Positions 1 to 64,000 of a stretch of DNA of 64,000 nt are shown piece by piece (positions within the stretch are counted from its first letter, which is position 1; every line of letters starts with the position of its first letter). Source of the stretch: Myxococcota bacterium (GTDB lineage Bacteria; Myxococcota_A; UBA796; CAJQPC01). The position numbers and the translations under genes were made by a program. The notes under the pieces are model-generated. The model did not search any database, had not been told where the DNA came from, and saw nothing but the letters and a program-made list of their open reading frames with translations. The stretch spans positions 64,001-128,000 of the forward strand of contig JAZAMN010000059.1 in the NCBI GenBank assembly GCA_036229005.1. The letters are read 5' to 3'.

Positions 1-1200
1 GGCGATGGCCTGCTCGCTGGCCTCCAGGCCCAGCTCGGCGCGGGTGAGGCTGGCCTGCTTGGCGTCCAGATCGGCCTTCGCGGAGCGGTTGCCCACCGGC
101 GCGGAGAAGTTGCCGCCAACGTAGACGGTGGGGAAGTCGAGGGTGGATAGCGCCTCCACCGCCTTGCCATACCCATCCTGCGGGTCGAAGCCCGACAACC
201 CCGCGCGGGCCGTGACCGACAGCGAGGGCAACAGCGCGTGCTTGGCGGTCGCCACGTCGGCCTCGGCGTTGGCCACCGCGACCCGCTGGGCCTGCAGGCC
301 GGGGTTGCCCTCAAGGGCCTCCTGCACGGCGTCCTGGGTGTTGAGCTCCACGCCCGCGGGGACCGCGCCGGGCATGTCCTGGGGCTCGATGAGCTGGCCC
401 ACCGGCAGCCCCAGGAGCACGGCCAGGGCGTCCGAGGCGGCCTGGTGGGTGGCCTCGGCCTGGATGGCGTTCAGGCGGGCCTGGGCCAGGGCGGCCTGCA
501 CGCGGGTCAGGTCCACGGGGGCGATGGTGCCGGCCTCGAGCTGGGCGGCGACGATGCGCTCCTCCTCCATCGCGACCACCACGGCCTTGTCGGCGGTCAG
601 GCGCGCCTGGCTGGCGTAGACCAGCTCCCAATAGGCCAGCGCCACGGCCTTGAGGGTCTCCTGGCGCTGCTGCTGGAGCTGGGCGGCGGCCTGGTCCCGG
701 GAGGCCTGCGCGGAGCGGGTGGCCTGCAGGTTGTAGGCCATGCTGTGCCCCTCCAGGAGCTGCTGGGTGAGGCTGGCCGTCAGGCGGGTGGAGCCGGTGA
801 GCGTCTGCAGCTCCACGGGGTCCATGTCCTCGACCGTGTAGGAGGTCAGCGTGGTGTTCGAGTAGTTGCTCCAGTCCAGGCCCCAACTGGTGCCCGTGGC
901 CAGGGTCTGGCTCACCCCGGCGCTCCAGGTCCAGCTCGTGTCCGAGGTGTCGTAAGGCACCAGGAAGACCTCGTTCCCCACCGGCAGGCTGGTGAAGCCC
1001 TGAGAGAGCTCCCAGTTCCGCCCCGCGGACATGGTGAGCTGCGGATCGTAGACCCCCCGGGTCCCCAGGACCGCCGCCTCCGCAGCCTCCAGATCGGCCA
1101 GCGACTGCCCCAGCGTGGGGTTGTTCTCCAGGGCCGTGGTCAGCGCCTCTTCGTAGCCCAGAGGACCGGCGGCGGAGAGGGAGACGAGCAGCAAGAGCAT
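1..1200 (-). CDS. TolC-family outer membrane efflux protein (3' end runs off window)
   Basis: Translated by hand from ATG 1200: MLLLVSLSAAGPLGYEEALTTALENNP...LTQQLLEG...AYWELVYA...AQLEAGT...AKHALLPSLS, typical OEP pattern; last gene of the RND operon; not in the ORF track because it is open at the edge. Confidence 0.85.
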   Translation of the reverse strand, partial: MLLLLVSLSAAGPLGYEEALTTALENNPTLGQSLADLEAAEAAVLGTRGVYDPQLTMSAGRNWELSQGFTSLPVGNEVFLVPYDTSDTSWTWSAGVSQTLATGTSWGLDWSNYSNTTLTSYTVEDMDPVELQTLTGSTRLTASLTQQLLEGHSMAYNLQATRSAQASRDQAAAQLQQQRQETLKAVALAYWELVYASQARLTADKAVVVAMEEERIVAAQLEAGTIAPVDLTRVQAALAQARLNAIQAEATHQAASDALAVLLGLPVGQLIEPQDMPGAVPAGVELNTQDAVQEALEGNPGLQAQRVAVANAEADVATAKHALLPSLSVTARAGLSGFDPQDGYGKAVEALSTLDFPTVYVGGNFSAPVGNRSAKADLDAKQASLTRAELGLEASEQAIA

Positions 1201-1205
1201 GGTGT

Positions 1206-4200
1206 TCAGCTCCGGGGGGAGGCGTAGGCCAGCACGCGGGACGCCAGGGCGCGGGCGTCGTCGAGGGCCACGTAGAGGGTGGGAACGAAGAAGAGGGTGA
1301 GCACTGTAGCCGCCGCCATGCCGCCCGCAACCACCCGGGCCAGCGGCGCGTAGGGGATGCCGACGAAGCTCTCGGTGCCCAGAGCCATCGGCAGCAGGCC
1401 GAAGATGGTGGTCAGGGCGGTCATCAGGATGGGCCGCATGCGGCGGCGGCCGGCCTCCACCAGGGCCTCCAGGCGGTCCAGCCCCTGCTCGCGGAGCTGG
1501 GTGATGAGGTCCACGAGCACGATGCCGTTGTTGACCACCACGCCGATCAACACGACCAGCCCGACGCCGCCCATCACGTCCAGAGGGGTGCTGGTCAGGT
1601 AGAGCGTCCAGTAGACGCCGATCAGCGCCATCGGGATGGTGGTCACGATGGACAGCGGCAGGATGAAGCTCTCGAAGAGCACGCCCATGAGCAGGAAGAC
1701 GAAGGTCACCGAGAGCAGCAGCGCCAGGTTGCGGGCCTGGTCGTTCTCCATCTGGTCCTGGAAGCGCCGCCCCTGGCTCCAGCCGTAGCCCCGCGGGAAC
1801 TCCATGCTGGCCAGCGCCGCGTCGATCTCGGCGTAGGCCTCCATCACCTCGACCCCGTCGGCCAGCTCCAGGTCCACCGGCAGCGAGGTCACCCGGTCCT
1901 GCCGGTTGATGCTGCCAAAGCCCTTCTCCACGCTGGCATCCGTCAGGGCGCGCAGGGGGATGGGTTGGCCGGTGTTCCCGTAGATCGGGAAGTCCAGCAG
2001 CGTGTCCAGGTCGCGGCGGTCGTCCGCCTCGAAGCGCGTGAGCACGGTGACCTGCCGATCGCCGTCGTGGTAGTCGGGGAGCTGGTTCGCGCCCATGGCG
2101 AAGCTCAGCGTGCGCCCGATGCTGGTCGCCGAGATGCCGTTGCGGGCGGCCGCCGCCCGGTCCACCTGGAGCTGGATCTCATCGCTGCCCCGCTCCTCCA
2201 GGCCCGACTCCGCGGACAGGGTGATGTCCAGCGGCCGCAGGCGACGGATGATCTCGTCGCTGAGCTGGGAGAGCAGCACCGGGTCCTCGCCCTCCACGTA
2301 CAGGGTCAGGCGCTTGCTCTCGTTGCTGGCCCCCACCGAAGACGATCCAGACCACATGCGCACTCCGGGCATCTCGGGCATGGCGGCCAGGGCCTCGGCG
2401 CGGATCTCGGCTCGGCGCTCTTCGTCCAGGTCCTCGTCCAGGTAGATGCGGATCTCGCCCCAGCTCCCCGAGCTGTTCAGGCGAGAGCGGTAGACCCGGA
2501 CGCCCCAGTCCTCCCGGTGGGCCTCGACCACCTGCTCCATGTCCTCCAGGGCGTCCAGGCGCTCGTAGTAGGTGAAGGAGCCGGGCAGCTCGAAGCCGAT
2601 CTCGAAGTCCCCCAGGTTGCCGTTGGCCTGGTCGCTGCAGCCCACCGCCTTGAAGGGCACGGCCACCGTCAGCGCGAGCACAGCCAGCACCCCCAGCGCG
2701 GTGTCGAAGCGGTGCGTGAGCAGGGCCCGCAGCGCCCGCGTGTAGCGCGCGGCCAGCCACTGGATCCACGCGGGGTCCTCCTTGACCTGGGCCCCCTGCA
2801 GGAACACCGTGGACAGGGGCGTGAACACCAGCGCGACCAGCAGGCTGGCGGCCAACGCGAACACGACCGGGAAGCCCAGCGCCCCCATGAAGAAGGAGAA
2901 CATGGCGTCCTCGCTCATCAGGATCAGGGGCAGGAACACGACCATGGTGGTGGCCGTGCTCAGGGTGATGGCCAGGTTGACCTCGCTTGTGCCGTCGATC
3001 GCAGCGGTGTCCGGGTCCTGACCGGCCTGGCGGTGTCGGTAGATGGTCTCGACCACCACGATCGCGTTGTCGACCACCATCCCCACGGCGATCATCAGGC
3101 CCATCAGCGAGAGCAGGTTGAGGCTGCCGCCGGTGAAGTAGAGCACCGTGACCGTGATGAGCAGCGACAGGGGGATGCTCGCGGCGATCAGCAGGGTCAT
3201 GCGGATCTCGCGCAGGAACACGAACAGGATGACCACCGCGAAGAGCCCGCCCTGGAGCGCGGTGGTGAGCAGGTTGTCGATCGAGTCCTCGATCAGCTCG
3301 CCCTGGGAGAAGAACACGAAGGGCTCCAGGCCCTCGATCTCCGCGCCCTCCAGGGTCTGGACGATGGCCTGAGCGGTGGCGACGGTGTTGGCGGAGCTCT
3401 CCTTGGTGATCGCCAGCGCCGCGGCCTCCTGCCCGTCGATGTGCCAGATGCTGGCCGAGGGCTCCACGCGGTAGTGGACCTGGGCGACGTCCTCCAGGAC
3501 CACGCCGTCCGCGACGGGGGTCTGCCGCAGGGTGTCCAGGTCCTCGTAGCGGGCCAGGGAGCGCAGGTACTGGACCTGACCGCGGTCCTCGATGCGGCCG
3601 CTGGCCATCTGGAAGTTGTCCTGCCCCAGGGTGCTCATGACCTGGGTGAGGTTGACCCCGTGCGCGAACAGCGCCTCGCGGTCGAAGTCGACGTAGACCT
3701 CCTTCTCGTCGATGCCGTAGACGTCCACCTTGGCGACGCCCGGCAGCCGCTCGATGCGGGGGACCAGGTCCTCGAGCACGGCGGGCGCGGGGTCCTCCAG
3801 GGCGGGGTCCAGGGCCAGACCCGCCCACACCACCGGCTCGTCGCTGGGGTCGAAGCGCCAGATGAAGAACTGGTCCACCCCGTCCGGCATCTCCACCATC
3901 GCCCGCTCCATGCGGTCCGCGATGGTGTTGTAGGCCTCGTCAGAGTCCGCCGAGGTGTAGAGCTCCACGGAGAAGCTGGCCGACCCCGAGCGCGCGTTGG
4001 AGCCCAGCCGCTTGATGCCCGGCACCGTGGCGAGCTGCTCGGTCACCGGCGTGACCACCTTCTGGTCGGTCTCCAGCGGCGTGCTGCCCGGGTAGGGCAC
4101 CTGCACCCACATGTAGGGGACCTCGAAGCCGGACGGCATCATCTGCACCGGGATGTCCAGCCAGGCCAGCGCCCCCATGACCAGGAGAGCGAGCAGCGCC

Positions 4201-4280
4201 ATGAGGATGGTCACAGGTCGGCGCACCGCCAGGGCTGGCAGGGCCCTCCTCAGCCCCCCAGTCGGCTCCTGGGTGCTCAC
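1206..4280 (-). CDS. RND efflux permease (AcrB/MdtC-like)
   Basis: 1024 aa; GMVVDNAIVVVE, GVVVNNGIVLVD, RMRPILMTALTT motifs. Confidence 0.93.
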   Translation of the reverse strand: MSTQEPTGGLRRALPALAVRRPVTILMALLALLVMGALAWLDIPVQMMPSGFEVPYMWVQVPYPGSTPLETDQKVVTPVTEQLATVPGIKRLGSNARSGSASFSVELYTSADSDEAYNTIADRMERAMVEMPDGVDQFFIWRFDPSDEPVVWAGLALDPALEDPAPAVLEDLVPRIERLPGVAKVDVYGIDEKEVYVDFDREALFAHGVNLTQVMSTLGQDNFQMASGRIEDRGQVQYLRSLARYEDLDTLRQTPVADGVVLEDVAQVHYRVEPSASIWHIDGQEAAALAITKESSANTVATAQAIVQTLEGAEIEGLEPFVFFSQGELIEDSIDNLLTTALQGGLFAVVILFVFLREIRMTLLIAASIPLSLLITVTVLYFTGGSLNLLSLMGLMIAVGMVVDNAIVVVETIYRHRQAGQDPDTAAIDGTSEVNLAITLSTATTMVVFLPLILMSEDAMFSFFMGALGFPVVFALAASLLVALVFTPLSTVFLQGAQVKEDPAWIQWLAARYTRALRALLTHRFDTALGVLAVLALTVAVPFKAVGCSDQANGNLGDFEIGFELPGSFTYYERLDALEDMEQVVEAHREDWGVRVYRSRLNSSGSWGEIRIYLDEDLDEERRAEIRAEALAAMPEMPGVRMWSGSSSVGASNESKRLTLYVEGEDPVLLSQLSDEIIRRLRPLDITLSAESGLEERGSDEIQLQVDRAAAARNGISATSIGRTLSFAMGANQLPDYHDGDRQVTVLTRFEADDRRDLDTLLDFPIYGNTGQPIPLRALTDASVEKGFGSINRQDRVTSLPVDLELADGVEVMEAYAEIDAALASMEFPRGYGWSQGRRFQDQMENDQARNLALLLSVTFVFLLMGVLFESFILPLSIVTTIPMALIGVYWTLYLTSTPLDVMGGVGLVVLIGVVVNNGIVLVDLITQLREQGLDRLEALVEAGRRRMRPILMTALTTIFGLLPMALGTESFVGIPYAPLARVVAGGMAAATVLTLFFVPTLYVALDDARALASRVLAYASPRS

Positions 4281-7200
4281 GAGGTGCGTCCGAGGCGGCC
4301 GATCACCCCCCGGTAGACCACCGGGATGACCACGAGCGTCAGCAGGGTGGACGCGCTCAGGCCGGCGATGACCGTGATGGCCAGCGGCTGCTGGATCTCC
4401 GAGCCCGCGCCCAGGCCCAGCGACAGGGGCAGCAGGCCCAGCGCGGTGGTGAGCGTGGTGATGAGGATCGGCCTCAAACGTGCCTTCCCGGCCTCCTGGA
4501 TCGCGGCGTCCAGGTCCATCCCCTGCTCCCGGTTGAAGCCGATGCGGTCCACCAGCACGATGGCGTTGTTCACCACCATACCGGCCAGGACGATGAGCCC
4601 GATGAAGGCCACGACCGACAGCGAGGACCCCGTCAGCAGCAGCACGGGCATCACGCCCACGGCCGCCAGGGGCACCGAGAAGAGGATGACCAGGGGCTGC
4701 ACCAGGGACTCGAAGGTGCTGGCCATGATCACGTAGACCAGGAACACCGCCAGCAGCAGCGCCATCGCCAGCGAGCGCAGGCTGCGCTGCATCTCCACGC
4801 TCTGGCCGGCCAGCTCGAAGCTGTAGCCGGGGGGCCGCGGGATGCGGACCAGCACCTGGGACACGGCGTCCGCGGTGGTGGCCAGGTCCAGGCCCTCCAG
4901 GTTGGCGGACACCACGGCCCCGCGCCGCTGGTCGATGCGGCGGATCTCGCTGGGGCCCTCGGCCTGCTCGATGCTGGCCACCGCCGCCAGGGGGATGGGC
5001 GGGTCCAGGGCCGGGTTGATGTTGATGCGCTCCAGATCCCGCAGGGTGCTGCGGTCCCGCTCGGCGAGCTGCACCACCAGATCCACGCGCCGCTCGCCCC
5101 GGGCCAGGCGGCTGGCCTCGGCGCCCTGGACCTTGTCCCGCAGCGAGCGCGCCACGCCGCTGGTGGTCAGCCCAAAGCGCTCGAGCTGCGCGCGGTCATA
5201 GCGCACCCGCAGCTCCGGGAAGCCGGGGACCAGGCTGGACTGCACGTCGCGCACGCCGGGGAGCTGGGCCAGCTCGGCCTCGACCTGGGCGGAGAGGGAC
5301 TGGAGCACCTGGAGGTCCTGCCCGGAGACCACGACCTCCAGGGGGGTGTCGACGCTCACCAGGGAGCTGGCCTCGAACTGCACCTGCAGGGGCTGGAGCG
5401 CGCCGAGCTCTGCTCGCAGGTCCTCGATCAATGCAGCCTGGCGTCCGGCCAGATCGCCCCCGGGGGTGAGCTCGACCAGGATCCGGGCGCTGTGCTCCCC
5501 CTCATCCGCGCCCGCGTCCGCGCGCCCCTCGGAGCCGATGGCGGAGTAGACCCGCGCGACCTCGGGGTGCTCGGCGATGATCTCCTCGGCGTGGGAGACC
5601 ACGGCCACGGTGCGGTCCAGGGGGGTGCCCACAGGCATGGCGACCGCGGCGGTGAAGCGCCCCTGGTGGACCTCGGGGATCAGCTCCGCGCCGGGTCGGA
5701 GGGCCAGGGCGGCGATCAGCGCGACGGCTGCGCCCCCCAACACCAGACCGGGTCTCTGCAGGGCACCACTGAGCAGCGGTGGGTAGCGCGAGGCCAGGCG
5801 GTCATAGGCCCCCCCGAACACCTCGGCGGCGCGGAGCAGGCCCCGCTGCACGGGCGGGAGCAGCTTGCCGCCCACCCAGCCCATCGCGCGCCAGGACAGC
5901 GCCCAGGCGCCCACGAAGAGCAGGCCCAAGAGGTTCCAGCTCAGGTGCAGGACCAGGCGGGTGAGCTGGTAGGGCAGCAGCAGCCAGCGGGCCTTGCGGG
6001 CGCGGTTTTCGGCCAGGGCCTCGCGCCACTCGGGCAGCGCGCTCCAGCGGCCCTCGGGGGTGAGCGCGGCCAGGGAGCCCGGGGAGGCCTCCAGCTCCAG
6101 GCGCCGGGCGGCCAGCATGGGCACCAGCACCAGCGCCACCGCCAGCGAGGCCAGCAGGGAGAAGACCACCGCCAGGGCCAGGTCGCCGAAGATCTGCCCG
6201 GCGACGCCGTCGACGAACACGATGGGCAGGAACACGGCCACGGTGGTCAGGGTGCTCGCGGTCACGGCCGCGGAGACCTCGCGGGTGCCAATGACCGCTG
6301 CGTCGCGACGGGACCTGCCGGCGTCGAGGTGCACCTGGATGGACTCAAGCACCACGACCGCGTTGTCCACGAGCATGCCGATGCCCAGGGCCAAGCCGCC
6401 AAGAGACATCAGGTTCAAGCTGACATCTCCCAGATACAGAGCCGCGAAGGTCGCGATGACCGAGACCGGGATGGCGGTCCCGATGATGGCCGTGGCGCGG
6501 AAGCTGCGCAGGAACATGAACAGGATGCCCACCGCCAGCAGGCCACCGATCACGGCGGTCCCGCGCAGGTTGGCGATGGCGTCCTCGATGAAGCGCGCCT
6601 GGTCGTCCAACACCGCGACCGACACGCCCTCGGGCAGCTCGGAGACCAGGCCCGGGGGGCCCATCATGGCGGCCATCTCGGGGGGCATCTCGGCGCGCGC
6701 GGCCTCGGTCTGCTCGTCCCCCAGGCGCTGCTTGACGGCCTGGGCCACGGACACGATGTTGGCGTCGGCCTCCTTGAAGATCTCCAGCTCCACGGCCTCG
6801 GCGCCGTCCAGGTGCGAGACGACCTTGCGCTCCTTGAAGGCCTCCTGCACGACAGCGACCTCGGACACGGGGATGCCGGTGCCGTCGGCGCGGATCACCT
6901 CCAGGTCCTCCACCTCCTGCACCGTGGAGAGCTGGTTGAGGGTGCGGATCAGGAACTCGGTGTCGCCCTCGCGGATTGACCCGCCGGCGATGTTCACGTT
7001 CTCGGACAGCAGGGTGCTCTGCACCTGCTCCAAGGTCACGCTGCGGGCCTGCATCCAGTCCTCGCGCACCTGCACCAGCACCTGGCGCTCCAGTCCACCC
7101 CGCACCCGCACGGCGGCGACCCCGTCGATGGCCTCCAGCTCGCGCTTGACCTCCTCTTCGGCCAGCTCGCGCAGGGCCAGCAGGGCGGCCTCTTCCTTTC

Positions 7201-7675
7201 CGGGCTCGGCCTGGGCGCTCATGGCGATGCGCAGGATGGGGTCCAGCGAGGGGTCGTAGTGCAGGATTAGCGGCCGGTCGGGGCCGTCCCCCAGCCAGGT
7301 GGTCTGCAGGCGCTCGCGCACCCCCTGGGAGGCCGCCGACATGTCGGTGCCCCAGGCAAAGGTCAGCACCACGTCCGAGAGCTCCGCCCGCGAGCGCGAC
7401 TCGATGCCCACCAGCCCGTCGGTGGTGGACAGGGACTCTTCAATGGGGCGGGAGACCTGGGACTCGACCTCCTCGGGCGCGGCGCCGCTGTACTCGGTGC
7501 GCACGGTCAGCGAGGGGTAGCTCAGGTCCGGCATCAGCGTGAGCGGGAGCTGCGCGTAGCTGACGTAGCCGAACACCGCGGCCGCCAGGAACACCATCAG
7601 CACGGCCACCGGCCGGTCCACGATCGCGCCGAACACGCCCCCCAGCTCGGGGCGCTCCGCGGGCTCAGCCGCCAC
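4277..7675 (-). CDS. RND efflux permease (AcrB/MdtB-like)
   Basis: 1132 aa; GMLVDNAVVVLE, RLRPILITTLTT; 4-nt overlap with the next RND gene. Confidence 0.93.
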   Translation of the reverse strand: MAAEPAERPELGGVFGAIVDRPVAVLMVFLAAAVFGYVSYAQLPLTLMPDLSYPSLTVRTEYSGAAPEEVESQVSRPIEESLSTTDGLVGIESRSRAELSDVVLTFAWGTDMSAASQGVRERLQTTWLGDGPDRPLILHYDPSLDPILRIAMSAQAEPGKEEAALLALRELAEEEVKRELEAIDGVAAVRVRGGLERQVLVQVREDWMQARSVTLEQVQSTLLSENVNIAGGSIREGDTEFLIRTLNQLSTVQEVEDLEVIRADGTGIPVSEVAVVQEAFKERKVVSHLDGAEAVELEIFKEADANIVSVAQAVKQRLGDEQTEAARAEMPPEMAAMMGPPGLVSELPEGVSVAVLDDQARFIEDAIANLRGTAVIGGLLAVGILFMFLRSFRATAIIGTAIPVSVIATFAALYLGDVSLNLMSLGGLALGIGMLVDNAVVVLESIQVHLDAGRSRRDAAVIGTREVSAAVTASTLTTVAVFLPIVFVDGVAGQIFGDLALAVVFSLLASLAVALVLVPMLAARRLELEASPGSLAALTPEGRWSALPEWREALAENRARKARWLLLPYQLTRLVLHLSWNLLGLLFVGAWALSWRAMGWVGGKLLPPVQRGLLRAAEVFGGAYDRLASRYPPLLSGALQRPGLVLGGAAVALIAALALRPGAELIPEVHQGRFTAAVAMPVGTPLDRTVAVVSHAEEIIAEHPEVARVYSAIGSEGRADAGADEGEHSARILVELTPGGDLAGRQAALIEDLRAELGALQPLQVQFEASSLVSVDTPLEVVVSGQDLQVLQSLSAQVEAELAQLPGVRDVQSSLVPGFPELRVRYDRAQLERFGLTTSGVARSLRDKVQGAEASRLARGERRVDLVVQLAERDRSTLRDLERININPALDPPIPLAAVASIEQAEGPSEIRRIDQRRGAVVSANLEGLDLATTADAVSQVLVRIPRPPGYSFELAGQSVEMQRSLRSLAMALLLAVFLVYVIMASTFESLVQPLVILFSVPLAAVGVMPVLLLTGSSLSVVAFIGLIVLAGMVVNNAIVLVDRIGFNREQGMDLDAAIQEAGKARLRPILITTLTTALGLLPLSLGLGAGSEIQQPLAITVIAGLSASTLLTLVVIPVVYRGVIGRLGRTS

Positions 7676-7711
7676 CGGGGTGGGGGGCTCTGGGGGCTGC
7701 GTCGAGATGGC

Positions 7712-8974
7712 TCAGCCCTCCGTCTCGGCGTCGGCCTCGGCGGCCTCTTGCTCGGCCCCCTCCTGGGGCTCGTCTTCCTCGGGCTCGTCCTCGGGGATCT
7801 CCAGCTTGGGATCCTCGGGCAGGCGCACGCGGGTCTCATCGCGCATGCCGGACTGGCCGACCACGACGACCTGATCCCCGACCGCCAGACCGGAGATCAC
7901 CTCGACGGTGTCCTCGCCTTCGAAGCCGAGCTCCAACGCGACCTTGCGCGCCACGCGGCAGGGGCCTGGGATCTCGATCTCGGGCGCTCCCGGATCCTCT
8001 TCCACCTCCTCCCCCTTTCGGCCCCAGCCCTTCTCTGCACCCTCGTCCGCCGGCGAGGTCTCCTCGTCCTGCTCCGCCTCCACGCAGAAATCGGGCTCGG
8101 TGCTGACCCTGAAGGCCAGGGGGTCCCCCTCCTCGTAGAACACCGCGCGGCGAGGCAGGACCAGCACGTCGTCATGGCGGTCCACCTGCAGGCTGACGCT
8201 GACGAACTGGCCGGGGCGCAGCACGCCGTCCGGGTCGTCCAGGGCCACGGTCACGCGCACGGTGCCGGAGCTGGCGTCCACGGTGGGGGAGATGCGCTCG
8301 ACGTGGCCGGGCACCTGCTGGGCGTCGTCGTAGAGCCCGACCAGGGTGGCCTTCTGCCCCACGGCCAGCTTGGACAGATCCCGCTCCGGCAGCTTGATCA
8401 CCACGCGCAGGCGGGTCAGGTCCACGACCTGGAAGGCCCGGGTGCCGCCGGCGACCTCTCCGTACTGGAGCTCGCGCACCGCGACCGTGCCGTCGATGGG
8501 GCTGACGATGCGGGTGTGGCCCTGGGTGCCCTGGGCCTCCTTGAGGGCGGTGGCGGCGCTCTTCTCGGCGTAGACGGCCTCCTGGAGCTCGCGCTCGGAG
8601 ACGGCCCCCTTCTCGTGGAGGGCGCGGGCGCGCTCGAGCTCCGCCTGGGCGCGGGCCAGCTCGGCCTCGGCGCGGGCCAGACCGGCGTCCAGGCTGGCGT
8701 TGTCGATGATCGCCAGGACCTGGCCCTTGCGGACACGATCCCCCTCCTCCGCCTTGATCGCGACGACGCTGCCGGTGGCCTCCGGGACGAGATCGGCCTG
8801 GGCCTCGGACTCGACCACGCCGTTGGAGATCAGCACCTGCGAGACCGAGCCGGTCTCCAGCGTCTCCACGCTCACCAGGGTGCGTGGATCGGTGACCGGC
8901 GGGCGGCCCCCTTCCTTTCCGGGCCCGCCTTGGGGGCCCCCAGAGCAGGCCAGCAACAGCATCAACAGCGACAT
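7712..8974 (-). CDS. RND periplasmic adaptor (membrane fusion lipoprotein)
   Basis: MSLLMLLLAC lipobox; EEGDRVRKGQVLA, IVSPIDG, LRPGQF motifs; acidic insertion and tail. Confidence 0.9.
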   Translation of the reverse strand: MSLLMLLLACSGGPQGGPGKEGGRPPVTDPRTLVSVETLETGSVSQVLISNGVVESEAQADLVPEATGSVVAIKAEEGDRVRKGQVLAIIDNASLDAGLARAEAELARAQAELERARALHEKGAVSERELQEAVYAEKSAATALKEAQGTQGHTRIVSPIDGTVAVRELQYGEVAGGTRAFQVVDLTRLRVVIKLPERDLSKLAVGQKATLVGLYDDAQQVPGHVERISPTVDASSGTVRVTVALDDPDGVLRPGQFVSVSLQVDRHDDVLVLPRRAVFYEEGDPLAFRVSTEPDFCVEAEQDEETSPADEGAEKGWGRKGEEVEEDPGAPEIEIPGPCRVARKVALELGFEGEDTVEVISGLAVGDQVVVVGQSGMRDETRVRLPEDPKLEIPEDEPEEDEPQEGAEQEAAEADAETEG

Positions 8975-9179
8975 CGAAGTTCCCAGGGGTGGGTGCGGGT
9001 ACGGGCTAACCCGCCCTTTGTTTCCACCGAAAGCGACCCCGGTTGCAAAAGGCTCGTCCAGGCCCGAAACGCACCGACTTTCTGGCGAACCATTAACCGG
9101 CGGCCCCCCTGTTCCGAGAAGAGGGGTGATGCTTGCTCTCCTCCGCTTCGCCCCCGCGCCCCCAGAAACGTGGTACGCA

Positions 9180-10127
9180 ATGCCTGTGGCACACCGCACC
9201 ATGCTGGCATTGATGAAGGGCGACAAAGCCGTCCATGTTGTCCCGGTCGAAGACCGTCCGGTGCACATTGGACGCGCCCCCGAGAACGACCTCGCGGTGG
9301 TCGACCGCACCGTCTCGCGTCACCACGCGACGGTCTGGAACCAGGGCGGCAAGACCTACGTAAGGGACCACGGGACCACCAACGGCAGCTTCCTCAACGA
9401 GATGCGGGTGGACGGCGCCGTCGAGATCCCCGGGGGCTCTCGGGTGCGGCTGGGCCTGAACACCTGGCTGCAGCTCCAGACCGTTCCTCTGAACGAGCCC
9501 GTGCTCCACACGGACCTGTTGCTGCTGGACCTGACCGCAGGCATCCAGCACCAGCTCCTGCCCGGCGACAACCCCCTCCCCGAAGGCCCCGGCACCCTGT
9601 GCATCCGGCGGGACCGGGTGGTGCTGCTCACCCCCATCGGCGAGGAAGACCTCACCCTGGGCACGCCCTTCGAGCACGCGGGCCGCCGCTACGAGCTGGT
9701 CAAGCCCGTCCCCGAGCCCGCCCCCACCGGCGAGATGCCGGAGCTCACCAGCAACGCCTTCGCCTACAAGGTGGTCGTGCGCCTGAGCGGCCCCGCCGGC
9801 CCCGAGGCGGTGTTCACCCGGATGTCCTCCGGCGAGGTCCACCGCGTCACCGCCCCCAACCGCGTGGTGCTCATCTGCGTGCTGGCCCGCCAGCTCCGCG
9901 ACGATCTGGCCGCCGGCGTCGAGCCCGCCCGCGCCGGCTGGGCCCGCGACCACGAGATCCGCCGCGGCATCTGGGGCCGACAGGCCGAGAACCAAGACGC
10001 CAACACCTTGCACGTGGTGCTGCACCGCCTCCGTCGCGAGCTCAAGAAGGGCGGCTTCGACCCCACCTGCGTCGAGAAGGGCCGCGGCTCCACCCGACTG
10101 CTGGTGTTCGAGGTCGACACCGACTAG
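9180..10127 (+). CDS. FHA domain protein with C-terminal winged-helix-like DNA-binding domain
   Basis: IGRAPENDL..VSRHHA..DHGTTNGSFLN (FHA); C-terminal ANTLHVVLHRLRRELKK resembles the OmpR/Trans_reg_C recognition helix; start uncertain (9180 or 9201). Confidence 0.75.
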   Translation: MPVAHRTMLALMKGDKAVHVVPVEDRPVHIGRAPENDLAVVDRTVSRHHATVWNQGGKTYVRDHGTTNGSFLNEMRVDGAVEIPGGSRVRLGLNTWLQLQTVPLNEPVLHTDLLLLDLTAGIQHQLLPGDNPLPEGPGTLCIRRDRVVLLTPIGEEDLTLGTPFEHAGRRYELVKPVPEPAPTGEMPELTSNAFAYKVVVRLSGPAGPEAVFTRMSSGEVHRVTAPNRVVLICVLARQLRDDLAAGVEPARAGWARDHEIRRGIWGRQAENQDANTLHVVLHRLRRELKKGGFDPTCVEKGRGSTRLLVFEVDTD

Positions 10128-10159
10128 CGCGGACCTAGGGCGCTCGAAGTATCGCGATT

Positions 10160-10305
10160 GGGTATCGGGTATCGGGTATCGGGTATCAGTCCGCCGGCCG
10201 GGGCGGGTTCGCTACCACCAGCGTCCCACTGGACGCCTGCACCCAGCGTCTATCCCCTGATACCTGACTCCTGATACCTGATACCGGCGCCTGATACCTG
10301 ATACC
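10160..10305. repeat. Inverted heptamer tandem arrays: GGGTATC x4 and CCTGATA-type x6
   Basis: GGGTATC at 10160,10167,10174,10181; CCTGATA at 10256,10270,10277,10290,10297 plus variant CCTGACT at 10263; lies between convergent genes. Confidence 0.85.
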
Positions 10306-10316
10306 CGCCCCAGGCC

Positions 10317-10826
10317 TCAGCTCTCCGCCAGGTACAGCTCCAGCGGCACAACACAGAAGCCCCACCGCGCCGCATCCCGCCAAGGAATCCGGTACACCGG
10401 CAGGCCGCCCTCGCCCGTGAGCGTGTCAAAGCTCAGCCCGCAGCTCGCCCGGCCCCGCTGCTTGCCGCAGCTCCGCACGCCGTCGGAGAGCTCGCCCTCG
10501 GGGACGGTGGACAGGGGCCTGCAGAGCTCGTCGGCCGGCACCTCGAAGAGGGTGACCTTGTAGTAGCGGCGCGCCCGCCAGCCCCCTCGCCTGCCCGACA
10601 TGCCCAGGGCCTGGAGCACCCGGGTCTGATCGGCGGCGTGGGCCTCGCTCCAGGCGCTGAGGTCCTCTGCCAGCACGACGGTGATCTCCTGGTTGTTGCG
10701 CGCGCTGCGGAGCACCGGACTCACCCAGGCCACCTGCACGGTGTCGTCGGGGACCGGCAGGGTGGGACACACCGCCCCCGAAGGCTCGGCGGCCCCCAGG
10801 GCGACAGCGCTGAGCAGCGCAAGCAT
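10317..10826 (-). CDS. Hypothetical exported protein
   Basis: MLALLSAVALGA signal peptide; TGATG overlap with nagZ; several Cys. Confidence 0.6.
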   Translation of the reverse strand: MLALLSAVALGAAEPSGAVCPTLPVPDDTVQVAWVSPVLRSARNNQEITVVLAEDLSAWSEAHAADQTRVLQALGMSGRRGGWRARRYYKVTLFEVPADELCRPLSTVPEGELSDGVRSCGKQRGRASCGLSFDTLTGEGGLPVYRIPWRDAARWGFCVVPLELYLAES

Positions 10827-11935
10827 CAACCCGCCCCCTCGGCCTGGATGCGCAGCAGCAGGTCGGTGTGGGCCTGGCTGGCGAGCACCTGGAGCTCCGG
10901 CGCGGGCGGGGCGTCCAGGAAGAAGCGCTCGCGCGTGGCCTCCAGCCGCCCGATGGCGTCCACCGCCAGGTCGTCGTGGGCCTTGTCCTCTTCCTGCAGG
11001 CGCACCAGCTCCTCGAAGCTCTCCCACTGCAGCTTGGGCTCCTTGCAGACCAGGAACAGGTCCACGCTGGCCTTGCAGGCCATGTCGAGCTGCTGCCGCA
11101 GGGGGTAGCGCCCGCGCACGGCCTTCATCTCCAGGTCGTCGCTCACGACCAAGCCCTGGTAGCCCAGCTCGGCCCGCAGGATGTCGTGCAGGATGCGCCG
11201 GCTCATGGTCGCCGGGACCTGCTCGTCCCAGGCCGGGTAGAGCACGTGAGCGGTCATGATGGTGGCCACCTGGGCCTGCACCGCCGCGCGGAAGGGCGCG
11301 AGCTCGACGTGCTCCAGGTCCGGGATCTCCTTCTCCACCGTCGGCAGGGTCAGGTGGGAGTCCGTGGCCGTGTCGCCGTGCCCGGGGAAGTGCTTGGCAC
11401 AGGCCAGCACCCCCGCCGCCTGGGTGGCCTGGATGTAGGCGGCCACCTGCTGGGCGACCTTCTGGGGATCCCGGTTGAAGCTCCGATCTCCGATGATCGG
11501 GTTCTTGGGGTTGGAGTCCACGTCGGCCACGGGCGCCCAGTTCAGGTTGAAGCCCATGGCCCGCACCTCGGCCGCCAACAGGCGCGCGAAGGCGGCCGTG
11601 ATCTCCAGCCGGTCGATGTTCCCCACGTGCCGCAGGGGGGGGAGGCGAGAGGCCCCGTCCTTGACCCGCTGGACCCTACCGCCCTCCTGATCGACGCTCA
11701 GGATGGGTGGAGTGCTGTCGTCCACCAGCGAGGACAGCTCGCGGTTCAGCTCCCGCACCTGGGCCGGCTCTTCGACGTTCCGGCTGAACAGGATGAAGCC
11801 CGCCGGCTGGATCTCCTTGATCAGCGCCGCGGTCTCCGCGTCCACGCTGGCCCCGGGGATCCCGATGAGCAGGCGCTGCCCGGCCCGGGCCTTGCGCTCG
11901 GCCAGGGTGGTCACGCTCCCGACGACGCGGCTCAC
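10826..11935 (-). CDS. nagZ: Beta-N-acetylhexosaminidase (GH3)
   Basis: SVDQEGGRVQR, APVADV, KHFPGHGDT..DSH, SDDLEM motifs. Confidence 0.92.
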   Translation of the reverse strand: MSRVVGSVTTLAERKARAGQRLLIGIPGASVDAETAALIKEIQPAGFILFSRNVEEPAQVRELNRELSSLVDDSTPPILSVDQEGGRVQRVKDGASRLPPLRHVGNIDRLEITAAFARLLAAEVRAMGFNLNWAPVADVDSNPKNPIIGDRSFNRDPQKVAQQVAAYIQATQAAGVLACAKHFPGHGDTATDSHLTLPTVEKEIPDLEHVELAPFRAAVQAQVATIMTAHVLYPAWDEQVPATMSRRILHDILRAELGYQGLVVSDDLEMKAVRGRYPLRQQLDMACKASVDLFLVCKEPKLQWESFEELVRLQEEDKAHDDLAVDAIGRLEATRERFFLDAPPAPELQVLASQAHTDLLLRIQAEGAG

Positions 11936-12342
11936 TTGTGCTCCGGGTGCTGGGCCAGCTCGATCAGCACGCCGCCGCAGCTCTTGGGGTGGATGAACAC
12001 GACCTGGGTCCCGTGTGCGCCCGGCTTGGGGGCGTCGCTCAGGAAGCGGTAGCCCTTGGCCCGCAGGCGCTCCATGTCCCCCACCACGTCGTTCGTGCGG
12101 AAGCAGATGTGGTGCATCCCCTCCCCCCGCTTGGCCAGACTCGCCGCGACCGGGCCCTTGCCGTCCATGGGGTGGATGAGCTCGATGCGCGTGCCCTCCA
12201 GCGGGAAGAAGGCCGTGCTGGTCTGCTCGGTGGGCACGTCTTCGCGGCCGCTCATGGGGATGCCGAAGTCCTGCGCGAAGCGCGCGATGGCGGCCTCGAT
12301 GTCGGCGACGGCGATGGCGATGTGGTCCAGTCCGGTGATCAA
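11932..12342 (-). CDS. mce: Methylmalonyl-CoA epimerase (VOC family)
   Basis: LDHIAIAV, GEGMHHICF, GAHG..VVFIHPKSCGGVLIEL. Confidence 0.9.
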   Translation of the reverse strand: MITGLDHIAIAVADIEAAIARFAQDFGIPMSGREDVPTEQTSTAFFPLEGTRIELIHPMDGKGPVAASLAKRGEGMHHICFRTNDVVGDMERLRAKGYRFLSDAPKPGAHGTQVVFIHPKSCGGVLIELAQHPEHK

Positions 12343-12361
12343 GCGCGGCTCCGGGTCAAAG

Positions 12362-12379
12362 GTCTTGTCATGACAAGAC
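12362..12379. promoter_or_regulatory. Perfect 18-bp palindrome GTCTTGTCATGACAAGAC, candidate operator
   Basis: Exact self-reverse-complement, 20 bp upstream of the mce start. Confidence 0.45.
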
Positions 12380-13098
12380 TAATGCACGGAGATCAGCCTG
12401 TGCAGCCTTTCTCTGCCCTCCCGCTCAAAGCCCGCGTCGCCGTGCCGCAGGCCCCAGGCCCAGGCCCCCGCGGCGTCCAGCAGGTCCAGGGTCCGCTGGG
12501 CCGCAACCGCCCCCTCCGAGCGCGGCCCATAGCCCTCCAGCAGCGCCGCCCGCTCAGGCACCCGGCACAGGTCCAGTCCCGGCGCGTCCGGCCCGCTGTG
12601 TTCGAAGTCCACCACAGCCAGGCGCTCCCCGTCCCACAGCCAGTTCCGCGGGTGGAAGTCCCGGTGGCACCAGCGCCGCTCCATCCCCCGCAACGTCTCG
12701 GGTTGGGCGGCCTCCAGCAGGCGCGCGCCGTGCTCTCCCGGGAGCCCCTCCGCGACCGCGCTCAGCCGGCGGGTGACCGCCTGGTCCAGAGGCAGGGGGT
12801 CCTCCGGGACCGGCAGCAGGGAGTGGAGGGCGGCGAGCCAGCGCCCGGCGGCCCGATGGGCCTGGACTGAGTGGCCCACCGCTCCGGGAAGGCGTTCGAG
12901 CAGCAGCCTGTCCTCGCTTGCGTCCAGCAGTCGAGGACAGTGGAATCCAGCCGCACGCATCCGGGGGGTGACCCCCGCATGGAACGCGAGCGCGCGCTTC
13001 CTCTTCCTCGGAGACTGGATCCGCTTCTCCACCAAGGCGCCGTGGGCCCAGGTGTTCGGCCCCAGAGGCTCGGCGTCGGCGGGGAGGAAGCGCAGCAT
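12379..13098 (-). CDS. Aminoglycoside phosphotransferase / choline kinase-like protein
   Basis: CHRDFHPRNWL and VVDFE (Brenner-type motifs). Confidence 0.8.
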   Translation of the reverse strand: MLRFLPADAEPLGPNTWAHGALVEKRIQSPRKRKRALAFHAGVTPRMRAAGFHCPRLLDASEDRLLLERLPGAVGHSVQAHRAAGRWLAALHSLLPVPEDPLPLDQAVTRRLSAVAEGLPGEHGARLLEAAQPETLRGMERRWCHRDFHPRNWLWDGERLAVVDFEHSGPDAPGLDLCRVPERAALLEGYGPRSEGAVAAQRTLDLLDAAGAWAWGLRHGDAGFEREGRERLHRLISVH

Positions 13099-13454
13099 TG
13101 GACGGCTTTAACCTTGGCTGCATGATCCGTAGGGTCAGTTGGCCGGACCAAGGAGCGCCCAGCTCCAAGGAGGCCACGGCCCTCCGCCAGAAGCGCGGAG
13201 GCCACCTGACCCCTTGGAGCCTGGAGCACCAATGATCCCCGCTGGAGCCTGACCGCAGCCTGGTCGCATCGCGCCTGCGCCCGCTGGATCGCTCCCCTCA
13301 AGGCTGAGGGGCGCGGCGATCCTGGGGGAGTCTGGGGCTGACCGCTCTCATTGCCCTGGTGGTGCCTCTGCGCCGCTGGGGGTCGCGGTGCGCACGCTGT
13401 CGGAATTGCTCCTGCTGTCTGGAGCCTCGTGACGTCTGCCTGGTCACATTCGCC

Positions 13455-14864
13455 GTGAGATTCGGCGCGCTCGATTCCCAGATTCAGCACGGGCTGGGCC
13501 GAGCTCTGCGTCGCCTGGACAAGGGGCACAGACAGCTCGCCACCGGCCTGCGCGTCGGGAAGGCCGCGGACGACGCCGCGGGGCTGGCGGTCGCAGAAGG
13601 CCTGCGTGCGGTCGTGCGCTCCAAGCGGGTCGCGCGCAGGAACATCCAGGACGGACTGAGCGCGCTCACCTTGGCGGACTCGGGCATGGCCGAGATCGGG
13701 GAGGCCCTGCACCGGCTCCGGGAGCTCGCGGTACAAGGGGCCAGCGACACCCTGGACAGCGAGCAGCGCCTGGCGCTCCAGTACGAGTCCGAAGAGCTGC
13801 TCACCCACATCAGCGCCATCGCGACGGGCACCACCTGGGAGGGCAAGCCGCTGCTGGCCCAGCGCCTGGTGGACGTGGGCTTGATCATCGACCTGTCCGC
13901 GTCCATGGGCGGCGAGCTCAACAAGGTCAAGCAGGAGATCGCCAACTTCAAGCAGACCTTCGCGACCGCCGGGCTCAACGTCTCGCTGGCGCTGTCGGTG
14001 ATGGGGGTGGACCGCACGGACGGGGTCAGTCGGCTCGTGGACCTGGGCGAGGCAGCGTTCGACCGGAAGCTCGAGGACCTGGCCACCATCGGCGGCTCGG
14101 CCATGGATCCCTACTCGGCGCTGCTGGAGACCTCGGGGGTGGCGGACACCCCGGGAGACGACGATCCCGACGCGCTGGGGTGGCATGAGATCGCCACGCA
14201 GAGGGTGCTGATCGTGGTCAGCGATACCGGTCGGGAGACCAGCTACACCGCGACCAACCAGACGGCCGTCGGCGACGCCCTGGCGGCCGAGGGGATCGAG
14301 GTCCACGCCATCACCCACCCGACTCGGGTCGGGGACTTCTCCACCATCACCGGCACGACCGGGGGCAGCACCTGGAACATCGGGCCACCCACGGGCTCCG
14401 GGATCGCAGGCGCCCTGTCAAGCATCGCGGCCAGCCTGACGGCGCTCCCCCCTGAAGACCCGCTGTCCGTGCAGGCCAGCCATGGCTCCGGCGACGAAGC
14501 GCGCATCGAGCTGGGCGTCCCAGCGAACGTGACCGCGCTGGCGCTGGGGATCGAAGACATGGATCTGACCGACGCGGCGGGCGCCCGGGACGCGCTGGAC
14601 GCGCTGGATGCCGCCCTGGACACGCTGAACTCCTCCCGCTCCAAGGTGGGCGCCAGCGAGAACCGGCTGATCGGAGCGCTCAACCTGGAGTCGCAGGCGG
14701 TCGAGGACCTGTCAGCCGCCGAGTCCCGCATCCGGGACGCGGACTTTGCCCACGCGGCGGCCGATGTGGCGAAGGCGGAGCTCCTGGCCCAGGCCGCGAC
14801 GGGGATCGCCGCCCAGCTCAGGCAGGCGGATGAAGAGGCGATTCGGGCGCTGTTGGCGGGGTAA
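13455..14864 (+). CDS. Flagellin-family protein with an inserted von Willebrand factor A domain
   Basis: Flagellin N-terminus (RQLATGLRVGKAADDAAGLAVA..NIQDG..LHRLRELAVQ) and C-terminus (RSKVGASENRL..LSAAESRIRDADFA); central VDVGLIIDLSASM..RVLIVVSDTG vWA; GTG start uncertain. Confidence 0.88.
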   Translation: MRFGALDSQIQHGLGRALRRLDKGHRQLATGLRVGKAADDAAGLAVAEGLRAVVRSKRVARRNIQDGLSALTLADSGMAEIGEALHRLRELAVQGASDTLDSEQRLALQYESEELLTHISAIATGTTWEGKPLLAQRLVDVGLIIDLSASMGGELNKVKQEIANFKQTFATAGLNVSLALSVMGVDRTDGVSRLVDLGEAAFDRKLEDLATIGGSAMDPYSALLETSGVADTPGDDDPDALGWHEIATQRVLIVVSDTGRETSYTATNQTAVGDALAAEGIEVHAITHPTRVGDFSTITGTTGGSTWNIGPPTGSGIAGALSSIAASLTALPPEDPLSVQASHGSGDEARIELGVPANVTALALGIEDMDLTDAAGARDALDALDAALDTLNSSRSKVGASENRLIGALNLESQAVEDLSAAESRIRDADFAHAAADVAKAELLAQAATGIAAQLRQADEEAIRALLAG

Positions 14865-14873
14865 CGGGCCCCA

Positions 14874-15140
14874 AATGCGCGCTCTTCGTGAGCTACGCCT
14901 GCTCTATGCGCGCTCTTCGGGAGCTACGCCTGCTCAATGCGCGCTTTTCGGGAGCTACGCCTGCTCAATGCGCGCTTTGAAGTTCCGAGACGCGCACTCA
15001 CCCCCCGTAGCTCCGCAAAGACGCGCACTCACCCCCCGTAGCTCCGAGAAGACGCGCACTCACCCCCCGTAGCTCCGAGAAGACGCGCACTCAGCCCCCG
15101 TAGCTCCGAGAAGACGCGCACTCAGCCCCCGTAGCTCCCG
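14874..15140. repeat. Two oppositely oriented tandem arrays of related 31-bp units
   Basis: ATGCGCGCTCTTCGGGAGCTACGCCTGCTCA-type units at 14875,14906,14937,(14968 partial); GACGCGCACTCACCCCCCGTAGCTCCGAGAA-type units at 14989,15020,15051,15082,15113. Confidence 0.92.
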
Positions 15141-15143
15141 GAA

Positions 15144-16058
15144 CTAGCGCTCCGGCGCGTCCCCCGTATCCCCCACCCGCCACGCCGCCGGCACAACGAA
15201 GGCCAGGTAGCACCACAGGATGGCCTCCGAGAATCCGCCCAGGTTCAGGAAGACCCAGATCCCCAGGTGCAGCCCCAGCCCGCCGATGATCATCGGCCAG
15301 CGCAGGCGCCGGAAGAAGATCAGCGGCCAGCCCAGCTCGAACACCAGGGTGCCGTAGGTGGCGGCGATGGAGAACCACTCCATGGCGCGGGTGGCCAGCA
15401 CGTCCTCCATCTGGAAGCGCCAGTAGACCTGGGCGCTCAGGGCGTGCCAGACGGCCTCGCCGGACTGCCAGCGCTCCTGCATGACCTTGATGAGCCCCGT
15501 CTTGACGTAGAGCACGGCGGCCTGGAGCTGGAACAGGCGCAGCGCCCACTTGGAGGGCAGCCCAGGATCCGCCTTCCCCCTGCGCACTCGCAGCCATGCG
15601 TCGAAGGACCAGCTCCGCCCCAGGGGCATGAAGAGCATGTAGAAGCCGAACACCCGCAGGATGGCGTCCGAGCCGTCCGACCAGACCGGGTTGCGGTTGG
15701 CCGCGCTCAGGATGATGAGCCAGGCCAGGGGGAAGGTCACCCGCGTGAAAACGCCCGCGCCGGCCAGGGCCACCATCAGCAGGCCCGTCCCAAAGATGAG
15801 CTGCACACCCTCCAGGCTGCCCACCTGCCAGAGCGGGTTCGCGTAGAGGTTCCAGCGCGCCGGGCTCCAGTTGTCCAGGCGGGCCTGCACGCTGTAGGTG
15901 CCCGCGTCGGTGAGCATCCAGTCCAGCTCGCTGAACATCGGGACGTAGCACCAGAGCGCCAGGAGGGCCCAGCCGATGCGCAGCAGGGCCATGCGGCGCG
16001 GGTCCGTGGGGCCGAACCACCAGCGCTCCCAGGCGCTCCAGGCGGACTTCAGGGACAC
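15144..16058 (-). CDS. HTTM-domain (vitamin K-dependent carboxylase-like / SdpB-like) membrane protein
   Basis: MALLRIG, RNPVWSDGSD, QLQAAVLYVKTGLIK..W.SGEA, FELG, HLGI pattern; multi-TM; GTG start inferred. Confidence 0.8.
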   Translation of the reverse strand: MSLKSAWSAWERWWFGPTDPRRMALLRIGWALLALWCYVPMFSELDWMLTDAGTYSVQARLDNWSPARWNLYANPLWQVGSLEGVQLIFGTGLLMVALAGAGVFTRVTFPLAWLIILSAANRNPVWSDGSDAILRVFGFYMLFMPLGRSWSFDAWLRVRRGKADPGLPSKWALRLFQLQAAVLYVKTGLIKVMQERWQSGEAVWHALSAQVYWRFQMEDVLATRAMEWFSIAATYGTLVFELGWPLIFFRRLRWPMIIGGLGLHLGIWVFLNLGGFSEAILWCYLAFVVPAAWRVGDTGDAPER

Positions 16059-16564
16059 GCCTGCTCCCAGACGACCGTGTCCTTGACGGGCATCTCCGGG
16101 GGTGGCTCCTTGGCCCACTGCTTGCGGCTGCGGTGCTTGACCGCCCGCTTGGTCAGACGCACACCGACCACGTCGTCCGGGGCATTGCGGCACAGCCAGT
16201 CCGCGTACTCCGGGGTGAACTGCTTGGGCTCCTTCTCGAAGGCCACGATGTTGTGGGTCTTGGTCATGCGGTCATAGCCCCAGCGCACGAACCAGCCTTC
16301 GGGCGCCGCGTTGCTGGGCATCAGCTCCACCGTCGAGCCGTCGGCCCGCAGCCCCTCGTGGATCAGCAGCTTGTCCCACTTGTTCGGCTTGCGGAACATG
16401 TTCCACTTCTGCCGCAGCCCCACCCGCGGCAGGGTCTTGGTGGCCAGCTCGTTCAGCCCCAGCGTGTGCTCGGGCCAGGGGCTCACATACGCGCAGACCA
16501 GCACGATGTGGAAGGTGAACAGCAGCGTGAGCGCGCCACGCAGGATGGGGTTTGAAGGCGGCAT
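16049..16564 (-). CDS. HTTM-partner protein (DUF5819/SdpA-like)
   Basis: N-terminal TM then GLRQKWNMF (QxWxMF motif); directly upstream of and overlapping the HTTM gene. Confidence 0.6.
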   Translation of the reverse strand: MPPSNPILRGALTLLFTFHIVLVCAYVSPWPEHTLGLNELATKTLPRVGLRQKWNMFRKPNKWDKLLIHEGLRADGSTVELMPSNAAPEGWFVRWGYDRMTKTHNIVAFEKEPKQFTPEYADWLCRNAPDDVVGVRLTKRAVKHRSRKQWAKEPPPEMPVKDTVVWEQACP

Positions 16565-16630
16565 CGAGCCCGCGAGGTAACACAACCCGGCCCCAGGCTG
16601 GGGCAGAATGGGGGCCACCCGGGAGCTGCG

Positions 16631-18103
16631 ATGATCGAGAAGCTGCGCGAGCTGGCGGCCCAGCATGACCTCGCCGACACCCACAGCGCCCAGGTGATGG
16701 CGGAGACCCGGGCCTGGGTGGTGGATCCAGGCATCGACGATCCCACCCTCACCGACCTCTCCCACCTCCCCTTCTGCACCATCGACGAGGTGGAGTCCAA
16801 GGACCTGGATCAGGCCCTCTACGTGGAGCAGACGGCGCAGGGCCTGGTGCTCTGGTACGCCATCGCGGACGCGGCCCACTTCGTGCCCCGGGGCTCGGCC
16901 ACCTTCGCCGAGGCGCTGCGGCGGGGCGCGACCTACTACCTCCCGGGCCTGGTCCTGCCGATGCTGCCGCGGGAGCTGAGCGAGGATCTGTGCAGCCTGA
17001 ACGCCGGGGTCCACCGCCGGGCATTGGTCTGGCGCATGCCTCTGAAGAACGACGGCTCCATCGGCGAGGTCACCCTGACGCGCGCCAGGATCCGCTCTCG
17101 GGCAAAGCTGGCGTATGACCACGTGGACCGCTGGCTCAAGCAGGGCACCTGGCCGGAGCTGGACGACGGGGTGCGCGCGAGCCTGGAGCGTCTGCCCGAG
17201 GCCGGCCGCCTGCGCATGCAGCACGCCCAGGAGCGGGACGTCGTGCGCTATCGGCGGCGCCAGTTGGCCTTCTCGCTGTCGCCGGGCGAGGGCATCGCGG
17301 TGTGGACGGACCTGCGCAACGACGTGGAGCGCTACAACGAGCAGCTCTCCCTGCTCTGCAACAGCACGGGCGCGGCGATGCTGATGGCCCGGCCCGACAT
17401 CGCGGGGATCTACCGGGTGCACCCCTCCCCGCCGGGCGACCGGGTGGAGGAGCTGCGGGCCCGCATCGCCGGCCTCTGCGCGCTCCGGGGCCTGAGCGGA
17501 CCCTACCTGTGGGAGGGGCAGAGCCTCGCAGACTATCTGGAGGGGCTGCCCCAGGGCCCTCTGGCCACCGCGATCCACCGCCAGGCAATGGTGGCGAACC
17601 GCGCCAGCACCTTCGCGCCCGAGCCAGCCCCCCACCACGGCGTGGGCGCGGAGGCCTACGGCCGCTTCTCTGCCCCCATGCGCGAGGTCGTCGGGGTCTA
17701 CCTCCACGCCGAACTGCTGGGCCTGGCGGCGCCCGACACCGCCCTCCGCGACCAGGTCATCGAGGCGAGCAACCAGGCCCGCCAGACCCAGAAGACCCTG
17801 GACAAGGCCGTGAACCTGATGGCCATCGACGCCCTGTTCCAGCGGGACGTGGACCAGGGCGCGCCCCCCAGACTGGGGACCGTGGTGGGCATCACGCGCT
17901 CGCGGGTGCACCTGCAGATGGACGACCCCGCCATCGAGCTCAAGGCCTACGCGCAGGACCTGAGCTGGGCGCTGGTCCCCCACGAGAGCGGGGCCGCCGC
18001 GATGGCGCCGGACGGGAGCGTCCGGCTGGCGCTTGGAGACCGGGCGCGCGCCCGCGTGCTCGGCAAGGAGGGGGAGCGCTGGCGCCTGGACATCGTCGAC
18101 TGA
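16631..18103 (+). CDS. RNB-domain ribonuclease (RNase II/R family)
   Basis: TIDEVESKDLDQAL, YAIAD, RRGATYYLPG..PMLP..LS, IYRVH, YGRFSAPMR. Confidence 0.88.
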   Translation: MIEKLRELAAQHDLADTHSAQVMAETRAWVVDPGIDDPTLTDLSHLPFCTIDEVESKDLDQALYVEQTAQGLVLWYAIADAAHFVPRGSATFAEALRRGATYYLPGLVLPMLPRELSEDLCSLNAGVHRRALVWRMPLKNDGSIGEVTLTRARIRSRAKLAYDHVDRWLKQGTWPELDDGVRASLERLPEAGRLRMQHAQERDVVRYRRRQLAFSLSPGEGIAVWTDLRNDVERYNEQLSLLCNSTGAAMLMARPDIAGIYRVHPSPPGDRVEELRARIAGLCALRGLSGPYLWEGQSLADYLEGLPQGPLATAIHRQAMVANRASTFAPEPAPHHGVGAEAYGRFSAPMREVVGVYLHAELLGLAAPDTALRDQVIEASNQARQTQKTLDKAVNLMAIDALFQRDVDQGAPPRLGTVVGITRSRVHLQMDDPAIELKAYAQDLSWALVPHESGAAAMAPDGSVRLALGDRARARVLGKEGERWRLDIVD

Positions 18104-18108
18104 GGCGC

Positions 18109-18140
18109 CGGGCTCAGGGGCTCAGGGCTCAGGGGCTCAG
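18109..18140. repeat. Short GGGCTCA(G) x4 tandem repeat
   Basis: gggctcag gggctca gggctcag gggctca between convergent genes. Confidence 0.6.
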
Positions 18141-19675
18141 GGCATCCACTCCGCGACCCAGCGGCGGGTCCCCGCGTCCCAGAGCTGCAGGGCGACCCAG
18201 GCGAGCATCGAGCCCAGCGCCCCGACCCGCATCCAGATGGGGACGTGCACGCCCGCGGGGTCGTAGCCAAGCCCCAGGCCCTCGCTCGCGAAGAAGGCCG
18301 CGACGACCATGACCAGCCCCAGGGCGAAGGCCCCGACCGCCCGCAGCCAGCCCCGCTCGCGCACCGCCTGGCTCCAGAAGCCCGGCCGCAGCAGCAGCGG
18401 GCCGGCCACCAGGAAGGCGACCGCGAAGGCCGGCCGCAGGGTCTCGGGGCCCAGCGCGACGCTGACCGGGGCGAGGGCCATGCCCTGGGCAGCGATGGGC
18501 AGCAGCGCGGCGGCGCCGAGTCCGCCCAGCGTCCCGGTGACCTCGCTTGCGTGCAGCAGCCCTGCCAGCAGGGCCGCGCCCACGAGTGGAGGGGTGAACC
18601 ACAGGGGCCCGGGGTCCTCCTCGAGCGCACCTCCCGCTCCCCCCAAGAGCGCGCTCAGCAGCAGCCCTTGGACCAGCAGGGCGCCCGCGGCCAGCATCGT
18701 GAGCTCCCAGCCCCACAGCCCCAGCCCGACGAACACCAACACCGGCGAGAGCGCCAGGCCACCGCTGCGCTGCCAGAAGCGCGCACCCACCGGGCCCACC
18801 CTCGCCCGCCCCCAGAGATCTCCCCGGGAGAATCCCCGCCCGGTCCCCGCCATCAGGGGGGCGCCGATGACGCTCAGCGTGGCCCCGAGCAGGGCCCAGG
18901 GCGCCAGGGTCAGCAGGACCTGGAGGGTGGACTTCCACTGCGGGACGTGCGCCAGCTCAGGCTCGTGTCCGTGACCATGTCCCACCCCCGCGAGCAGCAC
19001 TGCGGGCAGGGCGAGCCCAGCGATCGTGGCGCCCAGGTCCAGCCAGCGCTCGCCGGGAGTGGTGGGGAGATCGGCCAGCAGGTCGTGGCTGAGCAGGTTG
19101 ATCAGCATGCCGGCCAGCAGCGCGCCGACGTAGACCTCCAGGCCGCCGAGCGCCTCCAGGAGCCAGCCCCCCGCCCCGGCTCCGACCAGCGAAACCACCA
19201 GCAGGATGGCCGCCCGACTGAGCGCCGAGACCCGACCATCGTGGGCCGCATATCCCAGGACGACGGCCGCGATCAGAGGGGCTGTGTGGGCGGACAGCGC
19301 CAGAAGCACACCCCACCCCGACTCTCCGAGCTGCGCCGCCGCTGCGATCTGGGCACCTTCGAGGAGCTGGTGACCTGCCAGCGCCAGGAAGCCCAGGGTG
19401 ACCTGTGCGCCGTGGGCGTGCTTCTGTCCTTTGGGGGTGAACAGGCGCCCCACCACGGCCGGCAACGCGACGCCTGCGGCGACCAACCCCAGCGCGGGCA
19501 GCCCCAGCTCCTCCAGGGAGTGCGGCAGCAGGGCCCCCAGGACCACGACCAGCGCGGCCACGACGGCGAAGGTCCGCAGCGCCCCCAGCACCCGCTTGGG
19601 GATGGCGACGGGCAGCATCCCCAGCGCCGCACCCAGCAGCACCGGAACGCCAGCCATGATGAGGGCTGTGTTCAT
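18137..19675 (-). CDS. Multi-TM putative metal permease (ZIP-like N-half, His-rich linkers)
   Basis: Very hydrophobic; KHAHG, GHQLLEG, SAHTAP, HGHGHE; co-oriented with cutA. Confidence 0.55.
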   Translation of the reverse strand: MNTALIMAGVPVLLGAALGMLPVAIPKRVLGALRTFAVVAALVVVLGALLPHSLEELGLPALGLVAAGVALPAVVGRLFTPKGQKHAHGAQVTLGFLALAGHQLLEGAQIAAAAQLGESGWGVLLALSAHTAPLIAAVVLGYAAHDGRVSALSRAAILLVVSLVGAGAGGWLLEALGGLEVYVGALLAGMLINLLSHDLLADLPTTPGERWLDLGATIAGLALPAVLLAGVGHGHGHEPELAHVPQWKSTLQVLLTLAPWALLGATLSVIGAPLMAGTGRGFSRGDLWGRARVGPVGARFWQRSGGLALSPVLVFVGLGLWGWELTMLAAGALLVQGLLLSALLGGAGGALEEDPGPLWFTPPLVGAALLAGLLHASEVTGTLGGLGAAALLPIAAQGMALAPVSVALGPETLRPAFAVAFLVAGPLLLRPGFWSQAVRERGWLRAVGAFALGLVMVVAAFFASEGLGLGYDPAGVHVPIWMRVGALGSMLAWVALQLWDAGTRRWVAEWMP

Positions 19676-19749
19676 TCCGCCCAGCTATCCGGGGGCGGTG
19701 GTGTCCGCGACCTGGATGCGATTGCGATGGCATTGGAGGGGGAGGACGA

Positions 19750-20067
19750 TCAGGGGGCGCGGGTGTTGTCCCGAACCCACTGCACGTAGGGGGTGTGGCT
19801 GGCGTCCACGTCCACGGGCAGCACCAGGACCTCCGGGAGCTCATAGGGGTGGAGCTCGAGCAGGCGCTCCCGGGTGGCCTGCACCCGCTGCTCCGACACC
19901 TTGATGATCAGCGTGAGTTCGGTGTCCTCGCAGAGCTGTCCATTCCAGATGTAGACGCTGCGGACGGGCGGGAGCACGTTGACACAGGCCGCGAGTCGGG
20001 CCTCCACCAGGGCCTTCGCGATGCGCGGTCCGGCCTCGGGGGGAACATTACAGAGCATGACACGCAC
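19750..20067 (-). CDS. cutA: Divalent-cation tolerance protein CutA
   Basis: IAKALVEARLAACVNVLP..SVY.W.G, LHPYELPE, YVQW. Confidence 0.93.
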   Translation of the reverse strand: MRVMLCNVPPEAGPRIAKALVEARLAACVNVLPPVRSVYIWNGQLCEDTELTLIIKVSEQRVQATRERLLELHPYELPEVLVLPVDVDASHTPYVQWVRDNTRAP

Positions 20068-20135
20068 GGCATTTCTCCGGGCCAGTTCCCCTTACCGGGG
20101 GTAAGCTGAGAGCGAACGTAGCCGATGTAGCAAGC

Positions 20136-21203
20136 ATGTCCTCCTTCAAACCTGTGCTGATCACCAACGAAGATCCCCAGCCCTCACAAGAGAGCGCGGG
20201 TCCGGTGCGCATCCGGTTGAGGGCAGCGGGAGAGGAGGCCCCTCCCCGCCAGCAGGACCAGATCTACGACGGCCGCTTCCGCCTGCAGACCTGCCTTGAG
20301 CGCCGCGGCGGCATCGAGAAGTGGCTGGCCCTCAAGGAGCCGATGGTCCGGCGCGTCTACCTGGAGGTCCTCACCGAGAGCGGTGAGCGCGCCGACGCCT
20401 TCCTCATGGACGCCGGCGCCCTGGCGCAGATCAAGCACGTCAACCTGTGCAAGGTGTTCGACCTTGGGCGCTCGGATGACGGCAGCACCTGGCGCTCCCT
20501 CGAGGTCATGCACGGCCTGAGCCTGCGCGAACTGCTCAACAAGGGCCCCATGGCGCGCAACCGCCTGCGCGCACTGGTCCGCGATGTGGTGGACGGCATG
20601 GCCGCGCTCCACAGCTCCGGGGTGATCCACGGAAACCTCACCGCCGAGGCTGTCCTGCTCGAACAGGACGTCGACGACGAGGAGGTCGCCCGCATCACCG
20701 CCTTCGGGACCCACGGCGCCGCGAACCCCGCGCTCCGCACCCCAGAAGACCAGACCGACACCATGGCGGCGGATGTGTGGGCGATCGGCCTGCTCATCCA
20801 CCAGGCCGCCACCGGCAAGCGCCCCCGCAACGGCCGCATCGACGAGAACCTGCCGGACGGCCTGCGCCAGGTGGTCGAGGGCTGCCTGGCCCCTGTCGAG
20901 CAGCGCTACCCCGACGCCCTGGCGGTCCAGAAGGCGCTGCCCTTCCGCTCGGTCGAGGTCTCCTCGGACGCCGCACCGCCTCCCCCCATGGTGATGCCCG
21001 GCACCACTCTGGGGCCGGCGACCTCGACCATCATCGAGCCCCCCGCCATCGACCCGGTGCTCCCCGCGCCCGCAGCGGCCCAGGAGCAGCCCCAGGAGTC
21101 GGCGGAGCCCGAGAGCTTCGCCCAGCCCTGGCTCATGGCGGTCGCCAGCGGGCTGATCGGCGGCCTGGTCGCCGGACTCGTGCTCAAGATGCTGACCTCC
21201 TGA
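20136..21203 (+). CDS. Ser/Thr protein kinase-like protein (probable pseudokinase) with C-terminal TM anchor
   Basis: Hanks-type layout (KHVNL, DVWAIG), but VAIK reads VYLE, HRD reads HGN and DFG reads AFG. Confidence 0.75.
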   Translation: MSSFKPVLITNEDPQPSQESAGPVRIRLRAAGEEAPPRQQDQIYDGRFRLQTCLERRGGIEKWLALKEPMVRRVYLEVLTESGERADAFLMDAGALAQIKHVNLCKVFDLGRSDDGSTWRSLEVMHGLSLRELLNKGPMARNRLRALVRDVVDGMAALHSSGVIHGNLTAEAVLLEQDVDDEEVARITAFGTHGAANPALRTPEDQTDTMAADVWAIGLLIHQAATGKRPRNGRIDENLPDGLRQVVEGCLAPVEQRYPDALAVQKALPFRSVEVSSDAAPPPPMVMPGTTLGPATSTIIEPPAIDPVLPAPAAAQEQPQESAEPESFAQPWLMAVASGLIGGLVAGLVLKMLTS

Positions 21204-21219
21204 GCGAGCCCGAGCGGTC

Positions 21220-22089
21220 TCAGCCCTGAACCCGGCGCAGCAGCGCCTCCGCCAGCTCTTCGGCTGCTTGCGGCCTGTGCCTGAAGAACAGGCTGGGCTC
21301 AACAAGCTCGAGCTCGGTCAGCAGGAGCTGTCCCTTCTTGCCGCGCAGGAAGTCCACCCGCGCGTACAGCAGCGGCTGCTCCAGCTCCAGGACCTTGGCG
21401 GTGGCGGCCAGGGTCTTGATGCACAGGGCCACCGTCTTGGGCGCGAGGTCCACGGGCCGGTCGGTGCCGCCGTGGTCGTCCTGAACGCGGTAGTCCCCCT
21501 TGGGCGGCAGCTTCTGCACGCCGTGGGAGAGGCGCCCGTCGATGAAGATCGCGGAGAGCTCGCCCTCCAGCTCGACGCTGTCCAGGTAGGGCTGGAGCAT
21601 CACGTCCTCGCTGCGGAGCATGCGCTTGATGTGCGCCTCGGCCTTGGGGAGCTCGGCCTCCGAAAAGCGCAGGGTCTCCCGGGCGGCCGCTCCGATCTGC
21701 GGCTTGATGAAGCCCCGCTCCCAGCCCGGCCAGATGAACTCCAGGTTCAGGTCCTGGTAGCGGTCCAGCCAGATGGTCGGGATGGTGGGGATCTTCTCTT
21801 TTGCCAAGGCGCGCAGGTAGGACTTGTCCGCGCTCCACTGCACCACCTTGGGTGGGTTGTGGAGCTTGTCCCCCACCCGCTCCACCCAGGCCAGGAACTC
21901 CCGGTGCTTGGTGGAGTAGTCCCAGGTGGTGCGGATCAGGACCGCGTCGAACTGCTCCCAGTCCACCTGGGGGTCGTCCCAGACGGGGATGGACAGCTCC
22001 ACCCCCCGCGCCCGAAAGGCGGCGTGCAGCGGGTGATCATCCACCTCCCAGTCGGGGAGCTCCTGACACGTGGCCAGTGCGATGCGCAT
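21220..22089 (-). CDS. ATP-grasp (RimK/glutathione synthetase-like) protein
   Basis: IRTTWDY, DKSYL, FIKP, DYRVQ..HGG, YARVD, ELELVEPSLF. Confidence 0.82.
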   Translation of the reverse strand: MRIALATCQELPDWEVDDHPLHAAFRARGVELSIPVWDDPQVDWEQFDAVLIRTTWDYSTKHREFLAWVERVGDKLHNPPKVVQWSADKSYLRALAKEKIPTIPTIWLDRYQDLNLEFIWPGWERGFIKPQIGAAARETLRFSEAELPKAEAHIKRMLRSEDVMLQPYLDSVELEGELSAIFIDGRLSHGVQKLPPKGDYRVQDDHGGTDRPVDLAPKTVALCIKTLAATAKVLELEQPLLYARVDFLRGKKGQLLLTELELVEPSLFFRHRPQAAEELAEALLRRVQG

Positions 22090-22180
22090 TGCGGTCTCCG
22101 AGTACGTCCGCAGACATCCTCACACAAGCACACCACGAAAGCAATTTGCAAGCCCCCCGCCCAGAGCCTGCGCTGGCCGA

Positions 22181-23503
22181 TCAGCTACCGCTGAACTGGA
22201 CATTCGCGAAGAACAGGGTGGGCAGACGGTAGGACGCGAAGGTCCAGGGGTCGTTGTCTGCCTCGATGAAGGCCGCCATCAGCTCCAGCAGGTTGCCGCT
22301 GACGTTCATCTCCGAGAGGTTCTGCACCCACTCTCCGTTCTCGAAGAGCTGGCCTCGGATTCCAAAGGAGTAGTTCCCGCTGGCCGGGTTCGAGTTGCCC
22401 CCCAGGAAGGAGGTCACCCGGATGGCCTTGGGGTGGTCCTTGGCGATCTCCCGCCAGTGCCGCGTTCCGGGCGCCATCACCACGTTGCTGGTGCCGCCCG
22501 TGGTGGGCTCCATCTCCAGCTTGCGGGCGTGGTACAGGTCCAGCAGGTAGGTGTCCAGGCGCCCGTTGGTGAACAGGCTGCGGGTGCGGGCCTTGCGGCC
22601 GTCGCCGTCAAAGGGCTTGGAGCCCATGCCCCGGGGGATGGTGGGGTCGTCGACCAGCGTGAACGCGCTGGAGCCCAGGGTCTGTCCCAGCTTGCCCAGG
22701 TACATGGACCGGCCGGTGTGCAGGTTTCCCCCGGACATCGGGGCGATCATCGCGCCGATCAGCCGGCTCGCGGTGCGCCGGTCCAGGATCAGCGTGTAGC
22801 TGCCAGAGGCGCAGGCCGAGGTGTTGCGGACCTCGGTGGCGCGCTCCCAGAGGTCGTCCGCCAGGTGCTGCACGCTGGGCACGTCGGCCATGTGCGAGGC
22901 GTTGTAGAAGCTGTAGGTCTCGGGCAGCTTGCCGGAGGGCTCCTTGAGGGTGAGCATCCCCCCCTGCCCAAAGTGGGTGCGGGCCTGCTGGGCCGAGAAG
23001 CCATTGGAGAACACCGCCGCAGATTGGGAGCGGACCTCCCAGATGTAGCTGGTGGCCGAGACGAGGTCACCGGTGGCGCCCGCGAGGATGGTGTCCTCGA
23101 GCTCCTTGATGGCCTCCTGGCGCTGCTCGGGGCCCCGGGCGTTCATGCTCGCGGCGTCGTCGTTGTCCAGACTGACCGGGTCCAGGGAGCCCATCTCGTC
23201 GAAGGGGAGCATCACCCGGTCCGGGTCTGGCTCCAGGTAGCGGGTGCCGTCGACGGCGCGCTGCAGGAAGGCCTTGAGGGCCTCCGGACGCAGGTCGCTG
23301 GTGCCGTGGGTGGAGTAGCGCCCGTCCACCAGCAGGCTCACCGAGAGCCCCAAGGTCGACGACTCATGCACGCGCTCCAGCTTTCCGGCGCGCTGCTGCA
23401 GCTCGACCTCGACGCCCTGGGAGCTCCAGGCCTTGACCTGCTCCGCGCCCATGTTCGTGGCCAGCTCCACCGCCTTCGCGGCTGCATCCATCAGCTCAGA
23501 CAT
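22181..23503 (-). CDS. pmbA: TldE/PmbA family protein
   Basis: LVDDP..GSKPFDGDG, NPASGNYS, SGNL; downstream of tldD. Confidence 0.85.
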   Translation of the reverse strand: MSELMDAAAKAVELATNMGAEQVKAWSSQGVEVELQQRAGKLERVHESSTLGLSVSLLVDGRYSTHGTSDLRPEALKAFLQRAVDGTRYLEPDPDRVMLPFDEMGSLDPVSLDNDDAASMNARGPEQRQEAIKELEDTILAGATGDLVSATSYIWEVRSQSAAVFSNGFSAQQARTHFGQGGMLTLKEPSGKLPETYSFYNASHMADVPSVQHLADDLWERATEVRNTSACASGSYTLILDRRTASRLIGAMIAPMSGGNLHTGRSMYLGKLGQTLGSSAFTLVDDPTIPRGMGSKPFDGDGRKARTRSLFTNGRLDTYLLDLYHARKLEMEPTTGGTSNVVMAPGTRHWREIAKDHPKAIRVTSFLGGNSNPASGNYSFGIRGQLFENGEWVQNLSEMNVSGNLLELMAAFIEADNDPWTFASYRLPTLFFANVQFSGS

Positions 23504-24942
23504 CACTCGCCTCCCACGACCAGGCTGGCCACGCGCACGGTGGGCTGCCCCTGTGAGACGGGCACCCCCTGTCCATCCTTTCCACAGGTCCAGCCGCCCT
23601 CGTCGAGCACCAGATCCGAGCCCACCATGTCCACCTGCTCCAGGGCCGCGGGCCCGTTGCCGATGATGTTCACGTCCTTGATCGGGCGCGTCAGCTTGCC
23701 GTCCTCGATCAGGTACCCGGTCTTCATGTAGAAGGTGAAATCACCCGCGCCGATCTGCACCGCCCCGTTGGAGAAGGAGGTCGCGTAGATGCCGCGCTTG
23801 GTGTTCTTGATGATCTCCTCGGGGTCGTGCGGGCCCGGGTCCATGTAGGTCGACCGCATGCGCGGCAGGGGGTGGTGCCGGAAGCTCTGCCGGCGGCCGC
23901 TGCCCGTGGGCGCCACGCCGTAGTGGCTGGCCGAGATCTCATCGTGCATGTACGAGCGCAGCACGCCGTTCTCGATGAGCACGGTGCGCTCGGGCTCGTT
24001 GCCCTCGTCGTCCACGTTGATTGCCCCGCGGGCCCCGGGGACGGTGCCGTCGTCGACCACGGTCACAAAGTCCGGGGCCACCTTCTGGTCCATGCGCGCG
24101 GCGTAGATGCTCACGCCCTTGCGGTTGAAGTCGGCCTCCAGGCCGTGCCCGATGGCCTCATGCAGCAGGATTCCGCTGGCGCCCGCGGCCAGGACCACCG
24201 GCATGTCCCCAGCGGGGGGCTTGCCCGCGTCCAACAGGAAGAGCGTGCGCTCGACGGCCTTCTGCACCATGCGGTCGATGCGGGCCTGGTCCGAGTAGAA
24301 CTCCAGGCCAGCGCGCTGGGCCAGGTTGTAGGAGTTGGACTCCCGGACGTCCCCCTGGACCGCCGTGCACACCACGTGGGCCCGGGTCATCGGCTGGTAG
24401 TCCTCGGCCATGCGGCCGTCCGGCCGGGCCAGCAGGATCCACTTCTCGACGTCGGCCAGGCTGGTCTGCACCTTCTCGATGCGGGGATCCAGCTTGAACG
24501 CCGCCTCTTCCCAGGCGCGCACCATGGGCACCCGCTTGTCCATGCCCACGATCGACCAGGGGTCGGTCACCGGGTAGCGGTCCGGCAGGGCCAGGGGGCT
24601 CAGGTCCACCGGCGCGACCCCAGGGGTGCTCCGGGCGATGCCCGCGGCCGTACGGGCAGCGCGCAGCATGGCCTCCAGGCTGAGGTCCTCGGTGAAGGCG
24701 TAGCCGATCTGGTCGCCCACCCGGGCGCGCACGCCCAGGCCCAGGTCCACGTCGGTGGAGGCCCGGTTCACCTTGGAGTCGGTGAGCGCCACGGCGGTGC
24801 TGACCTTGTGCTCAAAGAAGAGGTCACAGTCCGTGGCCCCCAGGGACAGGGCAGCGCGCATCACCTGGTCCAGGACCTCGGGGGTGATGCCGAACTGCTC
24901 AAAGTGCCCCGGCGCGGCCGGGTTCAGCTCATTGGGATGCAT
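23503..24942 (-). CDS. tldD: TldD metalloprotease
   Basis: LLHEAIGHGLEAD, DDEG, PRM, CGKDGQGVPV..GQP. Confidence 0.92.
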   Translation of the reverse strand: MHPNELNPAAPGHFEQFGITPEVLDQVMRAALSLGATDCDLFFEHKVSTAVALTDSKVNRASTDVDLGLGVRARVGDQIGYAFTEDLSLEAMLRAARTAAGIARSTPGVAPVDLSPLALPDRYPVTDPWSIVGMDKRVPMVRAWEEAAFKLDPRIEKVQTSLADVEKWILLARPDGRMAEDYQPMTRAHVVCTAVQGDVRESNSYNLAQRAGLEFYSDQARIDRMVQKAVERTLFLLDAGKPPAGDMPVVLAAGASGILLHEAIGHGLEADFNRKGVSIYAARMDQKVAPDFVTVVDDGTVPGARGAINVDDEGNEPERTVLIENGVLRSYMHDEISASHYGVAPTGSGRRQSFRHHPLPRMRSTYMDPGPHDPEEIIKNTKRGIYATSFSNGAVQIGAGDFTFYMKTGYLIEDGKLTRPIKDVNIIGNGPAALEQVDMVGSDLVLDEGGWTCGKDGQGVPVSQGQPTVRVASLVVGGE

Positions 24943-24963
24943 GCGTGTGGACTCCGTTCTTCC

Positions 24964-26877
24964 TCAATTTGAACCCATAACCGTCGAGGGCAAGGCCCAC
25001 TGGGCCGCCCCGTTCTGGACCCAGCGCGCGTGGACATCGATCCACCAGGCGCGGAGCGCGGCCCCATCGCAGTCGCCCTCCCAGTCCTCATCACAGCCGG
25101 TGGCGTAGTCCCAGCTCCCCAGATCCGGCAGGTGATAGCTCCAGATCGACCCCTCGGCCCGCATGGCCAGCGCCCGGTGCAGCGAGAGGTCGAGCTGCGC
25201 CAGGTCCCGCTCCGAGAGCTCCTGCCCCGCCCCCCGCCCGAGCACAAAGCACTCCCGCAGCAGCAGGGTCCCGCAGCCCTCGTACGAGAAGGCGGCCCGA
25301 CTGTCCGAGGGCACAAAGCGCACGGGGCCCCCCACATCGTGGCCCGCATCCGCCGCCGTGGCCGCGCTCCAGGGCTGCCAATCATGGAGCCCCAGCGGCC
25401 AGCCCTCCTTGGCCCGCGGGTCCCCGCCGTGCGGAACGGCGTCCAGCACCGACATGCCCTGAAAGCCCACCACCGCCGGGACCGAGAGCCCCTCCAGAGC
25501 CGCGACCCAGTCCTCACCGTCATCCCACATGGGCGCCATGCCGCTCCAGTGCAGCGGCTCGACCCCAAGGCCAGCAACGTCCTGCGCCCCCGCCTCCAGA
25601 AAGTCCGCCACGCAGGCCTGATCCGCACCGCAGCCCGAGGTCTCGTGCACCAGCACGCCGAACTCCACCCGGTCCAGCGCCAGCAAGGCCTCCAGGGGCT
25701 CCAGCTCCTGGCACTGCTGCACGCGCCGGGCGTAGTGCGGGGTGATGTCGAGCGCCGTGGTGCCGGGCATCTCCGCCAGCAGCCGCCGGTTCCGGACCGC
25801 GTTGCCCACATAGTGGCGCACGGACACATCCCCCGTGCAGGGCGCGTCCTCGTCGGGGGACCGGGGCTTCTCCAGGAAGCTCTGGGCATGGATCCCCAGC
25901 GGTGGGCCCTCCAGCAGCGGGCGCTCATCGACGTAGACCTCGACCCCCTGGGCGTCCAGCACCAGCACCTCGAAGCTGGGCAGCGTCGCCACGTCCAGCA
26001 GCTCCCCCTGGATCAGCAGCTCGGCCTCGCCATCCTCCAGGCGCCAGAGCCCGGCGTCCCCCACCGCGTACAGCGCCTCCCCCAGCCCAGCGATGCGCCA
26101 CACGCTGTCGTCCTGCCAGATCCCCCCTCCAGGGTCCCGCAGGCCGCCCTCCCCCAGCGCGACCCACACCCCGTCGGCGGCCTCCTCGATGTCCTCGACC
26201 GACCCGATCCCCGGCAGGTCCAGGCCACCCGTGAGCCCGGTGGTGGTCCCGACAAGGTCCCCCTCCATCACCTGCACCCCCTCCGGGAGAGAGAGGAGCT
26301 GCTGGACCTCCAGGCTCTCGAGGTCCACCACGAACACCCCTTGGTCAGTCCCCACCCACAGCACCCCGTCCACCAGCGAGGCACTGCTGACCCCGCTCAA
26401 GCCAAGGTCGGTGACCTCGACGGCGCGCAGCCAGTCCCAGGGGTGGGTCTGCAGGGGATCCAGGTCCAGGCGGTGCAGGAGGCCCTGTCCGGACACCCCC
26501 CACCCCGTCTCCCCATCCGGAGAGATCGCCAGCGCCGCAAAGCGCGGCTGCACGCCCCGGTTGAGCTCGACCTCGCCGCTCTGGCAGTCGCCCTGGCGCT
26601 CCCCCGACTCGGAGACGGCCGGGAACTTCCACGCGGGCAGACAGGCAGCGCTGGGGCCGTGCTCATGGCGCGCGTCCAGGACCCGGGTCGAGCCCTGCTG
26701 GAGCACGAAGCTCAGGGGCTGTTGGCGCTGGACCACCAGGGCGCGGGGTTCGGTCAGCTCAAGCTCGGTGCGGAGCATGAAGCGGAAGTCGTCCACCGGG
26801 ACCGCGGGCCAGTCCGCCCAGGGGTCGGCGCTGTCTTGGGGCGGAGCGCAGCGGCAGGCCAGGAGCATCCAGAGCAC
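24964..26877 (-). CDS. Hypothetical exported protein/lipoprotein (beta-propeller-like N-half, possible deacetylase-like C-half)
   Basis: 637 aa; MLWMLLAC; LWVGTDQG and VWVALG strand repeats; domain call weak. Confidence 0.55.
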   Translation of the reverse strand: MLWMLLACRCAPPQDSADPWADWPAVPVDDFRFMLRTELELTEPRALVVQRQQPLSFVLQQGSTRVLDARHEHGPSAACLPAWKFPAVSESGERQGDCQSGEVELNRGVQPRFAALAISPDGETGWGVSGQGLLHRLDLDPLQTHPWDWLRAVEVTDLGLSGVSSASLVDGVLWVGTDQGVFVVDLESLEVQQLLSLPEGVQVMEGDLVGTTTGLTGGLDLPGIGSVEDIEEAADGVWVALGEGGLRDPGGGIWQDDSVWRIAGLGEALYAVGDAGLWRLEDGEAELLIQGELLDVATLPSFEVLVLDAQGVEVYVDERPLLEGPPLGIHAQSFLEKPRSPDEDAPCTGDVSVRHYVGNAVRNRRLLAEMPGTTALDITPHYARRVQQCQELEPLEALLALDRVEFGVLVHETSGCGADQACVADFLEAGAQDVAGLGVEPLHWSGMAPMWDDGEDWVAALEGLSVPAVVGFQGMSVLDAVPHGGDPRAKEGWPLGLHDWQPWSAATAADAGHDVGGPVRFVPSDSRAAFSYEGCGTLLLRECFVLGRGAGQELSERDLAQLDLSLHRALAMRAEGSIWSYHLPDLGSWDYATGCDEDWEGDCDGAALRAWWIDVHARWVQNGAAQWALPSTVMGSN

Positions 26878-26919
26878 GGGATCAGGCTATCCCAGCCGAC
26901 CGATGGTCGCTGGGGGGCC

Positions 26920-28290
26920 TCAGGGGGCGGCCAGGGGGAGCTCCAGCACAAAGAGCGCGCCGGGGCCGTCGATGGGCATCAGGCGTACATCTCCGCCGTG
27001 CTCCCGCGCCATGCGGCGGGCCAGACTCAGGCCCAGATCCCGCGCGGAGGCCGGCTCAAAGAGCTGCTCGCCCATCGCCTCGGGGATCCGGGGGCCGAAG
27101 TCCCGCACAAGGCAGTGGGCGCGGTCCCCGATCCGGCGGGTGTCGACCTCGATCCGCCCCGCCCGCTCCGCGCGGAGGACCGCGTTGTGGAGCAGCTTCC
27201 CGACGATCTGGTGGGCCACGGACTCCGTGACGGCGACCTGCGCCTCGCCAAGCCCCAGGGACACCTGCAGCTCAAGCTCGGGGCTGATGATCTCCATGCT
27301 GCGGAGCATCACCTGGCAGAGGTGGTCCAGCGAGCTCGTGCCCTGCGCCGCCCAGGGGCCGTCCAGCCGAAGCGCCTCGCGGGTGATCGTGCTGGCCTGC
27401 AGGAGCGCCACGGACATCTCCCGCAGCTCCTCGCGCTCGCCGTGCTCCTGGCTGAGCAGCTCCAGGTTGCCCCCCAACACCGCGAGCTGGTTCCGCATCT
27501 GCATGAGCGCCCCGCGATAGCCCGTCGCCTTGAGCGCCTGGTCATGCAGCTCCCGGACCACAGGCCCCTGCTCGGGGGCGGCGACGCTGCGCTCGGCCTC
27601 ACACACCGCCCCCCGGAGCGCACCCTCCCGCTCGCCGGCCACGAGCCCCATCTTCAAGCTGCGCTTGCGCCCGTCGAAACAGGTCAGCTCGACGACGCTG
27701 GTGGAGCCGGCGTTGTGTTGCTCACGGACCAGCGCGCTCCATTGGCCGTCGGGCAGGCGGCTGGCCAGGCTCGCGCGTCCGGCGGGCCAGCCCCCGAGCG
27801 CCGCGGAGAAGGCCTCGTTCCAGGTGAGCAGGTTCCCCTGCTGGTCCGCCTCGAAGAGCCCCACGGGGATGTCCGCGAAGAGGCGTCGGTAGCGCTCCTC
27901 CGCCACGCGCAGGGCGTCCTCCCGCCGCTGCGACTCCATGGCGCGCTCGATGATGTTGGCCATCGAGCCCGCCTCCCAGGGCTTGCGCATGTAGTGCCAG
28001 ACGCGCCCCTGCTGGATCGCCCGCACCACGTCCCCCGGCTCGGAGAAGTAGCCGGTGAGCAGGATGCGGATGGCCCGGGGCTGCTCCTCGGCGAACCAGG
28101 CCAGGAAGTCCACGCCGGTCTCCCGCGGGAGGCGGTCGTCGCTGATCACGACGTCGATGCGGCGCTCGGCCACGATCTCCCGCGCCAGCTCGGCCGAGCC
28201 GGCCTTGAACACCTGGAAGTCATCCTCGAAGGTGGCTTCCAGACTCTCCAGGACCAACTCGTCGTCGTCGACGACCAGCAAGACAGGCAT
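26920..28290 (-). CDS. Hybrid REC-PAS-histidine kinase-like protein with degenerate H-box
   Basis: LVVDDD..VISD..LLTG..KPW receiver; RYRRLF..PVG PAS; LLHNA, DFGP, LGLS ATPase boxes. Confidence 0.82.
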   Translation of the reverse strand: MPVLLVVDDDELVLESLEATFEDDFQVFKAGSAELAREIVAERRIDVVISDDRLPRETGVDFLAWFAEEQPRAIRILLTGYFSEPGDVVRAIQQGRVWHYMRKPWEAGSMANIIERAMESQRREDALRVAEERYRRLFADIPVGLFEADQQGNLLTWNEAFSAALGGWPAGRASLASRLPDGQWSALVREQHNAGSTSVVELTCFDGRKRSLKMGLVAGEREGALRGAVCEAERSVAAPEQGPVVRELHDQALKATGYRGALMQMRNQLAVLGGNLELLSQEHGEREELREMSVALLQASTITREALRLDGPWAAQGTSSLDHLCQVMLRSMEIISPELELQVSLGLGEAQVAVTESVAHQIVGKLLHNAVLRAERAGRIEVDTRRIGDRAHCLVRDFGPRIPEAMGEQLFEPASARDLGLSLARRMAREHGGDVRLMPIDGPGALFVLELPLAAP

Positions 28291-28387
28291 GGTGGGGGTC
28301 GAGTCCACTGAGACGGAGTCCTCGTTGCCCCAAAAGGATACCCCCCGCGAGGCCACCAAGGCGCACTCAGCCCTCTCCCAGGGGCAG

Positions 28388-29410
28388 GTGCACACCCTCG
28401 CAGGCCCCCTCGCCGCCTTGCTGAACGAGCGCGCCACCCGGCAGGCACAGGCCACGCTCTCGCTGGAGCTGGAGGAGGGGCTGTCGGGCGCGGACCGCCT
28501 TCGGCTGAGCTGGAGGGCCCACCCCCAGGGCCTGGATGGGCTCCGGGGCTCGCTATGGACCGATGCCCGCCAGCGAGGTGCGGCTGCCCTGAACGCACTC
28601 CCCGCCCCCATGGAGCAGCAACGCTCAGGCCTGCTGGGCCACCCCGAGCTGCACGGCGAGCTCTTCATCGCTCTTGTCTTTCACTTGCAGGAACCGCCGC
28701 CGGAGCGGGTCCCCACCGCACAGCTCGCGGGGCGAACGCACGACCGCTACTACCGTGAGCTCCCGGACATGCCGGGCGACCTGGACAGCGCGGCCGCCAT
28801 CCTCCTGAGCGGGCTGCCCCAGGTGGCTCACCTGCGCGAGCAGGCCCGGACCCGCCTGGAGTGGGCCCTGGCGCAGAGCCCCGTGCCCGTCTGGGAGTCT
28901 GGCGGCTGGTATGGCCCACACTGCCCCGCTGTCACCGGCCGGGCGCTGATGGCCGCGGGTGCGCTGGGCCTGAGCGTCCCCGACGCCGCCATCGCCCCCC
29001 TGCGCGCCATCCAGGGCTGGGCCCGCTCCCCCCACTACCCGGACGCCGTCGTGGCCAGCGCGCTGGTGCTGCGGGGTCTGGAGGCCGTTGGCCAGGACCA
29101 CCCGGGGCTCCGTCGACTGCTCGCGACCGCGCCCTGCGGGAGCTGGTCTCCCCTCGCCGTCGCCGCCAGCGTCGAGGCCGTGGGGCCCGCGCTCTCCCCG
29201 CGCCGCCGCGAGCAGCTCCTGGTCCGTCTGCTGCGCACCCAGCGCTTTGACGGCGCCTGGGGGCCCAGCCCCTGGTTCATGGTCCCCGCGCCCCAGGGAG
29301 GGATGCAGCCCTTTGGGGACGCCGCGTACACCACCGCGGCGGTCCTCAGTGCGCTGAGAGCACTCCAGCCTGCTCCTTGGCGGGACCTGCCAGGGGCAGC
29401 AGCACGCTGA
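28388..29410 (+). CDS. Class II terpene cyclase / prenyltransferase (alpha-alpha barrel)-like protein
   Basis: ELPDMPGDLDSAA (DxDD-like), LLRTQRFDGAW (QW motif), YTTAAVLSAL; start uncertain (28289 or 28388). Confidence 0.6.
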   Translation: MHTLAGPLAALLNERATRQAQATLSLELEEGLSGADRLRLSWRAHPQGLDGLRGSLWTDARQRGAAALNALPAPMEQQRSGLLGHPELHGELFIALVFHLQEPPPERVPTAQLAGRTHDRYYRELPDMPGDLDSAAAILLSGLPQVAHLREQARTRLEWALAQSPVPVWESGGWYGPHCPAVTGRALMAAGALGLSVPDAAIAPLRAIQGWARSPHYPDAVVASALVLRGLEAVGQDHPGLRRLLATAPCGSWSPLAVAASVEAVGPALSPRRREQLLVRLLRTQRFDGAWGPSPWFMVPAPQGGMQPFGDAAYTTAAVLSALRALQPAPWRDLPGAAAR

Positions 29411-31730
29411 AGCGCGCGCCCCCGTCCGGGGGATCGTCCTGCCAGATCCGCCCGCCGTGCAGCGTCACGAAGCTCGCGCACAGCGACAGCCCCAGCCCGG
29501 ACGCGTTGCTCTCGTCCCCGGTGGTCTCGAAGGGGTCGAACAGGGTGCGCTGCAGCTCCGGGGGGATGCCCGGGCCCTGGTCCTGGACCACCAGCAGCAG
29601 GTCGTCGCCCTTCTCCTGGAAGCGCAGGGTGATGACCCCCTCCGCCGGGCTCATCTTCACCGCGTTGTGGAGCAGGTTGTAGAGCACCTGGTGCACCAGC
29701 ACGGGGTAGCCGTTGAGGCGCGGCGGGTCCCCCTCCACCACCAGCTTGAGGCCCTTGCGGTCCATGCGCTTCTGCAGCAGGCGCTGGGAGATGGCCAGCC
29801 CCTCCATGGGGTCGAAGCGCTGGAGGCGGTCGATGCCCGGCCGCGAGAACACCTGCAGGTTGCGGATGATCTCGCTGGCGCGCCGCACGCCGTCCTGGGT
29901 GAGCCGGCCGAACTTCATGGCCCGCTCGACCTTCCCCTTCTCCAGCGCGGTCATGAGCTGATCCATGCTGGAGAGGGCCACCCCCAGCGGCGAGGAGAGC
30001 TCGTGCCCGATGCCCGCCGACAGGGTGCTCAGCGCGGCGACCCGCTCCCAGCGAAAGGAGCGCAGCCGCGCCTCGTCGCGCTCCGCCGTGCGGCGCTCCA
30101 CCAACACCTCGAGCCCGCGGTTCAGGTCCTGGATGGTCTCGAGCGCCATCCGGTGCGAGGCGGTGGCTCCCATCGCCGCGGAGGCCGACTGCAGCGCCTG
30201 CAGATCCCGGGGCATGGGCAGAGGTCCGGGGCCCTTCCCGACGACCACGGCGCCGACCAGCCCCTGCGAGGTGCCCACCGGGATCAGCAGCTCGCCCTGG
30301 TGAGCGTCCAGCCACGCCTGGGCGGCGTCCTCCCGCTGGCTGTCGGAGAGCACCGGAGCCGTCGTGGGCATGCCCTCAAGGGGGAGGTCCTCAGACGCCG
30401 GATCCGAGCGGAGGATGAGGTGAACGGGGCGACTCCCGGTCACGGCCCGCACCCTGGACAAGAAGGCCTCCCGCGCAGCCTCCAGGCTGTCCATGCCAGC
30501 GAGGTCATGGGGGAGCCGCTCCAGGGCCTCCCGGGCCGCCTGCTGTTCACGCCCCAGGGCCTGCGGGACCATGCCCAGCAGCAGACCAGCCGCCGGGATC
30601 AGCAGGAAGAGGGGGACCGAGATCCGCTCGGTGGCCGCGCCGTAGGCGATCACCAGCAGGGCCGCGGCGCCCACCGCACCGGACCACTGCAGCACGCTGC
30701 GCAGCAGGAGCAGCCGGACGCGGCTGGCGGCCAGGCCCAGGCCGATGGAGATGGGGAGGAAGGCCAGCGCGGTCCCGACCATCAGTACGTCGGGGGGCAG
30801 GGGCTGGCCCAGCCAGTTGGGCGCGGAGAAGATCAGGGTGACGAACACCGTCGCCCCGAAGCCCCAGCCGATCCAGGCCGCCTGCAGGCGCTGCACCACC
30901 TGGCGGCTCTTGATGGCCCCGTAGATCAGCGCGCCCACCGCCCCAAAGGTGGGGATGAAGGTGGAGACCTGGATGACACCCGAGTAGGTGAACAGGTCCA
31001 GCAGGATGGCGACCGGGGTCAGCGCCCAGCCCACGACCAGCATCCAGCGCACGCGGCGCTCCCGCACCAGGGGCTGGGGGAAGCTCAGGGCGAAGGCCAG
31101 CAGATGCAGCGTCCCGCCAAAGGCGCCGACCCCATTGATCAGGTGCTGGAACACGGAGACCCAGGTCGGCGCGAACACACCCCGCTGGGCGACGTAGAAG
31201 AGCGGGATGAGGTTCAAGGAGGCGCCGACGGCGACCAGCATCAGATCGCGCCCCAGCTTCCCGCCGTGTCGGCGCCCCGCCCAGAGCCCGCTGGCGGCCA
31301 CCAGCAGCGCAGCGAAGAGCGCGGCTGCGAAGCCCTTGCCGCCGCGTAGGGAGCTGCGCGGGGTGAGGAAGAGCTGCTGGCCATCCGCCAGGCGCACGGA
31401 GACGGAGTCGCTCTGGGCAGCGTTCAGCGCCTGCTGCAGCGCCACCCAGTCCAGGAGCGCGCCCATGCCGAAGCTGAGCGCGGGGTCGTGCACGAACTCG
31501 TCCGCGACGGAGACCCCAGCGATCTCCACCACGCACTGCTCTTGGACGACGAACTCGCAGTGCTGTCCGTCGCGGGGGGCCTCCAGCCCAAGACTGCGAC
31601 CTTGGGCCAGGCCCAGGAGCGAGAACAGGCTCGCCAGGAGAACCAAGAAGCCGGCTCCCCAGTAGCTCCAGGCGAGCCTCCTCTCAGCTTGCCATGTCGG
31701 GTCGGATTCCGGACTCGGCGCGCTCTTCAT
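29346..31730 (-). CDS. Multi-TM sensor histidine kinase with GAF-like domain
   Basis: About 8-9 TM segments; LLIPV..LVG.VVVG GAF-like; GIGHELSSPL H-box, NLLHNA, DQGPG, GLGL. Confidence 0.9.
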   Translation of the reverse strand: MKSAPSPESDPTWQAERRLAWSYWGAGFLVLLASLFSLLGLAQGRSLGLEAPRDGQHCEFVVQEQCVVEIAGVSVADEFVHDPALSFGMGALLDWVALQQALNAAQSDSVSVRLADGQQLFLTPRSSLRGGKGFAAALFAALLVAASGLWAGRRHGGKLGRDLMLVAVGASLNLIPLFYVAQRGVFAPTWVSVFQHLINGVGAFGGTLHLLAFALSFPQPLVRERRVRWMLVVGWALTPVAILLDLFTYSGVIQVSTFIPTFGAVGALIYGAIKSRQVVQRLQAAWIGWGFGATVFVTLIFSAPNWLGQPLPPDVLMVGTALAFLPISIGLGLAASRVRLLLLRSVLQWSGAVGAAALLVIAYGAATERISVPLFLLIPAAGLLLGMVPQALGREQQAAREALERLPHDLAGMDSLEAAREAFLSRVRAVTGSRPVHLILRSDPASEDLPLEGMPTTAPVLSDSQREDAAQAWLDAHQGELLIPVGTSQGLVGAVVVGKGPGPLPMPRDLQALQSASAAMGATASHRMALETIQDLNRGLEVLVERRTAERDEARLRSFRWERVAALSTLSAGIGHELSSPLGVALSSMDQLMTALEKGKVERAMKFGRLTQDGVRRASEIIRNLQVFSRPGIDRLQRFDPMEGLAISQRLLQKRMDRKGLKLVVEGDPPRLNGYPVLVHQVLYNLLHNAVKMSPAEGVITLRFQEKGDDLLLVVQDQGPGIPPELQRTLFDPFETTGDESNASGLGLSLCASFVTLHGGRIWQDDPPDGGARFSVLLPLAGPAKEQAGVLSAH

Positions 31731-31932
31731 CAAAAGACTCGACCAGGGCTTCGGCGTCCACGGTCTCCAGAGGGAAGCCCCAGCTATCAGCGAGCTGGAC
31801 CAGGGCCTCTTCGCGACCGGGGGCGTCTGCGTTCAGGACAAAGCATGCCACGGCGAAGTGGTTCTCATGTCCGGGGGTCTTGCAGTAGTCGACAAAGGCC
31901 AGGGCCTTGTCGGAGGGGTTCTCGGGCAGCAT
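31684..31932 (-). CDS. Small 82-aa protein (RiPP precursor or PqqD/RRE-like)
   Basis: AGAGGAG Shine-Dalgarno 6 nt before ATG; lies between the rSAM fusion and the HK, overlapping the HK start. Confidence 0.75.
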   Translation of the reverse strand: MLPENPSDKALAFVDYCKTPGHENHFAVACFVLNADAPGREEALVQLADSWGFPLETVDAEALVESFDEERAESGIRPDMAS

Positions 31933-31952
31933 TGTGTACTCCTCTCAGGGGT

Positions 31953-33899
31953 TCACGGGGTTGAAGACGCGCGGGCTCCGCGGCCCGCCAGCAGCGAGAG
32001 CGCCTGCTGACAGCGACCGTCGTTCCCACCAAGTTCGAGCCCTTCGCCGACCACGACGGCCTGGCAGCCGCCGCAGATGTCCTGGTGCTCACAGGCGGCG
32101 CAGCCCAGGTGTCCGCGGGCGCGCAGCGCGGCGGCTGTGGGGTGGCGCCGGGCGCGCTCGACGAAGCCGCGGACGCTGTCCAGCTCCACCCGCCCCAGCG
32201 GGGCGCGGAAGGGGTGACAGGGGCTCAAGCTGCGGTCGGCCTGCACGCAGATCCGCGCGCCGCCGGCCTCACACTGCCAGAGGCTCTCCCGGGGCAGGCC
32301 CAGACCCTCCAGCAGCGGGTTGATCACGGGGTAGTCAGCCACCACCGTGCTCAGTCCGCGCTTCTCCAGCGCGGCGACCTGCTCGGCGCAGCGCAGCAGA
32401 TCCGCGGTGCTCAGGCCCCGTCCAGCGGCGGGCGTCATGCCCGGCTTGGTGAACAGCGGCCACAGGGTCAGCGGCCGCCACTGGCCCATGGACTCAGCCA
32501 GGTACTGGCCCCAGGCGGCCACGCCGTAGTCCAGCAGCTCGCCGGTCAGGATGGTCGCCGGGGTGGCCAGCACGCCGTGCTCAGGCGCGATCGCCAGGGC
32601 GTGCAGCGACTTGGCGGTCTGCGTGCGACCGCGCACGCGCTCGTGGACCCCCGGGGGCCCATCGATGCTCACCATCAGGTGGACCTTTGCGCGCAGCGCC
32701 CCCAGCCTGGCCATCTCCGCGTGGTCCAGCAGCCCGCCGTTGGTGTTGATCAGCACCTGCGCGATGCCCAGCGCGTCCGCGCGCTCCAGGACCTCCCAGA
32801 TGTGCGGGTAGAAGAAGGGCTCGCCGCCGGTCAGGTGTAGCACGGTGCGGTGTCCGACGGCCTCCTCCAGGAGCGCGAACACCAGCTCCAGAGGCAGCTC
32901 GTCCAGATCGCTCAGGTCGGGCTCCTGCGCGAACACAAAGCAGTCCGGGCAGCGCAGGTTGCAGCGCCGGGTGAGCTCGATGTCCAGGACCAGGCGCTCC
33001 CCACCAAAGGCCGCCCGCGCGCCCAGCCGCAGCTTGCGACGCCCCAGGGCCTTGCGGCGCGCCTGGATGTGCGTCTGCAGCAGAGGCCCCAGCTCGAACG
33101 CAGCCGCCCGCACCTCGCAGGCACCCAGAGCGCTGTCGATGGCGTGCAAGTGGGTTCGAAGCGGTCCGGTCTTCCATGCCCGGCGCTCCGCAGCCCCCAG
33201 CTCCTCGACCCCATGACGACTCGGGTCCAGGCCCAGGATGGCCAGGTACGACGAGCGCTGTCCTTCAGCCAGATCCCGCGCCCCACCCAGCAGGTCGTTG
33301 GTGAGCTGCAGGGGCACGCCCAGCGCCTCCACCAGCTCAAACAGCGGCTCCACAAGCTCCGGCCGGCCGGCCTCCCGCGCCAGGGACACCAGCGGCAGCG
33401 CCATGGGCAGGTACTTGGCGCCCTGCAGCGCGGTGGCCTCTTCGGTCCAGGGCGCAGCGCTCGTGCGCAGGGTCAGGTCCCGGAGGGCGGCGTCCACAAA
33501 GGCCCCCATCCCCCGCGTCCAGTCCTGGGGCTCCAGCGACATCCACCCCAGCGCCGTCCCGGTCAGGAGCTGCTGGAGGTAGGCCCCGCGCGGCTCCGCG
33601 CCCTCGTCCACCAGGTCGTCCTGGATGCGCACCGCCAGATACAGGGCGAGCATCGCCTGCTGCGCGCGCTGAACGGACGCCTCGGGGAGTTCCAGCCCCT
33701 GCCCCAGCCAGGCCAGCAGCACAAAGGCCGGGGAGCCCTCCGGCCCGACAAACAGCCCCTCCAGGCCGCCCATGGGCTCCAGGCGCGCCCTCAGCGCATC
33801 GAGCTGCTCCATCAACAGACGCTGCGGGAGGGGGGGGAGGCTGCGCAGCGCGGCCTCAAATCGGGCCACACCGCCCTGCAGACCGTGGCTCTCGGACAT
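31953..33899 (-). CDS. Fusion: class I isoprenoid synthase/prenyltransferase + radical SAM/SPASM domain (648 aa)
   Basis: IQDDLVD and QLTNDLLG; CNLRCPDC, TGGEP, NTNG, VSIDG; SPASM CEAG..PC..CAAC.....CGGC..C; TGATG overlap with the S8 gene fixes the start. Confidence 0.88.
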   Translation of the reverse strand: MSESHGLQGGVARFEAALRSLPPLPQRLLMEQLDALRARLEPMGGLEGLFVGPEGSPAFVLLAWLGQGLELPEASVQRAQQAMLALYLAVRIQDDLVDEGAEPRGAYLQQLLTGTALGWMSLEPQDWTRGMGAFVDAALRDLTLRTSAAPWTEEATALQGAKYLPMALPLVSLAREAGRPELVEPLFELVEALGVPLQLTNDLLGGARDLAEGQRSSYLAILGLDPSRHGVEELGAAERRAWKTGPLRTHLHAIDSALGACEVRAAAFELGPLLQTHIQARRKALGRRKLRLGARAAFGGERLVLDIELTRRCNLRCPDCFVFAQEPDLSDLDELPLELVFALLEEAVGHRTVLHLTGGEPFFYPHIWEVLERADALGIAQVLINTNGGLLDHAEMARLGALRAKVHLMVSIDGPPGVHERVRGRTQTAKSLHALAIAPEHGVLATPATILTGELLDYGVAAWGQYLAESMGQWRPLTLWPLFTKPGMTPAAGRGLSTADLLRCAEQVAALEKRGLSTVVADYPVINPLLEGLGLPRESLWQCEAGGARICVQADRSLSPCHPFRAPLGRVELDSVRGFVERARRHPTAAALRARGHLGCAACEHQDICGGCQAVVVGEGLELGGNDGRCQQALSLLAGRGARASSTP

Positions 33900-34792
33900 C
33901 ACGCCACCGCCGGCGCAGACGAGGACACCGAGAAGCTGCGCGCGAGATCCAGCGCGCCCGAGCCCAGCCGCTCCCGCAGCCCCGCCACACCCAGCTTGGG
34001 GGAGTGCTGCAGCAACAGGGCAGCGGACCCCGCCACCAACGGCGCCGCGAAGCTGGTCCCGCGCTCCCACCCGTATCGCCGGGGACAGAGCGCCACCCGC
34101 ACGCCGCTCCCCGGGGCCAACAGCTCGGGCTTCACCGAGCGCCTGTCCTCCCAGCAGAGCAGCCCCTCCGGGCTCTCCGGGCCGGGCTCTCCCCCGCGGT
34201 CCAGGCTGCCGACGCCCAGCGCCTCGGGGTAGTTCCCCGGGCTGCCCGTCTCGCCCTGGCGTCCGCCGTTGCCGATGCTGGCGACCACCAGGATGCCGCT
34301 CCGCTCGGCTTCCTGCACAAGATCGCGGATCCACGCGTCCTGACCACGCCGCTCCAGGGTCATCAGGACCAGGTCCACCTGACCGTGCTCCAGCAACCAC
34401 TTCAGGCCAGCCCGGACGTCCTCGGGCTCAGCCCGGGAGACCCGTCGATGGCGCCCCATCCGGTAGACATCGGCGACCACCAGCGTGGCCTCGCGCGCGA
34501 GCCCCTGGTTGTCCCCCACCAGCAGGCTGGCCACGGCGGTCCCGTGGTCGGGGATCGGCGCCTGACCGGGAGAGATGCGGTGCACCTGGATGCGGCCGGA
34601 GGCGACCGCCCCACTCAGCTCGGGGTGCTCCAGGTCCACGCCACCATCCACCAGCCCGATGCGGACGCCGTCACCGCGTAGCCCGAGCGACCACGCGACC
34701 TGTGCACCGATGGCGTGCAGGTGCCAGGCAGGGTCCAGCGCTTGTACGGGCGTTGCCCGCGGCGCACGGGCAGCCTGAATGCTCGATGACAT
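33899..34792 (-). CDS. S8 (subtilisin-family) serine peptidase with no evident signal or pro-domain
   Basis: LVDGG (Asp), HGTAVA (His), SIGN (oxyanion Asn), GTSFAAP (Ser). Confidence 0.92.
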   Translation of the reverse strand: MSSSIQAARAPRATPVQALDPAWHLHAIGAQVAWSLGLRGDGVRIGLVDGGVDLEHPELSGAVASGRIQVHRISPGQAPIPDHGTAVASLLVGDNQGLAREATLVVADVYRMGRHRRVSRAEPEDVRAGLKWLLEHGQVDLVLMTLERRGQDAWIRDLVQEAERSGILVVASIGNGGRQGETGSPGNYPEALGVGSLDRGGEPGPESPEGLLCWEDRRSVKPELLAPGSGVRVALCPRRYGWERGTSFAAPLVAGSAALLLQHSPKLGVAGLRERLGSGALDLARSFSVSSSAPAVA

Positions 34793-34861
34793 GGTGGGTC
34801 CGGGATGACAGGCCCCCCCAAGGACAGCGCGCTCCAACGCGGTGGAGGCGTATACACCGTC

Positions 34862-34885
34862 TTGACCCTCAGGTCCACACGTCAA
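34862..34885. promoter_or_regulatory. TTGAC-N14-GTCAA inverted repeat upstream of the S8/rSAM operon
   Basis: TTGAC 34862-66, GTCAA 34881-85; 70 bp upstream of the S8 ATG. Confidence 0.3.
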
Positions 34886-34942
34886 CCTCCCAATATAGCC
34901 TTGATGATCGGGGTCGCTCCTACTTCGGTATTACATCCCATT

Positions 34943-35761
34943 TCATTCCTCCCCCGAGACCTGCCTCGCGACCCACCCGTGGACCGTTTCTGGAGCAAGT
35001 GCAAGCAGATAGAGCAGCAGCATCGACGCCGAGAAGGTGGCGACTGGAAGACTTACATAGATCCCCGCGTGCAAGATCACCCCAAATCCAAGGATCCATT
35101 TGCGGGCAGATGGGAGCCAGATGCCTAGGGCAATGGCGTACTCCAGCAGAATGACCGCTACGCTCAAAGCGACCATCAACCAATGGAATCCGGGCCACGC
35201 CGGGTAGTCCGAGCCCTGGTACAGGACCATGAAATACTGCTCCATCCGCTCCCCCGAGGCGTGCCCCCACTCGGTCTTGGACCAAGCTCCAAAGAGGTAG
35301 ATCGCGCTGAGCTGCACCTTGATCAAGTGGCGTCCCCAGTCCAGTCCCCGCTCCCGGGGAGCGTCGCCGCGCCGCAGCGCCAAGGCCCGATCCAGCGAGA
35401 AGCTCCCTCCGCAGGGGGTCAGCGCGAGCAGCACGGGCAGCGTGAACAGCAGGTAGGTGTGGTGGTGGGTGTAGGGCTCCACCCCCATCTGGTGGCCCAG
35501 GCCGTAGTACAGAAAGAGCCCCAGCGCGCCCGTGATCGCGGTGCTCAGGCGGGAGAAGAGCCCCAGGAACATGGCGGCCGTGGCCGCATACCAGAGCAGC
35601 GAGAGGCCGATGCGCCAGGGCTGGATGTGCTGGTAGAGGACAAAGTCGCTGCCCAGCCGGGACCAGAGCAGCAGTGGCCACCCGATACGGACCAGCGAGA
35701 CCGAGCGCGTCGAGGCCTCCTTGGAGAAGAAGGCCACGAGCCGGGCTCTCAGGGCGTGCAC
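34943..35761 (-). CDS. HTTM-domain membrane protein
   Basis: SLVRIG, YTHHHTYL, FSLD, QLSAIYLFGAWSK..W..GE, LHAGI. Confidence 0.78.
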   Translation of the reverse strand: MHALRARLVAFFSKEASTRSVSLVRIGWPLLLWSRLGSDFVLYQHIQPWRIGLSLLWYAATAAMFLGLFSRLSTAITGALGLFLYYGLGHQMGVEPYTHHHTYLLFTLPVLLALTPCGGSFSLDRALALRRGDAPRERGLDWGRHLIKVQLSAIYLFGAWSKTEWGHASGERMEQYFMVLYQGSDYPAWPGFHWLMVALSVAVILLEYAIALGIWLPSARKWILGFGVILHAGIYVSLPVATFSASMLLLYLLALAPETVHGWVARQVSGEE

Positions 35762-36144
35762 AGGTTCTCCTCGGGGTCACCCTGGGGCTTCCACCCGCGA
35801 ATCCCGCCGCAGCGGCAGTCCATGGTGAGCTCCTGAACCCCGAGCGCGCGACAGATCTCCCTCCCCTGCCGCCTGGCCTGGTCCACGTCCCGCAGCATGC
35901 GCACCTTCCGGGGCGCCTCCCAGCGGTGCTCGTAGCCCAGGGTCTCCAGCCGCTGCACCGGCGTCCGCTGAGGGCCCGCCAGATAGCGCACGTCACAGAT
36001 GTCCGTGCCGTAGCCGATGAACATCAGCCAGCGCTTCACGTAGGGCACGCGCAGGCCGAGCACCTGGGTGGCGAAGGGCCCCCCCAGCATCCACAAGGTC
36101 AGGGAGGCGAAGAGCCCCGCTCGAAGCCAGATCTTCCACCGCAT
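35749..36144 (-). CDS. HTTM-partner protein
   Basis: N-terminal TM then KRWLMF (WxMF); overlaps the HTTM gene. Confidence 0.55.
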   Translation of the reverse strand: MRWKIWLRAGLFASLTLWMLGGPFATQVLGLRVPYVKRWLMFIGYGTDICDVRYLAGPQRTPVQRLETLGYEHRWEAPRKVRMLRDVDQARRQGREICRALGVQELTMDCRCGGIRGWKPQGDPEENLCTP

Positions 36145-36194
36145 GCGCGCTGGCTATCCCAAGCCGCTATCGTGGGCATGCAACCGAGGTCGCC

Positions 36195-36656
36195 ATGCTC
36201 CTGCTCCTGCTCGCCTGCACCCGCTCGGCGGACCCCACACCTGAGCCCGCGGTGGAGGAGGAGGAGACCTCGGCCCCCGCGCCAGTGACCCCACCCCCCA
36301 TGCCCGAGCGGCCCACCCTCCCCTCGGAGCGCTCGGCCCCAAGCGAGGACACCGCGAGGTCGTGGCTCACCGGCAACTGGAGCACCGGCGGGAACACCCT
36401 GAGCCTCAAGGGGGACGGGACCTTTGTCTACGCGGGCAAGGATCCCTGCGGGCAGCAGGACCTGGCCGGGACCTGGGAGCTCACCCGCCGCACGCCGAGC
36501 TGGGTGAACGCCCGGATGACCCCCACGCAGGGCGAGCCCACGGTGCTGGCGCTGGGCGTCCCCCTGAACCCCAAGATGCGCCCGGACCACTTTGGCGTGG
36601 ACTGCGAGAAGGACCCCATCGGGATGGAGTCCAGCAGCTACTGGACCCGCCGCTGA
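36195..36656 (+). CDS. Hypothetical lipoprotein
   Basis: MLLLLLAC lipobox, Pro-rich linker, LTGNW..LKGDGTF..GTW lipocalin-like strands. Confidence 0.65.
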   Translation: MLLLLLACTRSADPTPEPAVEEEETSAPAPVTPPPMPERPTLPSERSAPSEDTARSWLTGNWSTGGNTLSLKGDGTFVYAGKDPCGQQDLAGTWELTRRTPSWVNARMTPTQGEPTVLALGVPLNPKMRPDHFGVDCEKDPIGMESSSYWTRR

Positions 36657-36675
36657 GTGCAGCGGGCCGCCCGGC

Positions 36676-37401
36676 TCAGGGCAGGGTGTTGAACACCCGC
36701 TGGACGTCGTCGTCCTGCTCCAGGCGATCGATCAGCGCCAGCACCTCGTCCGCCTGCTCGTCGCTGAGCTCGGTCATGGTGGTGGGGTTGTAGTCGGTCT
36801 CGGACTTGAGGGGCTCGATGCCCAGCTCGTCCAGCGCCGTGGAGAGGTTGTTGAAGTCCTCGAAGGCGCAGCGCAGGGCCATGACCTTCTCGCCCTCTTC
36901 GTTCTCGTCCTCGGCCATGGACTCCAGGCCGTGGTCGATGAGCTCGAGCTCCAGCTCCTCCCAGTCGCGGTCGGCGTCCAGCGCCAGGTGGAAGAGGCCC
37001 TGGTGCTCGAAGAGGAAGGACACGCTGCCGGTGGCGCCCATGTTGCCGCCGCCCTTCTTGAAGTGCATGCGCACGTTCGCGACGGTGCGGGTGGGGTTGT
37101 CGGTGGCGGTCTCGACCAGGATGGCGACGCCGTGGGGGGCGTAGCCTTCGTAGATCAGGATGGCGTAGTCGGAGGCGTCGTCGCCCGAGGCCTTCTTGAT
37201 CGCGTTCTCGATCTTGTCCTTGGGCATGTTGACCGAGCGCGCGTTCTGGATGGCCCGCCGCAGCGCCGGGTTGTTCTCGGGGATCGGACCGCCGGCCTTG
37301 ACGGCGATGGTGATCTCCTTTCCGCAGCGCGTGAACGCCTTGGCCATGCGGTCCCACCGCTTGAACATGGTGGCCTTGCGCTTCTCGAACATGCGGCCCA
37401 T
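36676..37401 (-). CDS. yebC: YebC/PmpR family protein
   Basis: [36 protein letters not shown]. Confidence 0.93.
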
Positions 37402-37601
37402 GGGCTGCCCTCCAGTCTGGGGTGCAAGGCTATGTCACCCGCGCGCGCCGCGCCAACACCAGCGCCATGACCGGGCGCAGAGACACAGAGTCCGGCCCAC
37501 AAGTGTGTGGAATCACCCAGCCTGTCCTCGCTGGCGCCGTGGTGGCGTCGCGGTGTGCTGGCACGCCCCTTGCTGCGTTGGTGAGCCACACAGGAGTGAA
37601 C

Positions 37602-38045
37602 ATGTTTGAGCGTGTCCTCGTCCCCGTCGACTTCTCCGATCCCTCTCGGGCCGCCCTCCGGCTGGGGCGGGATCTGGTCGCCAGCAGCGGCGGCACCCTG
37701 ACCCTGCTCCACGTGAGCGCGCTCCCCTGGCACGCCAGCCAGGAGCTGGGCATGACGCCCGCCGGCGCCGAGCTCTACCAGGACCTGGCCAAGGACGTGA
37801 GCCGAGAGCAGATGCGCGCGCTGACCGAGATGGCCAACGCCGAGCTGCCCGGCCCAATGGACCGCGCCCTGCTGCTGCGCGAGGGCTTCCCCCCCGATGA
37901 GATCGCCGCCCAGGCCAAGCAAGGCAAGCACGACGTGGTGGTCATGGGCACCCACGGTCGCACGGGCGTGAGCCGGGCCATCATGGGATCGGTGGCCGAG
38001 CGGGTGGTGCGGCTCTGTGAGATCCCGGTGCTGATCACCCGCTGA
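37602..38045 (+). CDS. Universal stress protein
   Basis: SD AGGAG; VLVPVDFS, VVMGTHGRTG..IMGSVAERVVR..PVL. Confidence 0.92.
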   Translation: MFERVLVPVDFSDPSRAALRLGRDLVASSGGTLTLLHVSALPWHASQELGMTPAGAELYQDLAKDVSREQMRALTEMANAELPGPMDRALLLREGFPPDEIAAQAKQGKHDVVVMGTHGRTGVSRAIMGSVAERVVRLCEIPVLITR

Positions 38046-38120
38046 GCCCTGCGCCCCCGGAGCGCTTCGAATAGCGAGAGGCGTCGGCCCGTCCACGTCG
38101 CCCCTTCCCGGAGTGTCCCC

Positions 38121-39794
38121 ATGGGGAGCGCCCTGTTCCTGATCCTCGCCTGCGCCGAGCCCCCCGCACCCTGGGAGGGCCCGGTGCTCACGCAACCCCG
38201 CGAGGCGCTGACGGTGGCGCAACTCCAGGACACGCAGACCCTGGAGCTGCTGGACATGAGCTTCTTCGCCCGGCCGGACTGGGCGGAGGACAGCAGCCGG
38301 GAGTTCTCGGGGACGCTGCGCTTTGAGGACAGCGAGCTGTTGGCCCCCAAGGACCGCGAGTCCTACGAGGGCGAGGACAGCTTCCCGGCGCTGACCCTGG
38401 AGCTGGTGAGCGACGGGGGCCTGCTCCACGCGCAGCCCATGGGCGTGATCGACACCCGCGCGGAGAGCGCGAGCTACTGGGACGTGTACGTGGGCACGGG
38501 CGCGATCTGGGAGGAGCCGGACGACGGGGGCTGGAGCCGGGCGAGCCTGCCCGTGAACCTGCTGGGCCGCTACGTCGGCGAGGTGCGGAACTGCGTGGCC
38601 ACCTGGGTGTTCGACGACACGCAGACCAGCAACGTCTACCTGCAGTGCAGCCAGGAGACGGCGGTGCTGGACGCCGGCCAGCTCGGGGACCTGCGGGCGA
38701 TGCTCCCGGTGGGCTTCACGCCACTGGAGGCAGACCCTGCGCTGCTCGCCGAGGCCCAGGCCCGCTACGCCGCGCGCATCCCGGTGGAGCCCCTGGCGGA
38801 GCTGGACGCTGAGGGCGAGATCGCCGCCCACTTCGACCGCGACCACGTGACCAACGCGTCCACTTCGCTGGGGGGCGTCTACTGGGACGGGACCCTGTAC
38901 CTGCACCCGGCGGCCACCCGACACGGGCCCTTCCCCTACCCCCAGGACATGCGGCACGGGGTGTTCTCGGTGACCAAGAGCATGGCCGGGGCGCTGGCCA
39001 TGTTCACCCTGGCGGAGCGCTACGGGGACGAGGTGTTCGACGCGCAGATCGTGGACTACGTGCCCGCCCTCGCCGACCTGCCCGAGTGGCAGGGGGTGAG
39101 CTTCTCGCACTGCCTGAACATGGTGACCGGCACCCGCGCGGGCGAAGACCTGCTCTACGAACCCCTGGAGCTGGCCCCCGACAGCGAGACGGCCATCCAG
39201 AACATCGCCGCGTTCGGCGACTACCCGGAGGCCCCCGGCGAGGCCTTCAACTACGCCACCACCAACACCTTTGTGCTGTCCTACGCCATGGAGCGCTACG
39301 TCCAGGAGCGCGAGGGGCCCGACGCCCACTACTGGGACATCGTCCACGACAGCGTGCTGGTGCCCATCGGCGCCCAGGACTTCGCGGTCCTCCACACCCG
39401 CGACGAGGCCCCCCAGGACCGCGTGCCCATCCTGGGCCTGGGCGGCCTCCCCAGCGCGGACAGCGCCCTCAAGATCGCCCTGCTGATCGCCAACGAGGGC
39501 GAGCACAACGGCCAGCAGCTCCTGAGCCGGACCCGCGTGCGGGAGGCCCTGGGGCGCGAGGACTTCGAGGGCTACAAGGCCTGGTCTGGCCTGCGCTACC
39601 GCCACTCCTTCTGGGTGCAGAGCGTGCGCGTGGGTGGCTGCAAGGTCGAGCTCACCTACATGGAGGGCCTGGGCGACAACCGCGTGGTGCTCTTCCCCAG
39701 CGGCGCGGTCTCCCTGCAGTTCACCGACGAGTTCGACGACGACTTCAAGGAGCTCGTGCGCGCGGTGGAGGGCCTGCACAGCTCCTGCGACTGA
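38121..39794 (+). CDS. Serine hydrolase (beta-lactamase/AmpC-like) lipoprotein
   Basis: LILAC lipobox; SVTKS (SxxK), LNMVTG, PGEAFNY. Confidence 0.8.
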   Translation: MGSALFLILACAEPPAPWEGPVLTQPREALTVAQLQDTQTLELLDMSFFARPDWAEDSSREFSGTLRFEDSELLAPKDRESYEGEDSFPALTLELVSDGGLLHAQPMGVIDTRAESASYWDVYVGTGAIWEEPDDGGWSRASLPVNLLGRYVGEVRNCVATWVFDDTQTSNVYLQCSQETAVLDAGQLGDLRAMLPVGFTPLEADPALLAEAQARYAARIPVEPLAELDAEGEIAAHFDRDHVTNASTSLGGVYWDGTLYLHPAATRHGPFPYPQDMRHGVFSVTKSMAGALAMFTLAERYGDEVFDAQIVDYVPALADLPEWQGVSFSHCLNMVTGTRAGEDLLYEPLELAPDSETAIQNIAAFGDYPEAPGEAFNYATTNTFVLSYAMERYVQEREGPDAHYWDIVHDSVLVPIGAQDFAVLHTRDEAPQDRVPILGLGGLPSADSALKIALLIANEGEHNGQQLLSRTRVREALGREDFEGYKAWSGLRYRHSFWVQSVRVGGCKVELTYMEGLGDNRVVLFPSGAVSLQFTDEFDDDFKELVRAVEGLHSSCD

Positions 39795-39812
39795 GCCTCT
39801 TGGCCCAGGGCC

Positions 39813-41210
39813 CTACTCCAGGTAGCCCAGGGCCTTGAGCTGCTCGGTGGTCGCGTCGCTGTCGTCGCGCCCGGCGTTCAGGGGGCTCGCGGTGCCCACC
39901 CAGGCCTGCACCTGCTTCTCGAGCTGCATGCCCGCGGTGCTGTTGGTCTGGAGCAGATCGCTCTGCTCCATCGCGTCATCGCGCGCGAACAGCTCGCGGG
40001 TCTGGACCTTGGGGCAGCTCTGGTACTTGTACTCCGGGGTCCAGACGCCCTTGCACTTCTGGGCGTTGGTCCAGGCCTGGCCCTCTTCGTACTCGGGCTT
40101 CTCGGGCTTGGTGGCCTCGGAGTAGATCTGGGCGCGGGCCGGCGGCGCCTGCCCCAGGAACAAGGGCGCGAAGGACACGCCCTCGCTGCGCGGCGCGCTC
40201 TGCAGGCCCAGCACCTCCAGGATGGTGGGGGTGACGTCCACGTTGGAGACCAACCCGCTGTGCCGGGTGCCCCCCAGCTTGCCGCCGGGCAGGCGGATGA
40301 ACAGCGGGATGTGGGTGGCGCTGTTGTAGGTGGACGGCCCGTGGTCCCAGTAGTCCTTGTGCTCGTCGAAGCTCTCACCGTGATCGCTGGTGATGATCAG
40401 CAGGCTGGTCTCCAGCAACCCCTGAGCGTCCAGGCCCTCGAGCAGGCGCCCGAGCTGCTGGTCGGTCCAGCTCACCTCGCCGGCGTAGAGGTCCTTGAGC
40501 ACCTCGGACCTGGCGAAGGCCTCGGGCTCCCCGCGGTGCATGGCGGCGCGGATCTCCTTGAGCTCCTCCATCGTGCCCTGCAGGCCCATGTGGTCCTGGC
40601 GGTACATGGTGTCGAAGGGCGCGGGCGGCGCATAGGGCCAGTGCACGTCCCAGTAGTGCACGAACAGCAGCAGCTTGTCCCCGGCGCGCTGCGGGGTCTT
40701 CTGGAGCACGGCGTCGGTGACCTGGGCGTTGTCCCCCATGTTGGGGAAGTAGGCCTCAAAGCCCTGATCAAAGCTGAACTTTGGATTCAACGGAAAGGCA
40801 CCACTGACCCCCAACGTGCGCCAGCCGGCGTCCTTGAGGCTCTCGGCCAGCATCACGTTGTCCGGGTGGACGATGTCGCCGTTCCGCGCGGCGCCGTGGG
40901 TGTGCGGGTAGCTGCCGGTGAACAGGCTGGTGTGGCTGGGCAGCGTGGTCGGAGCCGCCGTGTACGCGTGCTCGAAGACGATGGACTCGGCGGCCAGCCG
41001 GTCAAAGTTCGGGGTCTTGACCTTGGCGCTGCCGTAGGGCCCCAGGTGGTCGGCCCGCAGGGTGTCGATGGACACGACGATCACGTTCTCGACGCCCAGC
41101 GAAGCGTAGCCGTCCTGGGCCTGGGTCTCCGGAGCGCCCGCCAGCGCCAGCCCGAGCAGCCCGGCGCCCGCCCCCAGCCAGGCCGCACTCTTCCACACAG
41201 CTCCGCGCAC
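39813..41210 (-). CDS. Sulfatase-like hydrolase (alkaline phosphatase superfamily)
   Basis: SIDTLRADH, TTLPSHTSLFTG, TSDHGE, LKALGY; GTG start with GGAGG SD. Confidence 0.85.
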   Translation of the reverse strand: MRGAVWKSAAWLGAGAGLLGLALAGAPETQAQDGYASLGVENVIVVSIDTLRADHLGPYGSAKVKTPNFDRLAAESIVFEHAYTAAPTTLPSHTSLFTGSYPHTHGAARNGDIVHPDNVMLAESLKDAGWRTLGVSGAFPLNPKFSFDQGFEAYFPNMGDNAQVTDAVLQKTPQRAGDKLLLFVHYWDVHWPYAPPAPFDTMYRQDHMGLQGTMEELKEIRAAMHRGEPEAFARSEVLKDLYAGEVSWTDQQLGRLLEGLDAQGLLETSLLIITSDHGESFDEHKDYWDHGPSTYNSATHIPLFIRLPGGKLGGTRHSGLVSNVDVTPTILEVLGLQSAPRSEGVSFAPLFLGQAPPARAQIYSEATKPEKPEYEEGQAWTNAQKCKGVWTPEYKYQSCPKVQTRELFARDDAMEQSDLLQTNSTAGMQLEKQVQAWVGTASPLNAGRDDSDATTEQLKALGYLE

Positions 41211-41307
41211 ACGCACCTCCAGCTTTTCGACGGGCGCCCTGCAAGGTAACGCACCATGGGGACCGCTCTGTTCCCCTGACCTCACGAGTGCAACCCGGGA
41301 GTAGACC

Positions 41308-42327
41308 GTGCAGCGCGTCCGAATCCACGAACACGGCGGAGTCGACGTGCTCCGCCGCGAGACCGTCCCCACCCCCGAGCCCGGCCCTGGCCAGGTGCGC
41401 ATCCGCGTCCGCGCTGTAGGCCTGAACCACCTGGATCTCTGGGTTCGCCGAGGCGTTCCCGGGCACCGATTCCCCCTGCCCATGGTCCCCGGCAGCGACA
41501 TCGCCGGCGTCGTGGAGACCGGGCCCCGCGCCGGGGAGCGCGTCGTCCTGCACCCCGGGACGAGCTGTGGACTCTGCCCGGCCTGCCAGTCCGGCCAGCA
41601 GGATCTCTGCCGCCACTACGAGATCCGCGGCGAGGGCGGCGACGGCGGCATGTCCGAGCGGATCGTCTGCGATGAGGCCGATCTCATCCCCATCCCCGAG
41701 CACCTGGACTTCGCCCAGGCCGCCTCCCTCCCTCTGTCTGGACTGACCGCGTGGCACATGCTCCGCAAGGCTGGGCTCCAAGCGGGTGAGACGCTGCTGG
41801 TGCTGGGCGGGACCAGCGGCGTGGGGCACCTGGCCATCCAGATCGGGCGCCTCCTGGGCGCGCGTGTCCTCGCCACGGCCGGGAGTGCAGAGAAGCGCGA
41901 GCGCTGCCTGTCGCTGGGTGCAGAGCAGGCCTTCGACCACCGCGATCTGGCCCCCTTCCATCGCCAGGTCAAGGCGGCCACCCAGGGCGCGGGGGCGCAC
42001 GTGGTCTTCGAGCACATCGGCGCGGTCACCTGGGAGCGCTCCCTCAAGTCCCTGGCTTGGGGCGGTCGGCTGGTGACCTGCGGGGCGACCACCGGCGCCG
42101 AGGTGCCCCTGAACCTGCGGGCACTCTTCTTCAAGCGACAGAGCCTGATCGGCAGCACCATGGGGAGTCGGGGGGACCAGCTTGCATTCTGGCGGCAGGT
42201 CACGCTCGGCCACATCACCCCGGTCGTGGCCTGTACCTTCCCCTGGGAGGAGCTTGGGCGCGCACACGAGGTGCTGTCGGGTGGAGTCGTCGGAAAGGTT
42301 GTGGTGACCCTTCCAGATGGGGCGTGA
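41308..42327 (+). CDS. Zinc-binding dehydrogenase / quinone oxidoreductase (MDR family)
   Basis: LNHLD, PGSD, CGLCPAC..C, GGTSGVG. Confidence 0.9.
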   Translation: MQRVRIHEHGGVDVLRRETVPTPEPGPGQVRIRVRAVGLNHLDLWVRRGVPGHRFPLPMVPGSDIAGVVETGPRAGERVVLHPGTSCGLCPACQSGQQDLCRHYEIRGEGGDGGMSERIVCDEADLIPIPEHLDFAQAASLPLSGLTAWHMLRKAGLQAGETLLVLGGTSGVGHLAIQIGRLLGARVLATAGSAEKRERCLSLGAEQAFDHRDLAPFHRQVKAATQGAGAHVVFEHIGAVTWERSLKSLAWGGRLVTCGATTGAEVPLNLRALFFKRQSLIGSTMGSRGDQLAFWRQVTLGHITPVVACTFPWEELGRAHEVLSGGVVGKVVVTLPDGA

Positions 42328-42390
42328 TTCCCCCTGCCCCCTCTTGAACCCCGGGGCCTCTTCCGATCGCGTCCAAGGAGGAGGTTCTCT

Positions 42391-43776
42391 GTGTCTTCTA
42401 CGAGCACACCACTTGACCGCTTGCTGCACCCCATCAAGCGCTTCGCATCGCTGGACATCTCCGGCGGCATCCTGCTGATCGCCTGCACCGTCGCGGCGCT
42501 GGTCTGGGCCAACAGCCCCTGGCACGACAGCTACCACCACCTCTGGCACACCCCGGTGGGCTTCGCCCTGGGCAGCTTCCAGGTGGAGATGAGCCTGCAC
42601 CACTGGATCAACGACGGGCTGATGGCCCTGTTCTTCCTGGTCGTGGGGCTGGAGATCAAGCGCGAGCTGCTGGTCGGCGAGCTCTCGTCCTTCAAGGCGG
42701 CGGCGCTGCCGGTGGCCGCAGCGGTCGGCGGTATGGCCGTCCCCGCCGCGATCTACGTCGCGTTCAACTACGGCACCGAGAGCGCCGGCGGCTGGGGCAT
42801 CCCCACCGCCACCGACATCGCCTTCGCCCTGGGCATCCTCTCCCTGCTGGGCAAGCGCGTGCCGGTGAGCCTCAAGCTCTTCCTCACCGCGCTGGCCGTG
42901 GTCGATGACCTGGGCGCCGTGCTCGTGATCGCCTTCTTCTACACCGCCGAGGTCAAGCTCTGGGCCCTGGGCGCCGCCGGCGGCGTGTTCGGCGCCATGC
43001 TGGTCCTCAACCGCATGGGCCTGCGCAACGTGGGCGTCTACGGCCTGCTCGGCCTGGGCCTGTGGGGCTTCCTGCTGGCGTCCGGTGTGCACGCCACCCT
43101 CGCGGGCGTGATGACCGCCATCGCCATCCCCAGCACCCGGCACCTGGTCGACACCGACCACCTGCCCATGCAGGGCCACCTGACCCTGCGCGAGCTGATT
43201 CAGGGCGAGCACGACCACGCCCACGTGGGCCACGCGCTGCACGCAACCGAGAGCCCGATGCACCGGGTGGAGCACGCGCTCCTGCCCTTCATCGACTTCC
43301 TGATCATGCCAGTGTTCGCCCTGGCGAACGCCGGCCTGACGCTGCACGGGTCCCCCACCGAGGCGCTGGCCTCCAACGTGGGCATGGGCGTGCTGCTCGG
43401 CCTCTTCGTCGGCAAGCAGCTCGGCGTGTTCGGCGCCTCCTACCTGGCGGTGAAGTCCGGGCTGGCCAAGCTCCCAGGCAACCTGCGCTGGGGACAGATC
43501 TACGGCGCCGCGCTGCTCGCGGGCATCGGCTTCACCATGAGCCTGTTCGTGACCGGCCTGGCCTTCGCCGACCCGGCCATGGTGGACAACGCCAAGCTGG
43601 GCATCCTGGGCGGCTCCCTGATCTCCGCGGTCGCGGGCGCTGGGCTCCTGATCTGGCAGGCCCGCGCGCACAAGGTCAGCGAAGACACCCTGCCCCAGGT
43701 CGCGGTCGAAGCGCCCCAGGGCTCTCTCGCGGCCAACAGCCCCATGGTCGAGGCCGAGGACCAGGAGGCAGCCTGA
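42391..43776 (+). CDS. nhaA: Na+/H+ antiporter NhaA
   Basis: WINDGLM, GLEIKRE, ATDIAF, VDDLGA, GIGFTMSLF. Confidence 0.95.
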   Translation: MSSTSTPLDRLLHPIKRFASLDISGGILLIACTVAALVWANSPWHDSYHHLWHTPVGFALGSFQVEMSLHHWINDGLMALFFLVVGLEIKRELLVGELSSFKAAALPVAAAVGGMAVPAAIYVAFNYGTESAGGWGIPTATDIAFALGILSLLGKRVPVSLKLFLTALAVVDDLGAVLVIAFFYTAEVKLWALGAAGGVFGAMLVLNRMGLRNVGVYGLLGLGLWGFLLASGVHATLAGVMTAIAIPSTRHLVDTDHLPMQGHLTLRELIQGEHDHAHVGHALHATESPMHRVEHALLPFIDFLIMPVFALANAGLTLHGSPTEALASNVGMGVLLGLFVGKQLGVFGASYLAVKSGLAKLPGNLRWGQIYGAALLAGIGFTMSLFVTGLAFADPAMVDNAKLGILGGSLISAVAGAGLLIWQARAHKVSEDTLPQVAVEAPQGSLAANSPMVEAEDQEAA

Positions 43777-43782
43777 TCGGAA

Positions 43783-43810
43783 GGCGGCCCTCTACCGAAG
43801 GGGGCCGTCG
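43783..43810. terminator. GC-rich hairpin between convergent genes
   Basis: GGCGGCCCTCT..AGGGGGCCGTC imperfect stem; no U-tract. Confidence 0.4.
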
Positions 43811-43813
43811 CGC

Positions 43814-44686
43814 TCAGAAGAGGAGGACGTCTCCCGCCTCGGGGGACTCCTCCTCTTCCTCGTTCAGGACGGTCCCGTCGGCGTCGATCCCCGTCAGCGC
43901 CGCCAGGAGTCCCGCGGGTCCATCCGCGAAGACGGCCTGGACGCCGAGCATCTCCAGCTCGCTCAGCCGCTGCTCGAGCCCATCGATCATCGACAGGTGC
44001 TCCCGGGCGGCGGCGCCATCGGCCTTGAGCGCGCCCACGCGGCCCTGGGTCTCCCGCAGCGCCTCGTCGACGCTCCGGGTCATGCGCGTGGTGTGCTCAC
44101 CGAACTCGGACTCGATTCGCTCGACCTCCGCGGCCAGCGCCTGGGTCTCGGCCATGAGCTGCTTGGAGCTGGCCTCGAGCGCCGGGAGCTGCCGGCGCAG
44201 GTCCGTGACGCGCCCCGCCAGCTCATTCGACGTGGTCGCGACGTCAGCGGACAGGTCCTGCATGTGCCGGGCGACGCTGCCGACGGTGGCGCCCTGGCTG
44301 CCAAGCTGGGAGGCGCTCACGGCGGTGTTCACCGCCAGCATGTTGGCCTCGTGCGCGAGCTCCTCCATGTCGTTCCGGACCTCCTCGATCCGGGCGCAGC
44401 CCTGCGACAGGGAGTCCACCAGAGCGCCCTGCTCCTGCACCAACTCCACCAGCTCCTGGTTGAACACCTGCAGCGTGCGGCTCTGCTCGTCCAGGGCGCG
44501 TCGCAAGGCGGCGCGACCGCCCCCATCTTCGACCGCGGCTTCGAGCTGCTCGGCAGCCGTGGTGGCCCGGTGCTCCACCTCGGAGACCTCGTGGATCAGG
44601 GCCGCGATGGCGATCTGCGCGTCCGTGCGCGCCTTCTTGCAGCGGGAGCCGAGCTCCAGTCCATAGCGGGCCAGGTGGGCAGACAT
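43814..44686 (-). CDS. Soluble chemoreceptor (MCP) signalling-domain-like protein
   Basis: ANMLAVNTAVSASQLGSQGATVGSVARHMQDLS aligns by eye to the MCP tip NLLALNAAIEAARAG.G.GFAVVA.EV..LA; ends AGDVLLF. Confidence 0.65.
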   Translation of the reverse strand: MSAHLARYGLELGSRCKKARTDAQIAIAALIHEVSEVEHRATTAAEQLEAAVEDGGGRAALRRALDEQSRTLQVFNQELVELVQEQGALVDSLSQGCARIEEVRNDMEELAHEANMLAVNTAVSASQLGSQGATVGSVARHMQDLSADVATTSNELAGRVTDLRRQLPALEASSKQLMAETQALAAEVERIESEFGEHTTRMTRSVDEALRETQGRVGALKADGAAAREHLSMIDGLEQRLSELEMLGVQAVFADGPAGLLAALTGIDADGTVLNEEEEESPEAGDVLLF

Positions 44687-44713
44687 GGGTACTCCAGGGT
44701 GGGCCGGGGGGCA

Positions 44714-45649
44714 TCAGAACAGCAGGGCCTCGCCAGCGGCGGGGGCGTCTTCTTCGTCGTCGCGGTAGAGCGCGTGGGCTGCGTCGTGGGCGAAGCCTGC
44801 GCCAAAGTAGAAGGGCTCAGCGTCCGGCTCTCCGCTGTCCCTGCGGGCCTCGGCCATCAAGGGATCCAGGCGCTGGAGGGCCTGAATCATGGGGTCCTGG
44901 AACTGGAGCGCGGAGAGCGCCCTGTGGGAAGCGCTGACCGCACGCTCGACCTGCTTGAGACAGGCGGCGAAGCGGTCCGAGAGCCCGCCGGAGAGCTGCG
45001 CGGCGGCCTTGTTGATGCTGCGGGAGTGCCGCCACATGGAGCGCCGGAGCTCCTCGCTGCGGACCAGCCCCTCCCGGAGACGCCGAAGCAGCGCCGGCAG
45101 CGCCTCGCTGAGCACGCCGATCAACGCCACGACGTCCTCGCTTGCGCCCTCCATCCGCTGCCCCAGCGCGAGCAGCTTGGCGGCCAGGCCGTTGATCTCC
45201 ATTCCCTGAGACGCCAGCACAGCCCCCTCGACCCGGACATGAACGCTGAGCAGGCGCGCGGACTGGATCCCACGCCGCAGCGACATGTGGGTTGCCAGCA
45301 CGTGCGTGGCGATCTCGGAGAGCGCCTCGACCTGCTCCATCTGCGCGCGCATGCACACGGCGATGCGGTCCAGCACGCCGGTCAGCCGCTGGTGCTGCTC
45401 CTGACTCAGCTCCCCCAGCCGGTCGAGCTGAAGGGTGTCCTGCAGGCCGTTGAGGGTCTCGACGTGCGCCTCGGCGAGCTCGACCATGTGGCCGACGCGC
45501 CCGCCGATCTCCAGGACCTCCCGCTCGGAGTAGGTGCTCAGGTCCCGGAGCGCCGTCGCGATGGCCTGGTGAAGGGCCTGGTGCGGGCTCTCAGGGGTCA
45601 GTTCGATCGCTGCTGCAGACAAGGCACACCCTCCTGGTGCTGTCTGCAT
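44714..45649 (-). CDS. Soluble MCP-like coiled-coil protein
   Basis: Degenerate tip ARLLSVHVRVEGA..G; ALQFQD; ends AGEALLF. Confidence 0.6.
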   Translation of the reverse strand: MQTAPGGCALSAAAIELTPESPHQALHQAIATALRDLSTYSEREVLEIGGRVGHMVELAEAHVETLNGLQDTLQLDRLGELSQEQHQRLTGVLDRIAVCMRAQMEQVEALSEIATHVLATHMSLRRGIQSARLLSVHVRVEGAVLASQGMEINGLAAKLLALGQRMEGASEDVVALIGVLSEALPALLRRLREGLVRSEELRRSMWRHSRSINKAAAQLSGGLSDRFAACLKQVERAVSASHRALSALQFQDPMIQALQRLDPLMAEARRDSGEPDAEPFYFGAGFAHDAAHALYRDDEEDAPAAGEALLF

Positions 45650-45737
45650 TCACGGCCGGAGGGCCCGCGGCTTGACCAAAATCCCCGCACAGCCCATCAG
45701 GCGGATCGAAGCGAAGTCAGTCAGGATCGGCCTCTCA

Positions 45738-47564
45738 CTACTCCTTCTCCGGGGGGAGCTTGGACCGGTCGATGTTCGGGAGCCCCCGTCCCCGCCCCTG
45801 GCGGGCCTCCCGCGGTCCCCGCGTCCGGCCCTTGCTGGCCCGGGTGGACCCGCTTCCTTGCGATCCTCCCGCCTGCGAGGTGCGGCTGCCCGCCTCCCCA
45901 CTCCCGGACCTGGGCGTGGCCTTCGCCGAGCTGCCTTGGGTCTGCTGGGACTGGGGCTTGGCTGCACCGGCGCGGGCTGCGCGCCCGCCGGTGGCTGCGC
46001 CGCTGCGCGCTCCGGACGCTCCCGCGCCGCCGCTCGGCCCCGGGCCGCCGGCTCCACCGGCAGCGCCCGCCGGACGCGGACGCCCGCCGGCTCCACCGGC
46101 TCCAGCGCCACCACCGGCTCCCGCCGACCCCGGCCCAGTCGCACCGCTGGGTCCACTCCCGGAGCCACCGCCGCTTGGCCCGGCTCCGCCTGCTCCACCG
46201 GCACCGCCCGGCCGCGGCCGACCGCCGGCTCCAGCGCCACCGGCTCCAGCGCCCGCCGGGCGCGGACGCCCGCCAGCCCCGGCTCCACCGGCTCCGCCGG
46301 CTCCAGCGCCTGCCGGACGCGGACGCCCGCCGGCTCCGGCACCACCGGCACCAGCGCCCGCCGGGCGCGGACGCCCGCCGGCTCCGGCTCCGCCGGCTCC
46401 ACCGCCCGGCCCAGTCGCCCCGCTCGGACCACTCCCCGAGCCACCGCCGCTCGGCCCAGCGCCCCCGGCTCCCCCGGCTCCAGCGCCCGCCGGACGCGGA
46501 CGCCCGCCAGCTCCGGCACCACCGGCACCAGCCCCAGTGCCCGGCCGCGGCCGGCCACCCGCACTGCCACCGGCTCCCGCCGAACCCGGCCCAGTCGCCC
46601 CGCTCGGACCACTCCCCGAGCCACCGCCGCTCGGCCCGGCTCCACCGGCTCCCCCGGCTCCAGCGCCCGCCGGACGCGGCCCCCCGCCGGCTCCACCGGC
46701 TCCACCGCCCGCGGGGCGCGAACTCCCGCCGGCACCGCCCGCCGGACGCGGACGCCCGCCGGCTCCACTGCCGCCGGCTCCACCGGCTCCACCGGCTCCA
46801 GCACCACCAGCCCCCGGACGCGACCGACCGCCGGCTCCAGCACCACCAGCCCCAGCGCCACCGCGCCCCGCCGCGCCACCGCGCCCAGCGCCAGCCGCAC
46901 CTCGACTGCGGGCGGATCCCCCCGAGGTGCCGGGTGCGCCACCCCGGCCAGAGGGTGAGCCCCCAGCCCCGGCGGCACCAGGCGCCTCTTGATCCACCCC
47001 AGCCGCAGCCTGGACCGCGTCCACGCCTGCCTGCGCGCCGTCGATTTGACCGCCCATCGCGCCCAGCCCACCCAGCACGGGGTCCAGCGCGTCGCCCAGG
47101 CCCACCTGCTCCAGCAGATCGTCGGCCTGCTGCACGGTCTCCTTGGCCTCGCCCAGGAAGGCCTCCATCTCGTCCAGGGCCTCCTCGACCGGCTCGGTGA
47201 CCTGGAGGATGAGCTCCTGGGCCTTCTCCTGCCACTCCTGGAAGTCGAGCTGGTCCGCGATCTGCTGCTCCAGGCTCCGCACCGCGCCCATGGCCTGCTC
47301 TGCGAAGGGGTTGCTCCCGAGCTGACCACCCAGCGCGTCACTGAGGGGCGTGAAGTCCCCGGTCAGCGCCTCGTTGAGGCCCCCCAGAGCCCCTCCGGCC
47401 CCTCCGGCCCCTGCACCCGCGGCACCGGCGGCGCCTCCAGCACCTGCACCGGCGCCTGCGCCCGCTCCCCCTGAAGCAGCAGCGCCCCCACCGCTGCCCT
47501 TGGGGCGCGCAGGGGGGTGCTTGTGAGCGGCCGCGGAAAGGGCCTTCTTGGGCTTGGCTGCCAT
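45738..47564 (-). CDS. Gly/Ala-rich repeat protein with an acidic helical segment
   Basis: 608 aa; GRPRP x8, GPSGGGSGSGPSGATGPG x3; the non-repetitive LEQQIADQLDFQEWQEK segment has normal GC3 codon use. Confidence 0.7.
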   Translation of the reverse strand: MAAKPKKALSAAAHKHPPARPKGSGGGAAASGGAGAGAGAGAGGAAGAAGAGAGGAGGALGGLNEALTGDFTPLSDALGGQLGSNPFAEQAMGAVRSLEQQIADQLDFQEWQEKAQELILQVTEPVEEALDEMEAFLGEAKETVQQADDLLEQVGLGDALDPVLGGLGAMGGQIDGAQAGVDAVQAAAGVDQEAPGAAGAGGSPSGRGGAPGTSGGSARSRGAAGAGRGGAAGRGGAGAGGAGAGGRSRPGAGGAGAGGAGGAGGSGAGGRPRPAGGAGGSSRPAGGGAGGAGGGPRPAGAGAGGAGGAGPSGGGSGSGPSGATGPGSAGAGGSAGGRPRPGTGAGAGGAGAGGRPRPAGAGAGGAGGAGPSGGGSGSGPSGATGPGGGAGGAGAGGRPRPAGAGAGGAGAGGRPRPAGAGAGGAGGAGAGGRPRPAGAGAGGAGAGGRPRPGGAGGAGGAGPSGGGSGSGPSGATGPGSAGAGGGAGAGGAGGRPRPAGAAGGAGGPGPSGGAGASGARSGAATGGRAARAGAAKPQSQQTQGSSAKATPRSGSGEAGSRTSQAGGSQGSGSTRASKGRTRGPREARQGRGRGLPNIDRSKLPPEKE

Positions 47565-47626
47565 GGGGGAGACCTTCGGTGCTCCGGAAGTCTACCGCCT
47601 GCAGCCCAGCCCGACAAAGGCCACAA

Positions 47627-49792
47627 TCAGACCAGGAAGAGCATCTCGCGGTACTTGGGCAGCGGCCAGCGGGCGTCGGCCACCAGGCCCTCCAGGCGAT
47701 CCACCACGGAGCGGGCGGCCTCCAGCGCGGGGACCACCTTCTCGGAGACCGCGCGGGTGTCGTGACCAGCCTCCTCGGCGGCCGCGTCGATGGCCTTCAT
47801 GGCGCCCTGCAGCTCGACCAGGGCGGTACCCAGGGCGATCAGGTGCTCCTTCTCGGGGCCATAGTCCAGGCCCAGCTCCTCGAGGCTCTCGGCGCCCTTG
47901 GCGACCTCGGCGCGCTCGGCGAGCACCACGGGGATGATCTGCTCGTTCACGATGAGCTTGAGGGTGTCGCGCTCGATGTCCACGGCGGTCAGGTACTGCT
48001 CGGTGTAGACGTTGAAGCGGCTGGCCACCTCGTCGCCGGAGAGCACGCCCTGCTTGGCGAAGAGCTCGACCACCTCGGCGAGCTGCAGCTCAGCCAGGGC
48101 CTCGGGGGTGGTGCGCAGGTTCTTGAGGCCACGCTTCTCGGCCTCGACCACCCACTCCTCGCTGTAGCCGTCGCCCTCGAAGCGCACGGGCGCGGACTCG
48201 ACCAGGGCCTTGCGGATGGCCTTGAATGCGGCGGCCTCGCCCCCCCCGAGCTCCGCGATCCACGCGGTGATCTGCTGCATGCCCTCAGCGACGATGGTGT
48301 TGAGCACCGTCACGGGCCAGGCGGGGTTCTGGGTGGAGCCCACCGCGCGCAGCTCGAACTTGTTGCCGGTGAAGGCCAGGGGGCTGGTGCGGTTGCGGTC
48401 GGTGTTGTCCTTGACCACGTTGGGCAGGGTCGCGACGCCCACGTCGAGCAGCGCCTGCTCGGGGGTGCGGGTGCCCAGCTCGCCCTCTGCGATCTGGTCG
48501 CAGATGCGGGTCAGGGTCTCGCCCAGGAAGACGGACATGATGGCCGGGGGGGCCTCGTTGGCGCCCAGGCGGAAGTCGTTGCTGTGGCTGGCGACGGCCG
48601 CGCGGAGCAAGCCACCGTAGCGCTGCACGCCCAGCAGGACGCTGGCCAGCACAGCCAGGAAGCGCAGGTTCTCCTGGGGCTGCTCGCCGGGCTCCAGCAG
48701 GTTCTCCCCGCCGGCGCTCATGGACCAGTTGTTGTGCTTGCCCGAGCCGTTGATGTTGGCGAAGGGCTTCTCGTGCAGCACCACCTTGAAGTCGTGGCGC
48801 AGCGCCACGCGCTTGAGCACCTCGGCGATCAGCTGGTTGTGATCGACGCCGACGTTGGCCTCGCGGAAGATGGGCGCCAGCTCGAACTGGCTGGGGGCCA
48901 CCTCGTTGTGGCGGGTCTTGGCGGGCACGCCCAGCAGGTAGAGCTCCTGCTCGACCTCCTGCATGAAGCTGGCCACGCGCGGCGGGATGGCGCCGAAGTA
49001 GTGGTCGTCCAGGCTCTGACCCTTGGGGGGGTTGGCGCCCACGACGGTGCGGCCGGCGATCGCCAGGTCAGGGCGCAGGGCCCAGTAGGCGCGGTCGATC
49101 AGGAAGTACTCCTGCTCACAGCCCAGGGTGCTCACCACGCGGATCGGCTCGCGGCCCAAGGCGCTCAGAAGGCCCCGGGCGGCCTTGTCGGCGGCGGCCA
49201 TGGAGCGCAGCAGCGGGGTCTTCTTGTCCAGCGCCTGGCCGGTGTAGCTGATGAACGCGCTGGGGATGCACAGGGTGGAGCCGCTCTCGCCCTCCATGAT
49301 GAACATGGGGCTGGAGGGGTCCCAGGCGGTGTAGCCGCGGGCCTCGAAGGTGGTGCGCACGCCGCCGCTGGGGAAGCTGGAGGCGTCGGGCTCGGACTGG
49401 ATCAGCATGGCGCCGGAGAAGCGCTCGATCGCGGTGTCCCCGCCGGTGAAGTCCAGGAAGCTGTCGTGCTTCTCGGCGGTGGCGCCGGTCATGGGCTGGA
49501 ACCAGTGGGTGAAGTGGGTCGCGCCCTGCTCCAGGGCCCACTCCTTGACCGCGTGGGCGACAGAGGTGGCGACCTCTTCGTCCAGAGTCGCGCCCTCCTC
49601 GATGACGGCCTTCACCTTCTTGAACACGGGCTTGGGCAGCTTGGACTGCATGACCTCCACAGAGAAGGTCTTCTGCCCAAAGAGCTTGGCGACCCCTTGC
49701 ACCCGCCCGTCCGGACCGACGGGGCGGTCGAGGACCCGGGGCTTCCTGGAGTTGGCGGTGGCGACAGCGGCAAAGCGAGCGGACGCGGGCAT
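47627..49792 (-). CDS. glnN: Glutamine synthetase type III
   Basis: THWFQPMTG.TAEKHD, EPDASSFP, ARGYTAWD, HNEVAP, LHEKPF..NGSGKH, RLGANEAPP, DRNRTSP. Confidence 0.95.
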   Translation of the reverse strand: MPASARFAAVATANSRKPRVLDRPVGPDGRVQGVAKLFGQKTFSVEVMQSKLPKPVFKKVKAVIEEGATLDEEVATSVAHAVKEWALEQGATHFTHWFQPMTGATAEKHDSFLDFTGGDTAIERFSGAMLIQSEPDASSFPSGGVRTTFEARGYTAWDPSSPMFIMEGESGSTLCIPSAFISYTGQALDKKTPLLRSMAAADKAARGLLSALGREPIRVVSTLGCEQEYFLIDRAYWALRPDLAIAGRTVVGANPPKGQSLDDHYFGAIPPRVASFMQEVEQELYLLGVPAKTRHNEVAPSQFELAPIFREANVGVDHNQLIAEVLKRVALRHDFKVVLHEKPFANINGSGKHNNWSMSAGGENLLEPGEQPQENLRFLAVLASVLLGVQRYGGLLRAAVASHSNDFRLGANEAPPAIMSVFLGETLTRICDQIAEGELGTRTPEQALLDVGVATLPNVVKDNTDRNRTSPLAFTGNKFELRAVGSTQNPAWPVTVLNTIVAEGMQQITAWIAELGGGEAAAFKAIRKALVESAPVRFEGDGYSEEWVVEAEKRGLKNLRTTPEALAELQLAEVVELFAKQGVLSGDEVASRFNVYTEQYLTAVDIERDTLKLIVNEQIIPVVLAERAEVAKGAESLEELGLDYGPEKEHLIALGTALVELQGAMKAIDAAAEEAGHDTRAVSEKVVPALEAARSVVDRLEGLVADARWPLPKYREMLFLV

Positions 49793-49949
49793 GTGTTCCT
49801 TCCGGTGTGGGGTCGTTCTCGGCTCGGTTCCAAGAGCCATGACAGGGCGTGTCTAGCCGGTCGCTGTGTGAACACCCGTGACGGTTGACCAACAGTCGCC
49901 CCCCTGCGTCACTGACTGGGCATACACGCAGACGCATAATCATGCACCT

Positions 49950-50663
49950 TCAGTCCACCACCAGAAAGGGCCCGAAGCTGCCCCGCTTGTGCCCCATGGT
50001 CCCCGACCTGGTCCTCAAAACCGACACCCCGCCGTCCAGGTAGAGCGCCTCACGACAGCCCAGCGCCGCGCTGGCGAACTCGGCCGCCGTATACAGACTC
50101 ACCGCGCGGTGGGAGATGAACAGCACCACCGTGTCCCCCTCCGACACACAGGCCCCATTCCGCGTGTACGTCGACGTCGACGCCGGGTTCAGCTCCGGGT
50201 GGATCCGCCCCTGGTGGACCAACAGCGGCCCGGACTGCGTCGCAAATCCGACACCCTCAGGCGGGCCCGCAGCCCACGCGGTCGACTCCACGATCCAGGC
50301 GCCGCCCGATCCCCACGCGAGCACCCCGTTGGGCTTGATGAAGAAGTTCCCGCCGCCCCCCGGCCCCAGCTCCAGCGGCGCGTGCTCCACGCCATCCTGG
50401 ATCAGCAGCCCCACCGGCCGCAGGTCCTTGAGGTACATCCCCGCGTTCATCGCCAGGGTGACCTCGCCGAGCTCCGCCAGCGTGTGGGGGTCCGTGGGCT
50501 CCCCGCCGGTCAAGCGGAGCGCCTGCTGGTCCAGCTCCACCCGGATCACCTCCCAGGCCTCCCCCTTGTGCTCCACCCGAAGCTGCGTGAGCCCCGGCAA
50601 GGAGCTGGCTTGGGAGGCGCTGCAAGACAGCATTCCCATCATCAGAGCAATCGTGGGTTGCAT
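49950..50663 (-). CDS. Phosphodiester glycosidase (NAGPA/YigE-like) lipoprotein
   Basis: AMNAGMY, GNFFIKPNGV, ATQSGPLLV, RNG, ALYLDGG. Confidence 0.85.
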   Translation of the reverse strand: MQPTIALMMGMLSCSASQASSLPGLTQLRVEHKGEAWEVIRVELDQQALRLTGGEPTDPHTLAELGEVTLAMNAGMYLKDLRPVGLLIQDGVEHAPLELGPGGGGNFFIKPNGVLAWGSGGAWIVESTAWAAGPPEGVGFATQSGPLLVHQGRIHPELNPASTSTYTRNGACVSEGDTVVLFISHRAVSLYTAAEFASAALGCREALYLDGGVSVLRTRSGTMGHKRGSFGPFLVVD

Positions 50664-50760
50664 CACACCTCCAGACTCCGGGCCCCAGCGAGGACACGCT
50701 GGCCCACTCGACACCGTTGCAGGCCCCGTGCCAGCCCCCCCCTTGCGCCCCGAGCTCGCG

Positions 50761-51050
50761 GCTACGCCCTCTCAGTGAGCGCCCGGGGGTAGCCAGGGCC
50801 TCTGAGTGAGCGCCCGCTGGAGGCTACGCCCCACCGGTGAGCGCTTTTGCCACCGTTTGGCGCCCGAGAGCCGCAGATCCGGCCCCAGACCCGCCAATTC
50901 AAGCCCAAATCGCCCAGATCGGTGGGCCGATCGCTCACTGAGCACCCCTGGCCTCAGCCGAGCGCTCACTGAGCCCCTCTAGCCTCAGTGCCCCGCTCAC
51001 TCAGACCCGGTAGCCGCCGCCCCCCGCTCACTCAGACCCGCTGGCCCCCC
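50761..51050. repeat. Degenerate inverted arrays with 31-bp period
   Basis: GTGAGCG at 50775,50806,50837; GCTCAC at 50933,50964,50995,51026. Confidence 0.8.
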
Positions 51051-51053
51051 GAC

Positions 51054-52403
51054 TCAGCGCCCCGTCACCGCCAGACGCCGCCGCAGCAGCGCCACGTCGG
51101 GCCCGTCGAGCTCGGCCCCCTCCAGCACCGCGGCCTGCCACTCCAGCACCTGCGCGGCGGCCTTCTTGCCCGCCTCCACACCCGGCTGGTGGTAGGCGTT
51201 GATCCCCGACCAGGTCGCGTAGAAGCCCACGGCCCGCTCGTAGAGGGCGATCAGGGCGCCCAGGGTCCGAGCGTCGACCCGCTCGACCTCCAGGGTGAGG
51301 CTCTGGCGGCCCGCCTCCCGCAGCGCCCGCCGGGTCCCCAGCAGGAAGCCCAGCAGGTAGTCGCCGATGCGCACGCCGGGCTCGACCTCCAGGTCCCCGA
51401 GCGCGCCGGCCCCCTCGTCCGAGAGCACGGCCACGAAGCTCACAAAGAAGTCGTCCGGCCCGTCTCGGAGCTGCTGTACGAACGCGTGCTGGTCGGTAGA
51501 GCCCTTGTTTCCGTACACGCTCAGGCCCACGCGCTGGCCGTCTTCGCGCTCCTTGCCCAGCGACTCCATCACGAGCTGCTGGAGGTAGCGAGAGAGCAGC
51601 AGCAGGCGGTCGCAGTAGGGCAGCATCACCATCGCGCGCGGGCGGCCGCTCTGCGCCGACCACCAGGCCTGGGCCAGCGCCAGGGCGGGGTTGCCGTGCT
51701 CGCCGCGGGTGCATCGGTCCATCTCGGCCGCCCCCTGAACGAAGGCCTCCCAGTCCAACCCGCACAGGGCCATGGGGAGCAGACCGACGGCCGCGTGCAG
51801 GCTGGTGCGCCCACCGACCCAATCCCACATGGGCACACGGGCGCGCCACCCCTGGGCCTCAGCGAGGACATCGAGCTTGGAGCCCACCCCGGTCACCGCG
51901 ATGGCGTGCTGCGCGAAGTCCAGCCCCGCCGCCGCGTAGGCCGCCTGCGTGGCCAGCATGCCGTTGCGGGTCTCCTTGGTGCCCCCCGACTTGGAGATCA
52001 CCAGCACCCCGGTGCGCTCCAGCGGCAGCCCGTCCAGCACCCGCGCCATGCCCACCGGATCGGTGTTGTCGATGAACGCGGCCTTGGCCCCCAGGGCATC
52101 CAGCACGAGCTGCGGCCCCAGCGCGGAGCCGCCGATCCCCACCATCAGCAGGTGTTCGAAGGGCCAGTCCGCGGCCAGCGCGCGGAGCTGCGCCCAGAGC
52201 GCGTGGATCTCCGCCCCCAGACCGTCGGGGGCCAGCTCAGGCGCCCGCAGCCAGTAGTGACCGACCCGTCGGCCCTCGTCCGGGTTCGCGATGGCCCCGG
52301 CCTCCAGCGCCCGCATGGCGACCAGCGCCCGCTCGGTGCTCTGGGGCGCAGCCGCGCCCATGTCGCAAAGGTCCAGGGCGATGCCCGCAGCCTCGACTCG
52401 CAT
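51054..52403 (-). CDS. pgi: Glucose-6-phosphate isomerase
   Basis: [42 protein letters not shown]. Confidence 0.93.
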
Positions 52404-52404
52404 T

Positions 52405-53700
52405 TCAGGCCTCCACAAGCTCGATGCGCACCAGCTTCTTCACGTTGGCGCAAGCGCTCTGACCGTCCTCGGGCGGAACGAGCACACGGAAGGGCCCGCC
52501 CTTGTCCTCGGGCACGGGCGCCCCATCCACCGAGTGCAGCACCATCGCGTCCCCCAGCTCGCCCACCGGGGTGGGCCCGGAGACCATCCCGTCCGCCGCG
52601 ACCAGCACCACCTGGGCGCCCTCCATCGGGTGCAGCAGCCCCACGATCTCCCGCAGGTAGACGGCCTGCCCCGCCCGCTTGGGCACGCGCTCGGCGACGT
52701 CCGCGATCTGCCCCGGCAGGGCCGCGAGGCTCCAGCGGTTCAGGCGCGCCCGGTAGCTCCCCCCGTCGCTCAGCCGCAGCTCGCCCAGCACCGAAGGGTC
52801 TTCGCTGTAGCGGGCCGCATCCAGAGCCCCCAGCAGCCCGGTGGCCTCGCTTGCATCCCCCTTGACGATGACGTCGACCGCCGAGGTGCTGCGCAGCCCG
52901 GTGGGCCGGGCATGGACCTGGCCACCCGCCCGCTCCATCAGCGTCCACCCAAGGTCCGTGTGGAAGAGCCCCTTGACCCGCTCCGCGCCGCAGTCCGCGA
53001 GCACCGCCCGGAGCGCCTTCTGGTCGAACACCACCTCGGGCTCCCAGGTCTGGCTGGCGGCCGCGTAGCCCGCCGTGGACAGGCCCGGCTTGTGCACCCG
53101 GATGCCCGGCCCCTGTCGCCGCAGGTCGAAGAGCCCGGGGTCGACCTTGCCGGAGCGCGTCTCCACCACCGCCAGCCAGGGGGGGAAGTGGTCGGCCGTC
53201 GCCGCCTTGGCCGCCTCCAGCGTGTCCACGTCGCACTGGTCGCCAAAGTTCAGGATCAGCACGTCCGCCGCGTCGAGCTGCTCCAGGAGCAGCGCGGGGG
53301 CCAGGCCCTTGAGTCGCCGCGGGTCCAGCACCCCCACCACGGGCGCCAGCTCCAACTGAGCGGCCACCTTGGAGCGCGAGAGCGTGTCCAGGATGTCCGC
53401 CGGGCGGGCGAGCCCCGTGGCCTCGATGAAGATGCGGTCAGGGGGCGGCTCCTGAGCCAGCAACGCCTCGACCGAGGGGGCCAGGTCCTCGGGCGCCGTG
53501 CAGCACACGCAGCCGCCGGGGATCTCCTGGATGGTCGCCTTCCCCGAAAGCAGGGTCGCGTCGATCCGGGCTTCCCCGAAATCGTTCACCACCACCGCGC
53601 ATCGCTCCTGCTCCTGCCGGGTCTCAAGCTGGTTGAGCAACAGCGAGGTCTTCCCGCTGCCCAGGAATCCGGTGACGAGGTGAAGGGGCGTGCGGGCCAT
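52405..53700 (-). CDS. CobW/COG0523 metallochaperone GTPase with C-terminal extension
   Basis: [32 protein letters not shown]-terminal [14 protein letters not shown]. Confidence 0.85.
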
Positions 53701-53780
53701 GGGCTCTCCAGTCGGGGGGTGGACCTATCCGCCGCGCGCGGCGGTGCCAGCCTTGAGCCCCCGGAGCCCCCGCCTTGCGC

Positions 53781-54731
53781 CTACTTCACCGAGCGCAGGA
53801 GCTTGTTCACGTCCGACCAGCGCTTGCTGCTGGAGGAGGCGCCCAGGACGGAGACGACCACCCGCCGCCCACTGTCGAGCTCCACCACGCCGACAAAGCA
53901 GTAGCCCGCCGTGTCGGTGTACCCGGTCTTGCCAGCGAGGACCTGCAGGTCCCCTCTCCCAACCAGCCGGTCGGTGCTGTAGAGCAGGCGGTTGGGGCTG
54001 CCGTCGGCCTGCTCCAGCCACCAGCTCGGGGCGCTCGCCGCGATGCTCAAGGTGGGGTGCGCCGAGACCGCGACGGCGGCCTTGGCCATGTCCCGGGCGG
54101 TCGACAGGTTCTCGTCGTCCAGCCCCGAGGGCTCCGCCCAGCTCGAGCTCACCATGCCCAGGTCCGCGCTGACCTGATGCATGCGCTGGTTGAAGGCGTC
54201 CCAGTCCAGGCCGCTGGCCACCTGCACGCCGTAGGCGCCCCGGTTGTCGGAGCTCACCATCGCCGCGCCCAGCAGGTCGTAGCCCCGGTAGCACTCCCCC
54301 GTGGAGAGCTTGGAGTAGGCGCCGCTGCGGGTGGGGTAGAAGCGCGCGTCCACGCAGTAGGTGTCATCCAGCCCCCGGCCCTCGCTGGCCCAGGTCAGCC
54401 CGGTGGTCAGCTTGGTCAGGGACGCCACAGGCCGCAGGTTGTCCGCGCTCTCCGCGTGCAGCACCCGCCCCTCGTCCAGATCGAAGAGGAAGCTGGCCCG
54501 CGCGTTGATGCCGGAGACCGTCTCCTGCCCGGGCGCGTCCATCTCCGGGAGCACCTGCAGGGCCTGGGGTGCGGGGTGCCACGCCGGCGGGGTCCAGGGC
54601 AGCACCGTCGGCCGCTCGGGGAGGGCCTCCTGGGCGTCCACCGTGGGGACCAACGCCACCCCGATGCACGCCACCGACAGGACCGCCAACACCGCTGCTG
54701 CCCGCGCACGCAAGGCCTTCTTCTCACCCAT
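53781..54731 (-). CDS. D-Ala-D-Ala peptidase (family S11, PbpG-like)
   Basis: ASLTKL (SxxK), SSDN (SxN), KTG. Confidence 0.88.
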   Translation of the reverse strand: MGEKKALRARAAAVLAVLSVACIGVALVPTVDAQEALPERPTVLPWTPPAWHPAPQALQVLPEMDAPGQETVSGINARASFLFDLDEGRVLHAESADNLRPVASLTKLTTGLTWASEGRGLDDTYCVDARFYPTRSGAYSKLSTGECYRGYDLLGAAMVSSDNRGAYGVQVASGLDWDAFNQRMHQVSADLGMVSSSWAEPSGLDDENLSTARDMAKAAVAVSAHPTLSIAASAPSWWLEQADGSPNRLLYSTDRLVGRGDLQVLAGKTGYTDTAGYCFVGVVELDSGRRVVVSVLGASSSSKRWSDVNKLLRSVK

Positions 54732-54865
54732 TCCTGGTGCCTCCAGGCGCCCAGAGGATCCCGTTTCTGTTGACTTGTCAAGAAGCAAGTGAAACAAGCC
54801 TCTGAGGGAGCACCCCAGCGCCCCTTTGCCTGGACGCCCAAAGCCCCCGCGACTAGAGACCCCAG

Positions 54866-55483
54866 ATGCCCACCCTGTCCCTCTCGCTGCTGCTCGCCTG
54901 TGGCCCAGACATGGCGCCCCAGGACACCGGCGATCTGCCCGCGGACCTGGCCCCGCTCCTCAAGAACACGGCCGACTACCCCGCTGACCAGGCCGAGACC
55001 CTCAACCTGGAGCTGGGCGAAGAGTCCGACTACGACTGGGTCCACGGCAAGGGCTACCTGCACGCCGATCTGCAGAGCTCCTGGGCCGCGATGCAGGAGC
55101 CCCTGGTCCTGCTGGACCGCCGCAAGGTCAGCGAGTGGTCCGTGGAGTGGGACACCCGCCCCCAGTACGCGGTCTCCCACACCACCCACAACGTCGTCCC
55201 GGACATCGTGACCATCGAGTTCGACATGGACTGGTGGCAGGACGAAGTCTCGGATGGACGAGTGGCTGGTCGCTACGAGAAGACCGAGGGCACACCCTTC
55301 ATCACCTCGATGGCCGGTGGCTTCTTGCTGATCCCGATCAGCGAGGAGATCACGGCCATCGAGATCATCGGCACCCTGGACGCCGCCCAGCGCGGCCCCG
55401 AGCCCGTGGCCGAGTACTGGACCGACGTGTACGCCGACGCCGTGGCCACCGTGCACGGGGAAGATCTGCCCGAACTGGACTGA
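54866..55483 (+). CDS. Hypothetical lipoprotein
   Basis: LLLAC lipobox; 205 aa, acidic. Confidence 0.65.
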   Translation: MPTLSLSLLLACGPDMAPQDTGDLPADLAPLLKNTADYPADQAETLNLELGEESDYDWVHGKGYLHADLQSSWAAMQEPLVLLDRRKVSEWSVEWDTRPQYAVSHTTHNVVPDIVTIEFDMDWWQDEVSDGRVAGRYEKTEGTPFITSMAGGFLLIPISEEITAIEIIGTLDAAQRGPEPVAEYWTDVYADAVATVHGEDLPELD

Positions 55484-55552
55484 TCCGGGGATGCTGGGTT
55501 ACACGCCCGGGTCCCGCGACCCTGGTCGCCCACGAACCCCATGGAGAGTCCC

Positions 55553-55684
55553 ATGCCCAAGTCCGCGTCTGCCCGTCACCGCGCCAAGCTCAAGGCCAAG
55601 AAGCGCAAGGAGCGTATGCGCAAGAGCGGCGCCCTGCGCGTGCGCAAGCCCGGTGGCCGTATGAAGAAGACCAACCGCAAGTAG
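55553..55684 (+). CDS. Small highly basic protein (43 aa)
   Basis: Translated by hand: MPKSASARHRAKLKAKKRKERMRKSGALRVRKPGGRMKKTNRK*; GGAG SD; below the ORF-track cutoff. Confidence 0.75.
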   Translation: MPKSASARHRAKLKAKKRKERMRKSGALRVRKPGGRMKKTNRK

Positions 55685-55714
55685 AGCAGTGCTACCCTCC
55701 GATCCGGAGGATTC

Positions 55715-56035
55715 ATGCACATCTGCAACCACTGCGGATCCCCGGCTCCGGCCGGCAACGACTGCCCCCACTGCTCGGCTCGGCTGGCCTCCAGCCCCAA
55801 GCCGGTGCTGCTGGGGGCAGCGGCGCTCCTTGGGCTCAGCCTCACAGCCTGCACCGGCATCGGCGAGCCCGCGGCGCTCTACGGCGCCCCCGACAGCGGC
55901 TGGATCGACAGCGACGGCGACGGCACCCGCGATCGCCAGGACTGCGCCCCCGAAGACGCCGAGGTCTACCCGGGCGCCCCGGAGACCGCCGACGACGGCG
56001 TCGACTCCAACTGTGACGGTGAAGACAACACCTGA
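55715..56035 (+). CDS. Small protein: N-terminal CxxC..CxxC ribbon, TM/lipobox, C-terminal MopE-like metal-binding motif
   Basis: CNHC..CPHC; LSLTAC; DCAPEDAEVYPGAPETADDGVDSNCDG; GGAGG SD. Confidence 0.75.
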   Translation: MHICNHCGSPAPAGNDCPHCSARLASSPKPVLLGAAALLGLSLTACTGIGEPAALYGAPDSGWIDSDGDGTRDRQDCAPEDAEVYPGAPETADDGVDSNCDGEDNT

Positions 56036-56122
56036 GCCCGATCCTGCGCCGGCGCAGCCTCCCGCCTTGCTCGCGCCCCTCTGGTGGATATGGATCCATT
56101 CCAGATCAAGCAGGAGAAACAC

Positions 56123-56599
56123 ATGGACAACGGACTGTCCCCCGACACCCGCCGCGCCCTGGCCCAGGGCCTCTCTACCGTCCTCGCGGACACCTACACC
56201 CTCTACCTCAAGACGCACAACTTCCACTGGAACGTGACCGGTCCCATGTTCCAGACCCTGCACGTGCTCTTCGAGACCCAGTACACCGAGCAGTGGGCCG
56301 CCGTGGACCAGCTCGCCGAGCGCATCCGCGCCCTGGGCTACCCCGCCCCCGGCTCCTACGCGCAGTTCGCCGCCCTGACCTCCATCGCCGAGGCCGACGG
56401 GGTCCCCGCCGCGCCCGAGATGATCAAGCAGCTCGCCGCTGGCCAGGACGCCGTCTGCCGCTCCGCCCGCGCCGTGGTGTCCATCGCCGAAGAGGCCGGT
56501 GACGTGGTCTCCGCCGACCTGCTCACCCAGCGCCTGACCGTGCACGAGAAGAACGCCTGGATGCTGCGCAGCCTGCTCGAGGACCACGGTGCAGCCTGA
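56123..56599 (+). CDS. dps: Dps ferritin-like DNA protection protein
   Basis: KTHNFHWNVTGP.F..LH, AERIRALG, HEKNAWML; AGGAG SD. Confidence 0.95.
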   Translation: MDNGLSPDTRRALAQGLSTVLADTYTLYLKTHNFHWNVTGPMFQTLHVLFETQYTEQWAAVDQLAERIRALGYPAPGSYAQFAALTSIAEADGVPAAPEMIKQLAAGQDAVCRSARAVVSIAEEAGDVVSADLLTQRLTVHEKNAWMLRSLLEDHGAA

Positions 56600-57239
56600 G
56601 TTCTGGCACGAGCGCTGGCAGACCCAGACCATCGGCTTCCACCAGGACAAGGTGCACCCCGACCTGGAGTGCTTCTCCCCCCGCGGTCAGGACGGCCGCG
56701 TCTGCCGCATCCTGGTGCCCCTGTGCGGCAAGAGCTGGGACGTCCCCCACCTGGCCGCCAGCGGCCACCAGGTCGTAGGCGTGGAGCTCTCCCCCCTCGC
56801 CGCCAAGGCCATGATCCAGGAGCACAAGCTCCAGGTCCAGGAGAGCCAGCGGGGCCCCTTCCAGATCTTCCACAACGACTCCCTGGAGCTGCGGGTCGGC
56901 AACGTCTTCGATCTCGACGCCAGCGAGGACTTCGACGCCGTCTGGGACCGGGCCGCCCTGGTGGCCCTCAACCCCGAGCAGCGCGTCCGCTACGCCGCCC
57001 TGCTCACCAAGCTGCTGCGCCCCGGCGGCCAGATGCTGCTCAACGTGTTCGAGTACGACCAGGACAAGATGTCCGGCCCGCCCCACTCCGTCCCCTTGGA
57101 CGAGGTCAAGACCCACTACGCCGAGCACTTTGAGATCGAGGTCCTCCGCGAGGACGACATCCTGGAGCAGTCCCCCAAGTTCCGCGAGCGCGGCCTGGAC
57201 CGGCTGCTGGGCCGCCTCATCCACCTGACGCGCCGATAG
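56589..57239 (+). CDS. tpm: Thiopurine S-methyltransferase
   Basis: FWHERW..IGFH, LVPLCGKS.D, GVELS, WDRAALVAL, GPP. Confidence 0.92.
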   Translation: MQPEFWHERWQTQTIGFHQDKVHPDLECFSPRGQDGRVCRILVPLCGKSWDVPHLAASGHQVVGVELSPLAAKAMIQEHKLQVQESQRGPFQIFHNDSLELRVGNVFDLDASEDFDAVWDRAALVALNPEQRVRYAALLTKLLRPGGQMLLNVFEYDQDKMSGPPHSVPLDEVKTHYAEHFEIEVLREDDILEQSPKFRERGLDRLLGRLIHLTRR

Positions 57240-57269
57240 GGCCTCGCCGCCCGGGTTAGGGGGTGCCGA

Positions 57270-57716
57270 ATGCAGCTCCCCGCCTGGCTCAACCAACCCT
57301 GGCTGGCCTCCATCCTGGGGGCCCCCAGGGCCACCCGCGCCATCACCGGCCTGGCCGCCCTGCAGCTCGGCGCTGAGCTGGCGGGGCTCTCCTTCTGGGG
57401 CTGCCCCAGCCGCCTGGCCTTTGGATTTCCTTGTCCGGGCTGCGGCCTCACCCGCGCCAGCGAGGCCCTGCTCCACGGGCACTGGTCCCAGGCCATGCAC
57501 CTGCACGCCTACGCGCCCGTGCTGCTGCTGCTCCTCCTCCTCATCGCAGTGGCGGCCGTGCTCCCAGTCCGCCAGCGGCAGACCCTCGCGGACCGCGTGG
57601 CGGCATGGGAGCAGAAAACTGCATTTTCCACCTTGCTCGCGCTGGGGCTGGTGGCGTACTACGTCACGCGCCTGGCCATGGGTCCTCGCGAACTGCAGAC
57701 CCTGCTGGCCGGCTGA
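57270..57716 (+). CDS. DUF2752-family membrane protein
   Basis: CP..FGFPCPGCGLTRA..LLHG.W..A. Confidence 0.85.
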   Translation: MQLPAWLNQPWLASILGAPRATRAITGLAALQLGAELAGLSFWGCPSRLAFGFPCPGCGLTRASEALLHGHWSQAMHLHAYAPVLLLLLLLIAVAAVLPVRQRQTLADRVAAWEQKTAFSTLLALGLVAYYVTRLAMGPRELQTLLAG

Positions 57717-57750
57717 GCCACACCCCAAGTTCCCCTCCCAGGAGTCACAC

Positions 57751-57976
57751 ATGTCCGGAGCTCTCACCGCCCTGGCTGACCCTCATCAAGATGTTCGGTG
57801 ACAAGGAGGACGGTGGTGTCGGCAAGGGCATCGGCGGCTTCATCTGCGCCATCTACGCCCTGGTCTGGGGCTGGCAGAACCGCGCCAAGCACAACCACGA
57901 GAAGGTGATGCAGGTCTGGGGCGCGGCCATCGGCCTCGGCTTCGTGTTCAACGCCATCGCCCGCGCCATGGCCTGA
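57751..57976 (+). pseudogene. Small membrane protein, apparently frameshifted near its N-terminus
   Basis: SD+ATG at 57751 stops at 57801; protein-like WLTLIKMFG..GGFICAIYALVWGWQN..IARAMA continues in another frame to 57976. Confidence 0.5.
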
Positions 57977-57996
57977 CCCTGGTCCCTGACCTACGC

Positions 57997-58022
57997 AACC
58001 CTCGGCCTCGGCCGGGGGTTTC
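57997..58022 (+). terminator. Intrinsic terminator-like hairpin
   Basis: AACCCTCGGC-CTCG-GCCGGGGGTT after the dps-tpm gene run. Confidence 0.5.
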
Positions 58023-58069
58023 GTGCTCTGGACCGAGCTCTGCCGGACGAGAGTCCCAAACAGGCAGAA

Positions 58070-58846
58070 CTATCCCTCGAGCAGCGCGCTCCCGATCGCA
58101 AAGGCCGCGAACAGCGCCACCGCGATCCACACCCCGCGCCACAGCCACCGACCCGCAAAGAGCCGCTGGTCATGCACCTTGGCCTCCTCCATCGCCCGAG
58201 GGACGTGGGTGAGCCCCAGCCGCTGGGGCGCCGCCGCCGCCAGCCCCATCGCCAAGGCCTGCCGCAGCAGCTCCCGCAGCACGTCGTCCTCGCGGGCACC
58301 CGAGCTCCACAGAGCGCTGGGCGACAAGATGAGCAGGAGGTCTGCCCCCGAGCGCTGCAGCGAGATGATCCGCCCCCAGGACCGCCGCTCCTCCACCCGC
58401 AGGTGAAGCTGCTTGAAGGCCCGCCGCACCCGCAAGCGCGCCCACAGGCTCCCGCCCCCCTGCGGCAGCTCCCCCAGCCGCGCCGCCTCCGCCAGGGCCA
58501 ACACAAAGGCGTGCCCCATCCCATGCTCGGCCACCAGCGCCGGCAGCGCCTCACGCAGCAGCCAATCAAGCTGGTACTCCGCCATCAGCCAGACCGTGTC
58601 CACGTACTCGGGCCCCGGCCCCCCGCCACGCCGCCCCCCACCCGCGAAGGGGTTGCCGTCCGCCGTGCCGTCCCGGATGGCCTCGTAGGCGGCGTTGATC
58701 GCCTTGAAGCGCTCGGTGGCCTGGGGGTCGTCGGGGTGCAGATCCGGGTGGTGCTGCCGCGCGAGCTTGCGAAAGGCCCGCTTGGCCTCATCCACGCTGG
58801 CGCCTGGGGCCAGCCCAAGGGTCTCGTAGGGGTTCCCGAAGCTCAT
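58070..58846 (-). CDS. DnaJ-domain protein with C-terminal TM
   Basis: [31 protein letters not shown]. Confidence 0.85.
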
Positions 58847-58948
58847 CTGGATCAGCTAACGCCAAGCGCCCCCCTGCACCGGCTCGCCAGGCCCCTCAAC
58901 CCGGAGTACCCTGTGAGCACAGGGCAGGACGAGAGAGGAAGGCACCCC

Positions 58949-59347
58949 ATGCGCGGGACACCTTGGTTCACCCTTTTGCCTGCTGCGCTGCTCATCCCCC
59001 TCATCGGCTGCTTCGGCGCCAGCGAGGACACCAGCGGCCCAGAGGACACCGACCCCCTGGTCTGCGCCGAGCTCAGCCTTGAGGACTGCGCCACCGAAGG
59101 GGTCGCTCAGTGCAGCCTCCTCAGCGGGCGCGCCCTCCAGGACGACGGCGCCGGCGGCCAGTGCGTCGACTTCTCGGTCGACAGCGAGCCCATGGGCTGC
59201 ATCGACGACGACCAGGGCTGCGGCGACGCCGAGACCGTGGCCGCCCCCGCCGACGACCCCGAGAACTGCACCCACTGGTTCCCCTCCACCTGCCTGCCCG
59301 ACGGCTACGTCTACTGCGGCAGCAGCATCGACGAGTGTGCCCCATGA
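58949..59347 (+). CDS. Cys-rich lipoprotein (paralog 1)
   Basis: LIGC lipobox; 10 further Cys; CGDA.T.AAPADDP..C..WF..TC.P. Confidence 0.75.
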   Translation: MRGTPWFTLLPAALLIPLIGCFGASEDTSGPEDTDPLVCAELSLEDCATEGVAQCSLLSGRALQDDGAGGQCVDFSVDSEPMGCIDDDQGCGDAETVAAPADDPENCTHWFPSTCLPDGYVYCGSSIDECAP

Positions 59348-59688
59348 AGCGCCTGACCCTGACCCTGGCCGCCCTGCTCCCCCTGGTCGCCTGCAGCGCC
59401 GAGCAACGCTGCGCCGCCACCGCCGCCGAGGACTGCGCGGACGCCCGCGGCTGCGTCGAGCTCACCGGCCGGTCCGTGGAGACCGACGAGAGCGGCGAGG
59501 CCTGCGCCGACTACGACACCGAGCTGGAGGTCCTGGGCTGCATGGCCGCCGAGCAGGATTGCGGCGACGCCCTGACCCTGGCCGCCCCCGCCGACGACCC
59601 CACGGACTGCAGCTACTGGTTCACCAACACCTGCATCCCAGCGGACATGGTCGCCTGTGACGACTGGCCGGATGAGTGCTCGGAGTAG
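59344..59688 (+). CDS. Cys-rich lipoprotein (paralog 2)
   Basis: LVAC lipobox; ATGA overlap; same 10-Cys pattern. Confidence 0.75.
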   Translation: MKRLTLTLAALLPLVACSAEQRCAATAAEDCADARGCVELTGRSVETDESGEACADYDTELEVLGCMAAEQDCGDALTLAAPADDPTDCSYWFTNTCIPADMVACDDWPDECSE

Positions 59689-59709
59689 TCGGACGCTGGT
59701 CCGGTTGAA

Positions 59710-59967
59710 TCACCAAGCACAGAGCGTCGTGAACTCCCCCATGGGGGTGTACACAAATTTCGAACGTCCCTGGCCGATCTGCTCGGTCATCCAGCCGCTG
59801 ATGTTGGCCTCCTGCTTCTCAAGGCTCAACCCCCCAAAGCGGCTGTGGCAGACCGCCTCCTTCTGGTCCCCCGCCTGAGCCGGGCTGGCGACCAGGAGTG
59901 CGCCCACTCCTGCCCCCAGGACGAAGGTGACTGCGGCGATTCCAAGGGCCTTGGGGCTGATGTACAT
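59710..59967 (-). CDS. Small exported protein
   Basis: AGGAG SD; signal peptide ending AQA; 2 Cys. Confidence 0.6.
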   Translation of the reverse strand: MYISPKALGIAAVTFVLGAGVGALLVASPAQAGDQKEAVCHSRFGGLSLEKQEANISGWMTEQIGQGRSKFVYTPMGEFTTLCAW

Positions 59968-60008
59968 GGCTGCTCCTATGGCCTGCAGAGTACACCGCCG
60001 CGGCCCCC

Positions 60009-61661
60009 TCACCCCGCCAACCACCGCTCCACCAGACCCCGATACCAGTCGCTTCCGGGCTCCTCGACCGCAGCGTCCAGGGCTGCCCGCAGCGCCGCAT
60101 CCAGCGCCTCTGTGTCAGGTGCGGGCAGCTTCGAGCGGGCGGGCAGCTTGTCCACCAGGCGAGAGAGCGCCGAGCTCTGCTGCTGTGCGCCGATGCCCAG
60201 CAGCACCAGCTCCAGGCGCCCCGCGTCCGGGTGCCTGGCGTAGGCGGCCGCCACACTCTCCGCCAGGGTCTGTCGCTCCCCCGGGTCCGGCGAGCGCAGC
60301 CCCGGCGCGATGGCGTCCAGGCGCAGCCCGGCCGGCAGGCTCTTGAGGTCATACAGACCAAAGGACGCGTCCCCGGGCACCTGAACGACCGCCGCGATGG
60401 CCGCGTCCAGCAGCGCCTGGGCGGGTTCCGCTCCCATGGTGGGGTGTCGCACAAAGTACATGAGCTGGTCCGCCAGGCTCCGAACCGTGGTTGCGTGCCC
60501 TGCCGCCACCGCCCGATCCAGCAGCATCTGCGCCAGCTCCAGGCGGGTGCTTGCTCGCCGCACCGGGGGAGTTGGAAGCGCAAGCCAGGCCCGCACCAGC
60601 GGCCTGCATTCCGCCATGGCCAACAGCGCCTCCCCGTCCAGCGCGGGGTCCAGATACAGATCCAGCGCACGCTGCAGATCCACCCGGTGGACCTCGCCGT
60701 AGGTGTAGAGGGCGGCCAGGGTCTCTGCGCGGTGAAGCGGAAGTGTGTCCTCGTTTGTGGCGCTGTGTGCCAGGTGGTCCAGGAGGGCCTGACCGCTCCC
60801 AAAGGGTGTGCCCGTGAACCAGGGAGAGCCCACCAGCCCCTCCCTCGACCCGCTCCAGGGGACCTGCCAGATCAAGCAGTCCAACAGCTCGCTGCGGAAG
60901 GGGAGTGCAGGGCTCGCAGCGAGCAGGTCCAGCGCCACGGCGGCCCGCTCGGGGTCCTTTCTGTGCACACCCGAGCGCAGGTAGTCCGGCAGCAGCGTGC
61001 GCAGGATCATCCGGTTTGTGGGGTCCTGCAACGCTGCCCTCTGTGCGCGCTCCCGCTGGGCCTGATGTTCCCCTTCGGTCACATACAGATCGCGCAGTAT
61101 CCCCGACACCCGCTCCCGCACCTCGATCGCCGGGTCGCGCAGCCCCCCACAGATCAAGGCCAAGTCCTCCACGGTCAGCACGCTCATGAAGTCCAGGAAG
61201 GCCCAGGCGGCGGCCCGCGCGATGGGCGCCGGGTCGTGCTCCACCATCCGCAGCATGCGCTCCTGAAAGCGTTCCTGCTCCAGATACTCCGGGTAGCGCG
61301 CCTCGGGAAAGGCCAGCACCTCGGCCCGCAGCAATCCGTGGGGGTGGTGGTCCAGGATGGCCTCTGCTTGATCCGCCAGGGACTCCGGGTCCTGCACGAT
61401 CCGCTGCAGCGCCCGCCAGGCGTGCTGGGTGTAGCTGGGGATGGTCTTCTCCCACAGATAGCGCAGCAGCCAGGGGGCCAGCTCGGCGTCCAGGGCCGCG
61501 TCCCGCTCGGGGCAGGCCACCAGCTCCGCGAAGAGAGGCAGCAGCGCGGGGGAGCCATCCTCGTGCTCTTCGTCGTGCAGGGACTGTAGCAGGTGGTGGA
61601 CGGGGCTCAGGGCGTCCCGCTCCCACCACTCGACCAGATCGAGCTCCGGGATATCGAGCAC
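60009..61661 (-). CDS. Helical (HEAT/ARM-like) hypothetical protein
   Basis: 550 aa; HDPAPIARAAA and LRDPAIEVRERV HEAT-like units. Confidence 0.55.
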   Translation of the reverse strand: MLDIPELDLVEWWERDALSPVHHLLQSLHDEEHEDGSPALLPLFAELVACPERDAALDAELAPWLLRYLWEKTIPSYTQHAWRALQRIVQDPESLADQAEAILDHHPHGLLRAEVLAFPEARYPEYLEQERFQERMLRMVEHDPAPIARAAAWAFLDFMSVLTVEDLALICGGLRDPAIEVRERVSGILRDLYVTEGEHQAQRERAQRAALQDPTNRMILRTLLPDYLRSGVHRKDPERAAVALDLLAASPALPFRSELLDCLIWQVPWSGSREGLVGSPWFTGTPFGSGQALLDHLAHSATNEDTLPLHRAETLAALYTYGEVHRVDLQRALDLYLDPALDGEALLAMAECRPLVRAWLALPTPPVRRASTRLELAQMLLDRAVAAGHATTVRSLADQLMYFVRHPTMGAEPAQALLDAAIAAVVQVPGDASFGLYDLKSLPAGLRLDAIAPGLRSPDPGERQTLAESVAAAYARHPDAGRLELVLLGIGAQQQSSALSRLVDKLPARSKLPAPDTEALDAALRAALDAAVEEPGSDWYRGLVERWLAG

Positions 61662-61664
61662 AGA

Positions 61665-63119
61665 CTACTCCTCGAAGTACCCGAGCGCCTTGAGCTGCTC
61701 ATTGATCTCCGCGTCGATGTTCCCCCGCAGGGCCTCGTACTCTTCGACCTTGCCCTCCTTGAGGGCGTCGATCAGCCCGGAGAGCTCCTCGACCAGCTCC
61801 GGCTGCCCGGCGGCCAGGTTGTTCAGCTCCCCCGGGTCCGCCTGCAGGTCGTACAGTTCGATGGTGCCCTCGTCCATGGGGTAACCCGCGTAGATGCGCG
61901 TGGTCTTGAGGTGCCGGATCAGCTTGTAGCGCTCGGTCACTACGCCCTCGAGCTGCCTGCCCGTGTGCTCCAGCAGCGCCGCGCCGCCCGGCCCCGGTGC
62001 GTCCAGGTAGGACCACAGATCGGTGCCCCGGAAGGCCTCCGGCGCCTCGATTCCGTTCCTTGCCAGCACCGTGGGCGCCACGTCCACCAACGACACAACG
62101 CGCTCCACGTTCACACCCTTGGGCCCGTCGGGGACGCGGATGATGAGCGGGATGTGGGTGGTGCCCTCATACAGACCTCCGTGTACGAACCACAGCCCGT
62201 GCTCGCCAAGGGACTCCCCGTGGTCGGCGGTGAACACAAAGATGGTGTCCTCCCACTCGCCGGCCGCCTGCAGCTCCCGGATCATCAGGCCGATGTGCTG
62301 GTCCAGCCAGGTCAGGCTGCCCTTGTAGGTGCCCGTGATGTAGTCGGCGGACTCCACCCCATCGACCCAGCGCAGGAAGTGCTCGGACTGTTGGTGATCC
62401 CGCGGAAACAGATCCCAGATCTCCTCCATCGAGACCTCGCCGGGATCGCCCTTCTCGCCGTCAAAGTAGAAGGAGTCATAGGCCGCCGGGGCGTGGTAGG
62501 GCGTGTGGTTGTCCACAAAGTGCACCCACAGAAAGAAGGGCTCGTCCTTGCCCGCGCGCCCCTGGATGTAGTCGTTCACCCAAGGCAGGGTCTTGTCGGC
62601 CTTGCGCACGTGGTCGCCGCGGCGGATGTCCTGGATGCCCTGGGGCACGCCGCTGACCTCGGGGTTGAGCCAGGGCATGTTCAGGTGGGCCGCAGTGCGC
62701 CAGCCCTGGGGCTTGAGGACCTCCGGCAGCGTGGTGATGCGGCTGGAGATGGCCGACACATTGGAGAAGGCCCGGTGGTCGCTCGGATACAGAGAGCTCA
62801 GCAGGCTGGCGTGCGCCGGCAACGTGGTGGTGATGGGCGTGTAGGCCCGGGAGAAGTTCACCCCTTCGGCCGCCAGCCGGTCCAGGTGGGGGGTGTAGAG
62901 CTCCGTGTTGCCGTTCACCGGGAGCATGTCACCGCGCAGGGTGTCCGCGGTGATCACCACAACGTTGTACTTCCGGGGCGCCGGCGAGGTCACCGGGCCC
63001 GCGACCGCAGCGTCCTCGGACTGTGTTGGGGCAGCCGCCTGCTGCTCGGCGGGCTCGGCCTGGGCGGCGGGCACGGCCTCGGGGCGGGTGCAGGAAAGCA
63101 TCATCCAGAGCAGGCTCAC
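61665..63119 (-). CDS. Sulfatase-like lipoprotein
   Basis: TADTLRGD, TTLPAHASLL, TADHGE, ELYDL..DPGE, LKALGY. Confidence 0.85.
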   Translation of the reverse strand: MSLLWMMLSCTRPEAVPAAQAEPAEQQAAAPTQSEDAAVAGPVTSPAPRKYNVVVITADTLRGDMLPVNGNTELYTPHLDRLAAEGVNFSRAYTPITTTLPAHASLLSSLYPSDHRAFSNVSAISSRITTLPEVLKPQGWRTAAHLNMPWLNPEVSGVPQGIQDIRRGDHVRKADKTLPWVNDYIQGRAGKDEPFFLWVHFVDNHTPYHAPAAYDSFYFDGEKGDPGEVSMEEIWDLFPRDHQQSEHFLRWVDGVESADYITGTYKGSLTWLDQHIGLMIRELQAAGEWEDTIFVFTADHGESLGEHGLWFVHGGLYEGTTHIPLIIRVPDGPKGVNVERVVSLVDVAPTVLARNGIEAPEAFRGTDLWSYLDAPGPGGAALLEHTGRQLEGVVTERYKLIRHLKTTRIYAGYPMDEGTIELYDLQADPGELNNLAAGQPELVEELSGLIDALKEGKVEEYEALRGNIDAEINEQLKALGYFEE

Positions 63120-63130
63120 AGCGGCTCCTC

Positions 63131-64000
63131 TCAGTTGGGCACGGTGACAAAGATGGGGCTGGACCAGGCCGCGTCGGGCGTCCACTGGTCCTGGGCCTGG
63201 ACGACCCGGAGTACGTAGAAGTGGTCCCCGGCTGGCGGGCTGTCCGTCCAGCTCCCGGACTGGCGCAGGCTGTCCCCGGCGACCCGGTGCACGACCTGTC
63301 CGTCGCGCAGGATGTGGATCTCCTGCAGGGTGCGCGAGCCCGCGGCCTCCCAGGTGAACGACAGGGGGCCGGTGGCGGTGGTCTGTGTTCCGTTGACCTC
63401 GCCGGTGGACAGGGTCAATACGGCGCCCATGGGGGCCCCAGAGGTGGCGCAGGTGTGCCGATCATAGAGAGCCTCCCACAGACCCTCTCGGGTCCCCTGC
63501 TCCGCGAGCACTCCGGTGAGCCCCTGGGTCCAGGGGTCAGGGCGCCGCGCGATGCCGTGGTGCCAGATCAGGCCGTGGCCGTCCGAACCCGCCACAAACC
63601 CATAATCCAGCCCCTGCCCCAGGCCGTCGTAGGCGAACATACCGGACATGTCCCCCCGGGAGGCGATGACCTGGTCGCCGGCCTGCTCGCTGAGTCCGTG
63701 CACAGACACGATCTCGAAGTTCCGCTGGATGCGGGGGTCGAAGTTCTCCCAGTCCGTGCCGGTCCACGAGGTGTGGTGGGGGACGGAGAAGACCTGCTCG
63801 GGGGCCAGCCCCTGGTTGAGCGCCTTGGTGTCGGGGGCGCCGTCCTTGAAGCCCAGGATGGGGGTGGGCGCCCAGCCCTTGAAGTACAGGTTCCGGTGGC
63901 CGGAGCCCTTGGGCAGCAGTGGCGTGGTCCACTCGTAGGCGTGCAGGGTCACAAATCCCGGCAGGCGGCCAAAGAGCTCGGTGAGCCAGGCCTGCTCTTC
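63131..64000 (-). CDS. PHP-fold metallohydrolase (CehA/McbA / DUF3604-like), 5' end off window
   Basis: YEWT..GHRN, PHH, EIVSVHG, GFVAGSDGH, ATSG. Confidence 0.7.
   Translation of the reverse strand, partial: EEQAWLTELFGRLPGFVTLHAYEWTTPLLPKGSGHRNLYFKGWAPTPILGFKDGAPDTKALNQGLAPEQVFSVPHHTSWTGTDWENFDPRIQRNFEIVSVHGLSEQAGDQVIASRGDMSGMFAYDGLGQGLDYGFVAGSDGHGLIWHHGIARRPDPWTQGLTGVLAEQGTREGLWEALYDRHTCATSGAPMGAVLTLSTGEVNGTQTTATGPLSFTWEAAGSRTLQEIHILRDGQVVHRVAGDSLRQSGSWTDSPPAGDHFYVLRVVQAQDQWTPDAAWSSPIFVTVPN

Follow-up and report, generated by a model that had tools for sequence, protein, structure and literature searches.

A candidate prenyltransferase–radical SAM peptide-modifying gene cluster with an adjacent sensor kinase in a Myxococcota bacterium

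Introduction

In a 64,000-nucleotide stretch of DNA from a Myxococcota bacterium (contig JAZAMN010000059.1; the whole stretch is referred to here as the window), genes for an S8 peptidase, a two-domain fusion enzyme, an 82-residue protein and a multi-transmembrane histidine kinase follow one another on the reverse strand, and the locus raises the question of what these enzymes make and what the kinase senses. A preliminary description likened the arrangement to the ComQXP circuit of Bacillus and proposed a modified peptide or a modified terpenoid as the product. The reading that we favour, held tentatively on the basis of sequence comparison and structural models, is that of a conserved cluster in which the 82-residue product would be prenylated, radical-modified, terpene-cyclised, cleaved from its leader and sensed by the adjacent kinase.

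Results

Gene arrangement

The peptidase gene (33899..34885, minus strand) has an uncertain start, either TTG at 34885 or ATG at 34792, and its TGA stop shares one base with the ATG of the gene for the 648-residue fusion (31953..33899, minus strand), the junction reading GTGATGTCC (a TGATG overlap). The small gene (31684..31932, minus strand), a predicted precursor peptide gene on the basis of its strong Shine-Dalgarno sequence and of family alignments, starts 20 nt 3' of the fusion stop and is preceded by GAGAGGAG with a 6-nt spacer. It is overlapped by 47-50 nt by the kinase gene (29346..31733, minus strand), since the earliest starts of the latter are TTG at 31733 and ATG at 31730; no further in-frame ATG, GTG or TTG was found in this reading frame upstream of the first transmembrane helix. 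A gene for a 340-residue cyclase-like protein (28388..29410, plus strand, GTG start) is convergent with the kinase gene, with a 65-nt 3' overlap, and divergent from a gene for a hybrid REC-PAS-histidine kinase (26920..28359, minus strand). The four linked genes and their two neighbours were all found at the places, on the strands and with the junctions that the preliminary description had given. Recurrence was counted in a near-clade census of 21 loci, namely the window, L001-L012 and L081-L088.

The fusion enzyme

The N-terminal domain of the fusion (residues 1-300; 33000..33899, minus strand) was modelled by AF2 with a pLDDT of 93.1 and a pTM of 0.90 and has a class I trans-isoprenyl-diphosphate-synthase fold. 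A Foldseek search of the PDB returned 14 matches at E<=0.001, with E from 2e-4 and TM up to 0.71, and among the top matches listed all are polyprenyl, GGPP or FPP synthases, in agreement with the isoprenoid-synthase fold proposed at the outset. The first Asp-rich motif, DDxxD (D94, D95 and D98), is invariant in 21/21 sequences of one alignment and in 19/19 of another, and the second motif, NDxxxxxxD (N201-D202 to D209), is likewise invariant; in the 19-sequence set, which takes in standalone homologues, R91, Q93, K162 and Q198 are also kept throughout. ComQ is a member of PF00348 (polyprenyl_synt). This family gave no match to the whole fusion at E<=0.01 or to the N-terminal domain alone at E<=10, and the sole Pfam match of the domain alone was SQS_PSY at E=0.01 (16 bits, cutoff 26). 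Because the thresholds of both families are missed, the ligand of the domain could be other than a prenyl diphosphate, which counts against the favoured reading. Based on its modelled fold and its motifs, the domain is a predicted peptide prenyltransferase.

The C-terminal half (residues 301-648; 31953..32999, minus strand) carries a Radical_SAM domain (PF04055) at residues 307-444 (E=1e-15, 58.7 bits, cutoff 29.5) with an invariant CX3CX2C motif (C313, C317 and C320), followed by seven further cysteines of the SPASM auxiliary-cluster type, C543, C561, C600, C603, C609, C612 and C630, that are invariant or kept in at least 90% of the sequences. Both Pfam and the conserved cysteines bear out the earlier assignment of a radical SAM enzyme with SPASM-type Cys; PF13186 (SPASM) itself matches some homologues, for example P0011 and P0016, and did not match the fusion of the window at E<=0.01. 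The best NCBIfam matches were the peptide maturases ScmE, SbtM, StsB and WgkB, together with NirJ, all below their cutoffs (34-63 bits, cutoffs 170-850). In L010-L022, L027 and L089, among them the distant relatives, the N-terminal domain and the radical SAM enzyme are encoded by separate adjacent genes, in either order, and the fusion therefore records a functional pair.

The small protein and its predicted docking

The 82-residue protein has a helical leader (LA..WG.PL....DAEALV), an acidic linker and a C-terminal tail that ends in GIRPDMAS. It shares 76-77% identity with its counterparts in L001 and L004, against 60-62% for the fusion, and across the family a conserved helical leader is followed by a hypervariable tail (alignments A3 and A6). 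Profile A3 finds members on which it was not trained, in L083 (1e-14), L022 (1e-6) and L084 (3e-6) and, more weakly, in L086 (1e-4), L014 (5e-4) and L088 (9e-4). Tandem copies of the gene are found in L082 and a triple leader in L083, where a 203-residue form has three leader-type domains, and the tails at other loci carry repeat cores of Cys or X-Thr. As expected of a RiPP precursor gene, the small gene lies beside a maturase gene and encodes a conserved leader followed by a core that varies at the C-terminus. In the near clade the gene was detected at 15/21 loci by profile and at three more by eye; no small gene adjoins the fusion in L002, which counts against the favoured reading. When 15 small proteins were scanned with Nif11 (PF07862) and NCBIfam models, the window protein gave no match, NCBIfam gave none, and only L011 was matched by Nif11, at E=0.16; we take the leaders to be similar to those of the Nif11/NHLP type (G-h-x-L-S/T-x-x-E-A with an acidic linker), a likeness drawn by eye.

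The terminal residue is Ser or Thr in 24/27 small genes and no conserved Trp was found among 22 aligned tails. The acceptor Trp of ComX, which the preliminary description had cited, is not conserved here; what is conserved is the C-terminal Ser/Thr. This also counts against the favoured reading, as all the trans-IDS-like peptide prenyltransferases characterised to date act on Trp according to the available part of a 2026 review (PMC13290415).

A complex model of the fusion with the 82-residue protein scored 0.70, against 0.01 for the best of three controls; a score of 0.70 is reached by 116/157 solved complexes and by 2/215 mismatched pairs, counts that are approximate for this comparison since our own alignments were used here. 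At least 82% of the contacts were in common between model runs, with a pLDDT of at least 78 for the partner, in which a folded domain of ~60 residues was modelled at a pLDDT of ~80. The interface is formed by residues 235, 282-300 and 403 of the fusion and residues 5-33 and 62-75 of the small protein, so that the folded leader is predicted to dock on the helix that joins the two halves of the fusion and to be held by this C-terminal helix of the prenyltransferase-fold domain; no PqqD-like recognition domain was found in the fusion. The last seven residues of the small protein make no confident contact in the model, which counts against the favoured reading.

Protease, export and cyclase

The S8 peptidase is well above the Pfam cutoff (Peptidase_S8, E=3e-28; 99.4 bits, cutoff 21.8) and the motifs of its Asp/His/Ser triad, VDGGVD, DHGTAV and GTSFAAP, are visible. 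Its best NCBIfam matches, all below their cutoffs, are mycosin (2e-27), QhpE (6e-15) and PatA/PatG (6e-10), and it is likely to be the leader peptidase. The gene is present at 11/21 near-clade loci, some of the ten misses resulting from contig ends. No signal peptide is evident in the protein. Just as the preliminary description had seen no dedicated exporter, none of the genes in the cluster encodes a transporter, and the closest one in the window is an RND system at positions 1-8875.

Eukaryotic CaaX proteins are as a rule anchored in the membrane by a lipid at the C-terminus, and one may ask whether the modified small protein likewise stays in its producer, lipid-anchored and C-terminally terpenylated, and acts from the membrane on the kinase as an intracellular switch. 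The missing exporter gene and signal peptide are consistent with this, as are the folded domain of the small protein, the 203-residue form with three such domains, and the ~9 membrane helices of the kinase, which could sense a lipid moiety in the bilayer. The ComX and PalX systems, however, likewise have no known dedicated exporters, the protease gene is frequent in the cluster, the combination of hypervariable tails with conserved leaders is that of secreted RiPPs, and the kinase presents a periplasmic segment of ~90 residues with invariant cysteines (C59 and C67). We regard a retained protein as improbable.

The convergent gene is class II terpene cyclase-like, as first proposed; both profile searches and Foldseek agree. 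A search of the PDB with the family profile (A5) matched SHC (7.9e-24), 8pak (3e-21) and MstE (7e-10), whereas the single sequence gave no match in Pfam, and the AF2 model (pLDDT 86.3) has drimenol synthase, 8pak, 8paj and MstE as its top Foldseek matches (TM ~0.6). Residues P129, D131, D133, W169, D288 and W291 are invariant in 30 sequences. The acidic motif has the family consensus DADDAA and reads PGDLDSAA in the window, with DLDS in place of DxDD; it aligns with the PADADSTA motif of the solved 8pak, and its central Asp is presumably the catalytic acid. The cyclase gene was found at 10/21 near-clade loci, some of the misses again being due to contig ends.

Terpenoid pathways classically pair a class I fold with a class II cyclase, phytoene and squalene synthases are among the weak sequence matches of the N-terminal domain, and radical SAM enzymes that act on isoprenoid lipids are known, for example HpnH and Tes. 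The cluster might accordingly make a free modified terpenoid, for which the class I-fold domain would build or couple the prenyl chain, the cyclase would cyclise it and the radical SAM half would tailor it, the small protein being a regulator, a chaperone or an anti-kinase factor. Against this, the cyclase is absent from 11/21 near-clade loci whereas the small gene is nearly always present, and the small genes bear the hallmarks of precursors, namely a variable tail, tandem copies, repeat cores and a C-terminal Ser/Thr. The frequency of the protease, the docking of the small protein on the enzyme in the model, and the peptide maturases among the nearest radical SAM/SPASM matches (with NirJ, all below cutoffs) also argue against a free terpenoid, which we consider very improbable. 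Of the two products proposed in the preliminary description, the evidence thus favours the peptide, because the small genes resemble RiPP precursors and the window copy is predicted to dock on the fusion.

Sensor kinase and response regulator

Hydropathy of the kinase, which has ~10 hydrophobic segments, indicates a first transmembrane helix, the periplasmic segment, ~8-9 more helices up to about residue 390, a GAF-like region, an H-box and HATPase_c. The last is recognised by Pfam (E=3e-25) and the H-box, GHELSSPL, is visible in the translation; HisKA gave no Pfam match for the window kinase at E<=0.01, and relatives carry GAF and HisKA. The kinase gene lies directly 3' of the small gene in relatives, often 0-60 nt apart or overlapping.

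The neighbouring protein was confirmed as a REC-PAS-kinase by its Pfam domains (Response_reg 3e-15, PAS_8 1e-5, HATPase_c 1e-12), and its REC domain has its best NCBIfam match in the NosR-family REC of c-di-GMP phosphodiesterases (1e-30). It is likely to be the phosphoacceptor of the sensor kinase. At 9/21 near-clade loci its position is taken by a REC-HD-GYP response regulator, in which the HDxGK, HHE and GYP motifs are present in 9/9, and these neighbours point to c-di-GMP turnover as an output.

Recurrence and the role of the kinase

The sensor domain of the kinase was detected by profile at 16/21 near-clade loci, and contig ends truncate four of the five loci at which it was missed; the fifth, L081, has its full context and a different kinase, which counts against the favoured reading. 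In a phylum sample of 401 genomes, the N-terminal domain of the fusion was found in 25 and the sensor domain in 13, and the six genomes with a sensor match at E<=1e-85 are the same six that have an N-domain match at E<=1e-75, the two genes lying on one contig within 7 kb in five of them. The sensor domain is dedicated to the system, strong matches being confined to genomes in which the enzyme is encoded as well. Marine bacteria of high GC content are the hosts, and the Myxococcota label stands on many of the related contigs. As kin do not count as independent cases, the co-occurrence counts overstate the number of independent events. Its recurrence in many unrelated contigs marks the arrangement as more than a chance one. 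Co-occurrence of fusion homologues with the small gene, the S8 gene and the kinase had been put forward as a check of the original proposal, and the result is in its favour.

In a distant clade (L013-L022 and L027) the enzyme pair and precursors are encoded but this kinase is not, apart from a weak match in L020, and the neighbours are instead a methyltransferase, a SnoaL-like gene and an HExxH gene. The chemistry therefore exists apart from the sensor, and this lends support to an alternative that shares the biosynthetic part of the favoured reading, and the evidence for it, in which a RiPP pathway makes a secreted or membrane-active product such as an antibiotic or a surfactant. The kinase would then sense some other cue, such as the state of the envelope or a competitor, and would only regulate the cluster, with no autoinducer loop. 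Prenylation is known to make peptides membrane-active, and many lantibiotics act as inducers as well as antibiotics. However, the genomes with strong sensor matches all carry the near-clade enzyme, the small gene is immediately followed by the kinase gene, and neither immunity genes nor transporter genes were seen in the window cluster. We judge this alternative to be rather unlikely.

Discussion

Taken together, these data suggest a route for the favoured reading, a modified peptide that is sensed by the adjacent kinase. With the leader docked, the free C-terminal tail, ending in Ser or Thr, would reach the active sites, where the N-terminal domain would move a prenyl group from a prenyl diphosphate onto the peptide. 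The radical SAM/SPASM half may perform a radical step at or near the C-terminus, which could oxidise the terminal Ser/Thr, decarboxylate it oxidatively or form a crosslink. Protonation and cyclisation of the prenyl chain would fall to the monodomain class II cyclase, and the S8 protease would cut off the leader. The lipophilic product would exit the cell and be detected by the periplasmic or membrane sensor of the kinase, which would phosphorylate the neighbouring REC protein (a REC-PAS-kinase in the window, a REC-HD-GYP protein in many relatives). Prenylation or crosslinking of the product, and its role as an autoinducer, are inferences. Against the route also speak the small proteins' failure to match a curated leader family, the near-clade loci that lack the cyclase or the S8 gene, DLDS instead of DxDD in the window cyclase, the missing exporter gene and signal peptide, and the relatedness of the genomes behind the co-occurrence counts.

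The radical SAM/SPASM half invites comparison with maturases that have a subtilisin-like protease as partner or that modify a C-terminus, such as QhpD with QhpE, MftC on the C-terminal Tyr of MftA, and anSME on Ser/Cys. The CX3CX2C motif and seven auxiliary cysteines, the S8 neighbour (with QhpE among its matches, below cutoff) and the fixed C-terminal substrate residue are shared with these enzymes, but no curated NCBIfam family is reached here and a PqqD-like domain is absent. On the output side, RpfC/RpfG signals through an HD-GYP response regulator in response to a fatty acid, and the REC-HD-GYP neighbours here similarly point to a c-di-GMP output for a diffusible lipophilic signal, whereas the window has a REC-PAS-kinase, the signal would be a modified peptide in place of a fatty acid, and the sensor domains bear unrelated names.

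The closest known systems are ComQXP, PalQXP and the ChrPC-type RiPPs. In ComQ-ComX-ComP of Bacillus, a quorum-sensing system based on an isoprenylated peptide, a prenyl-synthase-fold enzyme, a small precursor and a multi-transmembrane kinase are also encoded side by side, in the order enzyme-peptide-kinase, the product is derived from the C-terminal part of the precursor and the first Asp-rich motif is kept; a dedicated exporter is not known there either. Unlike ComQXP, the present system has no conserved acceptor Trp, its enzyme falls below the Pfam polyprenyl_synt threshold and is fused to or paired with a radical SAM/SPASM enzyme, its gene set further includes a class II cyclase and an S8 protease, its hosts are high-GC marine bacteria, and its output is a REC-PAS-kinase or REC-HD-GYP protein instead of a ComA-type DNA-binding regulator.

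The three-gene PalP-PalX-PalQ cluster of Paenibacillus alvei, in the portion of the paper available (PMC10853753), encodes a kinase, a precursor with an NHLP-type leader and a prenyltransferase of the isoprene-synthase superfamily. PalQ needs its acceptor at the C-terminus of PalX, the C-terminal residue of which inserts into the active site, and the PalQ-PalX complex was first proposed from an AlphaFold model (same excerpt). The combination of a kinase, a prenyltransferase and a precursor with a large structured leader is thus found in both systems, as is a complex first proposed from a model, whereas PalX ends in Trp and the peptides here end in Ser/Thr. PalQ, compared by its description in the same text, stands alone, without a radical SAM, cyclase or protease gene, and the leader family differs, as NHLP and Nif11 models gave no match for the window protein.

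In ChrPC, a ribosomal peptide receives a prenyl group from a trans-IDS-like domain, and this group is subsequently cyclised by a cyclase domain (Hubrich et al. 2024, Chem 10:3224, as summarised in the available part of the review PMC13290415). A prenyltransferase domain and a cyclase acting on a peptide would be common to both systems, the cyclase here being nearest to the monodomain MstE and 8pak. As the review describes these clusters, the ChrPC prenyltransferase is fused to its cyclase and uses an internal Trp, whereas here it is fused to a radical SAM/SPASM enzyme, the cyclase is separate and convergent, and a dedicated kinase belongs to the set. The preliminary description knew of no report of its combination of genes, a statement that has to be narrowed: peptide prenylation with a kinase (PalQXP) and prenyl cyclisation on a peptide (ChrPC) are already in print, and the system is therefore less isolated than was thought.

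In its furthest form, our reading would make the product a pheromone of Gram-negative marine bacteria, in which a peptide ending in Ser/Thr becomes a cyclic-terpenoid peptide and is read by a ~10-transmembrane kinase, with a c-di-GMP output in many lineages; we consider this possible but doubtful. If it were true, the cluster would be the first ComQXP-like circuit outside the Firmicutes, its enzyme would be the first trans-IDS-like peptide prenyltransferase to act on a residue other than Trp, and the radical step would be a new reaction on the C-terminus of a peptide.

Organization of the gene cluster and its surroundings

Because the G+C content of the window is ~70%, lists of open reading frames (ORFs) are full of spurious frames, and the six genes of the cluster were singled out by codon-position GC, Pfam matches and comparison with relatives. 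On the reverse strand lie a subtilisin-type S8 peptidase (33899-34885; Peptidase_S8, E=3e-28) with its catalytic triad motifs, a 648-aa protein, hereafter the fusion (31953-33899), a small gene of 82 aa (31684-31932), a histidine kinase of 795 aa (29346-31733) and a REC-PAS-kinase (26920-28359), together with a convergent gene of 340 aa on the forward strand (28388-29410) that resembles class II terpene cyclases. The junctions agree with the preliminary description, which had proposed a ComQXP-like signalling cluster: the S8 stop codon overlaps the fusion start codon by one base (TGATG), a gap of 20 nt separates the fusion stop from the small gene, which is preceded by GAGAGGAG, and the kinase overlaps the small gene, its only plausible starts (TTG 31733 and ATG 31730) lying 47-50 nt within it. 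An antisense ORF (25030-28311) was rejected as a gene, since the GC3>GC1 filter and profiles run on six-frame ORFs support the cyclase instead.

Outside the cluster the gene content is that of an ordinary chromosome (PmbA/TldD, YebC, universal stress protein, sulfatase, flagellin and RND pump). The flagellin gene (13455-14864, +; Flagellin_N and Flagellin_C) is notable because many of the related contigs are labelled Myxococcota. Two HTTM-domain membrane proteins are encoded at 15144-16058 (-) and 34943-35761 (-), the second just upstream of S8 and overlapping a 131-aa ORF (35749-36144); these two neighbours are probably not cluster members, because a DsbA-like gene occupies that position in the related loci L001 and L004. 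Beyond the REC-PAS-kinase, a 637-aa protein with a lipoprotein-like N-terminus (24964-26877, -) matches no Pfam or NCBIfam family and has a counterpart in this position, 50% identical, in L004 alone. Two genes past the REC-PAS-kinase is a PmbA/TldD metallopeptidase pair (22181-24942, -), which also adjoins the cluster in L004; conservation of both this pair and the 637-aa protein is confined to L004, the closest relative with context. PmbA/TldD proteases process microcin B17. Further away, a 608-aa protein (45738-47564, -) carries long Gly/Ala/Pro/Arg-rich repeats (AGAGGAGGRPRP...), and under its gene are tandem DNA repeats (46048-46808, periods 48 and 180) in the most GC-rich part of the window (0.775). 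The stretch is present in DNA runs from seawater and marine metagenomes of four studies, and no RNA run containing it was found among the listed runs.

The fusion joins a prenyl-synthase fold to a radical SAM enzyme with SPASM-type cysteines

The C-terminal half of the fusion (residues 301-648) contains Radical_SAM at residues 307-444, with 58.7 bits against a cutoff of 29.5 in Pfam, and reaches none of the curated NCBIfam rSAM families. In an alignment of 21 full-length fusion homologues, C313, C317 and C320 are invariant and seven C-terminal SPASM-type cysteines are conserved. The N-domain (residues 1-300) has no Pfam family above threshold and none in NCBIfam, the sole Pfam match being SQS_PSY at E=0.01, and a PDB profile search returned marginal matches (E 0.014-3), of which the meaningful ones are all isoprenoid synthases. 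As these profile matches were marginal, the identity of the domain was settled by fold search. The AlphaFold model of the N-domain, built from 19 sequences, has a pLDDT of 93.1 and a pTM of 0.90, and the top Foldseek matches listed are all trans-prenyl diphosphate synthases; 14 matches reach E≤0.001, and the highest TM is 0.71. An Atlas look-up gave feature scores of 0.84-0.86 against a bar of 0.9 and hence leads only, to a 'class 1 isoprenoid biosynthesis enzyme family' and to GGPP synthase (TM 0.75 by query). Residues R91, Q93, D94, D95, D98, K162, Q198, N201, D202 and D209 are invariant in 19/19 sequences, and the DDxxD and NDxxxxxxD motifs are those expected of a metal-dependent diphosphate-binding site.

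A large protein database holds 37 fusion homologues including the window's own (74-100% query coverage, E≤2e-89), mostly metagenome-derived, with 41-63% identity to the window protein. For the locus census, 32 loci beyond the window were taken from public genome and metagenome contigs, leaving out L080, a duplicate of L004; L085 repeats L005. The N-domain and rSAM half share one ORF in the window, L001-L008 and L081-L088, and L008 probably carries a frameshift. On similarity and context, L009-L012 were counted with these in a near clade. The halves form two genes with a 4-nt overlap in L010-L012, and in L009 they are adjacent, with gene boundaries that the gene caller did not resolve. In L013, L019 and L021 the halves are two genes, the N-domain (about 280-340 aa) first and the rSAM (about 340-356 aa) second, and the order is reversed, sometimes with intervening genes, in L014, L015, L017, L020, L022, L027 and L089. 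Only L018 is without an N-domain, within its 19 kb. Since the two are paired both as one ORF and as separate genes, their activities belong together, fused or not. Divergently and upstream of the fusion, a Ser/Thr protein kinase-nSTAND1 NTPase fusion is encoded at L005:6719-9571 (-), L006:6807-9824 (-) and L008:168-2981 (-).

The small gene as a predicted precursor

The small proteins match no Pfam or NCBIfam family and fall outside Nif11/NHLP. At most loci the gene stands directly after the rSAM gene, or ahead of the enzyme pair in the distant clade (L013-L022 and L027). In the alignments a common helical leader (...LA..WG-h-x-L-S/T-x-x-E/D-A-x-x-L...) is followed by an acidic linker and then a tail that varies, and a profile from 16 small proteins matches members on which it was not trained: L083 (1e-14), L022 (1e-6), L084 (3e-6), L086 (1e-4), L014 (5e-4) and L088 (9e-4). 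In L001/L004 the small protein is 76-77% identical to that of the window, against 60-62% for the fusion. The tails end in Ser/Thr in 24 of the 27 read, some by eye (for example ...PDMAS, ...PGEFT, ...EIAWT, ...NVAYT, ...LTQCS and ...LAYFT), the others in Cys (2/27) and Ala (1/27).

Judged by sequence, the small genes show several hallmarks of RiPP precursors, namely tandem genes, leader repeats and repeat cores. Two small genes are in tandem at L082:6723-7440, a 203-aa form with three leader-like repeats is found at L083:5329-5940, and a 97-aa gene with SEACES/SEGCEV repeats lies upstream of the fusion at L081:9519-9812. At their C-terminal ends, distant-clade precursors carry alternating X-Thr repeats, ...ACTCTCTCT, ...NTNTCTFTMT, ...MTNTNTNTNT and ...TCTCT, at L014:9637-9969, L015:6958-7179, L017:9736-9897, L022:9690-9962 and L027:1-20, where the enzyme genes are separate. 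These precursors adjoin methyltransferase, SnoaL-like and HExxH genes. The distant clade has the look of a second and probably non-signalling arm of this RiPP family.

When the fusion and the small protein were modelled as a complex, the score was 0.70, against 0.01 for the best of three controls; this mark is met by 116/157 solved complexes and 2/215 mismatched pairs, counts that are rough only, as our own alignments were used. The runs have at least 82% of contacts in common and give the partner a pLDDT of at least 78. The confident contacts are predicted between small-protein residues 5-33 and 62-75 and fusion residues 282-300, the final helix of the N-domain, which connects it to the rSAM half, plus 235 and 403, with no confident contact for the last seven residues of the small protein. 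The leader is thus predicted to dock on the fusion, and the modelled contacts together with the uncontacted end would fit a leader-guided enzyme with a free core.

A separate class II cyclase

From a single sequence the cyclase matches no Pfam or NCBIfam family. A profile of seven homologues from related loci matches squalene-hopene cyclase (SHC) in the PDB at 3.5e-13, and a 30-sequence profile matches SHC (7.9e-24), the monodomain cyclase 8pak of Cystobacter fuscus (3e-21) and MstE (7e-10). P129, D131, D133, W169, D288 and W291 are invariant in the 30 sequences, the family consensus DADDAA is a DxDD motif, and PGDLDSAA of the window aligns with PADADSTA of 8pak. The model (pLDDT 86.3) matches drimenol synthase, 8pak, 8paj and MstE at TM about 0.6. 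At E≤1e-30, 33 relatives were found in a representative library; a literature search on the PDB codes 8PAK and 8PAJ returned nothing relevant. A cyclase beside a prenyl-synthase fold might suggest a free terpenoid as the product; with the small gene accompanying the enzyme pair and its leader predicted to dock, we consider this highly improbable.

The kinase and the conservation of the gene set

Hydropathy of the kinase indicates one N-terminal helix, a ~90-aa segment, about 8-9 more helices as far as residue 390 and a cytoplasmic part beyond them, in which its relatives carry GAF, HisKA and HATPase_c. In the segment outside, C59 and C67 are invariant in 12 sensors. The REC-HD-GYP regulators of relatives have HDxGK, HHE and GYP in 9/9.

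Component profiles were run over the six-frame ORFs of 33 loci. Among the 21 near-clade loci they found the kinase sensor domain in 16, the S8 gene in 11, the cyclase in 10, the REC-HD-GYP regulator in 9 and the small gene in 15, with three more by eye; the profiles were trained on members of the same loci, so that the independent evidence lies in untrained matches and gene order. Of the five loci in which the sensor was not found, four are truncated by the end of a contig: L003 stops 135 nt past the fusion, L085 stops inside S8, the contig of L087 is only 2 kb, and L002 holds only the C-terminal half of the kinase, at the contig start. Of the five, only L081 extends far enough to have included the sensor; it carries a different kinase instead. 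In L005, L006, L008 and L085 the S8 gene encodes a 1400-aa S8-VWA protein between the small gene and the kinase, and the diverged S8 genes of L005, L006, L008, L086 and L088 were found by Pfam and profile but missed by tblastn.

Among 401 evenly sampled genomes of the phylum, the N-domain occurs in 25, across 16/254 genera, and the sensor domain in 13, counts that give association only, carry no statistical test and include kin that are not independent. Six genomes have a sensor at E≤1e-85, and these coincide exactly with the six that have an N-domain at E≤1e-75; in five of them the two genes are on one contig, at most 7 kb apart. The other seven sensor matches are weak (1e-11 to 1e-21), and the 19 genomes with weaker N-domain matches gave no sensor match. 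The window's own genome has one copy. By its strong matches, the sensor domain is restricted to this system. The same chemistry could take place while the kinase senses something else, which, with the sensor so closely tied to the N-domain, we regard as unlikely but deserving of serious consideration. A modified protein that is retained, anchored in the membrane, would sit well with the finding of no transporter within or adjoining the cluster, and less readily with the frequent S8 peptidase; it appears improbable to us.

Proposed mechanism and comparison with known systems

In the make-and-sense reading, a modified ribosomal peptide would be made by the cluster and sensed by the kinase, and we hold the whole of it tentatively, at slightly less than an even chance. 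The prenyltransferase-fold domain would alkylate the tail at or near its Ser/Thr end from a prenyl diphosphate, the rSAM/SPASM half would carry out a radical step at or near the same end, the class II cyclase would cyclise the prenyl group, S8 would take off the leader, and the kinase would detect the product and signal to the REC protein. SPASM enzymes are known for Ser/Cys oxidation (anSME) and for oxidative decarboxylation of a C-terminal residue (MftC). On such precedents, a terminal Ser/Thr might be oxidised at C-beta to a beta-carbonyl acid, and loss of CO2 might leave an enolisable terminus that a prenyl cation could alkylate.

ComQXP has its layout and enzyme fold in common with the cluster. 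PalP-PalX-PalQ of Paenibacillus (PMC10853753) has more in common with it, namely a kinase, a precursor whose leader is large and structured, and PalQ, an enzyme of the isoprene-synthase superfamily that requires the acceptor to lie at the extreme C-terminal position. According to a 2026 review (PMC13290415), the characterised trans-IDS-like peptide prenyltransferases all act on Trp, and in ChrPC the P domain installs the prenyl group and the C domain cyclises it (source Hubrich et al. 2024). Nif11-like leaders are described in another paper as combining a structured nucleus with a disordered part rich in Asp/Glu, and the leaders here resemble this. Unlike ComQXP, PalQXP and ChrPC, the present system partners the prenyltransferase-fold enzyme with an rSAM/SPASM enzyme, has a tail ending in Ser/Thr rather than Trp, encodes the cyclase as a separate gene, frequently includes an S8 protease, and has a dedicated sensor family and a link to HD-GYP. 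Our literature search found no description of a prenyltransferase-fold plus rSAM/SPASM peptide maturase; Hubrich et al. 2024, the 2026 review by Hubrich in Natural Product Reports and the supplements of both may bear on novelty.

The cluster, with its parts, folds, conserved catalytic motifs and conserved neighbourhood, is real, conserved and uncharacterised. Read as an isoprenoid-modified ribosomal peptide encoded with its kinase, it is not a wholly new category. To our knowledge, peptide signals outside Gram-positive bacteria are few, and lipidated ones are few anywhere; the cluster is a defined and testable signal candidate, with maker, substrate and sensor encoded together. Should signalling fail, the enzyme pair and the precursor family would still be an uncharacterised RiPP family, found in 25/401 sampled genomes of the phylum. 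If the reading is true, peptide prenylation by isoprenoid-synthase-fold enzymes would reach past tryptophan and would be tied to radical SAM chemistry and on-peptide terpene cyclisation, both useful for peptide lipidation, and the HD-GYP link suggests that a secreted peptide may act through c-di-GMP to control behaviour in marine and predatory bacteria.

Follow-up and report, generated by a model that had tools for sequence, protein, structure and literature searches.

A prenyltransferase-like domain fused to a radical SAM/SPASM domain, beside a putative precursor peptide gene, in a marine Myxococcota bacterium

The DNA analyzed here (hereafter, the window) is a stretch of 64,000 nucleotides from a Myxococcota bacterium. 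The host DNA has 70% G+C and comes from marine metagenomes, and the relatives of the locus are labelled Myxococcota or Deltaproteobacteria, not Bacillota. On the reverse strand, positions 31953..33899 translate into 648 residues followed by a stop codon. In this protein (P0001) a trans-IDS-like prenyltransferase domain is followed by a radical SAM/SPASM domain. The ATG of the gene, at 33899, overlaps the TGA of the gene upstream, in the form TGATG, and the two are translationally coupled. The upstream gene (33899..34885, reverse strand) encodes a subtilisin-like S8 serine peptidase (Pfam Peptidase_S8, 99.4 bits), which is a predicted leader peptidase. Among 19 related genome loci, this peptidase stands beside the enzyme only in L001 and L002, in the same position and with 65% identity. 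An HTTM-domain gene at 34943-35761 was considered as a further member of the cluster and rejected, because tblastn found no homolog of it in L001 or L002, and a different gene stands there in L002.

Downstream of the fusion gene and on the same strand, an 82-codon gene (31684..31932) encodes a putative precursor peptide, with the leader-like helix LADSWGFPLETVDAEALVESF and the tail GIRPDMAS. A strong ribosome-binding site (GAGAGGAG) lies 7 nt ahead of its ATG, and its differences from the orthologs in L001 (7/10/26 by codon position) and L002 (7/9/22) are biased towards the third position. The end of this gene overlaps the start of a gene for a membrane histidine kinase (29346..31730, reverse strand; Pfam HisKA and HATPase_c, and hydropathy scan). 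In the kinase, a single hydrophobic segment at the N-terminus and a loop of about 90 residues precede about six more hydrophobic segments, which reach to residue 389, and then come HisKA and HATPase_c. Homologs that extend over its membrane part come after the enzyme genes in L002, L004, L005, L008, L009, L011, and L013, and those in L010 and L012 match only from query residues 265-280 on. The kinase may simply regulate the cluster.

On the forward strand, at 28388..29410 (start inferred), lies a gene for a protein of about 340 aa that resembles MstE and squalene-hopene cyclases, i.e., class II terpene cyclases. A profile search of the PDB with this protein gave squalene-hopene cyclase (3.8e-7) and MstE (0.006), its homolog in L010 matches SQHop_cyclase_C (33.7 bits, cutoff 26.1), and it is 33% identical (E 2e-15) to the C-terminal domain of P0103, where a relative of the N-terminal domain of P0001 is fused to a cyclase-like domain. 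Homologs of this gene were found in five of the 19 loci (L002, L004, L005, L008, L010). The last gene of interest encodes a receiver-PAS-histidine kinase hybrid (26920..28290, reverse strand, inferred start ATG 28290; Pfam Response_reg, PAS_8, and HATPase_c), with homologs in several related loci. It is the sole receiver protein of the window's cluster and has no DNA-binding domain; the Pfam scan revealed no DNA-binding response regulator in this cluster.

The sequence-only reading had described the fusion gene as one continuous frame of 648 codons, with a junction inside a single gene rather than between two, and the data bear this out. Contigs assembled from the runs of two different studies (X2 and X3) each cross positions 31600-34900, and with them the whole frame, with 26 and 33 substitutions, respectively, and no indels. 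The substitutions listed within the fusion gene are mostly synonymous, since the 17 in X2 lead to three residue changes, the 12 in X3 lead to two, and neither set introduces a stop codon. Thirty-six further database proteins (P0003-P0038) are fused likewise, with 41-63% identity over 74-100% of the length. The model of the full-length protein is a single compact body (pLDDT 91.2, pTM 0.88), and the four motifs named in the earlier reading (IQDDLVD, QLTNDLLG, CNLRCPDC, and TGGEP) are all present in the translation. The 648-codon frame is one real, conserved gene. Literature searches for this architecture gave no description of a fusion between a prenyltransferase and a radical SAM protein; clusters of this kind may already be among the genome-mining data of Hubrich et al. 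(2024).

The fusion is not universal in the family. In the 19 related loci, the two halves form one frame in seven cases and are split in ten, and the split loci comprise seven where the halves are abutting separate genes in different frames and three where they are reordered. The presence of the halves as abutting or reordered separate genes in relatives argues that they are functionally tied. The N-terminal domain (N-domain) belongs to a large family, 1217 clusters at 50% identity, without a Pfam or NCBIfam model. Its relatives can be fused to geranylgeranyl-reductase-family proteins (206 bits for the L016 protein, with a cutoff of 158.8; P0078 and P0085 are similar) or to squalene-hopene-cyclase-like domains (P0103 and P0158), and SnoaL_2 and methyltransferase are also among the partners. 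The same genome has, in another contig, one other weak match to the N-domain profile (E 8e-4, in a 289-codon frame).

The C-terminal half belongs to the radical SAM/SPASM family, in agreement with what had been read from its motifs. The radical SAM core (residues 307-444; 32568..32981, reverse strand) matches PF04055 at 58.7 bits, above the cutoff of 29.5, and strands and helices alternate over residues 302-481 of the full-length model, in keeping with the partial TIM barrel of this superfamily. The motif CNLRCPDC (residues 313-320) lies exactly at the coordinates given before, 32940-32963. Its C313-x3-C317-x2-C320 is invariant, as is the SAM-binding G358-G359-E360 of the TGGEP motif (residues 357-361) in the 32 aligned homologs. 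SPASM domains have the pattern Cx9-15Gx4C ... Cx2Cx5Cx3C ... C, with seven cysteines and two auxiliary 4Fe-4S clusters. The corresponding region of P0001 (C543, G556-x4-C561, C600-x2-C603-x5-C609-x2-C612, and C630; 32010..32273, reverse strand) has the full set of cysteines that had been claimed for it. The first spacing is C543-x12-G556, the last one is Cx2C instead of the Cx3C of known SPASM maturases, all these residues up to C612 are invariant in 32/32 aligned homologs, and C630 is present in at least 90%. P0001 itself does not match PF13186 at E ≤ 0.1, and precomputed matches to this model exist for four full-length homologs.

Searching with the full model, Foldseek returned SkfB, CteB, SuiB, and anSME as the first 11 matches, then ChlB and PqqE, and GDGT-MAS came 28th. 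The best of these matches are SPASM enzymes. Every NCBIfam equivalog scored far below its cutoff in P0001, e.g., ScmE (62.7 bits for a cutoff of 400) and the tetraether lipid synthase Tes (3.7e-11). The C-half thus resembles SkfB, CteB, SuiB, anSME, and PqqE in its CxxxCxxC, its GGE, its seven-cysteine SPASM region, and its best structural matches. It differs from them in its equivalog scores, in having a prenyltransferase-like N-terminal partner, and in the lack of an RRE domain, since Pfam and NCBIfam revealed no such peptide-binding domain in P0001.

The N-domain (residues 1-295; 33015..33899, reverse strand) is all-helical and predicted to adopt the class I isoprenoid-synthase alpha fold, as the sequence-only reading had proposed. 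Modelled alone with AlphaFold, it has a pLDDT of 94.4 and a pTM of 0.91. Nearly all the top matches listed by Foldseek are trans-prenyl diphosphate synthases or, within this fold, prenyltransferase domains, the best ones being GGPP, FPP, and OPP synthases (probability 1.00, TM up to 0.70). Structural alignment with VIA-align gave a Z of 21.6 against 9imq, with an rmsd of 3.0 over 267 of the 295 residues, values of 18.0 and 17.5 for MoeN5 and Ord1, both of which use acceptors other than IPP, and a range of 17-21.6 for trans-IDS enzymes against 11-14 for terpene cyclases. This refines the likeness to trans-prenyltransferases, ComQ, and terpene synthases put forward earlier, in that the domain is closer to trans-IDS enzymes than to terpene cyclases.

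The sequence searches of the N-domain gave matches under the thresholds. The best one in a profile search of the PDB was GGPP synthase 3lk5 (E 0.043, sub-significant), and eight of the 10 matches listed were isoprenoid-synthase-fold enzymes, all sub-significant. No Pfam or NCBIfam family was above threshold, and SQS_PSY came at E 0.009, below its cutoff. Among 109 members of the N-domain family, there were weak matches to SQS_PSY in five and to Terpene_syn_C_2 in four. Pfam polyprenyl_synt (PF00348) was matched neither by P0001 at E ≤ 0.1 nor by the 109 members at E ≤ 0.01.

The motifs of the N-domain are very conserved. The FARM, D94-D95-x-x-D98 within RxQDDxxD (33606..33620, reverse strand; IQDDLVD corresponds to residues 92-98), is invariant in 32/32 sequences, and in an alignment of 18 domain sequences D94 and D98 are invariant and D95 is replaced by Asn in L016 only. 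The second motif is a pseudo-SARM, Q198-L-T-N201-D202-L-L-G205-x-x-x-D209 (33273..33308, reverse strand), which includes QLTNDLLG (residues 198-205, 33285-33308). Its Q198, N201, D202, and D209 are invariant in the 32 sequences and in the 18-sequence alignment, where K162 and R91 are also invariant, split and distant forms included. At least 90% of the 109 family members, most of which are stand-alone, retain D94, D98, D202, and D209. In every aligned sequence the second motif is NDxxG, in place of the DDxxD of the SARM. The loop after it is shorter than in 3lk5 in the printed alignment, and a KxxP/GxxAG-like stretch aligns to the synthase core in the profile alignment. Class I terpene cyclases have an NSE/DTE triad, (N/D)Dxx(S/T)xxxE, and N201-D202-x-x-G205-x-x-x-D209 is similar to it but with Gly and Asp in place. 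Canonical synthases also carry a Gln just before the SARM, so Q198 does not discriminate. In ComQ, the FARM is kept and NDxxx or GDxxx is needed at the SARM, where the change of N to D drastically decreased activity, according to PMC5331326. The comparison given in PMC13290415 has a conserved Gln just before the SARM in ComQ, PalQ, the P domain of ChrPC, and Ord1. Since the pseudo-SARM is of the ComQ type, NDxxx and not DDxxD, the N-domain probably transfers a prenyl group to an acceptor other than IPP, rather than being a chain-elongating synthase or a cyclase.

Small ORFs were found beside the enzyme genes in the window and in 15 of the 19 related loci, with one more, partial, in L003; none was found in L006, L007, and L018. 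They have in common a leader-like helix pattern, which we take to resemble Nif11 leaders, and their tails are variable, some of them with Cys repeats (...ACTCTCTCT and ...FCSFCSFCSFC). All 16 complete small ORFs, including that of the window, end in Ser, Thr, or Cys, to be compared with 25 of the 172 likely genes in the same DNA. Trp is not conserved among them, being present in the leader-like helix of seven of the 16 complete ORFs and in the tail in L005 only. In Pfam, only one of 12 small ORFs matched Nif11 (PF07862; E 0.16) and no known leader family was found, the NCBIfam scan gave nothing relevant, and the ESM Atlas gave unnamed clusters only. A small gene with a leader and a variable core beside a maturase is a RiPP-like layout, from which we infer that the small ORFs may encode the substrates.

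The closest known systems are PalQ, the P domain of ChrPC, and ComQ of the Bacillus ComX pheromone (PMC13290415, PMC5331326, PMC10853753). In the account of PMC13290415, these three are the trans-IDS-like peptide prenyltransferases, Ord1 is grouped as a related enzyme, and the characterised peptide prenyltransferases all act on Trp. The system studied here shares with them the predicted alpha fold, the DDxxD FARM, the NDxxx SARM, the upstream Gln, and the adjoining small peptide gene. It differs in that the N-domain of P0001 matches no curated model (no ComQ-specific one came up in the Pfam and NCBIfam scans) and is fused or adjacent to a radical SAM/SPASM domain, and in that the putative substrates, which all end in Ser, Thr, or Cys, show no conserved Trp. 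With GGPPS, FPPS, OPPS, and Rv0562, the N-domain shares the fold (Z 21.6-17, rmsd of about 3 Å, about 265 residues), the FARM, and the Q-x-x-(D/N)-D context, but it has only 12-19% identity with them, has lost the SARM, has a shortened loop after it, and does not match Pfam polyprenyl_synt. Terpene-RiPP hybrids are matured by the prenyltransferase-cyclase (PC) proteins ChrPC and NctPC (Hubrich et al., Chem 2024, via PMC13290415), where a peptide prenyltransferase acts together with an MstE-like class II cyclase. This is reminiscent of the N-domain-cyclase fusions P0103 and P0158 and of the cyclase-like homolog in the window. Yet, the fusion partner of the prenyltransferase is here a radical SAM/SPASM domain, with the cyclase-like protein encoded by a separate, convergent gene. 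The gene order in Bacillus is comQ-comX-comP. The order of the window, where the enzyme is followed by the small ORF and then by a multi-pass histidine kinase (about seven hydrophobic segments), recalls it. A ComQXPA module also has a DNA-binding response regulator in the same locus. There is no ComA-type DNA-binding regulator in the window, and the relatives of the locus are not labelled Bacillota.

The explanation that we favor, giving it somewhat better than even credence, is that P0001 works as a two-function maturase, which would add a prenyl group and a radical-based modification to a ribosomal peptide, the 82-residue product encoded just downstream, possibly a signal. It would be a variant of the trans-IDS-like RiPP prenyltransferases and, together with the small gene, would likely yield a peptide that carries both a lipid and a radical modification, in a predicted variant of a pathway type first described in 2024. 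The unusual pairing of the two domains had already suggested a shared substrate, and the small peptide encoded next door is more likely to be that substrate than a free isoprenoid. In such a pathway, the peptide would be held on the enzyme by its leader-like helix, and a prenyl diphosphate would be bound in the N-domain through Mg2+ and D94/D95/D98. The short tail at the C-terminus of the peptide would offer the nucleophile that receives the prenyl cation, perhaps its last residue, which is invariably Ser, Thr, or Cys. Next would come hydrogen-atom abstraction by the radical SAM/SPASM domain, leading either to cross-linking or oxidation of the tail or to a change in the prenyl group. The MstE-like protein would cyclise the prenyl chain, and the coupled S8 peptidase would cut off the leader. 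The neighbouring membrane kinase may then sense the product, in the way that ComP senses ComX. Several observations count for a peptide substrate: peptide or protein maturases take the first 11 places among the structural matches, small ORFs are found in the window and 15/19 loci, the 16 complete ones all end in Ser, Thr, or Cys, and that of the window has a strong ribosome-binding site and differences biased towards the third codon position. The fusions of N-domain relatives to geranylgeranyl-reductase-family and cyclase-like proteins, and the cyclase-like homolog in the window, speak for prenyl chemistry. Other observations count against a peptide substrate: Trp is not conserved, and the acceptor may be another residue or not a peptide, the small ORFs match no known leader family, no RRE was detected, and no small ORF was found in three loci (L006, L007, and L018). 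The MstE-like gene was found in only 5/19 loci and the S8 peptidase beside the enzyme in only two, and SnoaL_2, methyltransferase, geranylgeranyl reductase, and cyclase partners are just as usual in pathways to small-molecule terpenoids.

These partners bring us to the alternative that stands close to the sequence-only reading, namely that the enzyme acts in a free-terpenoid pathway. The ligand or substrate of the N-domain would be a prenyl diphosphate or another small isoprenoid, the radical SAM domain would modify the same lipid, and the small ORFs would be unrelated regulators or chaperones. The fusions of the N-domain to geranylgeranyl-reductase-family proteins, the SnoaL_2, methyltransferase, and cyclase-like partners, the isoprenoid-lipid enzymes among the weaker matches of the radical SAM half (Tes and GDGT-MAS), and the few weak matches to SQS_PSY (5/109) and Terpene_syn_C_2 (4/109) all fit with it. 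However, it leaves aside the leader-like small ORFs, with variable tails always ended by Ser/Thr/Cys, in 15/19 loci and the window, the peptide and protein maturases that fill the first 11 structural matches, the second motif of the peptide-prenyltransferase type, and the coupling to an S8 peptidase. We regard it as unlikely, while it is the best placed of the alternatives.

The N-domain might also be a catalytically silent scaffold replacing an RRE, which would hold the leader or dimerise the enzyme and leave all the chemistry to the radical SAM domain. This would account for the lack of an RRE-like domain in the protein and for the loss of a canonical SARM, and the C-half by itself is shorter than RiPP radical SAM maturases of known structure such as SuiB and CteB. 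A silent domain is nevertheless hard to reconcile with the conservation, even in split and distant forms, of the metal-binding Asp (D95 being Asn in L016), Q198, N201, D202, D209, K162, and R91, or with that of D94, D98, D202, and D209 in at least 90% of 109 mostly stand-alone members. Also, the fusions to prenyl-acting partners argue for a prenyl ligand. We thus find this explanation improbable.

Even less credible, to the point of being very doubtful, is the idea that the domain is a chain-elongating prenyl diphosphate synthase of the canonical kind, whose only part would be to make the donor for another enzyme. The GGPP, FPP, and long-chain synthases are the best structural matches and the KxxP/GxxAG-like stretch does align, but NDxxG replaces the DDxxD of the SARM in every sequence, the loop after it is shortened relative to 3lk5, polyprenyl_synt matches neither P0001 (E ≤ 0.1) nor the 109 members (E ≤ 0.01), and the genome has one other weak match to the domain profile (E 8e-4, 289-codon frame). 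Finally, an assembly artefact or a frameshift joining two separate genes, which the seven related loci with abutting genes in different frames might bring to mind, has a negligible probability given the contigs from two other studies' runs that cross the gene without indels or stops, the seven loci and 36 database proteins from other assemblies with the same fusion, and the compact full-length model (pTM 0.88).

If we return to the bifunctional peptide maturase, its most far-reaching version is a ComX-style signalling system in a marine Myxococcota-like lineage. A ComQ-like domain with no need for Trp would prenylate the C-terminal Ser/Thr/Cys tail of a ribosomal peptide, the MstE-like enzyme would cyclise the lipid, the fused radical SAM/SPASM domain would join lipid and peptide, and a dedicated multi-pass kinase would read the terpenoid-peptide. 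This version is speculative and, as a whole, unlikely to be right in every part. If true, it would be the first case of peptide prenylation by a trans-IDS-like enzyme on a residue other than Trp, and a prenylated peptide would for the first time be the substrate of a radical SAM enzyme.

Peptide prenylation by enzymes of the isoprenoid-synthase fold is known from very few systems (ComQ, PalQ, and ChrPC), all acting on Trp, and terpene-peptide hybrids were first reported in 2024. The locus points to a large domain family hitherto without annotation (1217 clusters at 50% identity), one that is repeatedly tied to a radical SAM/SPASM maturase by fusion, by adjacency, and by gene reordering. If the neighbouring peptide is the substrate, one compact protein would catalyse two reactions on peptides, lipidation and cross-linking, and the residue that accepts the lipid may be a new one. 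With its conserved sensor kinase, the system is also a candidate for lipopeptide signalling outside Bacillota.

The fusion gene (window 31953-33899, minus strand) translates into 648 residues followed by a stop, the single continuous frame that the sequence-only reading had claimed. Its ATG at 33899 overlaps the TGA of the preceding gene as TGATG, and such start/stop overlaps are a usual mark of translational coupling. A longer frame of 815 codons begins at an upstream GTG within the preceding gene. The motifs attributed to the protein were all found: IQDDLVD (D94-D98, at 33606-33620), QLTNDLLG (residues 198-205), CNLRCPDC (32940-32963), GGEP, present as TGGEP at residues 357-361, and a set of SPASM cysteines, here C543, C561, C600, C603, C609, C612 and C630. 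A family match had been expected for each half. It was obtained for the C-half, where Pfam places Radical_SAM on residues 307-444 (58.7 bits for a cutoff of 29.5), but not for the N-half, as residues 1-300 match nothing in Pfam. NCBIfam returned radical SAM/SPASM families only, all far under cutoff (the best, ScmE, at 62.7 bits vs 400), and no curated model of either database covers the N-domain (residues 1-295).

A profile of this domain, searched against 1.84 billion representatives, matched 1217 clusters at E<=1e-3, 452 at E<=1e-10 and 69 at E<=1e-30. Of the best 150 relatives, most stand alone at about 300-340 residues; some 20 exceed 600. Fusion partners include a geranylgeranyl-reductase-type flavoprotein (database proteins P0078 and P0085), SnoaL_2 (P0084), a methyltransferase with a squalene-hopene-cyclase-like domain (P0158) and a cyclase-like domain alone (P0103, 30.5 bits for a cutoff of 26.1). 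The protein of the related genome locus L016 is also a geranylgeranyl-reductase-family fusion (TIGR02032, 206 bits for a cutoff of 158.8). Since every one of these partners acts on prenyl chains, the domain architectures argue that the N-domain binds a prenyl group. That this group would end in a free terpenoid, rather than on a peptide, is a reading we regard as unlikely. In L016, which has 41% G+C and is labelled Thermodesulfobacteriota, the 714-residue flavoprotein/N-domain fusion (457-2601, plus strand) is followed by a separate radical SAM/SPASM gene, a 95-codon ORF ending in FSGVC and a PAS histidine kinase. In another member of the family, P0172 (442 residues), the N-terminal part matches a conflict-system domain, AEP-TOTE primase-like (33.8 bits for a cutoff of 27), an odd companion for a prenyltransferase-like domain.

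Among 109 relatives taken from the best 150, D94, D98, D202 and D209 are retained in at least 90%, and matches of Pfam to the domain itself are weak (SQS_PSY in 5, Terpene_syn_C_2 in 4). In an alignment of 32 full-length sequences, Y87, R91, D94, D95, D98, K162, Q198, N201, D202 and D209 are invariant in the N-half, as are the three radical SAM cysteines, GGE and six SPASM cysteines in the C-half. We consider it improbable that the N-domain is a silent scaffold.

Modelled alone from an 18-sequence alignment, the N-domain is all-helical (pLDDT 94.4, pTM 0.91). Foldseek gave 19 matches in the PDB at E<=0.001, nearly every top one listed being a trans-prenyl diphosphate synthase or a prenyltransferase domain of the same fold (probability 1.00, TM values as high as 0.70, identity 10-19%). 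An independent structure search of 48,161 representative chains ranked first a C45 isoprenyl diphosphate synthase (Z 21.6, rmsd 3.0 A across 267 residues), then GGPP, OPP and HepPP synthases (Z 21-18). MoeN5 (Z 18.0) and Ord1 (Z 17.5), prenyltransferases of the same fold with non-IPP acceptors, also matched, whereas class I terpene cyclases reached only Z 11-14 and the squalene synthase HpnC 11.2. The N-domain matches lie well over the helical-bundle background quoted by the search tool. The isoprenoid synthase fold proposed for the N-half is thus borne out in the predicted model, from which the domain appears to descend from trans-IDS enzymes. A sequence-profile search of the PDB stayed below significance (best E 0.043); its alignment pairs QLTNDLLG...DL..G..S with FQLRDDLLG...DI.EGKRT of a GGPP synthase, the loop between being shorter in the N-domain. 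Of the aspartate-rich motifs, the first (FARM) is retained, and the second (SARM) has become NDxxG at N201-G205. According to a study of ComQ, this enzyme retains its FARM, its pseudo-SARM must be NDxxx or GDxxx, and replacing the Asn by Asp drastically decreases Trp geranylation (PMC5331326). In a review, the trans-IDS-like peptide prenyltransferases comprise ComQ, PalQ and the ChrPC P domain, with a conserved Gln immediately before the SARM and Trp as the acceptor of every characterised member; Ord1, which farnesylates free Trp, is classed as a related enzyme (PMC13290415). The motif pair of the N-domain agrees with that of the ComQ/PalQ/ChrPC-P class. A plain chain-elongating synthase is very improbable.

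The two halves are carried by one gene. A word-indexed search with the fusion protein (7992 candidates scored) gave 61 proteins at E<=1e-3, of which 36 (P0003-P0038) are 41-63% identical across 74-100% of the query and mostly 628-707 residues long. The sequencing runs containing the stretch are labelled seawater or marine metagenome. Contigs of two runs from separate studies, X2 and X3, cover 31600-34900 unbroken, with 26 and 33 substitutions, respectively, and no inserted or deleted letter. Within the gene, the 17 substitutions listed for X2 change 3 residues and the 12 listed for X3 change 2, none creating a stop codon. The listed runs include no RNA run, and the contigs are silent on transcripts. 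In the full-length AlphaFold model (pLDDT 91.2, pTM 0.88), the long helix 273-298 is directly continued by the barrel's first strand. Fused homologs, indel-free contigs and the model therefore indicate a single gene in the source organism; two separate genes find no support, and an artefact is practically out of the question.

In other genomes the halves are also found apart. With each species represented by one genome, a scan gave 279 candidate stretches, 137 of which encode a relative; among the best 80 of these, 19 loci (L001-L019) match past the radical SAM core. Frame checks revealed one open frame in seven loci (L001-L007) and, in seven others (L008, L009, L011, L012, L013, L014 and L016), an N-domain gene that directly adjoins a following radical SAM gene in a different frame. 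In L015, L017 and L019 the radical SAM gene comes first and the N-domain gene lies 0-1.1 kb downstream; L010 is cut at the contig start, and only the radical SAM half was found in L018. Because fusion, adjacency and reordering all occur, there is strong evidence that both halves serve one task. A full-length fusion turned up in 4 of 41 genomes from the source organism's order, namely that of the window, two of the other three in its genus and one from a different family; the other matches are generic radical SAM ones. The distribution is patchy. Third-position G+C is 0.76-0.85 in the fusion, peptidase and small genes, below most neighbouring genes (0.88-0.98). Window 46001-48000 is a composition outlier (G+C 0.775 and GC skew -0.195, vs about 0.70 and about -0.05 in the rest).

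With the full model, Foldseek fills its first 11 ranks with SkfB, CteB, SuiB and anSME, followed by ChlB and PqqE, with the lipid-modifying GDGT-MAS at rank 28. Hence, by predicted structure, the nearest solved relatives of the C-half are peptide or protein maturases. SnoaL_2 is a further fusion partner of this radical SAM lineage: P0040-P0043 (460-479 residues) join it to a radical SAM domain 39-41% identical to the C-half.

A putative precursor gene of 82 codons (31684-31932, minus strand) adjoins the enzyme. Because GAGAGGAG stands 7 nt ahead of its ATG and the gene differs from its orthologs in L001 and L002 mainly at third codon positions (7/10/26 and 7/9/22 at positions 1/2/3), we take it to be translated and constrained. 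Its final 47-50 nt (31684-31733) also serve, in another frame, as the beginning of the histidine kinase gene, and a second GAGGAGG directly follows the stop of the small gene. Small ORFs adjoining enzyme genes have in common hydrophobic-x-x-L-A-x-x-W/H/Y-G-x-x-L-x-x-x-D/E-A, then a short variable tail. A profile built on 12 such ORFs picked up those of the window and of 13 loci; those of L015 and L019 were located by position, in L003 a partial one sits where the contig ends, and neither profile nor position revealed one beside the enzyme in L006, L007 or L018. The tails include GIRPDMAS (window), SGNPGEFT, GNPEIAWT, KPDDPSVKVC, SGPC, FSGVC, ...ACTCTCTCT and ...FCSFCSFCSFC. Each of the 16 complete small ORFs has Ser, Thr or Cys as its last residue, vs 25 of 172 likely genes of the same DNA (about 6e-10 if the 11 sequence groups are taken as independent, which kin are not fully). 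Trp is not conserved among them. We take the helix pattern to resemble Nif11 leaders; identity with these was rejected, 1 of 12 touching the model, at E 0.16. In the Polyangiaceae-labelled L015 (6960-7179) and L017 (7680-7897, plus strand), precursor-like ORFs ending in ...GSGSDPSACTCTCTCT and ...GQGSDPAACTCTCTCT, respectively, are flanked by a methyltransferase on one side and the radical SAM gene on the other; further on come SnoaL_2 and the N-domain gene. This arrangement is a distinct cassette sub-type. A 138-codon ORF directly after the N-domain gene of L019 (10181-10597, plus strand) ends in the repeat ...GGEAFCSFCSFCSFC and was missed by the profile.

The minus strand carries, in order, an S8 peptidase (Pfam, 99.4 bits), the fusion gene, the 82-codon gene, a 795-residue histidine kinase and, further on, a receiver-PAS-kinase hybrid. 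The peptidase adjoins the enzyme in L001 and L002 only. Directly upstream of it lies a 272-residue HTTM-domain membrane protein (34943-35761, minus strand; 37.7 bits for a cutoff of 27.7, with a weak SdpB-family match), and a 131-codon ORF without family occupies 35749-36144; neither turned up at this position in L001 or L002. The kinase has one N-terminal and about six more hydrophobic segments before HisKA/HATPase. Homologs with the membrane part follow enzyme genes in L002, L004, L005, L008, L009, L011 and L013; the matches in L010 and L012 begin at query residues 265-280. Between the two kinases, a gene of about 340 codons (28388-29410, plus strand; start inferred) has no Pfam match of its own. 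Its product is 33% identical to the C-terminal domain of P0103 (E 2e-15), its L010 homolog matches SQHop_cyclase_C (33.7 bits for a cutoff of 26.1), and a four-sequence profile matches squalene-hopene cyclase (3.8e-7) and, over most of its length, the monodomain class II MstE (0.006) in the PDB. These similarities tie it, as a candidate, to class II terpene cyclases, and homologs occupy the same place in L002, L004, L005, L008 and L010. MstE-like C domains of NctPC and ChrPC cyclise a RiPP-borne prenyl group, according to the review PMC13290415.

Small ORFs, kinase genes and cyclase-like genes recur in related loci, and we infer the following chemistry. The small peptide would attach to the enzyme by its leader-like helix. 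With Mg2+ bound at FARM, the N-domain would ionise a prenyl diphosphate and move the prenyl group to the peptide tail, possibly to the terminal Ser, Thr or Cys. Cross-linking or oxidation of the product by the radical SAM domain would come next; cyclisation of the lipid would fall to the MstE-like protein and removal of the leader to the S8 peptidase. By analogy with the ComX-ComP pair, the product may be what the kinase senses. We hold this scheme as a whole, from prenylation to possible sensing, to be somewhat probable. Our literature search, with the genome mining of a 2024 terpene-RiPP hybrid paper lying outside it, turned up no account of a prenyltransferase fused to a radical SAM domain. 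The interest of the case lies in this fusion, in putative substrates that are apparently not Trp and in a conserved sensor kinase.
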